Positions 1 to 49,689 of a stretch of DNA of 49,689 nucleotides are shown piece after piece. Where the stretch lies: the sequence record NC_105788.1; one strand, written 5' to 3'. How positions within the stretch are numbered: position 1 is the stretch's first letter; each line of letters starts with the position of its first letter. Source of the stretch: a phage. The position numbers and the translations under genes were made by a program. The notes below the pieces were generated by a model. The model saw only the letters and a program-made list of their open reading frames with translations. It had not been told where the DNA came from and ran no database searches.

Positions 1-44
1 TCAATCATCGACAAGCTGAATCACTACAAAAAGGAGATCGCAAA

Positions 45-749
45 ATGAAGTTGATTTGGTCCCTATTCGACGGTTCCGGTCTTGCAGGTCATGAACTGGC
101 TAAGCAAGGTCACAAGGTGATGTGCTTCAACTTTGACGGAGCCGATCACGGAGATTATGCAAAGTACAATGCCCGAGTGGAGCATCCGAACATTGAGTAT
201 GTGAACGTGTTCATTGACGCAGCGTTTGAGCGTGATGCTATCGCTGGCGTGTATGGCAAGCCGGATTTCATTATGGCCTTCCCGCCGTGCACTGACCTAG
301 CTGTTAGTGGTGCCGCTCACTTCGCAAGAAAGCGTGAACGCGATCCGTTATTCCAGGAGAAGGCTGTTGCCACCGCCCGGATTGCTGCGAACATTGGCGA
401 TAGCCTGGGCGGGACTTACATCATTGAGAATCCGGTAAGCGTCCTGTCGTCTGCGTGGAGAAAACCAAATCACTCCTTCAATCCCTGGGAGTATGGCGGC
501 TATCTTCCTGAGAATGACTCACACCCCTGGTTCCCGATGTATATTGCGCCGCGCGATGCTTACCCGAAGAAAACTTGTCTGTGGACCTCTGACGATTTTG
601 TCATGCCTGAAAGAAAACCTGTAAGCCTGCCTGACGGGTACTCTGCACAGCACAGCAAGCTAGGCGGCAAGTCTGCCAAAACTAAACTGATACGCTCTCT
701 GTCGCCCAGGGGATTTTTTAAAGCGATCGCAAATAGCACTTTTTGTTAA
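45..749 (+). CDS. DNA (cytosine-5)-methyltransferase-like protein (short orphan MTase)
   Basis: ATG with AAGGAG RBS 8 nt upstream; N-terminal LFDGSG (motif I, FxGxG), FPPC (motif IV Pro-Cys), IIENP (motif VI ENV-like); last codons ANSTFC-stop are encoded by the conserved box. Confidence 0.55.
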   Translation: MKLIWSLFDGSGLAGHELAKQGHKVMCFNFDGADHGDYAKYNARVEHPNIEYVNVFIDAAFERDAIAGVYGKPDFIMAFPPCTDLAVSGAAHFARKRERDPLFQEKAVATARIAANIGDSLGGTYIIENPVSVLSSAWRKPNHSFNPWEYGGYLPENDSHPWFPMYIAPRDAYPKKTCLWTSDDFVMPERKPVSLPDGYSAQHSKLGGKSAKTKLIRSLSPRGFFKAIANSTFC

Positions 750-752
750 AAC
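733..752 (+). promoter_or_regulatory. conserved box ATAGCACTTTTTGTTAAAAC, followed by hairpin-free spacer, CATAAT and conserved leader TACCTCATCGAAACGAGA
   Basis: one of about 25 copies of the box; overlaps stop codon of upstream gene. Confidence 0.6.
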
Positions 753-810
753 TCGATCGGTGTGATTTGGCATAATTACCTCATCGAAACGAGATTGAGG
801 AAAAACAAAA

Positions 811-996
811 ATGGCACGTCGCATCACTAAAGACCTTAAAGTTCTGAACAAAGAAAACGTAGTTAAGATCCTGGTTATTTGGGGATACAGCGAAGAGTCA
901 GCAAAGCAGAAGGTCGATGCTGGTTATGACCTGGCTATCAAAGCAATGCCTAACGACGACGCTAAAGGTATTGCAAACTACGTATCTTTCTTCTAA
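811..996 (+). CDS. hypothetical small protein (61 aa)
   Basis: ORF track; ATG 811 preceded by GAGG; sits between two box cassettes. Confidence 0.5.
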   Translation: MARRITKDLKVLNKENVVKILVIWGYSEESAKQKVDAGYDLAIKAMPNDDAKGIANYVSFF

Positions 997-1011
997 TTAA
1001 CGGGCCAGAAA

Positions 1012-1197
1012 ATGAAAACAAAATTAGTTCATAAATCAGAGATCAAGATCGGCGATACTGTGATTCACAACGGAGAGCTTAAAACTGTTGGTAAGGAGTC
1101 GATAACCAAAGATGAATTTATGGGTCTATTGTTGTTCGGCGACTCCTATCGACTTGGTTACAAAATGGTTGAGCTTGTTGAGGATGTAAAATTCTAA
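1012..1197 (+). CDS. hypothetical small protein (61 aa)
   Basis: ORF track; stop immediately followed by box. Confidence 0.5.
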   Translation: MKTKLVHKSEIKIGDTVIHNGELKTVGKESITKDEFMGLLLFGDSYRLGYKMVELVEDVKF

Positions 1198-1217
1198 ATA
1201 GCACTTTTTGTTAAAAC
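1198..1217 (+). promoter_or_regulatory. conserved box ATAGCACTTTTTGTTAAAAC (start of a 65-bp cassette nearly identical to the one upstream of the Dam gene)
   Basis: sequence identity to other copies; followed by CATTAT and TACCTCATCGAAACGAGA leader. Confidence 0.6.
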
Positions 1218-1279
1218 TGCCGGAATGGAATCTGGCATTATTACCTCATCGAAACGAGATACACATCAGGAGCAAGAAA

Positions 1280-1615
1280 ATGAAATACGAAAATCGCGGT
1301 AACGAAATCATCAAAATCGAAAACGGCGTTGAGTACATCATGGTTGCTTGCAAGGTTAACGGAATGGACTCATTCGTTTGGGAAGAAATCAAAACTGAAG
1401 ACAAAGCAGCTAAATTCCTGACCTGTGTTAATCAGCCTGATATGGAACGCGATACCTTCACTCGTTACGGTAAATATGAAATCGTTCGCGAGACTTCCTG
1501 CTTCTGGTGGGTCAAGCCTAACAGCCAGTACAAATTCCCGCGCAAAATCAGCAAGCGCACTATGCGCGAATCTGGCTTCAAGAAAGCATACGCCGCCGAG
1601 TTTGACATTGATTAA
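1280..1615 (+). CDS. hypothetical protein (111 aa)
   Basis: internal ATG of ORF 1208..1615 preceded by CAGGAG RBS; upstream part of ORF is the box cassette. Confidence 0.55.
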   Translation: MKYENRGNEIIKIENGVEYIMVACKVNGMDSFVWEEIKTEDKAAKFLTCVNQPDMERDTFTRYGKYEIVRETSCFWWVKPNSQYKFPRKISKRTMRESGFKKAYAAEFDID

Positions 1616-1634
1616 TAGCACGAATTGCTAAACG
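1615..1634 (+). promoter_or_regulatory. conserved box ATAGCACGAATTGCTAAAC followed by hairpin CCCCGA..TCGGGG and TATAGT
   Basis: box copy overlapping stop TAA of upstream gene. Confidence 0.6.
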
Positions 1635-1689
1635 CCCCGAGTGAGATCGGGGTATAGTTAACACATCAACCAATCAGGAGAATCAACAG

Positions 1690-1920
1690 ATGGCAATTAA
1701 ACACCCCGGGCTGAAGAAGGCAATTCAGCGCGCCAATGATGAGGGATTCATTGTCTACAGAACGCATTACGGTCACATGGGTGGCTTGAAAGAGCATCAT
1801 ACAAAGATTGAGCTTGTCGACTTGTGGGAGGATTACGATACATTCCAGTATATCGCCACGTCTGACGTAGAAGCGCAAGTGAAATACATCAACGACACAA
1901 TTGATAGTTTCAGAGGGTAA
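1690..1920 (+). CDS. hypothetical protein (76 aa)
   Basis: ATG preceded by AACCAATCAGGAG conserved RBS block. Confidence 0.55.
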   Translation: MAIKHPGLKKAIQRANDEGFIVYRTHYGHMGGLKEHHTKIELVDLWEDYDTFQYIATSDVEAQVKYINDTIDSFRG

Positions 1921-1924
1921 TTAT

Positions 1925-2296
1925 ATGTTTAAACAATTCGTAGACCTGGACTTCTCAGCCAGCACGGCAATCCAGACTGACGAGAAAGAAAGCGTAGCGA
2001 TCGAGAACATCGCGCGCAAGATTTACAACAAGCAAGAGAAGGCCGTGAGAGCCGCTCTAAGCGCTTATTATGGTGTAAGTGATGCAATGGAGTGCGTTAA
2101 CCGCGTAACGCGCGTGGTGGACCGTTTGGGTGTGTCTAGTTTCGTCGATAAAGACACTGGAGAGGTAATCATCCAGCTAAACAACCCATCTATGCGTACT
2201 GAGTTAGGCAATATTGCACTGTGGGGAGTTGCTAACTATTCAATCACCGTCAACTCATGTGTAGCGGATCGTGTTAAGGAGGCATTGTATGAATGA
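1925..2296 (+). CDS. hypothetical protein (123 aa)
   Basis: ATG at 1925 with AGAGGG RBS; ORF track 1901..2296 begins at a TTG. Confidence 0.5.
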   Translation: MFKQFVDLDFSASTAIQTDEKESVAIENIARKIYNKQEKAVRAALSAYYGVSDAMECVNRVTRVVDRLGVSSFVDKDTGEVIIQLNNPSMRTELGNIALWGVANYSITVNSCVADRVKEALYE

Positions 2297-2489
2297 TAAT
2301 ATTTACCGCGTAGTTGCGATCTCACGCAAAACGCAAAAGAGTGTGATCGCTTACATGGGTAGTAGCGCCATTGAAGCTACGGATGCCTTCGAATTATTGA
2401 AGAACAACGAGGGATTTATGAACACGTTCCGCGTTCGACTTGAGCGCCTCGAACCTGTTATCATTGATGAAGCGCGAAAGTTATCCTGA
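2289..2489 (+). CDS. hypothetical protein (66 aa)
   Basis: ATG at 2289 with AAGGAGG RBS; 8-nt overlap with upstream gene. Confidence 0.5.
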   Translation: MNDNIYRVVAISRKTQKSVIAYMGSSAIEATDAFELLKNNEGFMNTFRVRLERLEPVIIDEARKLS

Positions 2490-2505
2490 CTGGTTAGGGG
2501 GAATA

Positions 2506-2979
2506 ATGAACCATACTTACAAAATCACAACGAAGTCACCGAAGATTAACGGAAGCACGGTTGCGGCACTAAATAACGCGGCGGCAATTCACGAGAAAAA
2601 CATCATGGAGCGCGTTAAGGCGGCGGTAGGCCGATTCTACGGAATCAACGCAGACATTGCCGACAGCAAACGACTGTTCAAGTATGTGCCAGGCCATCCA
2701 TATAGCCGGATGATTGATATTAAGCACGACAAAGAGCTTGTTAGAATCGGATCGCTTGGCGTTGACGAGTTCGACCACAGCATTAACCTAGTTACGGCAT
2801 ATCAAACGTTGTTAGAATCGGATCGCTTGGCGTTGACGAAAAGCATGATTTGGATTCACACCTTCTACACCGGAAAATTTAACAGCGTTATTCATAAGAG
2901 AGTTTACGAAAGCTACTCTGAAGCTAATAAACAGCATGAAGTTTTAGGTGGAACGCTTAAAGCATATATTCCGGCATAA
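2506..2979 (+). CDS. hypothetical protein (157 aa)
   Basis: ATG 2506 after AGGGGG RBS; contains a 31-bp perfect direct repeat. Confidence 0.5.
   Translation: MNHTYKITTKSPKINGSTVAALNNAAAIHEKNIMERVKAAVGRFYGINADIADSKRLFKYVPGHPYSRMIDIKHDKELVRIGSLGVDEFDHSINLVTAYQTLLESDRLALTKSMIWIHTFYTGKFNSVIHKRVYESYSEANKQHEVLGGTLKAYIPA
2738..2839 (+). repeat. 31-bp perfect direct repeat (TTGTTAGAATCGGATCGCTTGGCGTTGACGA) at about 2738-2768 and 2809-2839
   Basis: read directly; copies 71 bp apart so they are translated in different frames. Confidence 0.7.
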
Positions 2980-2999
2980 ATAGCACGAATTGCTAAAGA
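2980..2999 (+). promoter_or_regulatory. conserved box ATAGCACGAATTGCTAAAGA
   Basis: box copy directly after stop of 2506..2979. Confidence 0.6.
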
Positions 3000-3057
3000 C
3001 ATGCTATCGGGGGTGATATATATTACTCCCACACCAAACGAAACAAAGGAATCAAAA

Positions 3058-3282
3058 ATGAGCATTAAAGTTGAGAATATCATCAAGCACCTGAACGCGA
3101 AAGGTCGTGTAGTTATCAAAATGGATAAGTCTTCCGGTTTTATTTCAATGACGGTAACTAAGTCCCGTAACGGTAATAACGTTATCGGCAGTACGCCAGG
3201 CTCGCGCTTAGTAAATGCAACAGATGCGGATGTGCGCGCTACGCTTGAGTCTAACTCAATTTACATTAATTCATGGAGTTGA
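3058..3282 (+). CDS. hypothetical protein (74 aa)
   Basis: ATG 3058 after AAAGGA RBS (internal start of ORF 3001..3282). Confidence 0.5.
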   Translation: MSIKVENIIKHLNAKGRVVIKMDKSSGFISMTVTKSRNGNNVIGSTPGSRLVNATDADVRATLESNSIYINSWS

Positions 3283-3495
3283 TTGATGGAGCGGGATAAT
3301 TTCTAGACTCGTTATTTTGCCGCTCTTGATGCTGGGCTTAGCGCGGAATGGTGTATCAAGGTTGCGTATAAAGAAATTACGCTTGACGACGCGCTAGGGA
3401 ATATGGATATGGACGCGGAGAGTGAATATAATCCCGGCTTCGAGATGCCTGGTGATGATATTGATGAGGACGACGACGATTATATTCCCTGGTAA

Positions 3496-3515
3496 ATAGC
3501 ACGATTTGTTAATAT
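3496..3515 (+). promoter_or_regulatory. conserved box variant ATAGCACGATTTGTTAATAT
   Basis: box copy after an unannotated acidic open frame. Confidence 0.5.
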
Positions 3516-3575
3516 TGCCGTAAGGTCATTTGATAAAGTGGCCTTATTCAAGATAACCAATCAGGAGCGAACGCA

Positions 3576-3992
3576 ATGAAAACCATTAAACTTAAATGCA
3601 CTTCAGCAGACAAAATCACAGGATTCGAAGTAAACAATCTGTATAAAGGTCGTGAGCGCTATGATGGCACTCGCGAAGTAAAGTTAAAATGCGGTAAGTA
3701 TTTAAAACTTGAAAAGCATGATGAATTACAGATTCACGGATCTGATGAAATCTTCTTCGCGAAGTTCACCGAGTTGAAAACAAAGACGCTCAAGTGCACC
3801 GGACTTGACCATCGCAACCCGATGAAAAAATCATTCAAAGTTGGCAAGCGTTATCAGGTAGAAAGCGGTCGCGCTCTTGGTGGCGTAGCTGGTTACATCT
3901 TTGATGAAGATGGATATCGCTGGACCCTGTTTCGCGAAGAGGTTGGTTTTAGTATCGCAGACGGCACAACCTTTGAGGCCAAATACTTATAA
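3576..3992 (+). CDS. hypothetical protein (138 aa)
   Basis: ATG preceded by AACCAATCAGGAG block. Confidence 0.55.
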   Translation: MKTIKLKCTSADKITGFEVNNLYKGRERYDGTREVKLKCGKYLKLEKHDELQIHGSDEIFFAKFTELKTKTLKCTGLDHRNPMKKSFKVGKRYQVESGRALGGVAGYIFDEDGYRWTLFREEVGFSIADGTTFEAKYL

Positions 3993-3995
3993 CCA

Positions 3996-4015
3996 ATAGC
4001 ACTTTTTGCTAAACG
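3996..4015 (+). promoter_or_regulatory. conserved box ATAGCACTTTTTGCTAAACG
   Basis: box copy after stop of 3576..3992. Confidence 0.6.
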
Positions 4016-4068
4016 CGTGTACCATTGGCGGTGTATCATTCACACCGTCAACAAAGGAGTTTATTGTG

Positions 4069-5637
4069 ATGTTTAATATTAAGCCAAAACTGAATTACCA
4101 ACAGATTATTGAGATCGCAAATAGCACTGGAGTTAATCCGGTGGCGATCGCAATTCGTGAAAACAGCTATGGGGATTCAGTTTCGTTTTGGCAAGATCCG
4201 ATCGATATCAACAGTGGAAACGATAAGTTCCCGCTGATTTCGTTAGGTGGCGATAACCTGGTATTCGAATATGCAAAGGCAAAGGCTGAGTCTGTACAGT
4301 TTCCTGTTTCGTCTGCGTACGCTCATTTCATTGGGTGCATCTCAGCCGCGATGCTAGGGAAGTTTTGGGTGCAATATCACGGAGAAGAGCAACCGACCGC
4401 TCTTTATATGGTGATTAGTCAGCCACCTTCAACAGGTAAATCAGCTATTAACTCAGCGGCGATTACACCTATGCGTGCGGAGATTCAGCGGCTGAATGAA
4501 GAGCGAAAAAAGGAGCGCATCCGTTTAACCAGTCAGCTACGTCAGGTCGAGAAGGAAATCAAAAACGATCCAAAGGGTAATACGACGGCGGCGCTGTACG
4601 AAGACAAGGAAAAACTGGAAGAAAAGATCAAGAAGATGGCTGATATTGTTTTTGCGGTATCAGATCCTACACCTGAAGGTCTTGCGAAAGTTGCGGCTGT
4701 TCAAGGTCATTTCTCAGTAATCTCTGATGAGGCAACGGCAATAAATACATTGCTTGGCCTGACTTATGGCGGCTCTGATAAGAAATCAAACAGCGAGCTT
4801 ATACTCAAGGCGTGGGATAAAAACCATATGGAGGTTGCGCGTTCAAATCAGGACAACAACTTATCTCTTTGCCCGGTCGGTTCGATCTGCGTCATTGCGC
4901 AGGATGAAACAATCAAGGGTATCATGGACGCAGGCCAGCGCGGCATCGGTGTATCTGAGCGTTTCCTCCTGGTTCGCGAGGAACCGCTTTTAGGTACTCG
5001 TATTCTTTGCGATGAAAATGGTGATGCGCTGTATAAGGAAGTCGATCGAGGGTTGGTGAGTAAATATTATCGACTCGTGCACAACATTATGAAGGAGGAC
5101 AACATTGTTCTCTCTGTAAGCCGCAATGCTATGCGTGAATTAAACCTTGCGCGTCAGGCGATGGAGCCGGATTTCGCAGCCGGGGGAAAATACTCTCACT
5201 CAATGCTACGCGGTCATCTCGGCAAGTTCGATAAGCATGCCTTGCGTATTGCTTCAGTTCTCCACACGATCAAGAATTGGGAGGGTGAATCACCGAACCG
5301 TTCCAACCGTGAGATTGACCTTGAAACAATGCAGGAAGCAATCATGATTTTCAATGAGCTTTCCAGGACTTATCTGTCGTCTGCCAGCGCTGCCGGGTAT
5401 GCTGGTGATGAGGCTGAATCTCGTAAGCTGATTGATGTTATCACTGAGATCGCAAAGAAGAACAAAGGGCGCGCTCCGATTCATAGCATTGTTGCAAAGT
5501 GCCGGAATGTTACGCCGTTCAACGGTCAACAGAAAGTATCTGAGCGAATCGACAGCCTGCTGATCACGCTCGAAGAGATGAACTACACTTGCCGGATTGA
5601 TGATATTGTTTTCATCAACCCTCGACTGATGGGTTAA
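4069..5637 (+). CDS. large early protein of unknown function (about 522 aa) with P-loop-like PPSTGKS motif
   Basis: ATG 4069 (GTG 4066 possible) after AAAGGAG; long uninterrupted ORF; motif resembles DUF3987-type NTPase signatures but not verified. Confidence 0.55.
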   Translation: MFNIKPKLNYQQIIEIANSTGVNPVAIAIRENSYGDSVSFWQDPIDINSGNDKFPLISLGGDNLVFEYAKAKAESVQFPVSSAYAHFIGCISAAMLGKFWVQYHGEEQPTALYMVISQPPSTGKSAINSAAITPMRAEIQRLNEERKKERIRLTSQLRQVEKEIKNDPKGNTTAALYEDKEKLEEKIKKMADIVFAVSDPTPEGLAKVAAVQGHFSVISDEATAINTLLGLTYGGSDKKSNSELILKAWDKNHMEVARSNQDNNLSLCPVGSICVIAQDETIKGIMDAGQRGIGVSERFLLVREEPLLGTRILCDENGDALYKEVDRGLVSKYYRLVHNIMKEDNIVLSVSRNAMRELNLARQAMEPDFAAGGKYSHSMLRGHLGKFDKHALRIASVLHTIKNWEGESPNRSNREIDLETMQEAIMIFNELSRTYLSSASAAGYAGDEAESRKLIDVITEIAKKNKGRAPIHSIVAKCRNVTPFNGQQKVSERIDSLLITLEEMNYTCRIDDIVFINPRLMG

Positions 5638-5641
5638 TAAT

Positions 5642-6049
5642 ATGCTTCTTCTTTTAGATCTGTTCAGGTTCTGCGAAGGTTACGACAAATACACCCGACA
5701 GCACATAGCGAAATTTATATACGCCCACAATGAAAGTGAGCGATTTGCTAAGGCCGCCGGGATGACTCGCCGTGAATTTACAAGCGCGCTATCTAAGGAG
5801 TTTTGCGCACGTTGCGTGACTGAGGGTTATCTTGATTGCAGGGGTGGGTTTTACTGGTGCAAGGGAAAGATCAAGCGCCCGGTAATGATGAAGCTGATGT
5901 GTATTGATGGCTACAACAATCGATATACGTGGGAAATGATGCACATTGGAGAAATGAGTGATGAAGAATTGTTTGGCGAACGTAGAAACGTTGATAGATC
6001 GGAACGTCGAATTGTGCGCAAGGCTCCAGCTTACGAAAGAAGAATTTGA
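5642..6049 (+). CDS. hypothetical protein (135 aa)
   Basis: ORF track; overlaps next call by about 90 nt in another frame, so the true 3' end is uncertain. Confidence 0.4.
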   Translation: MLLLLDLFRFCEGYDKYTRQHIAKFIYAHNESERFAKAAGMTRREFTSALSKEFCARCVTEGYLDCRGGFYWCKGKIKRPVMMKLMCIDGYNNRYTWEMMHIGEMSDEELFGERRNVDRSERRIVRKAPAYERRI

Positions 6050-6161
6050 GCAAGGATTACTTAGCCTACTGCTCACTTCGATGAGGGCCAATAACGACGG
6101 TGAGCACAATCTTTGCGATCAGGATGGGGAGTTGCTACTTCACGTCAAAAGGTACAAATAG
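5961..6161 (+). CDS. hypothetical protein (66 aa)
   Basis: ATG after GGAG RBS; stop TAG lies inside a box copy, as for many other genes. Confidence 0.45.
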   Translation: MKNCLANVETLIDRNVELCARLQLTKEEFEQGLLSLLLTSMRANNDGEHNLCDQDGELLLHVKRYK

Positions 6162-6177
6162 CACTTTTTGTTAAAAC
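6158..6177 (+). promoter_or_regulatory. conserved box ATAGCACTTTTTGTTAAAAC followed by hairpin CCCGAT..ATCGGG, TATATT and TTCATCGAAACGAAACG leader
   Basis: box copy. Confidence 0.6.
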
Positions 6178-6238
6178 ACCCGATCTCGCATCGGGTATAT
6201 TTGTTTCATCGAAACGAAACGACCTGAAGGAAAACATC

Positions 6239-6454
6239 ATGGCTAACAAATTTTTAGTAGTTCGCGTTTACAATCACTCAAACGGTACTAGTAGTGAGAT
6301 TCCTACTCTTTACAGCAAGACTGATGGGTGGACTGAAGAAGCGGCGGTGGCGAACGAGAAGAAGGTCGCTGAGATGTACGGCGACACCTGTGAAATTGAA
6401 GTTCGCGAATACGCAAAACTCACGAACGAAAGTTACATGTGGGCTGATGCATAA
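6239..6454 (+). CDS. hypothetical protein (71 aa)
   Basis: ATG 6239 after GAAGGA RBS (internal start of ORF 6113..6454). Confidence 0.5.
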   Translation: MANKFLVVRVYNHSNGTSSEIPTLYSKTDGWTEEAAVANEKKVAEMYGDTCEIEVREYAKLTNESYMWADA

Positions 6455-6458
6455 AAGA

Positions 6459-6487
6459 AAAGGAGGCTTACGCCTCCTTTTTTTCGT
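6459..6487. terminator. bidirectional intrinsic terminator (AGGAGGC-TTAC-GCCTCCT flanked by A-run and T-run)
   Basis: GC stem plus T8 on + strand and A-run upstream; lies between convergent + and - transcription units. Confidence 0.7.
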
Positions 6488-6872
6488 CCTTACGAATTGA
6501 AAAATAAACCAGCAACAGGCCAATGAAAACGAGAGTCCATCCTACAATTGCATCGTACCAGTTTTCCGGTTTTGTTACTGTGATGCTTTCAGCGTTAACC
6601 GTGTTAGCCTGAATGGTTGACACTTCAATTGACTTCTTCAAGGAAGAGTCAATCTTTCCTACATTGGACTTCTCAACTTTAACATCTCGCTTATCTTCGG
6701 ATTTTGCGGTTACTCCTGCTAATTGCTTTGTGTTCTCCTCTCCGATTTGTGCTGTAACTTCCGGTTTAGATCCGATTAAACCGCTCATGGCAGATGCCGT
6801 CGAGCAACCGGATAGAGAAATAACACCAACAGCAACAGCAATCGCAATGCACGTTTTCTTCATTCTCATCAT
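6468..6872 (-). CDS. unimolecular spanin (u-spanin, T1 gp11-like)
   Basis: N-terminal lipoprotein signal with lipobox LSGC plus C-terminal transmembrane helix ([20 protein letters not shown]); directly downstream of endolysin with ATGA start/stop overlap. Confidence 0.75.
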
Positions 6873-7357
6873 AGTTCCTTAACGCAATACGCGTATTCTT
6901 CAGCGCGTCGGTTCTTGAGTCCTCTAGACACTTCGCGCTTTTTGGTTTTTGGGTTGTAGTAGTATACCCATCGCCATAACTGATTGCACGCTTCCTTGTG
7001 CTTACTCTGATTTATTAGCTTAAGCATTGTAGACGATCCGAACGCGCCAGTCCCAACGTTGAAAGTGAAGCTATACAGTGATGCGCGCATAGTTACCGGG
7101 ATATCAACCTTCACCTTTTTGTCGACGTATCGCTGAGCGACGCCGATATGTTTTATCAACAAGGCATCGCATTCTCGCTTAGTGTATTTCTTACCAGGTA
7201 TGACGTCAGGCCCGGTTATTCCGCTGCATACGGTAGGGACTCCGGCGATATCGTAATAAACCTCGTATTCTATACCTTCGATCCGTTCCAGTAGGGTAGG
7301 TGTCAACGTCAAAGCGGCCCCGATTGATGCGCCTATAACGTTATTTTTTAAACTCAT
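6869..7357 (-). CDS. SAR endolysin (lysozyme, phage 21 R-like)
   Basis: Gly/Ala-rich weakly hydrophobic N-terminal SAR-like segment followed by E..D..T lysozyme-type catalytic region; strong GGGGGAG RBS; position between holin and spanin. Confidence 0.7.
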
Positions 7358-7572
7358 TATCTCCCCCTGATCTTAAGCGCCTTATTTAGATCGCCATCGT
7401 TTAACGCCTCCTGAATTGCCTTACTATCACGATACTTCCAGTACGCTCCCCAGGCGCCAAAAAGCAGAAAGCAAATGAATGTAGCGCCAGCAATATAAAG
7501 TTGCCCTGTCGCCGCCCCTACCAACGAAGCGCCGCCTGTGCTGGACGTCGCAGCGGTTAAAAATTCTTTCAT
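7357..7572 (-). CDS. holin (pinholin-like, about 71 aa)
   Basis: small membrane protein immediately upstream of SAR endolysin; start chosen at internal ATG with GGTGAG RBS; upstream TTG start of ORF track not supported. Confidence 0.6.
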
Positions 7573-7690
7573 AATCTCACCATATATTTTTTGAACAAGT
7601 GAGTCGATTTTAACCTTCAAATTTACTTGATACAACGCAAAAAGGCCAGCATGTAAACCATGCCAGCCTGTAAGGTGATGAATGATATTG

Positions 7691-7867
7691 TTAATCTATC
7701 GCAATAAATTCCAGATAGCTGCCGTTCAGAGGAGCCTGGATTGCTGAACCTCGCCCGTCGTAAATCTCAAATAATCCCCCACCGAAATCATAACCAACAC
7801 TATAGATCTGATTTACGCGGAATGGAAGTGTTTTGGAGTCATTTCGGATGCACTTAACTCGTTTCAT
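7691..7867 (-). CDS. hypothetical small protein (58 aa, below ORF-track cutoff)
   Basis: manual translation MKRVKCIRNDSKTLPFRVNQIY...; AAGAGGA RBS 6 nt upstream; coordinates approximate. Confidence 0.4.
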   Translation of the reverse strand: MKRVKCIRNDSKTLPFRVNQIYSVGYDFGGGLFEIYDGRGSAIQAPLNGSYLEFIAID

Positions 7868-7921
7868 GATATATCCTCTTTGTTTTCGTTGTGGTTACTA
7901 TACCCGAATCCCTTCGGGCGT

Positions 7922-7939
7922 CTTTATCAATTAGTGCGA
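7922..7939 (-). promoter_or_regulatory. degenerate box copy (GCACTAATTGATAAAG) followed by hairpin CCCGAA..TTCGGG and TATAGT
   Basis: resembles box cassettes; overlaps stop codon of 7931..9082. Confidence 0.4.
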
Positions 7940-9082
7940 TCCTGTCATTTCTGGACGATATATGAAACGACCGATTTCCCCAAACTGCTTATCGTAAACA
8001 ATTACCGCCGCCTGGCGATACGATCGCCACCCTCCGCGTGCTGCGTATGCATCTTTCGCGCCTAACTGGCCGTGTACTTCATCAATACCAAGCGAGTGCT
8101 CAGTGATTGTCTGGTGATGCCAGTGACCACTATGAGTATACACATACTTGCTCTCGCCGAAGTCTGATCGGAAATCTGCCGCCATTGCTGCAAGTCTCGT
8201 ATCTGCCTTCTTCATAGTGTGACCGTGAGTGTATCCCAACAAAGTATTTCCCCAACGAGTCTTATGCAGAATCATAGGACTAACATCAACGAATACTCGC
8301 GGCTCGTCTTCATAATATGCCGACATTGCAGCTCGCAGCCAAATCATCCCAGACTGATCGTGGTTCCCTTCGATAACCTGGACCTCGACTTCTTTGTGTT
8401 TCATAAGCATTTTGTCGATGGCGCGACGCACAGAACGAATCGCTACATGCACCAATTTCGCATATCGTGAATCCTGATCCAGAACGTGACCGCTTGCCGG
8501 GGTAACAGCGTCAAGGCCGTCAGAGTGAAGGAAGTCGCCACCGATTAACAGAACAGCCTTCTCTGCGTTCGGCGCAATATCGATCGCGTAATTAAAGAAG
8601 TCGCTAAGCACTTTTTCCGCTACGTCGGTGGAATAGTTCTCACCGCATTCATGCTTATGAGCAAGCGCGCCAATATGGAGATCGAATACCGGATAGAGTG
8701 CCAGCTTACCCATCGCTGTCGTAAGCCCTTGCGAGGTTAGTAGCTCGGTTGGCTTTGCTCGCGGCAGGTCTTCACAGAATGCAATACGCGCCGCTTCCAT
8801 CATTGCCGCAATCTTCTCACGGTCCTGATCGGTTTTAACCCAGCGCACTACCTCGGTCCCATCTCCGCGAATCATCGTTGATGTGCCTTTTACCATGAAT
8901 CCTTCCGGTACGTTCTTAGCAACATGCTCGTTACCGTGGAAGTGGCCTTCTTTTGCCAATTTTGCGTGGCGAGCTTCAACCGTGCGAATGTGCATACCGT
9001 ACTTTTCCGCGATCTCGCGAAGTGTAAGTCCGTTCATGCGTTCTTCGATAAGTTGCTCGGTAGTGATTTTAGATTGTGACAT
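7931..9082 (-). CDS. HTH domain fused to calcineurin-like metallophosphoesterase (Mre11/SbcD-like nuclease or PPP-type phosphatase)
   Basis: N-terminal helix-turn-helix-like segment (LTLREIAEKYGMHIRTVEARHAKL); metallophosphoesterase motifs DLHIG, GGDFLHSD, GNHD, GHTMKK, GHWHH; AAGGA RBS. Confidence 0.65.
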   Translation of the reverse strand: MSQSKITTEQLIEERMNGLTLREIAEKYGMHIRTVEARHAKLAKEGHFHGNEHVAKNVPEGFMVKGTSTMIRGDGTEVVRWVKTDQDREKIAAMMEAARIAFCEDLPRAKPTELLTSQGLTTAMGKLALYPVFDLHIGALAHKHECGENYSTDVAEKVLSDFFNYAIDIAPNAEKAVLLIGGDFLHSDGLDAVTPASGHVLDQDSRYAKLVHVAIRSVRRAIDKMLMKHKEVEVQVIEGNHDQSGMIWLRAAMSAYYEDEPRVFVDVSPMILHKTRWGNTLLGYTHGHTMKKADTRLAAMAADFRSDFGESKYVYTHSGHWHHQTITEHSLGIDEVHGQLGAKDAYAARGGWRSYRQAAVIVYDKQFGEIGRFIYRPEMTGSH

Positions 9083-9160
9083 ATTTTAATCCTTACATGA
9101 TAATGAAATACATTACTGAAAATGAAATTAGCGGTGTTAATACTACAGCAAAATAAAGTC

Positions 9161-9562
9161 TCATGCCACAGCCTTTAACCAGAATCCTAGATCTGAAGAT
9201 TTAAACTCAACCAGTTTTCCATTAACCTCAAGCATCATACTGTTTCTACCTGGTGAGTAATAACCTATATGCAACTCTTGCTCGATCCCAATAGTGCAAA
9301 GCACATTAACGAAGTCAGGAGGCAACCAATCAGAGAAAGGGATTTTCTTAACCTGCTTCTTTCCGATCCATATGGTCTGGTAGTCATCTAAGTTAATGTT
9401 TAAGCCTGGAAGACTTGTTGCTCTTTGCTGTTTTTCGTTCTCGCTCAATTCTCTTTCCTTCTTCACGATAAAATTCAAGTGATGGGGTAGCTGGCACTCT
9501 ATGCATTTTTCTCGGCATATCTTCCATAAATGAAATCTTTCCGTTTGAGATAATGCTAACAT
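9161..9562 (-). CDS. C-terminal frame of a frame-disrupted gene (hypothetical)
   Basis: protein-like ORF with no credible RBS at its own ATG; overlaps 9393..9665 by 170 nt in another frame. Confidence 0.3.
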   Translation of the reverse strand: MLALSQTERFHLWKICREKCIECQLPHHLNFIVKKERELSENEKQQRATSLPGLNINLDDYQTIWIGKKQVKKIPFSDWLPPDFVNVLCTIGIEQELHIGYYSPGRNSMMLEVNGKLVEFKSSDLGFWLKAVA

Positions 9563-9665
9563 CCTTTATATCGAAATATTTTGCTATTAGTGCTATATCG
9601 TCTGAGATTCCGCATTCCTTTGCGTGCTCCCACACTTCGCGCTTACCTTTCTTTTTTATCAGCAT
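9393..9665 (-). CDS. N-terminal frame of a frame-disrupted gene (hypothetical)
   Basis: good GGAGAAA RBS at 9665 start; 3' part looks like out-of-frame readthrough (KR-rich). Confidence 0.35.
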   Translation of the reverse strand: MLIKKKGKREVWEHAKECGISDDIALIAKYFDIKDVSIISNGKISFMEDMPRKMHRVPATPSLEFYREEGKRIERERKTAKSNKSSRLKH

Positions 9666-9852
9666 TAGTTAATTTCTCCACGTCAGAGATGAAGCCTTCG
9701 ACTTCTTCAACCGAGCAACGGTAATAAGACATTTTAAGGAAGTTCATAGCAATATCCCAATCGAAGTTGCCACCTTGCTTACTCGTAATATGAACGGCCA
9801 TTTTTGCAGACTGCTGGGCGATATTGAAAAAGTTTGCGTTAATGCGTGCCAT
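9643..9852 (-). CDS. hypothetical protein (69 aa)
   Basis: internal ATG of ORF 9643..9867 with GAGGAA RBS. Confidence 0.45.
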   Translation of the reverse strand: MARINANFFNIAQQSAKMAVHITSKQGGNFDWDIAMNFLKMSYYRCSVEEVEGFISDVEKLTNADKKER

Positions 9853-9908
9853 CTTCTGATTCCTCATTTCGTTTCTATGAAATAACTATACCCGACTTTC
9901 GCCGGGTA

Positions 9909-9928
9909 GTTTTAGCAATTAGTGCTGT
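9909..9928 (-). promoter_or_regulatory. box variant (AGCACTAATTGCTAAAAC) followed by hairpin TACCCG..CGGGTA and TATAGT
   Basis: box-like sequence overlapping stop of 9919..10170. Confidence 0.45.
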
Positions 9929-10170
9929 GTGATTATCTCAGAAGAAAGTTCTTCTACGTCTTTTTGGATGATTGAAGGCCAACGCTCGATATATTCATTT
10001 TTTATCTCATCGAAAGACATATCAAGAGAACTGGTGAACTCCCACAGATCGCAACCAATAACATCCTGAGTCAATCCGTTTTGCTCCATAATTTCGCAGC
10101 ACGTAGCGCGATAAAGAAGCCATAAACCTTGCTCAGTTAATTTAACAGGAACCATTTTTTCGCTCATCAT
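9919..10170 (-). CDS. hypothetical protein (83 aa)
   Basis: ATGA overlap with Dam stop; GGTGAGGAAAG RBS. Confidence 0.5.
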   Translation of the reverse strand: MMSEKMVPVKLTEQGLWLLYRATCCEIMEQNGLTQDVIGCDLWEFTSSLDMSFDEIKNEYIERWPSIIQKDVEELSSEIITQH

Positions 10171-10880
10171 ACTTTCCTCACCTTTGCTCGTTTGTTTTTA
10201 ACCGAAGGGCAAATGCTTGTGATTGGGATATAGTGAGTTTGCTGTGTCTCACCCTCTTTAAGTTCGCGCATGATAAAAATTACCGAACCTTTGTTATTAC
10301 CATCTACGGCCTTTCCAGTTTCACCGGATATGAAAGCCAGGCGACCGGATCGTGCGTATTCATTGCCGTCAATATCCTCAGTCAAGTCCGCTTCAATCCA
10401 GATTATTTCAGCTGCGTTCTGTCGCGCCTCAGTAAACCACGCCGTAGAGTTATCTGCAGGTAAAAGCATATCGATCTGATTGTTGTGCTCCATTTGCTCA
10501 ATGGCCTTCTTGACAAATATATCAGGTCGGCTATAAGGAGGATTTAACCAAACGTGCTTATTCTTTCCCCACCAACGTTTTAAGCAGTTTGTTTCCTGAG
10601 AGTAAAACTTCTCGCAAACTTTATTTTCTTCGCTTGCCGCAGCGTCGAGATCATATTTCCCATAACGACCCTCAAGGTATGCAATAACCTCGCGCGGAGT
10701 TGACCATAAATCACGAACAGCGTCAGGGGTATTTGTCCCCTTGTATCGACGCCCTGAAATCTCTTTGCAGGTTGGCGTTTTCAATGCCTGATAATAACCG
10801 CCTGATGCTATTGCTTCGCGAGTGAATGAGCAACCAGTCTCTGCAAAGTCGATGGTTTCAATATCATTAAAGTCTTTCAT
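10167..10880 (-). CDS. dam: DNA N6-adenine methyltransferase (phage Dam-like)
   Basis: WLNPPYS catalytic motif (NPPY); GAGAGGA RBS; preceded by a full box cassette. Confidence 0.75.
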   Translation of the reverse strand: MKDFNDIETIDFAETGCSFTREAIASGGYYQALKTPTCKEISGRRYKGTNTPDAVRDLWSTPREVIAYLEGRYGKYDLDAAASEENKVCEKFYSQETNCLKRWWGKNKHVWLNPPYSRPDIFVKKAIEQMEHNNQIDMLLPADNSTAWFTEARQNAAEIIWIEADLTEDIDGNEYARSGRLAFISGETGKAVDGNNKGSVIFIMRELKEGETQQTHYIPITSICPSVKNKRAKVRKV

Positions 10881-10931
10881 CTTTAGTCCTCTCGTTTCGG
10901 TGAGATAATAATGCCAGATTCCATTCCAGCA

Positions 10932-10951
10932 GTTTTAACAAAAAGTGCTAT
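10932..10951 (-). promoter_or_regulatory. conserved box (minus strand reads ATAGCACTTTTTGTTAAAAC); cassette nearly identical to 1198-1265
   Basis: box copy overlapping TAG stop of VRR-NUC gene, upstream of Dam. Confidence 0.6.
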
Positions 10952-11364
10952 TTCATTAATTCGTAAATTGCGACCTTGAATTGCTCAAATCCGTATGCGA
11001 CGGCAGGGAAGCCGCCACGCTCACGGACCTTTCGGAGAAATTCCCTTTGCTTGTCGCTGACTGGTGACGCCTTTCCTTTGCCTGACTTATTAACCCGCTT
11101 AAGTTCGATTGCTGCAAACGGGTATCGTGAGTTAACACCAATCAGGATAACAAAGTCTGACACGCCTTTAAGTAATCCGGCCTGCTCATCCCTGAGCGCC
11201 GATGTGATTGTTTTTTCACCTTCATTGACAGTGTGCCAAAATAGAAGGTGAGGAAAATTGTATTTCAGCCAGGATACACAATCCACCTGATGAGCGTCCT
11301 CCTTTCTAGTGTCGCTTGGATCTCTCTCGTAAAATTCTAAATAATCACCTTTGTCTGTAATCAT
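10948..11364 (-). CDS. VRR-NUC domain nuclease
   Basis: PD-(D/E)xK-like arrangement (GVSDFVILIG ... AAIELK); GGAGGA RBS inside helicase 3' end. Confidence 0.6.
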   Translation of the reverse strand: MITDKGDYLEFYERDPSDTRKEDAHQVDCVSWLKYNFPHLLFWHTVNEGEKTITSALRDEQAGLLKGVSDFVILIGVNSRYPFAAIELKRVNKSGKGKASPVSDKQREFLRKVRERGGFPAVAYGFEQFKVAIYELMK

Positions 11365-13379
11365 TCCGGGATATCCTCCATACCAAAGTCTTTTCGTGAG
11401 ATAATATCTTCTTTCTTCTGGTTGCGACGATGAGTTACGCGCACCGGGTGAGCAATATGATGTGAGTATTGCAAAATCTTGATGGCGTTCTTCATTCCGA
11501 TAAAGTATCGGCGCATTTTAGGATCTGATACGTGTGGCAATACACCTTTAGTTTTCCATAGCGTACCGCAAATCTTAGAGTCAGACTCGGGGAAGAATTT
11601 TTCATACGCCTTGAACTCATCACCATCATCGTTAATAAGAGTGTATTTGTATATTATGCCTTTCTGGTTTTTGGTTAGCGTAACCTCAAAATTCTTTACT
11701 TCATACCAGTCATTCTTGGTGTACGCCTTACCGGATAACTTCAGGTTGGGATCGACAAGCGAAACATCACAACAACGACAGACTCGAGCCACAACGTCAT
11801 TCTCTGCACCGCATCCTTTAACAAGGATTTTCCCGGTACGTTCATCAACCTGGTCCTCGCAAATCTGAGAAGTCCAGAAATAATCGCAACGTTCACCATC
11901 AATAACATTAACGCATCGTCGAGCATAGAAGCTATTTACGCAACCGCATTTCGGACATGTTTTCGGATCTTTTCCGTTTTCAAATCGCTTTTGGAATTGC
12001 GCCTGCTCAAGTATCGGATCGAAATAAAGCTGCCCCAGCTCATCCATGGTGCCTGCAAAATCCCACACCAAATGGTCTTGCTTAACCATTCCCTCAGCAA
12101 CCTGCCAGGATTTAAGCAGACGCATACCCCTACCCAAAAGCTGAATCAACAGAGTGAGCGACCCTATCTTGCGGAGTATGACACTGAAATCCCAATTTGG
12201 AACGTTAACGCCAGTCGTGAGCGCCATGACCTGAAAGGTGTATTTAATCTTCCCAGCCCTTACATCGTCCAGAATCTTCTTGCGCGTTTTGGTGTCTGTG
12301 TCGCCAGTGATTATTGCATAGGTGCTTCCTGGAGGCAGTGCCGCAGCCGCCTCTTTACAGTGACGCACCCCCGCGCATGTAATCAGAACCGCGTTACGTT
12401 CTTCAGCCTTTTTGGCGACCATTTGCATGATTCGCTGAGTAAGAGATTTATCATGAAGGATCTCATCTTCCATTGCCTTCATATCTTTCTCTGCAAAGTC
12501 CTGTACGCCGTCCTCGCTTGATGCCTTGAACTTATCCAGGTCGTAGTGTACGCCGTCAGTCGAACCGAATATCGTCGGCACAACAGAGCCAAACTCAATC
12601 AGATAGTTTGTGTCGATATCAGTTACGCGCTCACGCCAGAATCCTAACGCATTTGGATTCTCCACCAGAATCGGAACAACGCCCCTAAATTCAGATCCTG
12701 TCATGCCAAATATTCTGAGGTCATGCCCGTGAATCTCTTTACAGCGACGCATCATCTCCATGATTACGATCGTGTACTGGCTTCGCTTAGTTCCAAGTAA
12801 AGGTTTCCCATCATTACCAATCAGAGGAATCTCCCCGTCCATAATAATTTTCCCTTTCTCGCCCCTCATCTGCTCCATCGTTTCTTTTCCTTCGATGGCT
12901 TGAGCAAGGTCTTCCCAATCCACCTGGTGACATTCGTCGATCCCAATTACATGCGGGACAAAATCAGCCAACTCATTGTCGAGGCCATTTGCAACCGTAC
13001 CCTCAGAGCCAACCACGATCGGGAAGTAGCAGGACTTGATTCCAAGCGATGCTGAGAAGATGGAGTTCGTTACCCCGAAGTTGTCGATCTCCTCACTATC
13101 CTGATCGACAATCTCACCCTGTCGGGCAAGCACAAGCATTTTCAGGCCCATTTTTTGACACTGCTTTGCCACCATAGCGAATATGATTGTTTTACCCGCA
13201 GATACTGACGCTTTAACAAAGAATGGATGCTCGTAATTTGACAGGCGTTTTGCGATCTCGGCATAAGCAACAACCTGATACGGATAAGGAACGACCTCAC
13301 CGACAGTGAATCGTTCTTGAGTGCGTTTTATATAGTCCTCGCCAAGTAATGCGATTTGCTTCTTGATGTTAATTGTCAC
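11361..13379 (-). CDS. SF2 DNA helicase with C-terminal Cys-rich (zinc-binding-like) region
   Basis: Walker A SAGKT, DExH box IDECHQ, C-terminal CPKCGC..C..C cluster; start codon appears to be GTG. Confidence 0.75.
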   Translation of the reverse strand: MTINIKKQIALLGEDYIKRTQERFTVGEVVPYPYQVVAYAEIAKRLSNYEHPFFVKASVSAGKTIIFAMVAKQCQKMGLKMLVLARQGEIVDQDSEEIDNFGVTNSIFSASLGIKSCYFPIVVGSEGTVANGLDNELADFVPHVIGIDECHQVDWEDLAQAIEGKETMEQMRGEKGKIIMDGEIPLIGNDGKPLLGTKRSQYTIVIMEMMRRCKEIHGHDLRIFGMTGSEFRGVVPILVENPNALGFWRERVTDIDTNYLIEFGSVVPTIFGSTDGVHYDLDKFKASSEDGVQDFAEKDMKAMEDEILHDKSLTQRIMQMVAKKAEERNAVLITCAGVRHCKEAAAALPPGSTYAIITGDTDTKTRKKILDDVRAGKIKYTFQVMALTTGVNVPNWDFSVILRKIGSLTLLIQLLGRGMRLLKSWQVAEGMVKQDHLVWDFAGTMDELGQLYFDPILEQAQFQKRFENGKDPKTCPKCGCVNSFYARRCVNVIDGERCDYFWTSQICEDQVDERTGKILVKGCGAENDVVARVCRCCDVSLVDPNLKLSGKAYTKNDWYEVKNFEVTLTKNQKGIIYKYTLINDDGDEFKAYEKFFPESDSKICGTLWKTKGVLPHVSDPKMRRYFIGMKNAIKILQYSHHIAHPVRVTHRRNQKKEDIISRKDFGMEDIPE

Positions 13380-13393
13380 GGCTATTTAATCCT

Positions 13394-13422
13394 TTGAATC
13401 GTTGTATCGTTTACGCTATAAT
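13394..13422 (+). promoter_or_regulatory. sigma70-type promoter (TTGAAT-17 bp-TATAAT) for Cro-like gene
   Basis: perfect -10 hexamer and 17-bp spacer read directly; a box copy lies at about +12 to +31. Confidence 0.55.
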
Positions 13423-13440
13423 ACACGACATACAGTAAAC

Positions 13441-13460
13441 GTTTTTAGCAAAAAGTGCTA
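13441..13460. promoter_or_regulatory. conserved box in inverted orientation (GTTTTTAGCAAAAAGTGCTA) between promoter and RBS
   Basis: operator-like position immediately downstream of predicted start site. Confidence 0.55.
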
Positions 13461-13473
13461 CAGGAGAATTAAG

Positions 13474-13926
13474 ATGAATATGCAACGTATCGCAGAATCA
13501 ACTGGTGAAATCGATAAACGTCACATTAATGGTAACAACGGAACGCGACGCGGTAAAGATAAAAAGCCTCGCCAACGCTGCGGTTTCTATATCCACAAAG
13601 AAGAAACACGCGCCGGACTGAGAGCGCGACTTGACGCTCTTATTGAATATTACGGCGGCCCAGCGGCCTGCGCAAAGGCTCTGAAAGTTAGCAATCAGAC
13701 CGTGCAAGGCTGGAAAGAGCGCAATATGATTTCGTGGCAAGGTGCTGAAGCTGCACATCGTGCTTACCGTCGTCAGGGTTGTAAAGGATTCCGCGCCGCA
13801 TGGTTGCGATTCGACCTCAAGTTTGACGGTAACGGCAAGTGTCTAGAGAAACGATGCAAGAACAAGAAGTTTATGCGAGTGGTGAGGAAGGAAGATATCG
13901 GGACGACCAATAGCATTTTTAGTTAA
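13474..13926 (+). CDS. Cro/C1-type HTH DNA-binding protein
   Basis: HTH segment GGPAACAKALKVSNQTVQGWKE; CAGGAG RBS; last codons TNSIFS-stop encoded by a box copy. Confidence 0.55.
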   Translation: MNMQRIAESTGEIDKRHINGNNGTRRGKDKKPRQRCGFYIHKEETRAGLRARLDALIEYYGGPAACAKALKVSNQTVQGWKERNMISWQGAEAAHRAYRRQGCKGFRAAWLRFDLKFDGNGKCLEKRCKNKKFMRVVRKEDIGTTNSIFS

Positions 13927-13929
13927 AAC
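13910..13929 (+). promoter_or_regulatory. conserved box variant ATAGCATTTTTAGTTAAAAC
   Basis: box copy overlapping 3' end of Cro-like gene. Confidence 0.5.
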
Positions 13930-13934
13930 AAACG

Positions 13935-13970
13935 ACGCGTAGCGGGGTAACATCCTTCTACGCGTTTTTT
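13935..13970 (+). terminator. intrinsic terminator (ACGCGTAG ... CTACGCGT + T6)
   Basis: 8-bp stem followed by T-run. Confidence 0.55.
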
Positions 13971-13986
13971 ATTTGGAGATCTGGAA

Positions 13987-14922
13987 GTGAACGAAGAATT
14001 TATGATGTTTCAGAAAGAGGACGTATTACCGTATATGAAGGGGTTATGGCGCGAGGCGTTCCAGTCCATATGCGGATTGCCTAACGAGGTTTTCAACAAG
14101 AAGCACCAACCTTGCCCTAACTGCGGCGGCAAAGACCGTTTTCGCTGGACTGACAATCTGAATACTCCCGGCGACGGCGGCGCGATCTGCAACTCATGCG
14201 GTAACGACTCAGGAATCGGTTGGCTAATGAAGCTAACTGGAATGCCGTACAGCGAATGCATAAACATCCTGGGGAGATTTCTCGGAAAGGTTCCGCAGGA
14301 ATACATTGTCAAGGCCAACAAAAAAGCGCGCCGAACTCCTGTATCTGGTGTTAATGTTATGATGGCAGACCACGAGGCAGTGATGAAAGTTATGGTGCGT
14401 ACAGAGAAGCGCGTAAACACGCCTCTAAGCACGTTTGAGTCACTACCTACTGAATCATTCGACGTTGGCGTAAAACGTCGCGAGGATGGCTCAGAATCAG
14501 TATTTCACACCATACCGTGTCAACTTGTACACGAGGACGGGCTTGATGATGAGTTCTGCAATATTTTGATTATTGATGAGGAAGGAAGAGAGTCATTCTA
14601 CGCGAAGAAATACACAAGCGGATCAGTTGCCGTGACTGGTAAAACTGAAAAGGCGATCTACTTATGCCTGAATTGGATTGATGCTCAGCACATTGCATTT
14701 CACACAAAACAAGAGGTATGGGCCTGCTTCACTCCTGAAAACCTAGAAATGGTTGCGTACAGATACAAAGGGGATCGCGAGGTAAGGGTGGCGTGCGAAC
14801 CTTCAGACAAAGATACTTTGTACATGGCTGACGATCGACAATTGAAGATAATCATCCCGAATCACGGAGGATACCGCTCAGGAATGCAAGCAAAATTATT
14901 CTCAGCAAGCGACCTACTTTAA
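13987..14922 (+). CDS. DNA primase with N-terminal zinc-ribbon (T7 gp4 / P4 alpha-like)
   Basis: CPNCGG..DRFRW..CNSCG zinc-ribbon motif typical of primase-helicase Zn-binding domain; GTG start after GGAG. Confidence 0.65.
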   Translation: MNEEFMMFQKEDVLPYMKGLWREAFQSICGLPNEVFNKKHQPCPNCGGKDRFRWTDNLNTPGDGGAICNSCGNDSGIGWLMKLTGMPYSECINILGRFLGKVPQEYIVKANKKARRTPVSGVNVMMADHEAVMKVMVRTEKRVNTPLSTFESLPTESFDVGVKRREDGSESVFHTIPCQLVHEDGLDDEFCNILIIDEEGRESFYAKKYTSGSVAVTGKTEKAIYLCLNWIDAQHIAFHTKQEVWACFTPENLEMVAYRYKGDREVRVACEPSDKDTLYMADDRQLKIIIPNHGGYRSGMQAKLFSASDLL

Positions 14923-14944
14923 CCGCCTTCGGGCGGTTTTTTAT
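14923..14944 (+). terminator. intrinsic terminator (CCGCC-TTCG-GGCGG + T6)
   Basis: GC hairpin with T-run immediately after primase stop. Confidence 0.7.
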
Positions 14945-14950
14945 TGCCCG

Positions 14951-14979
14951 TTGCAAGACCAGTACCACAATGATAAAAT
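14951..14979 (+). promoter_or_regulatory. sigma70-type promoter with extended -10 (TTGCAA-17 bp-TGaTAAAAT) for tail fibre gene
   Basis: read directly; box copy overlaps predicted start site. Confidence 0.55.
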
Positions 14980-14983
14980 CAGT

Positions 14984-15003
14984 GCTTAGCAATTCGTGCT
15001 ATT
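14984..15003. promoter_or_regulatory. conserved box in inverted orientation (GCTTAGCAATTCGTGCTATT) at predicted +1 region
   Basis: box copy between -10 and RBS. Confidence 0.55.
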
Positions 15004-15022
15004 TACTTAAGGAGTTTATACT

Positions 15023-16885
15023 ATGGCTTTATATAGACGCGGTACGGCATCAATGGATGCAGACGGAACGGTTCACGGAACCGATACAAAATGGAAAGAC
15101 CAACTAGCTCTGATTCGCGTAGGTGCAACTATCGTATTCCTGGAGCAACCAATTAAGCTGGCAGTGATTAGCGATATCGTTAGCGACACTGAATTAAAGG
15201 CTATCTCTACCGACGGTCAAACGGCGGCTAACGGTAAGTATGTGATCCTACTTAACGATTCACTGACTGTAAACGGCTTAGCTCAAAACGTCGCTGAGAC
15301 GCTTCGATACTATCAAAGCAAAGAGACTGAGATTGCCGGGGCAATGGATATCATTGCGAGTCTTGATATGGATAACCTTAACCGCATCGTTGAAGAAATT
15401 AAGGCGAACAAATCAGCCGCTGAATCTGCACAGAATCAAGCGGAACTTGCTCGAGACTCAGCGAATGCAGCACGTGACGAAGCTAAAGCCACCAAAGGAC
15501 AAGTTCAGCAAATTGTTGACGGGGCAGTAGGTAGCATCAATGCAGCAAAAGAACAAGCGATCACAGATGTAGGCTCTAAAGAATCAGCGGCGATTACGCA
15601 CATCGACACGGAAGAGAAAGCAGCCATTAAGGCAATCAATGACGCCAAAGGAGATCTGTCAGGTTACGTTAACAACGCTCAGGCGGCGGCGCAAACTGCA
15701 ACCTCAGCAAAAAACGACGCTCAGGCGGCACGAGACGCAGCGGTAAGATCAAAGGACGCAGCGGCAGTCAGCGCGCAGGAAGCTAAAGACGCAGCAAATA
15801 GCGTTGATGCATCCAATCTTCTTAAGAAGAGTGCCAACCTAAGCGACTTATCAAGTATTGGTGCGGCAATGGAGAATTTAGGTGTAGATAGGTTTGCTCA
15901 ATCTGAGAACAACGGAGAGACGCAGGTAAAAACAAAATCTAAATCAAAATGGATTTTCATAAAAGATAATAGTGATTGGGGGGCTTGGGATAATGCCAGC
16001 AGAAAAGCTATTCCGCTTCCGATTGGTTTCGGTGGCACGGGGCGCGGCGATAACGTCGCCATTTTCAGACAATTTAAATCAAACGGCGATTCACCGGACG
16101 GTGTTATTTTAAAGCAAAATGGTGATGGGTTCGGCGGTATTGGATGGGCCGATAAGAACGATAAGGTACGCTGGCGCGCAGGGATTGACGCCTCGGCGGG
16201 GCACTTTAAATGGTATTCATATGATTCTGCTGGGAACTACCGAGACACCATGCTGGAAATTACAGGGTTAGGTTTAGGCGGTATGGTGTGGTTTCGTGAT
16301 ATGACTGTACGCCCAACGGCAGCAGTTCCAGCGCGGTCTTTCGTACTAAACAATGGCAATGCAAGCGTACCCGCAGACAAACTTCGAACGATGTGGGATA
16401 CGGTTAACATTAACACCAATATCATCTATAAATATTTCGAAAAAGGTAACGGACAGGGTTTTACGATCAACTGGCCTACTACTGGCGGAACGCTGGCGCT
16501 TCAAGGCACGTCAGGGAGAGACTTTAAAAAGAACATTGAAGATGCTGATGTTATTGAGGCTGTAGAACGCATTGAGAAAATGCGAATGGTGCATTACGTG
16601 TATAAGGATGATGAGCAGGAGCGAGTTCGCTTCGGTATCATAGCAGAAGAAGCGGAGGAAATTGCGCCTCAATACATTAAGCATAGGGAAGAGGCATTCG
16701 ATGTTGAGATTGATCCTGAAACAAATGCTGTGATTGGGGAAAAAATTCGAGATCGACCTACTGTAGATAACAACCCAATCGTAATGGACTTGATGGGCTG
16801 CGCGCAGTATGCGATTCGTGAATGTAAGAGAATGGCGGCAGAAATTGAAGAACTCAAGGGGATTATTGAAGAATTGAGGGGGTAG
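15023..16885 (+). CDS. side tail fibre protein with C-terminal intramolecular chaperone (peptidase S74-like) domain
   Basis: Ala/Gln-rich coiled-coil-like central region; C-terminal region typical of auto-cleaving chaperone domains of phage fibres (T5 pb1 / endosialidase-like). Confidence 0.6.
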   Translation: MALYRRGTASMDADGTVHGTDTKWKDQLALIRVGATIVFLEQPIKLAVISDIVSDTELKAISTDGQTAANGKYVILLNDSLTVNGLAQNVAETLRYYQSKETEIAGAMDIIASLDMDNLNRIVEEIKANKSAAESAQNQAELARDSANAARDEAKATKGQVQQIVDGAVGSINAAKEQAITDVGSKESAAITHIDTEEKAAIKAINDAKGDLSGYVNNAQAAAQTATSAKNDAQAARDAAVRSKDAAAVSAQEAKDAANSVDASNLLKKSANLSDLSSIGAAMENLGVDRFAQSENNGETQVKTKSKSKWIFIKDNSDWGAWDNASRKAIPLPIGFGGTGRGDNVAIFRQFKSNGDSPDGVILKQNGDGFGGIGWADKNDKVRWRAGIDASAGHFKWYSYDSAGNYRDTMLEITGLGLGGMVWFRDMTVRPTAAVPARSFVLNNGNASVPADKLRTMWDTVNINTNIIYKYFEKGNGQGFTINWPTTGGTLALQGTSGRDFKKNIEDADVIEAVERIEKMRMVHYVYKDDEQERVRFGIIAEEAEEIAPQYIKHREEAFDVEIDPETNAVIGEKIRDRPTVDNNPIVMDLMGCAQYAIRECKRMAAEIEELKGIIEELRG

Positions 16886-16889
16886 ATGA

Positions 16890-16916
16890 AAGGGGCCAGC
16901 TGGCCCCTTTTTTTTG
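16890..16916 (+). terminator. intrinsic terminator (GGGGCCAGCTGGCCCC + T8)
   Basis: perfect palindromic GC stem followed by T8. Confidence 0.8.
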
Positions 16917-17333
16917 TTAGAACGGAATATCATCATCAAATGTTGACTGAGGATTTGGCTGTGGCTGTGATTGAGTTCGCTGTTGTTGCTGAGGTGCTCG
17001 TTGTTGCTGGTTGCTTTGTCCTCTCTGACTGAATACCAGCTTAGGAAAATCAGCAGCCTGCAATGAATTGTAAATCATTCCGTTGTGCTCACGTGATGAG
17101 ATCCTCAACGTCTCGCACGATACTGAGATTACTCTACCAACCTGGAACGCATCACGATACCAGTCAGCGAGACCAGGCTTCCCACCGTCGCTAAAAAAGA
17201 ATGTGTAGTTGGTGTATTCGCGATCGCCATCACGCGGCTTATAGCTTTCTGACAGTTCGATTATGTAAGTATTGCCGCCGTTACGTTCCAGAATCTTCGG
17301 TTCTTTGCGGATCTCTCCAGTGATAATATGCAT
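16917..17333 (-). CDS. ssb: single-stranded DNA-binding protein
   Basis: Gln/Pro-rich linker and hallmark acidic C-terminal tail DDDIPF. Confidence 0.75.
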   Translation of the reverse strand: MHIITGEIRKEPKILERNGGNTYIIELSESYKPRDGDREYTNYTFFFSDGGKPGLADWYRDAFQVGRVISVSCETLRISSREHNGMIYNSLQAADFPKLVFSQRGQSNQQQRAPQQQQRTQSQPQPNPQSTFDDDIPF

Positions 17334-17380
17334 GATTTTCTCTCCTAAAATTTATGGGCGACCGAAGCCGCCCGAAATTA

Positions 17381-18028
17381 CTATTCGAAGTTGGTTATTG
17401 ATTGAGATTGTACAGGTTTCGCGCTCGTTGCTTCAACCTGTTTTTTCTGTTCCGGTTGCGCCGGGCGAATGCCGCGAGCTTTTCCGATCTCAAACTTAGC
17501 CTTCAGTGCGTTGTAGTGATCCTGAATGATTGACTTGCTCGCCGTGTCAGTCTGGCGATAAGCATTGGCCCAAACATCCTTCAGTGACTCGATATCTTCG
17601 CACGCATCAAGTTCTTTCTTCCAGTCCTTGACGGATTTCACCGCAAGCTGCGCGTCGTCGTCACTTTGGCTAATTCCCAGCGCGGCGGCTAGAGAGTAAC
17701 GTCGAGCATACGTCATTGCGGAACCTACGCCTTGAGGATCTCGTTTTGCAATCGGCATCATCATGAAGAATTTGGCCCATTGCCCGGATTTGTGAATCAG
17801 CATAGTTTCAAGGTGGAATGTTGTTTCCGTGCTGGTATCAAGCATTGATTGCAGGATCATGATATCGTTATCGGTTAACGCCGGACTAACTGCCGCCATC
17901 ATTGCGTCAAGAGTTGCGTATGAATTTTTCAGGTGATTGTTTTTAGCGTCCTTCTTTGCCTTCGCGAATTTATTGCGAGCGTTGAACAGTGCCGGAAGGA
18001 TTTCATTGGTTTCTGGTGATAATTGCAT
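17381..18028 (-). CDS. erf: ERF-family single-strand annealing protein
   Basis: GSAMTYARRYSLAAALGI motif typical of ERF proteins; start moved to internal ATG preceded by ACCAATCAGGAG. Confidence 0.65.
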   Translation of the reverse strand: MQLSPETNEILPALFNARNKFAKAKKDAKNNHLKNSYATLDAMMAAVSPALTDNDIMILQSMLDTSTETTFHLETMLIHKSGQWAKFFMMMPIAKRDPQGVGSAMTYARRYSLAAALGISQSDDDAQLAVKSVKDWKKELDACEDIESLKDVWANAYRQTDTASKSIIQDHYNALKAKFEIGKARGIRPAQPEQKKQVEATSAKPVQSQSITNFE

Positions 18029-18102
18029 CTTAACTTCTCCTGATTGGTGTATGAGGTGCATTATAACACCTCACTAATTATTTGTTTAGCTATTTGTGCC
18101 GT

Positions 18103-19167
18103 TTACTTGTTTTGGTAGCGTACCCATGACGGCGTTTCAAGTTCGATCTCGCTTGCGTCGCCAGCGTATCCTGGCCAAACATCCATCTCAGAACAAGCCT
18201 TGTAAGTGTGGACAACGCTAACATACTGACTACGACCGATCCTGATTTGCTCCATAGTCATACGGTAAGCAAGTGCGATGTAAGGCTCTTTTTTCTCCTG
18301 CGCAAGCAATCGAACTACGATCGGGATATCTTCCGGGAAGTTTCCTTCAAAAGCGCCAGCTTGGATTGCACGTCGTAGCAGGTCATGCTGCAAGGCCATT
18401 TTAAGATAATACCCGTGATTGTATGCCAGTCTCGGGAACTCTAACGGGTTGGCGCTCATCGTGGTTTTGAAGTCAGTGATAATTAGCGCTTCAGGGAAAA
18501 TAACGTCTTCAAATACCGGATCGCCGTTATCATCATAACCAGTCAGTACGCGACCTGGTACATTCTCTTTGTAGTCCAAGTGATCGAGTCGAACCTTAAC
18601 CTTGACTCCGGATATTTCACCGAAGATTGAGATTTCACGCTGAGCCGTTTCACTGTTGATGCACGCTTCATGATCGGGGTTCTGTTCAAGTATAGCTCTC
18701 ATCTTCATGCAGGCGTCGTATTTATCAGCGTCTACGAGTTTCTTTCCTTCAGCACGCGCCTCAGCTTCTGCGATCAGTTCAATCAGGTATTGAACATTAA
18801 GGTCTTCGCCACAATCAACCATCATTTTGATGAGGTCCGGGTACTGCTTACCGGATGTACCTTTCAGGCCGAATGATTTTAATTTTGCTGCCAGCGCCGC
18901 CTGCGAAGTAATCAGATCCTTAAACTCTGCCGGAGCCGGGCAACGGGCATACGATGCAGTAAACAGATCTCGGCTCTCAAAGTTGGTATGCGACTGAGTA
19001 CCGAACTCCAGCGCTTTCGTTGTCTCATTCTTCTTGAATCGCCAGTTAGCCGGGCAAGTTTGATAGATTTCTGCAAGACTCGATCCGCTTACATACTCTG
19101 CCGCCCAACCTTCGTTACTATGATACTCGTCATTAGAAAGCTGACTTGATGTGAATACTTGGAACAT
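18103..19167 (-). CDS. recombination exonuclease (PD-(D/E)xK, RecE/YqaJ-like)
   Basis: PEALIITDFK PD-(D/E)xK-like motif; first gene of exo-erf-ssb module; AGGAGA RBS. Confidence 0.55.
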   Translation of the reverse strand: MFQVFTSSQLSNDEYHSNEGWAAEYVSGSSLAEIYQTCPANWRFKKNETTKALEFGTQSHTNFESRDLFTASYARCPAPAEFKDLITSQAALAAKLKSFGLKGTSGKQYPDLIKMMVDCGEDLNVQYLIELIAEAEARAEGKKLVDADKYDACMKMRAILEQNPDHEACINSETAQREISIFGEISGVKVKVRLDHLDYKENVPGRVLTGYDDNGDPVFEDVIFPEALIITDFKTTMSANPLEFPRLAYNHGYYLKMALQHDLLRRAIQAGAFEGNFPEDIPIVVRLLAQEKKEPYIALAYRMTMEQIRIGRSQYVSVVHTYKACSEMDVWPGYAGDASEIELETPSWVRYQNK

Positions 19168-19198
19168 TGCGTTTATCTCCTTCGTTTACGATGAATCC

Positions 19199-19226
19199 AT
19201 TATAGCCATTAACAGCGTTTAGTCAA
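19199..19226 (-). promoter_or_regulatory. near-consensus sigma70 promoter (TTGACT-16 bp-TATAAT) for recombination module
   Basis: read on minus strand about 30 nt upstream of exonuclease ATG. Confidence 0.6.
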
Positions 19227-19329
19227 TCGAATACATGTAATTGATGTGTAATTGCGTGTCTATATCGCTCAAGTTACAACCAGCATCAACGTAATCAATA
19301 GCTTAATCCTGTTTTTATGTGATGTCTAT

Positions 19330-19615
19330 TGCGTAACACTTGTAACCGCTTTTTCTTAGAAATACACAGATATCCATGAATAGAATCCCGATCGATTAAA
19401 TTTTGAGCATATATGATAGAAATTTGACGAATCAATCAAATCACCTGTTACACGATAGACAACTGTTACACAACAATAATTATATATATAAAGCTAAAAT
19501 TAAATATTATCTATCTATATGTATTATATAGAGTTTTTATCATATCTCCCTGCGGTCGGATGGGGTCGATTTTGTAACACCACCTCCAGTTACAAAAATA
19601 GACACCTGTTACACG
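19330..19615. repeat. AT-rich region with at least 5 copies of TGTTACA(C) / TGTAACA in both orientations
   Basis: read directly; divergent intergenic region between exonuclease and cor-like gene. Confidence 0.5.
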
Positions 19616-19635
19616 AAAAAATTGTAATCGGGCTA

Positions 19636-19664
19636 TTGCAATAAAAGTAAATGCGACATACAAT
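19636..19664 (+). promoter_or_regulatory. sigma70-type promoter (TTGCAA-17 bp-TACAAT) for cor-like gene
   Basis: read directly. Confidence 0.5.
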
Positions 19665-19693
19665 GCAATCACACTAACGACGAGGACATGCAA

Positions 19694-19921
19694 ATGAAAA
19701 AGTTAATCACCATTATCGCTGCGGCATTCATTCTGACTGGTTGCTCATCGATGCCTGAGCGCACTTGCACGGCAATTTATGAATCAGGTGGAGCGGAGTA
19801 CTCGGTTTACGTTTTTGGCTCTAAGATGCGCGGAAAGGAGATGGTATTGCGTGCTGGATACCCATTCTCCTTCAACTATGTATCAGAGAAAAACTTCAAA
19901 TCTCACGATTGCTCGATATAA
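19694..19921 (+). CDS. cor: Cor-like small outer-membrane lipoprotein (superinfection exclusion candidate)
   Basis: about 75 aa, signal peptide with lipobox LTGC; own promoter and terminator; position next to fibre genes matches cor of T1/phi80-type phages. Confidence 0.6.
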   Translation: MKKLITIIAAAFILTGCSSMPERTCTAIYESGGAEYSVYVFGSKMRGKEMVLRAGYPFSFNYVSEKNFKSHDCSI

Positions 19922-19943
19922 AAGAAAAGCCCCGCAAGGGGCT
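19919..19943 (-). terminator. intrinsic terminator (AGCCCC-TTGC-GGGGCT + T-run on minus strand)
   Basis: hairpin at end of late operon, shared with convergent cor gene. Confidence 0.65.
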
Positions 19944-20632
19944 TAGTCGTATGCTGCCGTTTTGATTGCTGTTATAATATTTCCATTATTCGTTGTGTTC
20001 ATTATCTGACCCGCCGCAGTGGTTGCTGCTGCATTTATTCTCGTTGTGCTCCCGTTGTACCTGCATGAACTTCCTGCTGTTGAGTTTCCTATTATTGGTT
20101 GCCCAGTTGGCAACCTACCAATAACAACTTGATAGTTGCCAAGTATAGTTGGAACAACCGCGTAGCTTCCGCTGAGTGTTGTGTCTATGTTTAATCCACC
20201 GCCAGCGTATCCAGGAGTGCCGATTGTAACCAAATCACTAAGGACTTTTGTCTCATTTGTCAGCACTAGCTTTCCTGACGCATCCCATATCGCCATACCC
20301 CAGCTCGGTAGTGACTGCTCAAATATGGCAAATATGTAATATGTTAGTGTGTATGATTGGTTTGCTGGATTTGTCCCCCTTATATAAACAGTTCCAACAT
20401 TGGGTCCACTTCTGAAAGTAAAGGCTGAAAGCGCGGTCCCCTGCTGCGTACTTGTTGTTTTGCAAAAAGCTATAACCGGAACACCTGTAGGTATCCGAAC
20501 ATATCTCTCCGCAACCTGTGAACCACTAACATTTACTGATTTAATTTCCCCTCTCGCATATAAAGCGAATGGCGTGGATAGCGGGGTTATGAATGGATTT
20601 CCGTTTACATCTATAAAAGCACCGTATGACAT
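19943..20632 (-). CDS. putative distal tail fibre / receptor-recognition protein (229 aa)
   Basis: last gene of late operon downstream of J; Gly/Thr/Asn-rich; shares a (A/S)IWDA(S/N)G motif with the preceding 101-aa protein. Confidence 0.4.
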   Translation of the reverse strand: MSYGAFIDVNGNPFITPLSTPFALYARGEIKSVNVSGSQVAERYVRIPTGVPVIAFCKTTSTQQGTALSAFTFRSGPNVGTVYIRGTNPANQSYTLTYYIFAIFEQSLPSWGMAIWDASGKLVLTNETKVLSDLVTIGTPGYAGGGLNIDTTLSGSYAVVPTILGNYQVVIGRLPTGQPIIGNSTAGSSCRYNGSTTRINAAATTAAGQIMNTTNNGNIITAIKTAAYD

Positions 20633-20937
20633 TAATCATTCTCCAGATATGCTATTAAGTAACAGTTTGATGATGGGTGCACGTTTGGCCCAGGTGAGTT
20701 TGCTGGCGTTACTGTTATCGTATTACCGCTAGCAATAATTTTCCTGCCAGGCCCACTAATGGCGCCATCGTCAAGGCTTATAACGTAGTTCACATGCATA
20801 CCAGGAGGCACTTGATAGCTGAACGATGCTGAATTCTGGCCTGCTGACAAAAAGTTCCAACCAACAACCGTGACAGGCTTAATCCCATAGTTATTATAAA
20901 CGCCATTTGCGTCCCAAGTTGATATACCGTACGCCAT
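20632..20937 (-). CDS. putative tail fibre-associated protein (101 aa)
   Basis: start at internal ATG with GGAGGA RBS; paralogous N-terminal motif with next gene. Confidence 0.4.
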   Translation of the reverse strand: MAYGISTWDANGVYNNYGIKPVTVVGWNFLSAGQNSASFSYQVPPGMHVNYVISLDDGAISGPGRKIIASGNTITVTPANSPGPNVHPSSNCYLIAYLEND

Positions 20938-20950
20938 AATAAATCCTCCA

Positions 20951-20978
20951 AAAGAAAAGGGCATCTCTCGATGCCCTT
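20951..20978 (-). terminator. hairpin plus T-run immediately after J
   Basis: AAGGGCATC-TCTCG-GATGCCCTT followed by TTTCTTTT on minus strand. Confidence 0.45.
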
Positions 20979-20982
20979 GATA

Positions 20983-23900
20983 TTACCATGAGCCAGTCAA
21001 CCTGCCAATCTGAACCCTAAGGCGACCACTCGCATCCCTAACAGATATTGTGGTATTGGTTTGCTTCATTGCACCCTCACCGTCACTTCCGTAGTTTTCA
21101 AATGTACCTCCCTTGTCAAGTCTCCAGCCAGCCTTGTTAACGACATAGTTATTCGATTGAATAACGTTACCAATCATCGCATTCGTGATGAATCCGTTCT
21201 TAATGATGGCACTATTAAGAATCACCTGATTACCTTCAACAACGAAAGGATACTGAGTCTGGCCATTCATTCCAGTCATGATTGCAAATCGTGACGCTTC
21301 GAATAGAATTTGCGCTTTAACCGCCGCGCCGGAACCAATCAGAGACATGGCCATGCCTGCGCTGTATTCCTGACCGTTATATTTCAGACCTAGCTTGACG
21401 CCGTACATTGCCCCAGTCGAATTAGCGTTACTCCATGAGTCTAATTTTTGAGCAAGTGCTGCCTCGTTATCTCCAAGCCTTGCGCTCAGCGTCAAGTCGG
21501 CTTGCGTTCTCGCCTCAGTTTCATTTGCGATAGCCTCGCGGATATCGGTCAAACTTGCCTGAATATCGTCACCAATCTGAGCCTTAAGCTGGTCAATCTC
21601 ACGCGATAAAGCCTCAGTTTCAGTTGCGATAACTTCACGCAGTTCGCTATTGCTTGCGCTAATCTGATCACCAAAACTTGCCCTCAACTGCTCAACTGCT
21701 GTTACTCGCGCCTGAGTCTCATCAGCAATTAGTTGCAGTGATTTGGTGTACTCTGCTTTTCGTTTTCCGTTCTCCTTCTTCATGTAGATCGCGTCTTTGT
21801 CATTAGCTAGTGCGTTCTCAATTGCTGCCTCTGCGTTCGCTGCGTTCTGCGACGCGTTGTCGGTTGCGTTATCAACAAGCCATTCGTAACCCGGCGAGTT
21901 TTCGATATCGACAGAAATCTCTCCGATGATATCGTCAACGTTTGTTGATGCCATGCCCCTGACAAAATCAGTCCACTGAGACACGTTACCGATCCTGTCA
22001 ACTGTCCTTACCCGATACCACACAATATTCCCTCCCGGCATCGGTGAGTGATAATACTCATGCTGCGGGTACGGAATCAAAGAAAGCAAACTTGCGTTAT
22101 CCACTGTTCCATCCGGTGACTGTTGCAACTCTGTATAGGCCGTATCTCCAGAACCATCAGAGAACCCCCATTTTGTACGGATACCAAAAACAACATCATC
22201 CGTAGCTGTAAGGTTAATCGGTCGGCCCGGCTCACCTTGTTTACCCGTCAGCGTCGCAGCTACGATATTTGACCATCCTGAAGTCGTACCGGAACCAGCG
22301 ACAGAGCGAACGCGAACCTGATAGTTGCCAGCGTAAATACCTTCAACGTATACCTCTTTATTTGCCGTCTGCGGTACATTTTGCCAGTTGCCGTTATCCT
22401 TTCGCCACTGGACGTCATAGAAAACTGCGTACGGCACTTTATCCCAGCTAACAATCATCGTTTCTACGCTCATCCCCTGGACGATTCTCGACTCTGAGGA
22501 CACTTGCACGTTTTCCGGTCTAGGGATCTGATCTGGTTCAACGATGCTCGTCGGTCGGTCGTCGATGTTAACTCCGTAATCAATCTCGTCGTACTTGTTA
22601 GGATCGTACTCCACCGCCGTGATTTTGTAGGTAAATTCCTCGTCATCATCGCCCTTATCGATTTTTGTCACGACGTACTGTTGTAGCGCAATGTCTGTGC
22701 GGTCGATAGCGAATACCGTGTTAGGCTTCACAGGAAAGCCAAAGCCAATGTTAACCTCTATAGTCTTACCATCCGCACTAACACTTGAGATTGTGCGCTT
22801 CACGGGCTTTCCGTCGGGCTTATTTACGATAATAAAGTCACCTGCGCGCGCATCCACACGGAACGGCAAGAAAATCTGGCTTCCAGACACTTCAAGCAAG
22901 CGCCCTGATAGGTTCATAGTCAAGTTGCTTGACCAGAAGTTGTCGGCTATTGCCACAACATCACCTATTGTCGGGATCATGCCCTCAAGCCCGGTCGCGA
23001 AGTTTACCGTAGTGCTGCGAAGGTTGGTCTTCAGAATCCATCGCCCTCGTCGGTTAGCCTCGCTTCGACGCGTGCAACCTATCGCTGTAATGCTGGTTAC
23101 GTTATTACCGAACCGCAGAGTCGCCTCACGATCGAATACTGGCTCAACGTCCTGTTGATACATGTTTTGTTCGTCGTCAAACATCACGTTACACGTCGTG
23201 TACATACTCTTTTCGCTTGCGAACGTATAGGAGAAGTCACCATTAACAACGTTGTCGTTAGTGAAGATGTACGCAGGCTCACGCGGTCTGTCGATGATTA
23301 CCGAGATGCTTTCACCATTCCAGAAGCTCATACCACGGAATATTGAGCAAATATCTCGAATCACCTTGTACGCATCAGTCTGTGACTGAATTATCACGTC
23401 GCAAAGGTAGCGAGGCTCCGTACCACCTTTCCCGTCGGGAACCATCTGGTCGCAATATTGCGCCGCCTCATAGAGCGCCCATTTATCGACGGAGATTCCA
23501 AGCTCCTTCTGATCCAGCCCGTAGCGCTGATTAATCATCAGGTCGTATAGAACCCATGCCGGGTTGTTAGTCCACGCCTTCTTGAAAGTCCCATCCCAAT
23601 TGCCGTTGTAGGTTCGTGATTCCGGATCGTAGTTTGATGGAACGTTTACAATCTTCCAGCGCTTACGAATTGAGATCGTAGGTAACTGGTTTGGGAACAT
23701 CTTCGAGTCGAACTCGACGAAAAGAAGACCTGTCAGAGGGTAACGGAATTTGGCATCAATCACCTCGGCATAGCTCTTTACTTGGATCGCATCAACAACG
23801 TTAGAGTCGTTAGAGTCTGGAGTCTTTCGAACAACTCTGAATATTACCTGACTGTTGAAGTTCGGAAGGTTTACGCGACGACTTCGATCGTAACCTGACA

Positions 23901-24402
23901 TTGTTTTGCCTTCGATTACATCGGTGAGCACCGTCTCAAACGAGCCACCATCAACAGCTTGTTGCACCTCGTACTCAACGCGAACGCCGTTTTTATCACC
24001 GTTACTTTCAATTCGCACGCCGCGAGGCATAAACATTTTGATGCGTATTGCCGATAGTGTTTTATTGGTCACTGAGATCGTGTAAGGGTTATCGGTAGTA
24101 ACCTCACGACTTACAGTTACCTCACTGGAACTATCTTCCATGCCCTTGATGTATTCCTGCGTCTGAGTTCCTGGCCTGAACTCAGCCTTTACTCCCTCGA
24201 AGTTAAATGAGCCATCCTCGTTTTGCACCGGGACTGAGTTAAACATCAACTGCTTTAGGCTGAATGTTTCGTCAATTTCACCATCAGATACAGCTAACAG
24301 GATCTTGATTTTGTTGATTGAGATTAGATTGTCTTCCATCTCAACTGGGTTATGAGGCTTCTGTGATCCACCTTTAGATCCACTTATCACTTTTTGAATC
24401 AT
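20983..24402 (-). CDS. central tail fibre / host specificity protein (lambda gpJ-like)
   Basis: N-terminus and internal blocks align by eye with lambda J (SKGG..NL.S...I..L.AVS.G.I.; SNYDPESRTYNGNWDGTFK; WALYEAAQYCDQMVPDGKGGTEPRY); 1139 aa. Confidence 0.9.
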   Translation of the reverse strand: MIQKVISGSKGGSQKPHNPVEMEDNLISINKIKILLAVSDGEIDETFSLKQLMFNSVPVQNEDGSFNFEGVKAEFRPGTQTQEYIKGMEDSSSEVTVSREVTTDNPYTISVTNKTLSAIRIKMFMPRGVRIESNGDKNGVRVEYEVQQAVDGGSFETVLTDVIEGKTMSGYDRSRRVNLPNFNSQVIFRVVRKTPDSNDSNVVDAIQVKSYAEVIDAKFRYPLTGLLFVEFDSKMFPNQLPTISIRKRWKIVNVPSNYDPESRTYNGNWDGTFKKAWTNNPAWVLYDLMINQRYGLDQKELGISVDKWALYEAAQYCDQMVPDGKGGTEPRYLCDVIIQSQTDAYKVIRDICSIFRGMSFWNGESISVIIDRPREPAYIFTNDNVVNGDFSYTFASEKSMYTTCNVMFDDEQNMYQQDVEPVFDREATLRFGNNVTSITAIGCTRRSEANRRGRWILKTNLRSTTVNFATGLEGMIPTIGDVVAIADNFWSSNLTMNLSGRLLEVSGSQIFLPFRVDARAGDFIIVNKPDGKPVKRTISSVSADGKTIEVNIGFGFPVKPNTVFAIDRTDIALQQYVVTKIDKGDDDEEFTYKITAVEYDPNKYDEIDYGVNIDDRPTSIVEPDQIPRPENVQVSSESRIVQGMSVETMIVSWDKVPYAVFYDVQWRKDNGNWQNVPQTANKEVYVEGIYAGNYQVRVRSVAGSGTTSGWSNIVAATLTGKQGEPGRPINLTATDDVVFGIRTKWGFSDGSGDTAYTELQQSPDGTVDNASLLSLIPYPQHEYYHSPMPGGNIVWYRVRTVDRIGNVSQWTDFVRGMASTNVDDIIGEISVDIENSPGYEWLVDNATDNASQNAANAEAAIENALANDKDAIYMKKENGKRKAEYTKSLQLIADETQARVTAVEQLRASFGDQISASNSELREVIATETEALSREIDQLKAQIGDDIQASLTDIREAIANETEARTQADLTLSARLGDNEAALAQKLDSWSNANSTGAMYGVKLGLKYNGQEYSAGMAMSLIGSGAAVKAQILFEASRFAIMTGMNGQTQYPFVVEGNQVILNSAIIKNGFITNAMIGNVIQSNNYVVNKAGWRLDKGGTFENYGSDGEGAMKQTNTTISVRDASGRLRVQIGRLTGSW
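21510..21710 (-). repeat. diverged tandem repeat of about 100 bp (33-aa coiled-coil unit) inside J-like gene
   Basis: GCCTCAGTTTCA(T/G)TTGCGATA recurs at 100-bp period. Confidence 0.5.
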
Positions 24403-24450
24403 GATGTTTACCTTTTTGTGCTATTTATCGGTAGACTCATTATACAGGCG

Positions 24451-24475
24451 AAAAAAAACCCGCGCAAGGCGGGTT
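24451..24475 (-). terminator. intra-operon hairpin plus T8 between gpI-like and gpJ-like genes
   Basis: AACCCGC-CTTGC-GCGGGTT + T8 on minus strand. Confidence 0.5.
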
Positions 24476-24479
24476 AATT

Positions 24480-25079
24480 TTAACTCATATCCTCGGCATA
24501 AGAACCTGCTGAGAAAGTTGCTCCACCTCCGGCGCGATATCCATATGGGACCGGGAGAGGGTATCCCGCCGCCGTCGTATTGACAGCACCGCCGAACGCG
24601 TACGAAGGTTTATTCTTGCTTGATTGAACTTCAAAGTTTGCGCCACCCGGCTGCGGTGAAATCATCTGCATCACGCCGCCCAGCACCATAGCGCCGCCCA
24701 TCATAAACAGAGACGAGGACATTGTGCCCATTAAAGCCAGAGACGCGCCGCCAGTATAGAATGCTGCAACCATTATTGCCGCGCCCAATACAACCTGGAA
24801 TAGACCTCCTGTCTTAGAGCCAGTAGGGATCGGTACGATTCTTATCTCTTTCGCGCACTTGAATTTTTCCTCTTCATGGTGTCCAACGTTAACGCCATCC
24901 ACAAATATCGCAAACTTGCTACGAGATCCTATCTCGCTTTGCATGTATTCTTTAAATCCATCCACCTGACTGGATAGCGCCCGTATGGCTTCCGGGTAAG
25001 AGTCAACAGCGTAACGGTGAAAGACGCCGAAACGCCTCCCAAGTGAACCTGACAATTTAATTACTTTTACATCATTCAT
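24480..25079 (-). CDS. tail assembly protein (lambda gpI-like)
   Basis: shared blocks with lambda I (EAIRAL; IVP..G.K.GG.FQVVLGAA; MVLGGV.QM). Confidence 0.85.
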   Translation of the reverse strand: MNDVKVIKLSGSLGRRFGVFHRYAVDSYPEAIRALSSQVDGFKEYMQSEIGSRSKFAIFVDGVNVGHHEEEKFKCAKEIRIVPIPTGSKTGGLFQVVLGAAIMVAAFYTGGASLALMGTMSSSLFMMGGAMVLGGVMQMISPQPGGANFEVQSSKNKPSYAFGGAVNTTAAGYPLPVPYGYRAGGGATFSAGSYAEDMS

Positions 25080-25810
25080 AATTTAAGATCCTTATGGCGA
25101 ACGATTAAAGCAGTATGATCCTGATACCATCCGGAATAAATATCACGACGAGATAGCTTGCCGAAGGCATGATGCAGGATCTGATTATCTCCCAGGTAAA
25201 TCCCTGCATGGTTCCATACCGGAACGTTTTGCCCTATCTGCATGATTACCATATCACCGAATGACGGATTATTCTGATCTGGAATCTCAACGAAGCCATC
25301 CTGCTTGTAATAATCCTGATAGAGATTAAGTCCGTGCTCAGGCTTCCACCATTCAAAATTCAATCGGCGATCACGCAACTCTACGCCATGCTCTTTATGC
25401 CACGCCATTACAAGGCCGTAACAGTCGAATGAACCTAATGACCACGGGCGACCAATCAGAGGCAATTTCTCAGGCTTCACAAAACGCATATCTCCTTCCG
25501 GTACGCTAACAATAATCCAGGTAACTTCCATCTCATTACACATGCACGTATCGTGAGCGCTGGGAAGAGTTGTAGCTCCGTCCCCGGTGTGGCTGTGGAC
25601 AATTGCGATCGTGGTTGAGTCTGCGTCGTCCTCAATACATGCGTATTGCACTGCGTCCATCATGAAGTGATTCTCAGGATCGCGATGTACATTATCAACG
25701 CGATGGTATTTTTGCACTCGGCCCTTTTGGGTGACTACCCCGCAGCATTCGCGTGGGTATTCTTCTTGAGCGTGAGTCATAATTTCAAGTTTAATTTTTG
25801 CACTAATCAT
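25076..25810 (-). CDS. tail assembly protein (lambda gpK-like; MPN/JAMM plus NlpC/P60)
   Basis: ECCGVV and HSHTGDG (JAMM-like) followed by Cys/His peptidase-like region; start at internal ATG with AGAGGA RBS. Confidence 0.75.
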   Translation of the reverse strand: MISAKIKLEIMTHAQEEYPRECCGVVTQKGRVQKYHRVDNVHRDPENHFMMDAVQYACIEDDADSTTIAIVHSHTGDGATTLPSAHDTCMCNEMEVTWIIVSVPEGDMRFVKPEKLPLIGRPWSLGSFDCYGLVMAWHKEHGVELRDRRLNFEWWKPEHGLNLYQDYYKQDGFVEIPDQNNPSFGDMVIMQIGQNVPVWNHAGIYLGDNQILHHAFGKLSRRDIYSGWYQDHTALIVRHKDLKL

Positions 25811-26589
25811 TGATTTTTCCTCTGTAGTGAAGCGACAGCGCAACCACCAAAATCCAATTCATTGTTTGCACCGAACCGCAGGCGGCAGGCCGTTACCGTG
25901 CCCGGGCAAAAGTCCAGTGAAGGATCATCTACTGGATTATTGTCTTTATCAAAGTAACCGTTTTGCCCGTTATATCCGCAGCCCTTCCCGGTTTTATACC
26001 ATCCACGCTGCGCCCAATAGCATACGCTTTGCGTGAGTCGAGACGGAATCATGATGCCGTCCATATCGTAAGGTGATGTGAGATCGAACCGCGCAACGCT
26101 TTTATCAACATAGTTCGGACGCTCGATATAGTATACCAGTTTGCGGTAAGCTCCATCAGCGATTGAGCCATCGGAGTTAATAAGCTCACGCTGAGTTATC
26201 CAGATAGTCACCTTAGCTTGCATTAGTCCGTTATATGCACGGATCATCGCAGATACGCGACTATCAATGTTTGCCACCGTTAATTGTGGTTTTGTTGCCT
26301 TTCCTGAACTGTCAAACGAGATCCCGGATATGCCGAACGGTCGCGCCCCGTATTTCTCGCCACGGAATGTAATTTCCTTCGGCGGTAGCGTTCCAGTTTG
26401 CTGGGCCTGCATGATTTCTTCTGGAGTGTACTGGATATTCTCACCGTGGAATCTGTACACCTGAGCGCCGAACTTACTACCATCAACTTCGATGAGAGTG
26501 ATTATCTCTCCCGGATATAGTGATTGTAGGCAGTTGTGAAACAGGCTTCTTCCGCTTTCTTCATCATAAAGTTTTTTGTTTTCGCTCAT
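25807..26589 (-). CDS. minor tail protein (lambda gpL-like)
   Basis: position between M-like and K-like genes; start at internal ATG with AGAGGA RBS. Confidence 0.65.
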   Translation of the reverse strand: MSENKKLYDEESGRSLFHNCLQSLYPGEIITLIEVDGSKFGAQVYRFHGENIQYTPEEIMQAQQTGTLPPKEITFRGEKYGARPFGISGISFDSSGKATKPQLTVANIDSRVSAMIRAYNGLMQAKVTIWITQRELINSDGSIADGAYRKLVYYIERPNYVDKSVARFDLTSPYDMDGIMIPSRLTQSVCYWAQRGWYKTGKGCGYNGQNGYFDKDNNPVDDPSLDFCPGTVTACRLRFGANNELDFGGCAVASLQRKNQ

Positions 26590-26630
26590 TGATTTTTCCT
26601 CTTGTTTACCTGCAACCATTCTACAGCTAC

Positions 26631-26652
26631 AAAAAAACCCGCGCAAGGCGGG
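26631..26652 (-). terminator. intra-operon hairpin plus T7 between gpM-like and gpL-like genes
   Basis: CCCGC-CTTGC-GCGGG + T7; near-identical to the hairpin at 24451-24475. Confidence 0.5.
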
Positions 26653-26668
26653 CTTTTGTTATGTGGCG

Positions 26669-27022
26669 TTAATCCATAGATGTAAACTGCTCCATAAACG
26701 TGACGTTAATCTCCATCACGTCGCGTGATACTGGCTTCGCTCCCAAACTGTTAGGCTTTACTACCCATATCCCGACCTTACCGTCCGGCGGCGTCCATGC
26801 GAACGGCTTAATGCGGTGAGAGTCACAGAAGTCGTAAACAGACATAAAATCTTCCCCAGCATAGACAACTGAATACTCGCGTCGAGTAGTGTTAAATCCA
26901 GACGACGCAAGCTGCATGTATCCGTTACCAAACTGGATGGAGCGGTCATTATTGGTAGTGGTAAGGGAGCCACCGCCCCCTTGAACCTGCGTACACCAAC
27001 CGAAAGTGTCAAGTGTCGCCAT
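26669..27022 (-). CDS. minor tail protein (lambda gpM-like)
   Basis: 117 aa; size, position and W..PP motif resemble lambda M. Confidence 0.65.
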   Translation of the reverse strand: MATLDTFGWCTQVQGGGGSLTTTNNDRSIQFGNGYMQLASSGFNTTRREYSVVYAGEDFMSVYDFCDSHRIKPFAWTPPDGKVGIWVVKPNSLGAKPVSRDVMEINVTFMEQFTSMD

Positions 27023-27024
27023 TA

Positions 27025-29898
27025 TTAGCCTCCTGTTTTTTCCTGAATGTAATTATAAACCTCACCGCCCTGCGAACAAGACTCGCGAATCATTTTTTTG
27101 AACATCATTTCTACCCCCTGAGAAATCCCCCTCGGATCTGATCCGTTGTCAACTCTCACCTCCATGCCGCTTACATCAACGACCGTTCCACCTCCTGAAT
27201 GGTTTACCACCTTTGGCGCCGAGTTTGATGCGTTGAATCCAGAGGTTGCCACACTACCCGCTGCGGCAGCAAGTGATACAGCGGCCCCACCGGAAGATAA
27301 AGATCTAAAAACAGAAGTGGCAGGCGCAGGGGTTGCCTGTGATGCCGCAGAAGCACCAGACGACGCCCCTCCAGCAAAGCTCCACGTCTTACCGCCCATC
27401 ATGCCTGAGATCGTATTGAAGATTACCATCTGAGCAATCATCTTTATAATCATGCCGATGATATTTTTCGCAAAGTCCTCAAAGTTCGCTTTTCCTGTGG
27501 TCAGAAATTGAACCATCATATCTGACATTCCGTTAAGGGCACTTGACGCGATCTCGTTAACATTGCCGTACATATCCATTGCTGCATCACCGTAATCAGC
27601 AAAAGCACTTTCAGCACCTGCCAACCAGTCAGCTCGCTTGGAATCTTCCGCAGCGTAGTAATCATTTTGCGCCTTAATCATGTTCTGAAGTTTCTCGTCT
27701 CCTTCGCTGCCACCGGAGTTGATGTAATCAGTGGTGATTTTAGCTAGTTCAGCTTGTCGTTCCATGTCGCGAGTACTAAGACCTCGTGAAGCGTTAAGCT
27801 GTTCCGTCGCCGCCGTCATCTCATTGACAAACTTCAGTGATTTGTCGGTAAGTGCGTTCAACTGCTGTTGCTTAACGATCTGATCGCCAATCTCGGCCTT
27901 CTGTTTCGCAAGCTCGACAACTTTCTCCTGACTTGCCAGTAACGCTTTTTCTTCCGCAGACAACTGACGCTTAGAGCTGGCTTCACGAAGAACAGCAATC
28001 GTAGCCTCGGTCGTAAACAGCGCCTTTCTCTGCGCGGAAAGTTTTTGACCGATCTCCTTATGCTCCTGCAATACCTTAAGTTGAGCCTTGAGTGAAATTA
28101 ACTCCTTGTCGAATTGCTCTGTCGGTGAGCGCACAATTTTCGACTGCTTATTTCGTTCTCGGTTTCGCTTCTCGATCTCTTCTGCTTCTTTCCTTATTGC
28201 TTCCTTAGTTTCCTCGCTGTACTGCTTTTCAAGAGTGCGACGCTGCTTCATCGCTTCAACGTATCCCATCTCGCCTTTTTCTACTCGAGCGTTAATAGCA
28301 TCAAGCTCTGAAGCCAACTGGTCGTAGTTGTCGCGAGAACTTTTTACGATGTTCTCCTGCTCCTTCAGAACATCAGCGCCGAAATCACTCATACCAGGAA
28401 GAGACTGTGTAGCCTTAATCGCAGAGGCAATAAAGTTTGAGATGTATTCGTCACCTTTCGCAAGAATCATTTTTACCTGAATCACTGTACCCTGAACCAC
28501 ATCAATAATCAGGTTTAGCGCCCCAAGTGTATGATCACCCACCCATCCCCACGCGTCCGAAGCCCATTGTTTAATATCGTTCCACATTTTTTCCAGATGG
28601 GTAGCATTATCCGCTATTGACTTCATTCGCTTTTCCATTACGTCGGCGAATAATTTCGTTGCTTCAGATACTGCCTCAGTTTCTCCTTTCGTCCGGCTTA
28701 ATGTATCGATATAGGTAAGCTGCCCTTTTTCAAGGAAATTATATTGCTCATTTAACTTCTTCAGACCTTTTACCGGATCGCTTGCGATTTTGTCGAACTC
28801 AGAAATAATTTGACTTGCTGATTTTCCTGTTGACGCTGACCACTCTGCGGTAGCCTTAGTGATGTTCTGGATCTGCTCGCGGGTGTACTTACCAGAACTT
28901 GCCAACTCCGTTACAATCTCGCGAATACTCCCAATGGTTGAGTTACTTGTCTGCGCGATCTTTTTAGACACTGAATCAAGATCTTCAGCCGTAACACCTG
29001 CATAACCGCCAGTCTCAATAAGCGCATTCTGAATATCAGTTATTGACTTGTAAGAGTCATAACCAGCTTTCGCCAGAAGACCTAACGAACCAACAAGAAC
29101 GCCAACACCTGCCGTGACCGGATTAATATAGCTAAGCAGTACTTTAAACGTATTACCGACACCGCCGAACGAGTCCTTGATCTGACCACCTTGCTGGATG
29201 GCAACCAGCCATACAGGCATACCGGAGGCGAGAGATGTTACGACGTCAGTGATCTGTGCCGGAAGCATTCTCATAGCCTGCTTATATTCCCCAGCGCTGA
29301 TACCTGCCGCATTCATTGCTCGCCCCTGCTCTTTCAGCTTTGCGATTAGTGGTGCTGCCTCATTCGAAAGTCCAAGCTCAGCCGCTTTCAGCTCCATCAA
29401 TTCAGCATGAGTCTTGCCGATCGCGTTAACTTGACCATTCAGGGCATCCATGAACGCCTTGCTTCGTGCTGCCGCCTGCTCTTTTGCTTTCGCTTCCTGC
29501 AATGCCGCCTGACCTTCTTCCGTAAGCATAGCCCGGCTGCGAGCAAGTTTTGCGTTTTGCAGATCCAGCATTTCACCCAAACGGAAAAAAGTCTCATCTG
29601 GAACGACTCCCTGCTGCCAGAGTTTATCAAGCTGCTGAGATGCAATCTTCAACCTTTCCATTTTTGATACTGTAGGATCGATTGCCTTCTCCACGGCCTC
29701 ATACTCTTTTCTCTGGCGCCTGAGTTGTTCAGCGTGTTCTTTGGCCTTCTGTTTTGCAACCTCTGACTCATTGATTAAAGAACCCATAGAATCAGCGGCC
29801 TGGTCGTTGGCCTTTGAAAACTCTTTCAGTGACTTGACGGCGCGCTGCACTGTTGACACATCAACGTCAAGCGACAGACCTGCTACCTTATCAACCAT
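27025..29898 (-). CDS. tail tape measure protein
   Basis: 957 aa, extensive coiled-coil and Ala/Gly/Ser-rich C-terminus; downstream of G/G-T; start at internal ATG with GGGGG RBS. Confidence 0.85.
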
Positions 29899-29914
29899 AT
29901 AACCCCCTATATAC

Positions 29915-29936
29915 GAAAAAACCGCCAAACGGCGGC
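29915..29936 (-). terminator. intra-operon hairpin plus T6 between G-T and tape measure genes
   Basis: CCGCC-GTTT-GGCGG + T6. Confidence 0.45.
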
Positions 29937-30571
29937 TTAGTTGTTTTGCTTAGCAATCATTTCAAGCGCTTTCGCTTCCATGATCCTAACGTCCTGCAAT
30001 GCCAGTTCTTCATCTTCTATTTTATAGATTTTGAACAACATAGGCAAAACATTATAGTCAAGGCCATAAGCTCCAGCGCCTGAACTTCTCCACTGAGTGA
30101 GCATTGACGTAAAAACATTCCACGCCTTCACCATTTCAGCATCGCCGATTATCGTTTCCGGTTCCTCATCTTCATAGTCAGAAAGGCTGAGGCCAACCGA
30201 TCTTAATTGCTCTTCTGTCGGCGGTTTCTGATATAACAGATAAACCGCCCTTTTTAGTTTTTTGCGCGGTGTCCGGCGAGCGCCTTGATGTAAGTTGCCG
30301 TCAGATTGTACGCTGCGGAAGGATAATACTGTACCAGTTTACGCGTATTCTCTTCGTTAAATTCTTCTTCCAGATTCCAGCCTGACGCGATCTTAGTAAT
30401 GAAATCGCTATCATTCATTTCGCCCTGCTTCGCATACATATCTTGCACTTCTTTACTGGAAAGGTGGCGCACTGTAAAAATAATAGTCGCATCCTCACCG
30501 TTTGGCATGGTGAACGTAACCGGAAGTTTGAAGTCTGGAAGCTGGCCCAACACGAAATTGAATTTAGCCAT
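29937..30571 (-). CDS. tail assembly chaperone G-T fusion produced by -1 programmed ribosomal frameshift
   Basis: -1 frame is open from the slippery site to stop at 29937; arrangement identical to lambda G/GT. Confidence 0.65.
30254..30571 (-). CDS. tail assembly chaperone (lambda gpG-like)
   Basis: 105 aa between major tail and tape measure genes; ends ...RAKN-stop with slippery heptamer in last codons; ACCAATCAGGAG RBS. Confidence 0.75.
   Translation of the reverse strand: MAKFNFVLGQLPDFKLPVTFTMPNGEDATIIFTVRHLSSKEVQDMYAKQGEMNDSDFITKIASGWNLEEEFNEENTRKLVQYYPSAAYNLTATYIKALAGHRAKN
30257..30263 (-). other. -1 frameshift slippery heptamer A_AAA_AAC
   Basis: zero-frame codons GCA AAA AAC TAA; canonical X_XXY_YYZ site 1 codon before G stop. 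Confidence 0.7.
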
Positions 30572-30592
30572 AATGTTTCTCCTGATTGGTTG

Positions 30593-30612
30593 ATAGCACT
30601 TTTTGTTAAAAT
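30593..30612. promoter_or_regulatory. conserved box (ATAGCACTTTTTGTTAAAAT, inverted relative to gene) directly abutting the gpG RBS
   Basis: box copy inside late operon. Confidence 0.5.
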
Positions 30613-30684
30613 TTAATCGAATAAAGTTGATAAGATGATTTTACAGAAATGAATAAGGGGGCGCAAGCCCCCTATGGATGGTAT

Positions 30685-31353
30685 TTAAGCACCAGGCGAT
30701 GCCAGAGTGGAGGAAATGAAAGTAAAGTCACCTTTCAGGGATACGGCGAGTTCCACCGTTTCCATTTCGTTAACCTGCGTGGATGGGATATCGTTAAACG
30801 ACAAGATGCCAGCCCACATACGCATTTCGCTCGCTTTCGGCACGTACATTCGAACCGCTGTTACCTGGCCAGACGAATCCAGCTTGCGCAGAATCGGGTA
30901 GATCGGGTTATCAAATTCGTGCGCGAAAGTGTACGTTAGCGATACCGCAGATTTAAACGTTGGAATCTGCTGCTCTTTATCGTCGGACAAACACTGATAA
31001 GTGTAATACTGCTGCTCGCCGCCGTCCTGACCAATCTCCTGCACGCAAGGGATCTCAGTCCATCCAGTAATTTTTGCGAAGCTCATCGTACCGCCAGCCG
31101 GGAAAACAAGTGTATCAGAGGTGTCAATTCCAGCAAGAGTGATGCTTGTTTCCTGAGCGTCAGTAACAATTAGCACTCGACTAACCATCTTTGCCCAAGT
31201 TGACTGAGTTACAATAACGTAATCACCTTTTGCCAAGTCACCCTTAGATGCAACTGTAGCAACAGGATTTTCTGCGTTAGTGACAGCGGTTGCCTCAACC
31301 TCTACCCCTCGAGAGGTTTCCACGAAAATTTGTGCGCCATTTGGTAAGTGCAT
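30685..31353 (-). CDS. major tail protein (lambda gpV-like)
   Basis: 223 aa immediately upstream of G; start at internal ATG with AAGGAG RBS. Confidence 0.7.
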   Translation of the reverse strand: MHLPNGAQIFVETSRGVEVEATAVTNAENPVATVASKGDLAKGDYVIVTQSTWAKMVSRVLIVTDAQETSITLAGIDTSDTLVFPAGGTMSFAKITGWTEIPCVQEIGQDGGEQQYYTYQCLSDDKEQQIPTFKSAVSLTYTFAHEFDNPIYPILRKLDSSGQVTAVRMYVPKASEMRMWAGILSFNDIPSTQVNEMETVELAVSLKGDFTFISSTLASPGA

Positions 31354-31355
31354 AA

Positions 31356-31754
31356 TTAAGTCTCCTTTGTGTCTACTCGTACTGTAAAGCGAACCGGAAT
31401 CATCCACCCGCTTTCATGTTTAACAATTTGATGCACGATTGCACCCTCGAAAATATAACCAACGTTAAGCATTTTACCATCTTTGAAAAAATCAGCAATC
31501 TCTTTTGCTTTCAATCTTGCTTCGTCAACGCCGGAGCCTGGAGGGAACACTACGCCGATCTGAACGATTGCGATGTAAGATTTACACTTTCTGTCAATGG
31601 ATAGATAAAGCGTATCCCCTTCAATGTAGTTGAACCTCAGCCACATACCGCCATCCTTCGGAGGTGTGAAATTTCTGTTTTCCATGTAGTGAGGAAAGTC
31701 TCTGTACTTTGATAGAAAAGCGGCTCGCGCCGCCGCTGATAACTCATAGTGCAT
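31356..31754 (-). CDS. tail terminator protein (lambda gpU-like)
   Basis: 132 aa, position immediately upstream of major tail gene. Confidence 0.5.
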   Translation of the reverse strand: MHYELSAAARAAFLSKYRDFPHYMENRNFTPPKDGGMWLRFNYIEGDTLYLSIDRKCKSYIAIVQIGVVFPPGSGVDEARLKAKEIADFFKDGKMLNVGYIFEGAIVHQIVKHESGWMIPVRFTVRVDTKET

Positions 31755-32187
31755 TTTGCTGTCTCCTTGCCTGCTTGATTGCGTCAGCCATATATGATCT
31801 CAGCCTTAATGCCACAAGGCCGACAACGCCGCTCGGCGCTTGCTGTGAATGACCGTACTCAAGAGCGTTTGCATAAATCAACATGTTTGAAAAGTGAACT
31901 GATGTTATCGCGCCGCCACGGCTGAACATGCCATAAGTTTTAGCCTGCTCCTCACCTCTGACGACACCGCCAGTTTTATCGTATCGGTTTAATGCGTGGT
32001 TAGGGATTTCGTTAAAAGTTATCTGCCAGTTACCCTTGAATCGACCTGTATCAACAGGGGAGCGGCTAACAAGAGCGTCGTGAACATCCCTTACGAATAT
32101 CTCAATGGCATGTTCTAACGTGCTTTCAGCTGCCTTAATCCACGCATCAATCTCGCCTTGAAATCTACGAATCTGATAATTAGCCAC
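31744..32187 (-). CDS. tail completion protein (lambda gpZ-like), start uncertain
   Basis: position; start placed at GTG overlapping upstream stop after GGAGGG; ORF-track start would overlap upstream gene by about 100 nt. Confidence 0.4.
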   Translation of the reverse strand: MANYQIRRFQGEIDAWIKAAESTLEHAIEIFVRDVHDALVSRSPVDTGRFKGNWQITFNEIPNHALNRYDKTGGVVRGEEQAKTYGMFSRGGAITSVHFSNMLIYANALEYGHSQQAPSGVVGLVALRLRSYMADAIKQARRQQNAL

Positions 32188-32551
32188 CGACTGATACCCT
32201 CCGTAATACTGGACGATAGGCGACTGGTTCCAGTGACGCCTGAACCGGGCGAGCATCAACAACAACATGACGAATGCCATCAATCTCTATATAGTCACCT
32301 TCGTTTATTTCATGATCATTATTGAAGATCCCCAAAATATCTGAGGCGCGGATAGTTTCCCCATCAATCTCACGCGCGTTCGGTCTTCTCGTCGCGCCGG
32401 ATATTGGAATGACCTGTTCCATCGGTGGGATCTCGAATCCGTTTTCATCATATCCGTATTCACCTTGTTTTATCAGGTTCATAGGTCTTGACGGATCGGT
32501 GAAGAAAGCAACGCCTTTGCGAGCCATCCTTTCAATTTGTGAGTAGTTCAT
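32180..32551 (-). CDS. head-tail joining protein (lambda gpFII-like)
   Basis: position; internal ATG with GGAGGA RBS. Confidence 0.45.
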   Translation of the reverse strand: MNYSQIERMARKGVAFFTDPSRPMNLIKQGEYGYDENGFEIPPMEQVIPISGATRRPNAREIDGETIRASDILGIFNNDHEINEGDYIEIDGIRHVVVDARPVQASLEPVAYRPVLRRVSVGG

Positions 32552-32961
32552 TAGTGGCATCCTCCACGGAGTCCTGTCATTAATGCGAATCTACCACGGC
32601 GTCGCGCTTTAAGCTGTTCGAACATCTTACCCCACGGCGTCGAAAGCATCATGTTCCCTGACTGGTTCTTCGTAACCTCTCCGAAAGTCTGACTAAATTC
32701 ACCGCTCAGGGAGAATGACGTAACGCGTCGTGAGTACGATTCCAGATCCTCATCTTCACCTTTTAGCGCCCCGTCAAGGAAAGCAAGGTGCAATGCATAA
32801 AGAGCGAGCGCTTTGACGTATGCGTCTTTAAAGGTCTTCTGGCAGACGAATAGCTCAGCCATTTCTACCCACGCATAAAGCGTTTCGTCTGGAACCTTAC
32901 GAAGTGCCGGAACCAGCTTTCGCATTTGCTCAACAACTGCAATTAAAGTTTCTTGATTCAT
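32551..32961 (-). CDS. head completion / head-tail connector protein
   Basis: 136 aa, position between capsid and tail-joining genes. Confidence 0.45.
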   Translation of the reverse strand: MNQETLIAVVEQMRKLVPALRKVPDETLYAWVEMAELFVCQKTFKDAYVKALALYALHLAFLDGALKGEDEDLESYSRRVTSFSLSGEFSQTFGEVTKNQSGNMMLSTPWGKMFEQLKARRRGRFALMTGLRGGCH

Positions 32962-33005
32962 AACTTACCCCCATAAAAAAAGGCGCTACATGAGCGCCTT
33001 GATGA

Positions 33006-33293
33006 TTAATATTCGCCGCCGTCCTCAAGCTCTTTAACGCTTTTGCTATCCCACGGATCTGGCTTCGTGATCTTTGCCATTTCAGCACGGATTTTGCGGT
33101 TGGTTGCACTGTCGTCTTTAACTTCGATTTCTTCGCGAGCAATTAAGCAACGCAGGCCAGGCAAATCAAGAACGGACGCCGGAAGCGTGACCTCTTCATC
33201 TGGAAGAACTTTAGCAAAGGAGCCATCTTCAAGACGGAACATCTGAAGAGCTACACCAACGTTTACGATAACAACAGTTTTTTCTTTAGCCAT
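33006..33293 (-). CDS. hypothetical structural-module protein (95 aa)
   Basis: ORF track; GGAG RBS; directly after terminator following capsid gene. Confidence 0.5.
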   Translation of the reverse strand: MAKEKTVVIVNVGVALQMFRLEDGSFAKVLPDEEVTLPASVLDLPGLRCLIAREEIEVKDDSATNRKIRAEMAKITKPDPWDSKSVKELEDGGEY

Positions 33294-33306
33294 TTTGATT
33301 TCTCCA

Positions 33307-33335
33307 ATAAAAAAGGGACTAACTAAGTTAGCCCC
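33307..33335 (-). terminator. hairpin plus T6 immediately after major capsid gene
   Basis: AGGGGCTAAC-TTA-GTTAGTCCCT + T6 on minus strand. Confidence 0.55.
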
Positions 33336-33342
33336 TATAATA

Positions 33343-34302
33343 TTACACGCCAGTAATTAAGACAATAGTCATCGGGCGATAAATTGTAAGACCAGTACAC
33401 TTAGAGGTGCAAGGCACTTTGAAGTGCAAGTCTTTCGGCTGCGCTGGCAGCATGTTAAATGCTTCCGGGATCTCGATGGACATGTTCATCGGATTCTTTT
33501 CGTACACCAGCACACCTTTAGTGCCTGCGCCGTCGATATCCTCAAGCTCTGCGATAGAGTCGATTTCGATACCGGAGTTCTGAGACTTGAAATAGTCCAG
33601 ATAAGACATAGTAGTCTCAGGCATACGAATCGCCAAAACCTTACGCATGGAAGGCGGAATCAGGATGTTGGTTGCTCGGTGTTGGCCCCGAGTAATCGTC
33701 TCGATGGTTTCGATCGCTTGAGTTAGCTCAGCTTCCGCAGTTTCCGGCTTCATAGTAGATGCATCAATCCACTTACCGGAGGTAATTTTAGTGATGTTCG
33801 GATGGTTAAACACGGACACAATCTTGTGCGGTGCGGAACCTTTGAACACCAGGCGGTTAACAAGCTGATCATGCGCCAACTGGCACGCGCTCGCCTTACG
33901 GGTTGACAGTGGGCGACCAGTTGCCTGACCTGCTTTGATTTCGTCGATTGAGATCAGATACGCATTACCCAAACGGAACACCTTACCAAATTCAGAAGTA
34001 CCAAGCGCATCAACCAGAGGCAGGTCATCGGTATAGTCAGCGATAATCTGAGCAGTACCAACCTTATCAAAAGTCATGTACTCAAACGTCTTGTCGGTCG
34101 GAGAGAGTTCGGTTGTAACCGGGAATACTCGTAGTGCTGAGCCTACCGGATAGTCTTCTTCGTAAGACTGGCTTTTGATGCGGTGTAGTTCCTGAGCGGT
34201 CCAGATACCCATCGTTGCGGCTGCATCCTGTTTTACGCCAGCCTGGATCAGATACATTTCAACATTACTTTTATCTGCTTCATCAAATTTTTTAGTAGTC
34301 AT
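33343..34302 (-). CDS. major capsid protein
   Basis: 319 aa; lambda-like gene order (protease - decoration - capsid); GGAGAAG RBS; flanked by terminator hairpins. Confidence 0.7.
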   Translation of the reverse strand: MTTKKFDEADKSNVEMYLIQAGVKQDAAATMGIWTAQELHRIKSQSYEEDYPVGSALRVFPVTTELSPTDKTFEYMTFDKVGTAQIIADYTDDLPLVDALGTSEFGKVFRLGNAYLISIDEIKAGQATGRPLSTRKASACQLAHDQLVNRLVFKGSAPHKIVSVFNHPNITKITSGKWIDASTMKPETAEAELTQAIETIETITRGQHRATNILIPPSMRKVLAIRMPETTMSYLDYFKSQNSGIEIDSIAELEDIDGAGTKGVLVYEKNPMNMSIEIPEAFNMLPAQPKDLHFKVPCTSKCTGLTIYRPMTIVLITGV

Positions 34303-34323
34303 GATTACTTCTCCGTAGTTAAT

Positions 34324-34350
34324 AAAAAAGCCGTGATTATGTTCACGGCT
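34324..34350 (-). terminator. hairpin plus T6 upstream of major capsid gene
   Basis: AGCCGTGA-ACATAA-TCACGGCT + T6. Confidence 0.5.
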
Positions 34351-34356
34351 TCAATA

Positions 34357-34376
34357 ATAGCACTTTTTGTTAAAGC
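34357..34376. promoter_or_regulatory. conserved box (ATAGCACTTTTTGTTAAAGC, inverted relative to local genes)
   Basis: box copy between decoration-like gene and capsid gene. Confidence 0.5.
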
Positions 34377-34393
34377 GTCAAAGTGTTTTTATG

Positions 34394-35161
34394 TTATGCA
34401 TCAACCTCTGGAGTTGGCACTGCCTCTACGCGATAAGCAATGTTTGCCGTCGTCTTGCTGGCATCGTTAGCCGTCCAGGTAATATTGAAATCACCGACCA
34501 CCTCTCCACCAACAGGAGTTACAAGACCTGAGTCCGGATCGACAGTGGCGATATTGGTAGCGTCGATTGACCATCTACCAGTCTTATCGGTTGCATTAGC
34601 CGGAAGAGCATTAGCTACACACTGGATCGTAACATTGTTTGGTTGAGGACTTTCCTTGTCAGTGGTGATTGTAGCGGACTCAACAAGAACAACAGGTGGC
34701 GGCGGCGGTGGAACGATGAAAGCATTTTGTTTCACCTGAACCTCAATAATGTGCCCGTCTTCGTGCTTAACAAAGCCACCCGCAAAGGTCCAACCAACAT
34801 AATCATCAACTCCAGTTACTGAGCCTCCAGCGCCAAATTTAAGTTTTGAGAATAGTTCCGGAGCGTCACCAATAGAAGTAAGCGCCCACACGCGACCGTG
34901 AGAAACGACGTTGCACACTTCACCGTCAAGGATTTTACCGCTCAGGTGTTCATATTGGGAACGGAAAGCGATACCGTAAGGAGTTCCACCATCAGAAAGC
35001 GCCGTCACAACTTTTACACCGTCAACGATGCCGACAACCTGAACCGCTGAGCCGAACTCAATGTCACCTTGAGCCACACAAGCACCATCAATATTGTAGT
35101 CTGAAGTATCAGAAAGATTTCCCGGGCACGCCGGGCGCAACATTAAATTTTCGTAAGCCAT
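34394..35161 (-). CDS. capsid decoration-like protein with C-terminal Ig-like (Big_2-like) domain
   Basis: N-terminal 150 aa paralogous to 35221..35700 product; poly-Pro linker PPPPPP then Ig-like domain. Confidence 0.5.
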   Translation of the reverse strand: MAYENLMLRPACPGNLSDTSDYNIDGACVAQGDIEFGSAVQVVGIVDGVKVVTALSDGGTPYGIAFRSQYEHLSGKILDGEVCNVVSHGRVWALTSIGDAPELFSKLKFGAGGSVTGVDDYVGWTFAGGFVKHEDGHIIEVQVKQNAFIVPPPPPPVVLVESATITTDKESPQPNNVTIQCVANALPANATDKTGRWSIDATNIATVDPDSGLVTPVGGEVVGDFNITWTANDASKTTANIAYRVEAVPTPEVDA

Positions 35162-35175
35162 AATGATTTCTCCAT

Positions 35176-35205
35176 AAAAAAAGGACTATCCAAAAGGATA
35201 GTCCT
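35176..35205 (-). terminator. hairpin plus T7 between the two decoration-like genes
   Basis: AGGACTATCC-TTTT-GGATAGTCCT + T7. Confidence 0.55.
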
Positions 35206-35220
35206 TATATTAAATGCTAA

Positions 35221-35700
35221 TTACAGTTGATGCAACTGAACTTCTACAAGCTGAATATCTTTATATTTGGCAAAGCCGCCAGCATAAGTCCAGTTAGTAG
35301 TGATTGTTCCGTCAGATTTCTCCTTGCCGTCAACATCCAACTTAACCGCTGTTCCGAAAGTTGGCGCCGCGACAGATTTGGAAAGCATCCAAACTCGACC
35401 GGATGTAATTACGTTGATAGCACCGCCCTCTTCATAAACCATCTGACCTTGAGAGTTAACAGTTTGCCAGTGAGATCGAATTGCCACGCCGTAAGGATAT
35501 TTTTCCGCTTCCATAACCTTAACAAGTTTATGACCGTCAACCGCTTGCGCTGCGACAACCTGCACGGCAGCTCCAACCAAAACATCACCCCCTACACTAA
35601 CGACGCAAGCGCCGTCAACGTTGTATTTAGAGGTATCCGAAATCATGCCCGGGAGGGCGATCGCCATGTCGCGCTGATAAGATGCGTTAATCTGTGCCAT
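35221..35700 (-). CDS. capsid decoration-like protein (paralog 1)
   Basis: shares motifs with 34394..35161 product (DTS.YN.DGACV; GRVW.L; AGGF.K); AAGGAG RBS. Confidence 0.5.
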   Translation of the reverse strand: MAQINASYQRDMAIALPGMISDTSKYNVDGACVVSVGGDVLVGAAVQVVAAQAVDGHKLVKVMEAEKYPYGVAIRSHWQTVNSQGQMVYEEGGAINVITSGRVWMLSKSVAAPTFGTAVKLDVDGKEKSDGTITTNWTYAGGFAKYKDIQLVEVQLHQL

Positions 35701-35711
35701 GATATTTCTCC

Positions 35712-36824
35712 TTACATTACTTTGCTTAAACGTGAATTTGGCGTAACAGGAGCGGCGTCGTTTTTCTCTTCCGGCTTACCGCCTTCGATAGAGTCGCCTT
35801 TTACTGCTTTACGCTGAATAGCCATGATATCAGAATCTTTAGCAACATCAAACATAGCGTCGATATATGCGTCTGATTTTTCACTAACATCTTTATCAAG
35901 CATGGCTTTAACTACGGCAATCTTGACGTCTTTGATATCAAGACCATCATGTTTGACGCCTGCGGTTTCTGCTACTGCGGTAACTTCTGCGCGTGCGGCG
36001 GCATCGGCTTTTTGCTTCTCTACCTCTGCCTTCACAAGTTCCGGCAGAGAGTCAACCTTAACCTTCAGCGCATCGCGCTCAGCTTCGAAGCCATCAGCTT
36101 TCCCCTGAATGGTGGCAATCTGCGCGGTTAATTTTTCGATATGGTTCGCAACGTCTTCGGTTACTTCCACATCAACTGAGTCGATCTTAATTTTTTTCAT
36201 TTGCTTGTCCTCGTTAGTTAATTGAACGTTATTATCATACGGGAACTCCTGTTCGGCATCAAGATTTAATTTAGCAATTCCCGCACGACCTTTAAAAACT
36301 AGGGCAATATGGTTGACCTTGATATTAGTTTGTACCGCGTCGAATTTCACCCAACCTTCAGGCGGCGCTTCGTCCTGTTTCATATCCTCTTCGAAGATAT
36401 ATTCTCCAGTCTCATTTGAACCCCAGCCGGGCTTATCAATATCTACCGACGTATACCCTACAGATAATTCCCCGGCCTCCTTCGCTTTAGCTTTGCTGAT
36501 CGCGTAGTCGCTGTAAATACTCAAAGGAACTTCAACGCCAACCCCTGAAGCAATACCAGCGCCAGCACACGATCCGACAACAACGTCCTTAGCATTTTGG
36601 GGTGTCACCGTTACGTGACCGACTGTTATCGGCTTGCCTGCAAAACTTTGCAAGGAATCTTGCTTGAAAACTTCGGACGCCGGACGGAACTCAACTCGAT
36701 CGCCGTGAGGCGTTTTGTAAACCTGAGCGCCGATTCGCGCCACGATTGGGCGGTCAACTAAAAAACCGTTATCATCAAAGTGAGCCTTGATTTTTACTGA
36801 ATCGAATCTTTGCTTTGCCTTCAT
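35712..36824 (-). CDS. prohead protease / scaffolding protein
   Basis: position between head morphogenesis and decoration/capsid genes; coiled-coil Lys/Glu/Ala-rich C-terminal half; start at internal ATG with AGGAGA RBS. Confidence 0.55.
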   Translation of the reverse strand: MKAKQRFDSVKIKAHFDDNGFLVDRPIVARIGAQVYKTPHGDRVEFRPASEVFKQDSLQSFAGKPITVGHVTVTPQNAKDVVVGSCAGAGIASGVGVEVPLSIYSDYAISKAKAKEAGELSVGYTSVDIDKPGWGSNETGEYIFEEDMKQDEAPPEGWVKFDAVQTNIKVNHIALVFKGRAGIAKLNLDAEQEFPYDNNVQLTNEDKQMKKIKIDSVDVEVTEDVANHIEKLTAQIATIQGKADGFEAERDALKVKVDSLPELVKAEVEKQKADAAARAEVTAVAETAGVKHDGLDIKDVKIAVVKAMLDKDVSEKSDAYIDAMFDVAKDSDIMAIQRKAVKGDSIEGGKPEEKNDAAPVTPNSRLSKVM

Positions 36825-36826
36825 TT

Positions 36827-37588
36827 TTAATCTCCTGTAGAAAAGTCTGGAACAGCCCAACAGCGGCAGTTGTATTCTTCACCCGGGAATACGTGATCGG
36901 AATCTACCGCTATGCGCTTACCTTCCCATCTTACATGTTTTTCACGTTCGCGTAAATCCATCACCCCGCGCCAGAAATAGTAAGATACACCAGCGTCTTT
37001 TATGCGCTGCCGCATCAGTCTACTGTTCCAGGTTCCGACAATTCCCGACGCTCTATTTTTGGCCCAGCTACGGTAAATACCAAATCGCTCCTTAGCAAGT
37101 TCAACAACAAAATCCTTGCTTTTACCCTGACCGGATGCCGCACGAAGTTTATCAGTGAAATCAGTAACCATGTTGGCGGCAAATTTCCTGATAGAAGTAG
37201 TCACCTGCGATCGCCACAGATTATATTGTCCTGAGTACCAGCTTTCGGCAGCGGTAGGACCAATCAGGGCAAGTAGCATCACAGCTTGATTCTTCTTACC
37301 TCCAGAATTGCGAGCGATGCGCAGCCACTGCTTAGAGTTGAATTTATAGATCGCGAGCGCAACGGATGATAGAGAACCAATAATCGGAGCGATGAGTGAT
37401 TCGACGTAATCAAGCAATGACCTTTCTGCCTGATCTATCTCTTCGTCGGTAGCGTCAAATTTCATCGGCTTTAATTCGTCACGCATTTTTTCAGTTAGTT
37501 TGGCTGCAACATCCTGTAGGGAGCGCGACATTGCGCGCTCGCTCATTTCAGGATAGCGCCACTGTGTTGCAACGCCATTAATTTTCAT
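36827..37588 (-). CDS. head morphogenesis protein (Mu gpF / SPP1 gp7-like minor capsid protein)
   Basis: position directly after portal; GGGGGGAAG RBS. Confidence 0.55.
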   Translation of the reverse strand: MKINGVATQWRYPEMSERAMSRSLQDVAAKLTEKMRDELKPMKFDATDEEIDQAERSLLDYVESLIAPIIGSLSSVALAIYKFNSKQWLRIARNSGGKKNQAVMLLALIGPTAAESWYSGQYNLWRSQVTTSIRKFAANMVTDFTDKLRAASGQGKSKDFVVELAKERFGIYRSWAKNRASGIVGTWNSRLMRQRIKDAGVSYYFWRGVMDLREREKHVRWEGKRIAVDSDHVFPGEEYNCRCWAVPDFSTGD

Positions 37589-38861
37589 TTTCTAACTTCC
37601 CCCCTAATCCCGGCTCCGGCTCGGTTGTTTCTTCAGGTTCGCGAATGTTGATGTTATTTCCATCCTTGAGTTTAAACTCAGGGGCAATAGATCGCAACGT
37701 GTCGCGAGCTTCTTCCAGATCGATGATTTGCTCAGTGATAGCCTTTGTGACTGACTCAACGTTATTCTTCGTGATCTCTGATTCCTCTTTCTTACTCGGA
37801 ACAGACAAAGGCTCAAACTCGATCGACCACTCTTCCTCATCAACAATGAACGGCAACAAGAACTCAAGAAGCGGCCTGTAATCTTCCTCGCGTTTGCGAT
37901 CGACTAGCTTATAGAAAGTCTCAAGTGCTGTGTTTTGGCTCGCTGATACGCCGCCTACGTTCTTGTTCTTAATGATAATCTCATGAATCCCGGATAGGGA
38001 GACGATGCGATCCATCTTGCTTGACAAGAACTCAGGAACTCCGCTGATATCAGAGTTGAGAACGTCATATTCCTCAGTCTCAGCATCAATACCGATCGCA
38101 CGGCCTACGCCGGAGTTATCATCAACCTGAGCAAGTCGCAGTCGCGCGGCATACTGAGCGTCATCATCATCACACATTTCAGCAAGACCTTTGACCTTCC
38201 ATACAGCCTGTTGCTTACGTCGCAAGATCTGAGTAGCCAGAGATTCACAGTAATCATAGTCACAGATTGCATCAATCAGTGACTTGTTCAATACCGAAGC
38301 TCCCCATCCTTGATTCTGCTTTCTTGCCTGTTGCGTTACTCGTTCACCATCAGCAATAAAGACTCTTGAGTGATGAATCAGATACGGCTGCATATTGTCG
38401 CCAGGGGATACCTTGTAAATTTCAGGCTCACCATAGCGAGGGGATCTTGCATTGGTGACTCGCTTTTCAACAGTGATAGCAAATCGATCGTAAACTCGGA
38501 CGCCTTCAAGTTTAGCTCCAGGCTTTGCCTGACTGGTTAACATCCGGTTGTCTTTGATGATTGCAACCATCGCCGCGCCACCGTAAAGTCGCGCCCAACA
38601 AAGAAGATCCACCAGACTTGAATCAAGTTTGTAGCTATCCCATAAAGACTTGAACTCTTTTTCATCCTTAACGCCTGACATTTTAAAACCAGCCGTCACC
38701 ATCTCTTCCGGGATAACATCCACAATTCGCTTCGCGGTTGCGTTGTCGTTGTAGAAAGAACCGACGTGATATGATGCATCAGACATAAAGAATGGCTTAG
38801 GCGATCCATCTGCACCGCCGTTAAAAATATCGTTATATCCATCATGTTTAACAATTTTCAT
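37578..38861 (-). CDS. portal protein
   Basis: position directly after TerL; about 427 aa; acidic C-terminus; start at internal ATG with GGAGGAAAC RBS. Confidence 0.65.
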   Translation of the reverse strand: MKIVKHDGYNDIFNGGADGSPKPFFMSDASYHVGSFYNDNATAKRIVDVIPEEMVTAGFKMSGVKDEKEFKSLWDSYKLDSSLVDLLCWARLYGGAAMVAIIKDNRMLTSQAKPGAKLEGVRVYDRFAITVEKRVTNARSPRYGEPEIYKVSPGDNMQPYLIHHSRVFIADGERVTQQARKQNQGWGASVLNKSLIDAICDYDYCESLATQILRRKQQAVWKVKGLAEMCDDDDAQYAARLRLAQVDDNSGVGRAIGIDAETEEYDVLNSDISGVPEFLSSKMDRIVSLSGIHEIIIKNKNVGGVSASQNTALETFYKLVDRKREEDYRPLLEFLLPFIVDEEEWSIEFEPLSVPSKKEESEITKNNVESVTKAITEQIIDLEEARDTLRSIAPEFKLKDGNNINIREPEETTEPEPGLGGKLENEN

Positions 38862-38872
38862 GTTTCCTCCAA

Positions 38873-38899
38873 TAAAAAGGGCCGTCAATTGACAGCCCT
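38873..38899 (-). terminator. hairpin plus T5 between TerL and portal genes
   Basis: near-palindrome GGGC(T/C)GTCAATTGAC(G/A)GCCC + T5. Confidence 0.4.
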
Positions 38900-38915
38900 G
38901 ATTATATCTCATTTA

Positions 38916-40484
38916 TTACCGCTTAACCATCCCGGCGAGTCGCTTCATTCGCTCGATAGGATCGTCAATTGTCAGTAATTCGATATTCGCCGCATCCATG
39001 AAGTTATCGACGATATCATCATGCGGGTGAGTGTCATCGTAAGTGAATGCGCTGTGTTCCGCGATAATTTCCGCAAGCATGGGGTGCTCTTCTGGCAGAA
39101 CCACGCGCCCGGCTTTAATAACTGGCTGGGCGTCCATAGCTCGGGTAACTTTGTCTTTGTTACGCTGCAATGGAGTGATGGATATCGGAGTCTTTTTCCT
39201 TAGATTCTGGATTAAGCCCGTACCGCTCGCCTTATCTTCCACATAGATTTTACGAAGCACCCCCATTGATTTATTGTGCCTCCATGCCTGGTTGACGAAA
39301 GCGGTAAATTGCTTCTCCATATCCGGCGCTTCCCACTTTCCGCGAATGCCGTCGATAAAGTAAACCTTATCATTCTTCTTGCCCCACAAACAAAATACCG
39401 TGTAGTCGTTTAGCTCGCCTGTCTTCTGAGCGGTATCGGCAGTGATGAATCGGTAATCATATTTACCCGGATCTGGCTCGTCAGCGTCAAGGCTACTGCC
39501 GTAATAAGTCCACCACTCTGAGTTAAACACGGAGCCACCCAGCGCGATCGGCTTCTGCTGATACTGAGAATCAAAGGTATACTGATCTGCTTCTCGTAAA
39601 GCTAGCAGGTCGTGCACACTTTCCTTGCTGGGCCAAAAAGAGTAATGCTTAACGCCATCCAATTCTACATACTCAGACGATAAAACATCACGAGCAAAGT
39701 AAGGCTGTAACCAATCAGGAAGTGTCTTTCCGTATTCTTCCGTCACCAGCGCCGGGATTGAGATTTGGTCAAACTCAATACCCATCCCGCCATTCATCAT
39801 GAACCAGGTTGAATCCTGAGCATGTAGTCGTTGCTGAATTGCAATAATAGGCGTCTCGTTATGCATACGACGGGATCGAATGGTGTTTTTCAATAGCATG
39901 TGCGTACGCTCACGCTTAACCTTTGAGAACATATCATCAGGCTTGTCGATATCGTCTAGCATTACCATCCCCGAGAATCCCGGCGTCATGTAGCCACCAC
40001 GCGAACCAGTAATACGACCGCCAGCCGCTGCGGATATCAACTCAAACCAAACCTTTCCATCTTCGTTAAGAACCTGCATCTCCTCATCTTTCGATGTACC
40101 GAACTTGCAAGGCCATAGCTCTTGAAATTCGTTGCTGCTGATAATCTCACGGACGCGCTTACTGTTACGCTTAACCAGGCTGTCAGCAAACGACACGTTA
40201 AGGTTTCGCACCTTCTTACACTTAAGCATTGCGTATACCGGAAGGTGAATTGAGAACACTTCAGTTTTACCGGAACCCGGCGTGACGTTAAAGATAGTGT
40301 TGCCGCGTCGGCCTGCAATTATTTCCTCCACTTCGTGACATAGGTAAAGGTGATGCCAGTTAGGCTGGAACTGCTGCGCCTGCATAAGCTGGAACCAGAT
40401 CCGAATCATTTTTTCGAAATTGGCCTCGCTCATTTTCTTGATCGCTAACTTCTGCGTTGCGTTAAGGTCTTCCCATTGAATCAT
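38916..40484 (-). CDS. terminase large subunit
   Basis: Walker A-like TPGSGKTE and Walker B-like VMLDDIDK followed by nuclease-like C-terminal half; start at internal ATG with GGGAGA RBS. Confidence 0.85.
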   Translation of the reverse strand: MIQWEDLNATQKLAIKKMSEANFEKMIRIWFQLMQAQQFQPNWHHLYLCHEVEEIIAGRRGNTIFNVTPGSGKTEVFSIHLPVYAMLKCKKVRNLNVSFADSLVKRNSKRVREIISSNEFQELWPCKFGTSKDEEMQVLNEDGKVWFELISAAAGGRITGSRGGYMTPGFSGMVMLDDIDKPDDMFSKVKRERTHMLLKNTIRSRRMHNETPIIAIQQRLHAQDSTWFMMNGGMGIEFDQISIPALVTEEYGKTLPDWLQPYFARDVLSSEYVELDGVKHYSFWPSKESVHDLLALREADQYTFDSQYQQKPIALGGSVFNSEWWTYYGSSLDADEPDPGKYDYRFITADTAQKTGELNDYTVFCLWGKKNDKVYFIDGIRGKWEAPDMEKQFTAFVNQAWRHNKSMGVLRKIYVEDKASGTGLIQNLRKKTPISITPLQRNKDKVTRAMDAQPVIKAGRVVLPEEHPMLAEIIAEHSAFTYDDTHPHDDIVDNFMDAANIELLTIDDPIERMKRLAGMVKR

Positions 40485-40523
40485 GATTAAGTCTCCCATG
40501 TGGGCGCTCGCGCGCCCGTAACG

Positions 40524-41048
40524 TTAAAGCATGTCAAGAATGCTATTTACTGCCTCTTTCATTGCATCCTCAGTAGTGGCGACTACTGTCGATGCGGAAG
40601 CTGACGAGTTTTCGATATTGATTGAGGCTGGCTTATCGATTCCGAGATCCTTACCGATAAAGGAGGCATTAATAACACCGTTGGCGGCAAGCTGGAATTT
40701 TTGCTCGTTGATTACCGATTCCACAAACTCCATAACCTCACTGTATTCTTCCTCTCGCTTCCACTTAATGATTGCGGCCTCGCTTGCACCGATGAATAGT
40801 CGGTATCCGGTCCAGGTGAAGACTCGCGGCTTATGAACTAGCGATTCATAAACGCCACCCTGAAAGCTGGCTGATTCTGACGCCTTGATTGCGTTGTCCT
40901 CAGCCCATTCGAAATACTTAACTGACAGATCGAATAGTTGCTCAGGCGTCATTGCCCGGTTTTTAGCAAGAACAGTGCCGAACTTTTTCTTGTATAGCTC
41001 TTTGAAATTACCTCCATGGACTACTGGGGCGTTCTTAGGTTCACTCAT
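40524..41048 (-). CDS. terminase small subunit
   Basis: position immediately upstream of TerL; start at internal ATG with AAGAGGA RBS. Confidence 0.55.
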   Translation of the reverse strand: MSEPKNAPVVHGGNFKELYKKKFGTVLAKNRAMTPEQLFDLSVKYFEWAEDNAIKASESASFQGGVYESLVHKPRVFTWTGYRLFIGASEAAIIKWKREEEYSEVMEFVESVINEQKFQLAANGVINASFIGKDLGIDKPASINIENSSASASTVVATTEDAMKEAVNSILDML

Positions 41049-41063
41049 AAATCCATCCTCTTT

Positions 41064-41089
41064 GTTTAACATTTAGTGCTATTTTACCA
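41064..41089 (-). promoter_or_regulatory. box copy (ATAGCACTAAATGTTAAAC) overlapping an extended -10 (TGGTAAAAT) upstream of TerS
   Basis: read directly on minus strand. Confidence 0.45.
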
Positions 41090-41101
41090 TATTGCAGGCA
41101 T

Positions 41102-41123
41102 AAAAAAACCCGCCGAAGCGGGT
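41102..41123 (-). terminator. intrinsic terminator (CCCGC-TTCG-GCGGG + T7) at end of minus-strand early arm
   Basis: GC hairpin plus T7. Confidence 0.65.
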
Positions 41124-41132
41124 TAGTATTTA

Positions 41133-41360
41133 TCACGATAATCGTCGTTTAATGCCTTTAGGGTGGGTCTGAGCTTTAGAGTAGCAGTGAGCAAGGTCGC
41201 CAGTCATTTCCCATTGATCCTTCTTAGGCGAGTAGGTCAGCCATACACCAGTTTTATCCTTCGCGTCCATCGCAATTGCTGCCGCCACAAGTGCGAAGCC
41301 AGCAAACAAACCAGCACCAAAAATAATGACACCAGCGATAATCAATAAAAAAATTGTCAT
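41133..41360 (-). CDS. small membrane protein (75 aa)
   Basis: N-terminal hydrophobic helix IFLLIIAGVIIFGAGLFAGFALVAAAIA; AAGGAG RBS. Confidence 0.5.
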   Translation of the reverse strand: MTIFLLIIAGVIIFGAGLFAGFALVAAAIAMDAKDKTGVWLTYSPKKDQWEMTGDLAHCYSKAQTHPKGIKRRLS

Positions 41361-41361
41361 G

Positions 41362-41547
41362 TTAAATCTCCTTGATTAATTCAATATTTATTTTGTGAGT
41401 GTCAAGGTTAGCGCCGGAAAGTTTTTTTGCTTTCGTGATGGCTTCATCCTGACTGGTTGCTGATAATTCAGTTTCGAAAGATTGCTTGCACGACTGGCAA
41501 AACATTCCCATCTTTCGAATAATTAATTTAACCTTGAATCGCTTCAT
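41362..41547 (-). CDS. hypothetical protein (61 aa)
   Basis: ORF track. Confidence 0.4.
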   Translation of the reverse strand: MKRFKVKLIIRKMGMFCQSCKQSFETELSATSQDEAITKAKKLSGANLDTHKINIELIKEI

Positions 41548-41689
41548 CTTCCTGGGCCTTAATCATAACGCCAGCAATGCGACCAATTACAGCCTCGCCG
41601 GGATTTAATCGCTTTTTATAACGAGTTGTTTTACCGTTGCGAGTTACTTTAATTTCAATTTTGACTGTTTCATCTTTAGTGTTTTGCAT
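41528..41689 (-). CDS. hypothetical small protein (53 aa, below ORF-track cutoff)
   Basis: manual translation MQNTKDETVKIEIKVTRNGK...; AAGAGGA RBS; coordinates approximate. Confidence 0.35.
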   Translation of the reverse strand: MQNTKDETVKIEIKVTRNGKTTRYKKRLNPGEAVIGRIAGVMIKAQEDEAIQG

Positions 41690-41853
41690 TATGCAATCCT
41701 CTTGAATTTTTGCCGCTTACGGGTCTGCGGAGTTGCTTAACCACTATGCAACCGAGCTTTTTAGCTGGAAGTGTGAGAATCGTCTCACGCGTTGCGCTTA
41801 GTTGCGCCTCGTCTGTCTACGGGATTAATACTATCACCGCTCAGGGATGTAGG

Positions 41854-42057
41854 TCAATCATTAATTTCGAATTGACCATTAGTCACATCCTGCGGGTAAT
41901 CAATCTCATGCATGTTCCCATCGTCGCCGTAAACATACACAAGCCTCTTTGCTTTACTGACTTTTTCAACGTCATACATGCACCCCGCTGAGAAGGCATC
42001 ACCATTTCGTGAAGTGACGCATAGCACCTGATCGCCTTTCTTCGGTAAGTTAGCCAT
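41854..42057 (-). CDS. hypothetical protein (67 aa)
   Basis: ORF track; AAGGGGA RBS. Confidence 0.45.
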   Translation of the reverse strand: MANLPKKGDQVLCVTSRNGDAFSAGCMYDVEKVSKAKRLVYVYGDDGNMHEIDYPQDVTNGQFEIND

Positions 42058-42287
42058 TATTCGTAATCCCCTTCTTTGTTCCCTACGCGCCCAGCAATGT
42101 ACCCAGCAGTCCAGACAAATTTGTATCGGTCGATGAGTAGCTCGACCTTTTTGTGGTGAGTCGAGATTACGTCAATCATAATCTTGTCGTTTTTCCGATC
42201 TTCTTTCTTCATTCCGCTGACGAATTTATTTAATTCTTTCGCGGCACGCTTTACTACGTTCCATTCTGCTTCACTTAAACCGAACAT
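42057..42287 (-). CDS. hypothetical protein (76 aa)
   Basis: ORF track; GGGAGAGG RBS. Confidence 0.45.
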   Translation of the reverse strand: MFGLSEAEWNVVKRAAKELNKFVSGMKKEDRKNDKIMIDVISTHHKKVELLIDRYKFVWTAGYIAGRVGNKEGDYE

Positions 42288-42631
42288 TATTTACCTCTCC
42301 CAAATGAAAAATTAACACCTAAAACCTGATTGCAAACCGACTCCATGTATCGCAACTGATATTGAGCAACCTTTGAAGGACTTAATTCATCGGAAAATAA
42401 ATCCTCAACATTGATTTCTTTTTTATGCTTGCGCTTCCATGCCTTGATGATATTTGGCAGGATTCGCTCACTTTTCCAGGCTGCAAACTCCGCTTGGTTG
42501 GTTGATGTTGGGGTAAGTTGTCTTTCGATCTGGTTAAGAATCTCAGCAGTAGCGCCTTTTACGTGAAGCTGTTCGCCGATAGTGTCGAGGATTTCACGCG
42601 CTTGTTTATCTGACAGGTTAATCGTGATCAT
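42287..42631 (-). CDS. hypothetical protein (114 aa)
   Basis: ORF track; AAGGAG RBS. Confidence 0.5.
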   Translation of the reverse strand: MITINLSDKQAREILDTIGEQLHVKGATAEILNQIERQLTPTSTNQAEFAAWKSERILPNIIKAWKRKHKKEINVEDLFSDELSPSKVAQYQLRYMESVCNQVLGVNFSFGRGK

Positions 42632-42837
42632 GCTTCTTCTCCTTCATCTTCGATCGGGGTAAAAAACTGAGTATTCACTGCCGGGTTATAATAAACCCCA
42701 TCGTCATAGTCGCTTTCTTTCACTTCAATGAAAACGTCGCAACCGTCATGCATGAAGTCACCATTATCAGTATGAACCAGTTCGAATACTTCAGAAGTTT
42801 TAGTGCAAGTGAAAAACTTATCAGTTGATACCATCAT
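42628..42837 (-). CDS. hypothetical protein (69 aa)
   Basis: ORF track; preceded by box cassette. Confidence 0.45.
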   Translation of the reverse strand: MMVSTDKFFTCTKTSEVFELVHTDNGDFMHDGCDVFIEVKESDYDDGVYYNPAVNTQFFTPIEDEGEEA

Positions 42838-42893
42838 TTCGATTTTCTCTCTTCGTTGTCGATGAGGTAACTATATCAAGTCACCCCACCGAC

Positions 42894-42913
42894 GTTTTAG
42901 CAATTCGTGCTAT
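42894..42913 (-). promoter_or_regulatory. conserved box (minus strand ATAGCACGAATTGCTAAAAC)
   Basis: box copy overlapping TAG stop of kinase gene. Confidence 0.6.
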
Positions 42914-43482
42914 TTGTTGATGAACGTGGCGGCTATGTGCTGAGCGGTAATTTCTGGATGACCTTCGACAGAAAAGAAGTCACATTCCTGATAACCGTTA
43001 ACCCCGATCATGTCGTCAAGATAGATATAGTCTCGGCTGTCGTTATCAAAGCTGCAACCGTTGCGATGGATTCGACATAGCTTAACCTGGATATCACCTT
43101 CAATCATCTGCAAGATCTCATCTTTGAATCCACCGTCAGTAAATACCGAAAGGGAGTGCGACTCTTTCACCTTGCTTTCCGCTCGCATACCGAAGAAGCG
43201 ATTTCCGAACTGCGGCTTGATGACCTCCTCGCTAATCCAGATCATAAACTGGCGCGGGCTTTTACCGTTCAGGATTGATGCTGGCTCTTCTTTATAGCGA
43301 CGGTCCTCATACAAGAACATGAAATACTCAAAATTAGTCTCACCCAGGATTGCTCGGGCAATCTCAAACATTGGAGCTTTAAAGCTGCGTAGAGCTACAT
43401 GATCGTAAGTGTCAGCCAGGATGCACCCTATAGTGTCTTTTCCCGCGCCAGGCGCACCGTTTAAAATGATAGCTGTTTTCAT
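42910..43482 (-). CDS. deoxynucleoside monophosphate kinase (T4 Dnk-like)
   Basis: Walker A LNGAPGAGKDT and LNGKSP block that also occur in T4 Dnk (recalled, not searched). Confidence 0.6.
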   Translation of the reverse strand: MKTAIILNGAPGAGKDTIGCILADTYDHVALRSFKAPMFEIARAILGETNFEYFMFLYEDRRYKEEPASILNGKSPRQFMIWISEEVIKPQFGNRFFGMRAESKVKESHSLSVFTDGGFKDEILQMIEGDIQVKLCRIHRNGCSFDNDSRDYIYLDDMIGVNGYQECDFFSVEGHPEITAQHIAATFINK

Positions 43483-43483
43483 G

Positions 43484-43594
43484 TCAGTATCTCCCTAAAA
43501 ATAATTTCGCCACATTGATGATGGTGGAGTTTATGATTAACAGAATGATAACTGTTAGTACCGGATGTGCTGCAATAAATTCGTATAGGTTCAC
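43484..43594 (-). CDS. tiny hydrophobic peptide (36 aa, GTG start, below ORF-track cutoff)
   Basis: GTGA overlap with phosphatase stop, AAGGAG RBS; predicted single TM helix; coordinates approximate. Confidence 0.3.
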   Translation of the reverse strand: MNLYEFIAAHPVLTVIILLIINSTIINVAKLFLGRY

Positions 43595-44202
43595 TTCAAT
43601 AACTCCTTGCACTTAATGCAAATTTTCTCACCAAATGGCGGTAGCGGCTCAGATGGTTCATGATTGCAAACCTCATCTACCCCGTGAGATTTTAAATGAT
43701 CGTGGACTTTATCGCCATAGTCAACTACAGCATAAGTGGTTATTCCAAGCGACCGGAATAATGGAATAATTTGCGGTGAGTCATCCCATGCCGCCAGAAT
43801 GTTCTCAATGCCGATCGCGCGCACCGCCTCTTCTTTCATTACTGTGTCTTTCCGGTTATCGGTGTGTGGTCGCATAATCAGGTAATCATATCGAGCGCCG
43901 TGATGCTTGAGCCATAACTCAGATGCGTAACGCACCTCATCACTTCGCCCGGTTAAAATGATCACATGATACCCAGCGGCAAACATAGAGTTCATCACTT
44001 CAATCGTACTCTTGATTGGGTTATCAAATATTGCCGCTCGGTTAAACTCTGACCAGCTTTCAGTTAGGTGCAAATCCTTTGTCGGTAGCAGGTGAAGTCT
44101 ACCTGATCCGTCACTAAGTGTCCCGTCAAAGTCAAAGATTGCTACGCGGCGAGTACCGAGAAACAGGTTGATTGTCTGGCCCCAAATGGTAATTTTATCC
44201 AT
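43591..44202 (-). CDS. HAD-superfamily phosphatase
   Basis: N-terminal DFDGTLS (DxDxT) motif; C-terminal Cys cluster; CAATCAGAGGA RBS. Confidence 0.6.
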   Translation of the reverse strand: MDKITIWGQTINLFLGTRRVAIFDFDGTLSDGSGRLHLLPTKDLHLTESWSEFNRAAIFDNPIKSTIEVMNSMFAAGYHVIILTGRSDEVRYASELWLKHHGARYDYLIMRPHTDNRKDTVMKEEAVRAIGIENILAAWDDSPQIIPLFRSLGITTYAVVDYGDKVHDHLKSHGVDEVCNHEPSEPLPPFGEKICIKCKELLK

Positions 44203-44266
44203 GATTTATTCCTCTGATTGGTTGCTTAACTCAACGAAGGGCATTCTAACAAATGCCCTTGAGCAA

Positions 44267-44286
44267 GTTTTAGCAATTCGTGCTAT
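44267..44286 (-). promoter_or_regulatory. conserved box (minus strand ATAGCACGAATTGCTAAAAC) followed by hairpin AAGGGCA..TGCCCTT
   Basis: box copy after TAA stop of upstream gene. Confidence 0.6.
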
Positions 44287-44732
44287 TACCAACAAGTGAT
44301 CTCATAGTTGGCCCAGTCATCAAAGATACCCTGGCTGAAGTCGCCACCGTAGTTTTCCATAAGTTCATCGATCAGGAAGTAGCAGGATTCGCCGTTACGA
44401 TAGAAGTATGAATCTGCAACGTTACGCGCCCAGCGTCCGGCATCTTTCTTGCTCATCTTCCAGTATTTCATTGCAATTTTCTTGAATGCTCGCACGACAC
44501 GCTTGCGGATCTTGATATTCTTGTACACCGAATTGCAGCCGTAGGCCATATATTCGTTATTTCCAAGATTCTGCATGATGTACGGATTAACCTCTTTTGA
44601 GGTAATCATCAGATCGCCATCGCCGCGACGCGCATCATAAATACTTGCTGTCATGTAGTGACCTTTGAACATTCCGATGCCGTGCAGGGTGTATTCATCG
44701 TTAGGCGTTTCAATGCAAATCAAATGTTTCAT
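44286..44732 (-). CDS. hypothetical protein (about 148 aa)
   Basis: internal ATG with GAGGGA RBS. Confidence 0.45.
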   Translation of the reverse strand: MKHLICIETPNDEYTLHGIGMFKGHYMTASIYDARRGDGDLMITSKEVNPYIMQNLGNNEYMAYGCNSVYKNIKIRKRVVRAFKKIAMKYWKMSKKDAGRWARNVADSYFYRNGESCYFLIDELMENYGGDFSQGIFDDWANYEITCW

Positions 44733-44786
44733 GAGTGTTCCCTCGTTTTTTGGTGTAGGGGAATCATAGCGCATTCCCCTTGATAG

Positions 44787-44806
44787 GTTTTAGCAATTCG
44801 TGCTAT
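44787..44806 (-). promoter_or_regulatory. conserved box (minus strand ATAGCACGAATTGCTAAAAC) followed by hairpin AGGGGAATG..CATTCCCCT
   Basis: box encodes C-terminal TNSTNC-stop of upstream gene. Confidence 0.6.
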
Positions 44807-45008
44807 TCGTTTTAATAGTGATGCAAAAATAATTTTTTAAGCACGTCACCACGCGCGCTGAATCGACTTGTGGGAGCCTTAAAATTTCGTGGACCAATTG
44901 CACTGCCGACACCTCAGATTTGTAGTAGTGTGCGATTCTTGAGGTATTTGGGCGCATTCCTTCCACTGCGTCACGCGCTGCATCTTCTGTTGTCATGATA
45001 GTAGCCAT
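44790..45008 (-). CDS. hypothetical protein (72 aa)
   Basis: ORF track. Confidence 0.45.
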   Translation of the reverse strand: MATIMTTEDAARDAVEGMRPNTSRIAHYYKSEVSAVQLVHEILRLPQVDSARVVTCLKNYFCITIKTNSTNC

Positions 45009-45112
45009 AAAACACCCTTAAGAGATAATGTCAGGACCAGGAGGCAGAATAGCAACTCCTGAAATGATGGCGGCTCGTTATTCCAGTTGGAAAAGTCTGG
45101 CATAGTGTTTTC

Positions 45113-45148
45113 TCCAAAAGAAAGGGGAACCGTTCAGAGCCGATTCCC
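45113..45148 (-). terminator. hairpin plus T-run after 45157..45795 gene
   Basis: GGGGAATCGG..CCGTTCCCC followed by TTTCTTTT on minus strand. Confidence 0.45.
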
Positions 45149-45156
45149 CATTAAAA

Positions 45157-45795
45157 TTACATAATGAAAAACAGCGAAATCGCAGCCACCAGGAGAACAA
45201 TCGCAACAGCCAGGCCGGATAAATCCGCTTTCTCTTCAAACTTCATTGCTGGCTTGCGGTCAACATCAATAGGCTTGACGTTGCTAATCTTGCTGGTGTT
45301 GATCTTGCCGTTGACGCGGAAAGTTCGCTTACGCTTCTTGCCGAACGTTGCAAACTTAGTACCGCCGCTATTCCAGCGAAGACCCTCGCCGTTGTGCGTT
45401 ACGGTTGCAATGCGGTTGCGGCCCGTGTCGTCGGTAATTACAGCTGTGTGCTTTGCGTGCTCGGTCGGTACATCGTAGATATTGCCAACGGTAAATTTTT
45501 TGGTGTTATCGCTGATACATTCGAATTTCATAGTTTTTACCTCTTTATTATGCAGTTGGTTGATTGCTTCGATTACGTCGTTAAATTTAACACCATCCAC
45601 GATTCGATGGAAGATATATTTTGAGCTACCGCCATAAGGCAGGAAAATTTCCTGATATTCGTGACGCCGTACAACGTTCACGTTGCAACCGTTCTCATCA
45701 GTAATGATGAAGCTGTCATCATTTACGCGAACACCTTTGTAAGTTTTTCCCCACTTAAAACCAGATCCGCTACTTGATACGCACTCAAATTTCAT
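45157..45795 (-). CDS. tail-anchored membrane protein with two tandem homologous domains
   Basis: two repeats both starting MKFEC(V/I)S with shared I(I/V)TD(E/D).G.N core; C-terminal TM helix LSGLAVAIVLLVAAISLFFIM. Confidence 0.55.
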   Translation of the reverse strand: MKFECVSSSGSGFKWGKTYKGVRVNDDSFIITDENGCNVNVVRRHEYQEIFLPYGGSSKYIFHRIVDGVKFNDVIEAINQLHNKEVKTMKFECISDNTKKFTVGNIYDVPTEHAKHTAVITDDTGRNRIATVTHNGEGLRWNSGGTKFATFGKKRKRTFRVNGKINTSKISNVKPIDVDRKPAMKFEEKADLSGLAVAIVLLVAAISLFFIM

Positions 45796-46079
45796 GGTCT
45801 AACCTTCCTGTAAGGCTTGATTGATAACATCACGTATTGCGTGAAGTCGCATTCTTGCTCGTCATAACCGCGATTGATGTATGGCGTCACGTCTGTAACA
45901 TCGGACACCCTTGCGTGAACTTCCCACCCGGTAAATTCGTCACGATCGAACTCGCGTAGCTCAAGGATATCACCAACCTGGAAGTTGCGGTCATTGACGC
46001 GGAACTCTGCCGTTTTGGTTCCGTTCATTACACCAATGAAATGTACCGGGGAGATTTTTAACTTATGAGTTTTGCTCAT
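45792..46079 (-). CDS. ASCH/PUA-like small protein (DUF3850-like)
   Basis: pattern KISPVHF..V..G.KTAEFR.NDR.FQVGD.L.L.E typical of ASCH-fold proteins (recalled, not searched). Confidence 0.5.
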   Translation of the reverse strand: MSKTHKLKISPVHFIGVMNGTKTAEFRVNDRNFQVGDILELREFDRDEFTGWEVHARVSDVTDVTPYINRGYDEQECDFTQYVMLSIKPYRKVRP

Positions 46080-46269
46080 CTTTCTTTACCTCGAATGTCA
46101 CGTTCCAGAATTTATTGCCGCATGAGTGATAGATTACGTCCTGAGACGTGAGTTCGTGCAATGCGTGCCCGATAATCTCCATGCGGTCGTTCGGTGCCAG
46201 TCCGCGAAGCGATTCACGAAGGCGTGAGGCCTTGTCGTAAATCTGCCACTGAGTTAGTCGTGTAGCCAT
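46063..46269 (-). CDS. hypothetical protein (68 aa)
   Basis: internal ATG preceded by AACCAATCAGAGGA. Confidence 0.45.
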   Translation of the reverse strand: MATRLTQWQIYDKASRLRESLRGLAPNDRMEIIGHALHELTSQDVIYHSCGNKFWNVTFEVKKDEQNS

Positions 46270-46334
46270 AGCTGATTCCTCTGATTGGTTGCCTTGCTTC
46301 AATAAGGCCACTATATCAAATGGACTTGCGGAAG

Positions 46335-46353
46335 GTTTAGCAATTCGTGCTAT
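46335..46353 (-). promoter_or_regulatory. conserved box (minus strand ATAGCACGAATTGCTAAAC)
   Basis: box copy overlapping stop of a small unannotated ORF. Confidence 0.6.
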
Positions 46354-46499
46354 CGTTTAACGCACATCGTTTTTACTTCGTATCCGAACGGCTTGTTCTC
46401 TGAAATCACCTCCCGAGCCTTGTTGCATGATTGTTGGCTTTCCATGTATACGTGTTCTGGCCCGGTACTCATCAAGATAATCAAAATCCACGCCGCCAT
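46350..46499 (-). CDS. small protein with hydrophobic N-terminus (49 aa, below ORF-track cutoff)
   Basis: manual translation MAAWILIILMSTGPEHVYMESQQSCNK...; GAGGTGA RBS; TAATG overlap with upstream gene; stop TAG inside box; coordinates approximate. Confidence 0.4.
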   Translation of the reverse strand: MAAWILIILMSTGPEHVYMESQQSCNKAREVISENKPFGYEVKTMCVKR

Positions 46500-47005
46500 T
46501 ATTTCACCTCATAGCGTACAAGTGTTCCGCGCTTAACGCTTATTTCACCTGATACCGTTTTGTGCTTAAAGCTGCCGTAATGCAATAGGAGAATCACTAC
46601 ATCATCATGCACCTCAATAGTTTTAGGTGTGGCGGTAATCTCGATCCAGGATTCGCTATCAAGTTGAACGCCCTTTAGCGTAGCGCTCAATGGCATGTTC
46701 TCGATCTGAGTGCATTGTAACATCGGTTTAATTTCTGGCTTTGCGGGGTGGAAGATGGATCGATCAGTTTTCCAACCATCATACTTTCCGTACGAATCCT
46801 GACTACCACTAATAATGTAATGGTAATCCTTCTTGTCTGAGTTTTCAGGATTTACTTCATTGTGCCGATTGATAAACCAATCCAACTTAAGCTGAGACAC
46901 CTCATCAGTGGCCCACTTGCCTTTATCTTCACTGGTGAATGTAATTTCACCGCAACCCAGGCTGATAAATTTAATCGGGAATTTTACGTCTTCTAATTTT
47001 AACAT
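46499..47005 (-). CDS. hypothetical protein (168 aa)
   Basis: ORF track; AGAGGAA RBS. Confidence 0.5.
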   Translation of the reverse strand: MLKLEDVKFPIKFISLGCGEITFTSEDKGKWATDEVSQLKLDWFINRHNEVNPENSDKKDYHYIISGSQDSYGKYDGWKTDRSIFHPAKPEIKPMLQCTQIENMPLSATLKGVQLDSESWIEITATPKTIEVHDDVVILLLHYGSFKHKTVSGEISVKRGTLVRYEVK

Positions 47006-47060
47006 GATACTTTCCTCTTAGTGGTTTATGTGGGGATTATACCAGTCAGGCCAAATCCCC

Positions 47061-47080
47061 CTTTAACAATTCGTGCTTAG
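47061..47080 (-). promoter_or_regulatory. box variant (minus strand CTAAGCACGAATTGTTAAAG)
   Basis: box-like copy overlapping stop of upstream gene. Confidence 0.5.
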
Positions 47081-47565
47081 TAAACTAACTCGCACTCAAT
47101 ATCGAACGGTTCTGGATCTCGATGGAAGAAGCAGAGCGCCTCTTTATTCATACCGCCGACAAATCCAACTGCTCGCAACTGCTCATCGTTAACGTATGCC
47201 AGGTTGCTAGTGATTTCTTCAAAATCAACGATAACCGGGAACGTGCGGTTCTCATACCCCGAGCGCATCGGGTATCCGCCACTATTGAGAAGTCGAACCT
47301 TGCGCGGCTTAGGATTTGACTGGACTTCCCACTCGAAGAAGAACATCGTTCCGTCTTTCTCATTGAAGTCTGCCGGACCGACTACCTGGCTAACCGAAAG
47401 TCCATAATCCAGATCGTACGCGCCAGCTTTTACCAGATCGTCAACCTTAACACGGTAGCCTCCAGTACTGGAATCACACTTCACCGCATCAACCACGATA
47501 GGGTCCGCTTCCAGATCTCGGGTAAATCCCTTGTAACCGCCAGTGCAAATTAATTTGATTTTCAT
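47077..47565 (-). CDS. hypothetical protein (162 aa)
   Basis: ORF track; GAGGA RBS. Confidence 0.5.
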   Translation of the reverse strand: MKIKLICTGGYKGFTRDLEADPIVVDAVKCDSSTGGYRVKVDDLVKAGAYDLDYGLSVSQVVGPADFNEKDGTMFFFEWEVQSNPKPRKVRLLNSGGYPMRSGYENRTFPVIVDFEEITSNLAYVNDEQLRAVGFVGGMNKEALCFFHRDPEPFDIECELVY

Positions 47566-47620
47566 GCTATCGTCCTCGCTCGTTGTCGATGGGGTTACTA
47601 TATCGCAACCCCGGAATTTA

Positions 47621-47640
47621 TTTTTAACAAAAAGTGCTAT
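47621..47640 (-). promoter_or_regulatory. conserved box (minus strand ATAGCACTTTTTGTTAAAAA)
   Basis: box copy overlapping TAG stop of upstream gene. Confidence 0.6.
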
Positions 47641-48107
47641 TTGGTGAGATACTTTACCTCACTGCCTGACATCATATTCCAACCATCATCAAAGAATACG
47701 CTATAGCATGTTGCCGAACGCTGGCGAATCTTAGATACAGTGCGCCACACCTTACGACCCGAGTAACCAGTCAGCACACGCATCCCTGGCAATAGCTCAC
47801 ACGACTTTCTCACCTTGATAGTCACATCAGCATCAAGTTCGAACGACTCAAGGCGAACCGGATTGACCATCTCAAACATTCGCATAACTTCGTGATCTTC
47901 CTTCCACTCGCAGCCGCCGCTAGCTTTAACGGCTTCAATGAAATTACTCAGTTTGTCAGTGAGCAGTTCGTCATCGTACGCCTCAATTGATATGACCGTG
48001 TAGTGAGTGTACGTATGCCAGTGCGAGCCGGTTTTATGCTCAAACGCAAAGAATGACATTTCGCCATCAAGCTCATCTTTAGCAAGAAATACGGTAATTG
48101 TCGCCAT
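47637..48107 (-). CDS. hypothetical protein (156 aa)
   Basis: ORF track; GGAGG RBS. Confidence 0.5.
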   Translation of the reverse strand: MATITVFLAKDELDGEMSFFAFEHKTGSHWHTYTHYTVISIEAYDDELLTDKLSNFIEAVKASGGCEWKEDHEVMRMFEMVNPVRLESFELDADVTIKVRKSCELLPGMRVLTGYSGRKVWRTVSKIRQRSATCYSVFFDDGWNMMSGSEVKYLTK

Positions 48108-48109
48108 GA

Positions 48110-48304
48110 TTAAGCCTCCGCAAAGTAAGTGTTAAAGCCTTTGAGTTTATAGTCGCTGCCTACGCGCACCACGTTCCAGGTGAGGCCCGAGTGATATGCA
48201 ACCATATCCTCAAGGTCGATCGTGATTTCCGTTCCTTTCTTGAACAAACCCTTTTCATGAGTTGAGTCTCGCTGAACAACCACTACGTCAAGTTGCGTTT
48301 CCAT
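48110..48304 (-). CDS. hypothetical protein (64 aa)
   Basis: ORF track; AAGGAA RBS. Confidence 0.45.
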   Translation of the reverse strand: METQLDVVVVQRDSTHEKGLFKKGTEITIDLEDMVAYHSGLTWNVVRVGSDYKLKGFNTYFAEA

Positions 48305-48359
48305 CTTCGTTTCCTTATTCGTTGTCGATGGGATAACTATACCAGGTTATCCCGATCCG

Positions 48360-48379
48360 GTTTTAACAAAAAGTGCTAT
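48360..48379 (-). promoter_or_regulatory. conserved box (minus strand ATAGCACTTTTTGTTAAAAC)
   Basis: box copy after first gene of minus early arm. Confidence 0.6.
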
Positions 48380-48393
48380 TTACCTCTCAGCGC

Positions 48394-48909
48394 TTACAGT
48401 CCACACTTTTCGATATGCGCTTTCATCTGGCGCACGATCTCATTTACATCACGAACCATTAACTCGCTGTCGCTCAGCTTGCTAACATCAACATCAAACG
48501 AGTCCAGGCAATCAGCCAAGCTAACTTTTTTCCGGCTGCGGCGCTTCTTCACCGGAACCTCTTCGTCGGTAACGATAACGGTTATCATCGTGATTGCCGC
48601 GTCATTCCGGCCTACCTTCACCTTTGCCACCTTGCCATACTTGCAAAAGTGTCGGGTAATGATCGGAGTGATGAAAGCGGACTTGAATCTCTTCTCTACC
48701 TCCCCCTGGTTCTGGTCAACCCATCCGGCAGCGGCAGATTCAAGATCGGCATCGCTTACCTCCTGGCCCCGAAAGTAGAATCGCGCTGCTTCTAGGGCCA
48801 TATCATCAGCCACGAAAGAGAACTCATTCATGCCTTTGTCGCGGTACATTGCATCGCAGGTTAGTCGAATCATGTCGGTGATTTTTAATTCCTGATTGGT
48901 ATTGCTCAT
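48394..48909 (-). CDS. hypothetical protein (171 aa), first gene of minus-strand early arm
   Basis: ORF track; directly downstream of AT-rich regulatory hub. Confidence 0.5.
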   Translation of the reverse strand: MSNTNQELKITDMIRLTCDAMYRDKGMNEFSFVADDMALEAARFYFRGQEVSDADLESAAAGWVDQNQGEVEKRFKSAFITPIITRHFCKYGKVAKVKVGRNDAAITMITVIVTDEEVPVKKRRSRKKVSLADCLDSFDVDVSKLSDSELMVRDVNEIVRQMKAHIEKCGL

Positions 48910-48929
48910 AATATGCTCTCTTTGTCTAT

Positions 48930-49300
48930 TGGTGTGTAAATGGTGTCATAACATGTCAACAATTGCCATTGTGACAGAGCGACGTAGAGCTGTCAACGAC
49001 TGCAAGCCAATTTTAAGCCGTGTAATATTTGTCTAGCCGTCTAGAGTCACTATAGAAATATATAGCCCTCAAAAAAGTACTGTATATATAAACATGCAGA
49101 TAGAAATATGCCAGCAGTACGCTAGACAATGTAAGACGGCTATACACAACTATTACAATATAATTATCTATATATATAAATAAAAAAAACACTATATATA
49201 TTATATATATACATATATCTATATGTCTATTGTGATGCGTCACAGTGCGTAATTTTGTCACAAGTGCGATTCTAGACAAATATTACAGTCGTGACAAGTT
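48930..49300. promoter_or_regulatory. AT-rich divergent control region with inverted repeats (TAATATTTGTCTAG ... CTAGACAAATATTA) and repeated TGTCAC/GTGACA motifs
   Basis: read directly; separates divergent early transcription units. Confidence 0.5.
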
Positions 49301-49312
49301 AAAGTGTAATCG

Positions 49313-49332
49313 ATAGCACGTTTTGCTAAAAA
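49313..49332 (+). promoter_or_regulatory. conserved box ATAGCACGTTTTGCTAAAAA
   Basis: box copy. Confidence 0.55.
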
Positions 49333-49517
49333 TGGAGATGACTACCAGGCGAACCGGGTAACACTAAATCCTCCCTCTCACAATCATTGCATTCTAAGCA
49401 ACAATCACATCAACAGTTGCACACCATGCAACAATCGCATTTCATCATTCGAGATCAATCGGGATCGCAATTATTCCAGATATTCCATTGCTGGTGGAAT
49501 AATGAGCAACTATTGGA

Positions 49518-49537
49518 ATAGCATTTTTTGCTAACGA
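49518..49537 (+). promoter_or_regulatory. conserved box ATAGCATTTTTTGCTAACGA followed 23 nt later by TATGAT and AACCAATCAGAGGA RBS block
   Basis: box copy. Confidence 0.55.
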
Positions 49538-49592
49538 TTTGGTCAGGCTGGCAGGGTATGATTCATATCATCAACCAATCAGAGGAATCGAC

Positions 49593-49689
49593 ATGAATAT
49601 TGCAAACATCAACGCAGCCATTAATCGTTACGAACACATCTATCGCGTAGCTCTGTTCTCTGACATGGCGCTAGCCAACAAGTCGAAGT
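49593..49689 (+). CDS. 5' fragment of an early gene truncated by window end
   Basis: ATG preceded by AACCAATCAGAGGA; open to end of window (MNIANINAAINRYEHIYRVALFSDMALANKSK...). Confidence 0.4.
   Translation, partial: MNIANINAAINRYEHIYRVALFSDMALANKSK

Follow-up and report, generated by a model that had tools for sequence, protein, structure and literature searches.

Which functions are gathered in the 683 bases that lie between two outward-facing gene arms of this phage genome, and do they belong to one element? The region (48910-49592) is part of a stretch of 49,689 nucleotides (NC_105788.1), which was analysed as a whole and is called the window here. Region and flanks were 100% identical to Escherichia phage CLB_P3 (OL770108.1; Tunavirus, Drexlerviridae), and the window is that genome rotated. 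The gene boundaries of the initial annotation held, with the minus-strand gene starting at 48909 and the plus-strand ATG at 49593. The junction from window 49689 to window 1 has 32 bases missing; thus the plus-strand gene at 49593, which had been called truncated, is the first gene of its arm and continues at the window start. A non-coding gap of 590-800 bp, whose size varies with each record's annotation of the flanking genes, was kept in all 19 related genomes examined, including Klebsiella phages of the same family. In each of them a minus-strand arm lies on one side and a plus-strand arm on the other, both consisting of small genes.

T1-like phages often turn up as contaminants in laboratories; they are also therapy candidates and perform generalised transduction. 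Elements of the present kind are known: the region is a T1-type control region of the genome end. Its homologue in coliphage T1 (NC_005833, 1-538 and 48675-48836) is the left end of the genome with the pac region, at 91% identity in the right half and 90% in the AT-rich core, and T1 shares with CLB_P3 the orphan box, the palindrome, the TATTCCA block, the promoter and the gene order. T1 differs in carrying another allele of the first gene and of the left core flank, the first-gene proteins being only 53% identical, and in being without about 2 kb of the plus-arm genes found in CLB_P3.

On balance we favor a joint explanation, in which the region would be the non-coding hub of T1-like phages (Drexlerviridae) between two outward-facing arms of small genes and would consist of two separately evolving parts. 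Comparison between genomes gives good support to a role in both divergent transcription and the start of packaging. In the papers searched, we found neither the division into an invariant packaging and plus-arm half and a lineage-specific half nor the co-variation of the repeats with the first early gene. Literature searches on transcriptomes or origins of T1-like phages returned nothing relevant, and no transcription map for these phages was found.

The division became apparent when 17 Tunavirus regions were aligned. The right part (49305-49545) was 83-94% identical to CLB_P3 across every lineage, and the right half as a whole (about 49305-49592) was partly recognisable even in Klebsiella relatives. 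Meanwhile, the left part (48910-49300) was 93% identical within the type of CLB_P3, 53% identical to the T1 type and 41% identical to the AV106/DELF2 type. Six types of the left half were seen, including three that came from an IMG/VR contig and two phages of Klebsiella. When IMG/VR was scanned with a conserved 18-mer, most matches were known phages or due to chance, and one new lineage type (L032) emerged. The features of both halves are collected in Table 1.

Table 1. Features in and next to the region, in window coordinates.
Feature	Position	Strand	Description
First minus-arm gene	48394..48909	-	171 aa, phrog_11083, no Pfam family
Sigma-70-type minus-arm promoter (putative)	48968..48996	-	TTGACA, 17 nt, CACAAT with upstream TG
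Inverted repeat, left arm	49021..49036		contains TGTCTAG; second GTCTAG follows at 49039-49044
LexA-box-like TACTGTATATATAAACATGC	49078..49097	+	CTGT-N8-ACAT; conserved in CLB and T1 types
AT-rich TATA core	49150..49235		GC 12.8%
Inverted repeat, right arm	49272..49287		overlaps promoter-like hexamers on both strands (49255+, 49297-)
Orphan box 1, ATAGCACGTTTTGCTAAAA	49313..49331	+	kept in 17 of 17 aligned Tunavirus except for one variable position (G or T)
Direct repeats and palindrome	49398..49440	+	GCAACAATCACAT (49398-49410) and GCAACAATCGCAT (49428-49440) flank GTTGCA-cacca-TGCAAC (49416-49432)
GATC, two copies	49453..49466		at 49453 and 49463; the region's only two; AATCAAT/CAATCA instead in many relatives
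TATTCCA/TGGAATA block	49472..49520		TATTCCA twice (49472, 49481), then TGGAATA twice (49495, 49514); most widely conserved block
Plus-arm promoter module (putative)	49518..49592	+	box 2, 20 nt, TATGAT (49557-49562), leader CATCAACCAATCAGAGGAAT (49569-49588), ATG 49593

That the region might hold a packaging signal, as had been suggested at the outset, was borne out indirectly, and the evidence points to the right half. Position 1 of T1 corresponds to window position 49432, and three T1 records begin at that equivalent base. T1 records also annotate 1..2800 as a repeat region, which we read as the terminal redundancy of packaged DNA. Position 49432 lies at the edge of the palindrome GTTGCAcaccaTGCAAC, and the first bases of T1, GTTGCATGGTGTGCAAC, are the reverse complement of this palindrome at 49416-49432. 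Two GCAACAATCRCAT repeats flank it. The direct repeat GCAACAATC(A/G)CAT noticed earlier was indeed present, and its copies at 49398 and 49428 are the only two in the window. At the same place Klebsiella phages carry a palindrome of the form TTGC..GCAA with different outer arms.

Several records starting at 49432 were probably just aligned to T1. Those with a coordinate other than that of T1 end nearby, namely IME167 at 49344, IME347 at about 49349, SH2 at 49364 and Shfl1 at 49378. Four record ends within 90 bp are hard to explain by chance in genomes of 50 kb, and a short run of imprecise first cuts would fit them. A study of a T1-like phage likewise placed the pac of T1 and its relatives in this untranslated region (PMC7718038). 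We therefore infer that headful packaging may start in the right part, which is nearly alike in all lineages: by homology to T1, the first cut would fall at or near 49432, beside the small palindrome and its flanking repeats, and packaging would proceed from there toward lower window coordinates. The analysis narrows the likely packaging start to a conserved interval of about 90 bp with a defined palindrome, apart from the lineage-specific module.

Two groups of short motifs in the right half could serve as recognition elements for the terminase. One comprises four copies of CAATC on one strand at 49381-49456. The other is the TATTCCA/TGGAATA block, which accounts for 4 of the 12 copies in the window and is the only piece that a DNA search still detects in Drexlerviridae of Klebsiella and Enterobacter, at 81-85% identity. 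The small and large terminase subunits were 98-100% identical across all left-half types (98-99% for TerS), and this near-invariance is consistent with packaging from a site in the invariant right half. An invariant small terminase would then recognise the conserved CAATC and TATTCCA/TGGAATA repeats.

The sites named pac in P22, SPP1 and P1 are start sites of headful packaging, and that of P1 is Dam-dependent. The candidate site here resembles them in having a short cleavage zone beside repeated short motifs and a unidirectional headful series, and T1 also carries an annotated small terminase similar to P22 gp3. Unlike the P22-type pac, which lies inside or adjoining terS, the presumed packaging site is intergenic and about 8.4 kb from terS in T1, and a search for a P22-pac-like sequence found none. 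Because the GATC sites of CLB_P3 are not conserved, a methylation control of the P1 kind is unlikely.

The right half also contains the elements that would drive the plus arm. Both box copies listed in the initial annotation were recovered, at 49313 with 0 mismatches and at 49518 with 3 mismatches to ATAGCACNNNTTGNTAAAA. The box is the 21-nt repeat aaATAGCACnnnTTGnTAAAA of TLS, T1, Rtp and Rogue1, the function of which was listed as an open question (PMC11447400). There are 30 box matches in the window against about 2 expected, and nearly all gene-linked copies are oriented with transcription, as are both boxes of the region. About 20 copies across the genome form a module consisting of the box, about 19 nt, a -10-like hexamer often following TG, a conserved leader (CATCGAAACGA... 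or CAACCAATCAGAGGAAT), a ribosome-binding site and a start codon. Examples were seen at 733, 1198, 6158, 10933, 42895, 44268, 47622 and 48361, and many of the modules had a hairpin of variable sequence straddling the -10, such as GGGATAAC..GTTATCCC at 48361. As the TTGnTA of the box is 22 nt away from the -10, which is too far for a normal -35, the box may act as an UP-like element or a factor-binding site.

Box 2 has all parts of this module, with the ATG 75 nt from the start of the box, and it is this box, -10 and leader arrangement that would drive the plus arm. Box 1, which agrees with the consensus only, is the sole perfect box of the genome that lacks both a -10 about 19 nt downstream and a gene. 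In these two respects it differs from the 21-nt repeats of TLS and other T1-like phages.

On the opposite side, the minus arm would be driven by a host sigma-70 promoter close to consensus, located in the lineage-specific left part (48910 to about 49300). This promoter reads TTGACA-17-(TGt)CACAAT, lies 58 nt upstream of the ATG of the gene, and agrees with sigma-70 promoters in hexamers, spacer and distance. The same element is annotated as a promoter in SA12KD and SA30RD. Its position was kept in four lineage types despite sequence divergence, at 45-61 nt from the ATG in T1, AV106 and SXFY507, and the T1 type has TTGACA-17-AACACT with TG. Promoter-like matches over the whole region numbered 5 against 3.8 +/- 1.5 expected, which is not above chance in AT-rich DNA. 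Together with the plus-arm module, the minus-arm promoter gives in silico support to the earlier proposal of divergent transcription from this region. The timing of this transcription is assumed to be early from the biology of T1.

An inverted repeat pair of 15 bp had been described in the left half. The pair is real but perfect over 16 nt, with TGTAATATTTGTCTAG at 49021-49036, CTAGACAAATATTACA at 49272-49287 and 235 nt between the arms; the strings and positions quoted previously were 1-2 nt off. Among the spaced perfect inverted repeats of the window it is the longest; first-order Markov simulation reached such a length once in 2000 runs for the region and once in 60 runs for the whole window. 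Most relatives of the same type match at 15 of 16 positions, with a T-to-C change in the left arm and no compensating change in the other. Hence conservation does not extend to exact pairing of the two arms. Nor does the repeat simply separate the two gene arms, as had been thought; it is the outer pair of a set of lineage-specific short repeats around the AT-rich core.

These short repeats differ in sequence between lineages and occupy roughly equivalent positions, mostly forward on one side of the core and reversed on the other. The core-flanking repeat is TGTCTA(G) in CLB_P3, GTTAATCG in T1, TGCAACC in AV106/DELF2, GGTAA in KMI8, TGTTCA/ATGAAC in SXFY507 and GTTCT/AGAAC in L032. The T1 type has three tandem copies of GTTAATCG at the position of the left arm, and inverted copies besides around the core; for the AV106 type, TGCAACCG can be named alongside TGTAATATTTGTCTAG and GTTAATCG. 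The enrichment was strong for TGTCTA in the region of CLB_P3 (5 found versus 0.18 expected) and for GTTAATC in that of T1 (6 versus 0.16), and weaker for the repeat of AV106 (3 versus 0.20). Each repeat is missing from the other types with one exception, as TGTCTA occurs three times in AV106.

A further motif, TGTCAC/GTGACA, had been counted about six times in the region. It was still enriched, at 3 found versus 0.18 expected, with exact copies at 48971 (-), 49256 (+) and 49291 (-) and 13 in the window; the count of six was reached only with the looser TGTCA. One of the exact copies coincides with the TG plus -10 of the minus-arm promoter, and the remaining two lie on either side of the right repeat arm.

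A change of repeats from lineage to lineage raises the question of which protein changes with them. When 79 kept ORFs were compared among six genomes (two for each of three types), only the first minus-arm gene, 48394..48909, followed the type, its product being 94% identical within a type and at most 56% identical between types. A 168-aa product of 46499..47005 (-) followed the type in part, with 95% identity in IME18, 79-80% in AV106/DELF2 and 63-65% in T1/LHE71, and the intervening genes did not. No co-variation with the repeats was observed in these six genomes for the primase, both helicases, the ST23-like regulator or the terminase. The 171-aa protein differs between lineages in its N-terminal half and has a C-terminal part (KKRRSRKK...VRQMKAHIEKCGL) common to the types. 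In recombinants such as pSf-2 and ULIM2, the N-terminal half still matched the neighboring DNA. It should be pointed out that the N-terminal half of the gene abuts the left region, so that linkage alone could give this co-variation. The 171-aa protein gave no significant fold or family match and showed neither a helix-turn-helix nor a known initiator fold.

The 171-aa protein would be the most likely reader of the lineage repeats and is a candidate DNA-binding protein, a hypothesis that draws on sequence comparison. In the mechanism that we propose, the short repeats around the AT-rich core, upstream of the minus-arm promoter and with a sequence that changes by lineage at equivalent positions (here TGTCTAG), would be bound by a phage protein whose specificity matches them, most probably this adjacent first-gene product. 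Its binding would modulate the early promoters that the repeat arms overlap or adjoin. Extended to the family, a fast-evolving first early protein and the lineage repeats might form a specificity-swapping end module of Drexlerviridae with at least six specificities, acting beside the packaging start either as an origin or as the main switch for early transcription; we regard this wider proposal as tentative and rather doubtful. Lambdoid immunity regions and iteron origins likewise have short sites that vary by lineage with the N-terminal part of the adjacent protein in an otherwise constant module. The CLB_P3 module differs from them in that its protein is without a helix-turn-helix or an initiator fold and would bind only hypothetically, and in that the phage is virulent. 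One candidate protein-site pair is thus named, which, like the packaging interval, offers a target for work on packaging signals in transducing vectors and on locating the origin.

Shigella phage vB_SsoS_008 (SsoS_008, L012) is informative with regard to this pair. Its first minus-arm gene (311-815) extends over two frames and is annotated as an 89-aa stub, the right arm of the inverted repeat is partly deleted, and a T1-type leader fragment is inserted beside the CLB-type region. Either SsoS_008 arose naturally by recombination and carries a dead gene, or its sequence contains an error. Since gene and right arm are both damaged, they may constitute a functional but dispensable pair, which argues against an essential initiator.

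Several other explanations of the region have to be weighed against the joint one. The packaging site could lie elsewhere, position 1 of T1 and the record ends being conventions or assembly breakpoints, with the right half kept for the promoter and operator of the plus arm. Many records are in fact explicitly oriented to T1 (e.g. KanT1), and fragmentary assemblies break within the AT-rich core. PhageTerm found no clear termini in KanT1, a Tunavirus (PMC13164509), and several candidate ends in SU57, while the pac assignment in TLS was based on restriction mapping and resemblance to the P22 pac. Nevertheless, the repeat region of the T1 record begins exactly at its position 1, the four records that do not share this coordinate end no more than 90 bp away in 50-kb genomes, and the study of PMC7718038 placed pac here. 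A plus-arm promoter alone also does not explain the orphan box and the palindrome with its flanking repeats, and we consider a packaging site elsewhere unlikely. A reading of the left half as a replication origin stands slightly better, as possible though not probable. Here the adjacent 171-aa protein would be the initiator that binds the lineage repeats and melts the TATA core. The TATA-rich core reported initially was confirmed, with 12.8% GC at 49150-49235 and 22 of the 44 TATATA matches of the window falling in the region, and short repeats on both sides of such an 86-bp stretch make an origin-like layout. The core is retained by all six left-half types, and its identity between the CLB and T1 types is 86-90% despite their unrelated flanks, which suggests a constraint of its own. 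For T1-like phages the TLS paper (PMC11447400) identified no origin and reports no iterons elsewhere. Several points weigh on the other side. SsoS_008 was isolated and propagated although its candidate initiator gene is interrupted; the repeats change between types without a matching change in the primase, the helicases or the ST23-like regulator; and consensus sites for DnaA, IHF and Fis were all absent from the region. GC skew is confounded by gene orientation, and the stretch at window 19348-19547 is equally poor in GC (25% over 200 bp). Compared with iterons, the enriched repeats do flank the GC-poor core, but their copies are few and only 6-8 nt long.

Coding, RNA or mobile-element readings of the same DNA are much less probable than either of these. 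Conservation through a small protein or a structured RNA, which we consider very unlikely, would agree with the two CDSs that the CLB_P3 record annotates in the region and with the folding of the repeat-bounded segment as a single strand, which was modestly better than that of shuffles (z -2.84). Both annotated ORFs are broken in relatives, however. The ORF at 49013..49279 (-), which the initial annotation had suspected to be spurious, is frameshifted or stopped in EF3-1, Sfin-3, pSf-2, Eco_BIFF and SA30RD, and the CLB_P3-annotated ORF at 49387..49521 (+) has in-frame stops in 12 of 16 aligned relatives and was rejected as spurious as well. Rfam gave 0 matches at E <=1 over 48300-49689. A further coding candidate is a 12-codon ORF at 49326..49364 (-) (MLPGSPGSHLHF), which overlaps the orphan box and lies 4 nt after a strong GGAGGA ribosome-binding site (49369-49374). 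T1 retains this ORF, altered by a synonymous change, and Klebsiella phage KMI8 has a related frame, but a hand count on the alignment gave about 8 non-synonymous versus 6 synonymous changes, which is not decisive. Least credible of all is a miniature transposable element spanning 49021-49287 (267 bp), or a chance origin of the repeat in AT-rich DNA. Perfect 16-bp terminal inverted repeats around a 235-bp AT-rich interior without a real ORF do have the appearance of such an element. Yet the segment is single-copy in the phage, no target-site duplication is present at its flanks, no match was found in 5,426 complete E. coli genomes, and all relatives carry a homologous or analogous segment in this location; the probability of the repeat by chance is about 0.0005 for the region. 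On these grounds the mobile-element reading was rejected.

Some further features were observed beside these. The LexA-like site at 49078 gave the top score of the window, 17.0 bits, and the top score in T1 was 19.9, both against a matrix compiled from E. coli sites; in that matrix, real sites range from 14.1 to 26.6 bits, so that 17.0 falls inside. The LexA (SOS) box is a CTGT-N8-ACAG palindrome. As one arm of the 49078 site is ACAT and not ACAG, the palindrome is incomplete and the site was not accepted as a true LexA box.

In the minus arm, the second gene at 48110-48304 (-) encodes 64 aa and matched the Pfam family PF25180, 'Phage antiviral trigger protein Gp54', with an E value of 1.8e-35. 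This gene was present in the CLB and AV106 types and missing from T1 and LHE71. Far from the region, a perfect 22-nt palindrome, AAAGGGGCCAGCTGGCCCCTTT, was found at 16889-16910 between the ends of the ORFs 15023..16885 (+) and 16917..17333 (-), where it is probably a two-way terminator.

Follow-up and report, generated by a model that had tools for sequence, protein, structure and literature searches.

The 49,689-nt stretch of phage DNA analysed here (the window) is best explained, with a probability of about 90%, as a unit-length 49,688-bp Tunavirus genome nearly identical to that of phage CLB_P3, with one T doubled at the ends and an unextended methyltransferase next to the join. The window ends interrupt an unremarkable early ORF of 47 aa that relatives' records already annotate. 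Sequence comparison indicates that a single T written at both ends most likely accounts for the in-frame reading into the methyltransferase, which would then be an artefact, an off-by-one error.

Whole-genome BLAST aligned positions 1–43781 of CLB_P3 (OL770108.1; Drexlerviridae, Tunavirus) with window 5909–49689 at 99.995% identity, and positions 43781–49659 with window 1–5901. CLB_P3 is represented in the window in full, at 99.6–100% identity over the full length, and no other sequence is present. The two sequences, CLB_P3 being recorded as a "complete genome", are collinear throughout and related by circular permutation, with the CLB_P3 record opening 5,908 nt away from the window's cut. A 750-nt query laid over the plain join of the window ends matched in one piece inside the CLB_P3 record (99.7%), and also in one piece in SA12KD, Sfin-3 and pSf-2. 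Logan and ENA contigs also run through the junction without a break, and all contiguous matches have one T fewer than the window. More than 30 Tunavirus records, each about 50 kb long, contain the same locus internally, at scattered positions and on both strands.

The packaging genes are of the T1 type. The terS/terL/portal region of T1 (positions 5960–12000) corresponds to window 43484–37444 with 95.7% identity. In T1, a lytic phage of the genus Tunavirus, terS (8396–8920) and terL (8945–10528) both lie within this matched stretch; the terminase was assigned on the presence of a TerS similar to P22 gp3 together with a TerL. The permutation relative to CLB_P3, the presence of the junction inside many records and packaging genes about 96% identical to those of T1 thus support, at the level of sequence, the interpretation that the window is the complete genome of a T1-like phage (Tunavirus), opened somewhere other than at a physical end. 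T1-like phages package their DNA by a pac-initiated headful mechanism that yields terminal redundancy and partial permutation (PMC5238451, PMC11447400, PMC7718038). A whole, circularly permuted genome is thereby supported as known biology. The two window ends have just 1 nt in common. We rejected this terminal direct repeat as a sign of circularity, since on its own it is uninformative and would be expected by chance in about 25–30% of cases.

The following features surround the join:
49517–49534, plus strand: direct-repeat "box" of T1-like phages (AATAGCATTTTTTGCTAA), starting exactly 76 nt before the ATG at 49593.
49555–49562, plus strand: -10-like element GGTATGAT, located 3′ of the box, with a putative promoter function.
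49581–49587, plus strand: ribosome binding site (RBS) AGAGGAA of the 47-aa ORF, as read in the sequence.
49593–49689, plus strand: 5′ part of the 47-aa ORF, codons 1–32 and the first base of codon 33; the T at 49689 is the same base as window position 1.
1–48, plus strand: 3′ remainder of the 47-aa ORF, with the base at 49689 repeated as position 1; codons 33–47 encode SIIDKLNHYKKEIAK and the TGA stop occupies 46–48.
32–36, plus strand: methyltransferase RBS AGGAG, which falls within the small ORF and precedes ATG 45 by 8 nt.
45–749, plus strand: C5-cytosine-type DNA methyltransferase of 234 aa, assigned from phrog_757, homologues, motifs and a predicted model.

Plain concatenation of position 49689 with position 1 gives a frame that is free of stops into ATG 45 and a 281-aa product with a 47-aa extension. 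The sequence-only reading had described an ATG at 49593, with box and RBS, whose frame is cut by the window edge, and its arithmetic was right: 97 nt separate this start from the window end. The continuation in frame that it reported holds for plain joining, but not as a property of the real molecule, since all relatives have one T at this place. A stop-free in-frame join is in any case weak evidence alone, because it is expected by chance in an estimated 16% or so of cases (1/3 for the frame multiplied by about 0.5 for 15 stop-free codons). In the whole-genome alignment, window 49689 and window 1 both correspond to CLB_P3 base 43781, which is used twice. A five-way alignment contains a single indel in the ORF region, an extra T exactly at the join, where the window has GAAGTTCAATC versus GAAGTCAATC in CLB_P3, SA12KD, Sfin-3 and pSf-2. 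One T is also present in Logan contig SRR19268272_61 (49,696 nt), in the ENA metagenome contig k141_33491 and in two IMG/VR contigs, giving eight independent sequences out of eight. A pattern allowing one or two bases retrieved no two-T version from IMG/VR or JGI metagenomes, and in JGI metagenome contigs the junction itself had no match in either form. The lengths agree as well: if an overlap of k-1 = 30 is assumed for the Logan contig, its 49,696 nt reduce to 49,666, and adding the 22-nt insertion at position 2810 gives 49,688, the window length minus 1. A base retained at both ends is a common artefact when a circular assembly is written out, and the duplicated T probably arose during circularisation or trimming.

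With one T, the small ORF (49593–49689 plus 2–48) comprises 144 nt and encodes MNIANINAAINRYEHIYRVALFSDMALANKSKSIIDKLNHYKKEIAK, followed by a stop codon. Its TGA at 46–48 overlaps the methyltransferase ATG at 45–47 in the arrangement ATGA. The same 144-nt CDS followed by a 705-nt CDS with a 4-nt overlap is annotated in CLB_P3, Sfin-3, pSf-2 and phi2457T. In CLB_P3, as in the window, the 47-aa ORF (43685..43828) precedes a 234-aa methyltransferase (43825..44529), and the gene pairs gp80/gp79 of phi2457T, gp74/gp73 of Sfin-3 and gp70/gp71 of pSf-2 are arranged in the same way, at 88–96% nucleotide identity. Using tblastn, we found that the corrected 47-aa product matched seven Tunavirus phages, with residues 12–47 running in a single frame across the join. 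In Chapo, a different ORF of 165 nt, which overlaps the 144-nt CDS by 4 nt, lies between this CDS and the methyltransferase; as its neighbour can differ, the small ORF is a gene in its own right. Other relatives carry a different 70-aa ORF at the same place, and in still others the promoter and RBS directly precede the methyltransferase. Searches of Pfam, PHROGs, NCBIfam and PDB sequences returned no match for the 47-aa protein.

The METHYLTRANSFERASE start is ATG 45, and there is no fused, N-terminally extended methyltransferase. The suggestion that the enzyme may carry 47 additional N-terminal residues is contradicted by homologues that begin at the internal ATG and by the upstream ORF having its own stop, an outcome that the sequence-only reading had itself named as refuting. 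The accompanying observation that the methyltransferase has a good RBS of its own was correct. No homologue spanning the junction with such an extension was found: it is absent from the best 120 of 4,782 methyltransferase homologues at E≤1e-5, whose lengths are 158–259 aa. Upstream of the methyltransferase start, the open frame extends over no more than 25 codons in 32 IMG/VR loci, and the first 35 residues contain the motif I region (window: FDGSG) in the 32 homologues that we examined.

The protein itself is predicted to be a compact C5-type (Dcm-like) methyltransferase, as annotated in the records of several relatives. Residues 1–231 match the phrog_757 "DNA methyltransferase" profile from profile position 14 (E 5.6e-83). 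We looked for motif I FxGxG, motif IV PC and an ENV-like motif VI. F8-D9-G10-S11-G12 (motif I), P81-C82 (IV) and E128-N129-P130 (VI) are invariant or nearly so in 33 sequences, the positions listed as invariant being S11-G12, P80/C82 and E128-N129-P130. An AlphaFold model built on the 33-sequence alignment (pLDDT 89.6, pTM 0.88) places strand beta1 at residues 3–7, which also speaks for a start at ATG 45, and has the predicted C5-methyltransferase catalytic fold. The top 48 PDB fold matches are all DNMT3A/3B/3C catalytic domains, with a best E value of 2.3e-7 and TM scores of only 0.43–0.53. The nearest solved folds are therefore eukaryotic DNMT3 catalytic domains, not bacterial enzymes of the M.HhaI type. 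Pfam and NCBIfam gave no methyltransferase match at E≤1, below family thresholds, and a PDB sequence search was also empty. Three of the listed homologues carry precomputed PF00145 matches. The family is large, with 4,782 matches at the E value given above, compact, and escapes Pfam and NCBIfam. At window position 412, codon 123 of the methyltransferase encodes Gly (G), versus Val (T) in CLB_P3 and most homologues (consensus VPYMIENP). The site lies just before the ENP motif strand, and Gly123 may reflect a sequencing error or may impair the enzyme mildly. An exact-protein look-up found no record of the G123 variant.

Upstream of the small ORF, the box has the consensus of the direct repeat of T1-like phages, is co-oriented with the gene and lies about 76 nt from the start codon. 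In phage TLS, a 21-nt direct repeat, aaATAGCACnnnTTGnTAAAA, occurs about 76 nt upstream of start codons, and is also present in T1, Rtp and Rogue1 (PMC11447400). The window box has the same consensus, the same orientation relative to transcription and the same distance, and on sequence grounds it is this published repeat. The motif AATAGCAYTTTTTGYTAA occurs in 14 copies in the window when up to 2 mismatches are allowed, versus 0 in shuffled sequences; TLS has 21 copies of its repeat, 18 of them intergenic (PMC11447400). These copies include:
732–749, 1197–1214, 3995–4012, 6157–6174 and 49517–49534.
10935–10952, 47624–47641 and 48363–48380, minus strand.

In the aligned box regions, the equivalent of the -10-like element described above is TGGCATAAT or TGGTATAGT in other copies, at an unchanged distance. 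An extended -10 resembling TGnTATAAT lies about 22 nt after the box, which is thus placed where an UP element would be. The box was considered as a -35 hexamer and rejected because its TTGYTA is separated from the -10-like element by 22–23 nt, which is too long a spacing. An UP-like or factor-binding role is more plausible. The TLS authors suggest likewise, having proposed UP-element-like, enhancer or stoperator functions for the repeat (PMC11447400). A sigma-70 consensus scan of 48900–49689 showed no enrichment over shuffled sequences and missed the box-type promoter. The late region contains two box copies, at 30592 and 34356, which are oriented against the structural genes.

The position of the cut was compared with the ends of other records. 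The T1 record (NC_005833) opens with an annotated repeat_region of 2800 bp. Its position 1 corresponds to window 49432 (minus strand) and its position 48836 to window 49433, and the records of T1, phi2457T and Chapo all open at 49432/49433. Two early operons diverge from the intergenic space that contains the homologue of the T1 end. The window's own cut lies 257 nt away from it and within a gene, and therefore differs from the T1 end. The sequence-only reading had proposed a whole headful-packaged genome linearised at an arbitrary point; the genome is whole, permuted relative to CLB_P3 and equipped with a T1-type terminase, and the cut is not that of T1. A random cut would fall this close to the T1-end homologue in about 1% of cases, which counts against an arbitrary cut. 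Positions 49432/49433 may be the actual pac cut in the window phage. One further feature is located here:
49416–49432, no strand assigned: palindrome GTTGCA-CACCA-TGCAAC, whose last base is the homologue of the end of the T1 record.

This palindrome, GTTGCA-N5-TGCAAC, thus ends exactly at the homologue of T1 position 1 and is a candidate landmark for pac cleavage. The sequence GCAACAATC(A/G)CA occurs twice near it, at 49398 and 49428. A (TA)n-rich tract of about 16 copies, at window 49193–49224, lies between the leftward and rightward early operons and is kept in T1 positions 1–389.

T1 is syntenic with the window and its box/promoter region is 83% identical to window 49433–49575, but T1 has no detectable match to the window from 49576 to about 1923. 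In T1, the promoter region runs directly into ST1, without the small ORF, the C5-type methyltransferase or the four small ORFs that follow it. The corresponding module of about 2 kb in the window consists of the 47-aa ORF, the methyltransferase and ORFs 811–996, 1012–1197, 1208–1615 and 1690–1920, and is variable among Tunavirus records. Because T1 lacks a detectable counterpart, these genes would constitute a module of early genes that varies and lies just inside the pac end.

Few other differences separate the window from CLB_P3. The three SNPs are located at positions 412, 31051 and 44582; 31051 (G/T) and 44582 (A/G) are the only substitutions in 43,781 nt. An exact 30-nt direct duplication, TGTTAGAATCGGATCGCTTGGCGTTGACGA, occupies window 2739–2768 and 2810–2839. 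The second copy and the 5 bases that follow it replace 13 nt (GGGACGGTAAAAA) present in CLB_P3, the Logan contig and T1. The resulting net gain of 22 nt, which CLB_P3 does not have, removes an ATGA stop/start overlap and fuses ORFs similar to T1 ST3 and ST4 (2440/2506–2979). This change could be a real template-switch mutation or a misassembly. Being a second indel that fuses an ATGA-coupled pair, it implies that the isolate or assembly is not simply CLB_P3. Exact-protein look-up of the 2440–2979 ORF, with three start choices, found none on record; the same look-up with a neighbouring 61-aa ORF retrieved independent contigs. Conversely, a tandem duplication of 55 nt, absent from the window, is present in the CLB_P3 GenBank record and stops 7 nt short of the record's end. 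This duplication (CLB_P3 49602–49721; window 5844–5908) lies inside the last annotated CDS and looks like an untrimmed k=55 assembly overlap in the record.

If both Ts at the join were real, a +1 insertion 14 codons before the ATGA overlap would produce the 281-aa fusion, and the assembly would have been opened or broken at that place. The plain join is indeed open and in frame, and the change at 2810–2839, a net +22 nt or +1 modulo 3, fuses another ATGA-coupled pair in the same genome; assemblers can moreover break contigs at polymorphic sites, which would apply to a T/TT polymorphism. We nevertheless consider this explanation very unlikely. An insertion would coincide exactly with the linearisation point only about once in 49,688 cases. 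A single T is present in the eight independent sequences without exception, the one-T frame preserves residues 33–47 of the small protein in seven phages, and the extension is absent from the methyltransferase homologues examined. A genuine second T, and with it a 281-aa fusion of the small early protein with a C5-type methyltransferase, accordingly has only a slim chance of being true. Should it be, the genome would contain two in-frame fusions of ATGA-coupled early pairs, the other being that at 2810–2839, which would be a hint that fusions of the +1 (mod 3) type recur and are tolerated as a way for early genes to change. The change at 2810–2839 contributes to a doubt of about one in twenty that we retain on the reading of the join as an artefact.

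The window ends might also represent a packaging terminus, either real or reported by software (a PhageTerm pac call, for example), instead of an arbitrary cut. The distance of 257 nt to the T1-end homologue places the cut in the same region, by the divergent intergenic space, where several records of relatives (H7, H9, H16, H32) also open. This is again improbable, however: the cut is inside a conserved ORF, the records of T1, phi2457T and Chapo open at 49432/49433 and not at 49689/1, no terminal repeat exceeds 1 nt, and both CLB_P3 and the Logan contig open elsewhere. Finally, the fit of end to start could be a coincidence in a fragment of a larger replicon, either a prophage or a longer contig. 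We found nothing in favour of this, and it is scarcely credible for a sequence that spans all of CLB_P3 and nothing more, whose junction is contiguous in many phage genomes and whose close relatives are all Tunavirus records of about 50 kb.

We thus favour a unit-length genome carrying one duplicated T. Virion DNA of T1-like phages being terminally redundant and partly permuted through pac-initiated headful packaging, its assembly would close as a circle. The circle would then have been written out from an arbitrary point within a small early gene, with one T retained at both ends to give 49,689 nt. In the phage, the box-type early promoter at 49517–49562 would drive the 47-aa ORF, and the methyltransferase, with its own AGGAG, would probably be translated by coupling or re-initiation. 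The one-T sequence has the layout of an ATGA-coupled pair, with the downstream AGGAG (32–36) inside the upstream ORF, and suggests translational coupling of the two genes.

That T1-like phages have circularly permuted genomes and package them by the headful mechanism is textbook knowledge, and no new question is opened here. The value of the result is mainly one of quality control: when the window is circularised, one terminal T has to be dropped, as otherwise a false 281-aa "extended methyltransferase" arises, and the window can be used as a complete 49,688-bp Tunavirus genome.
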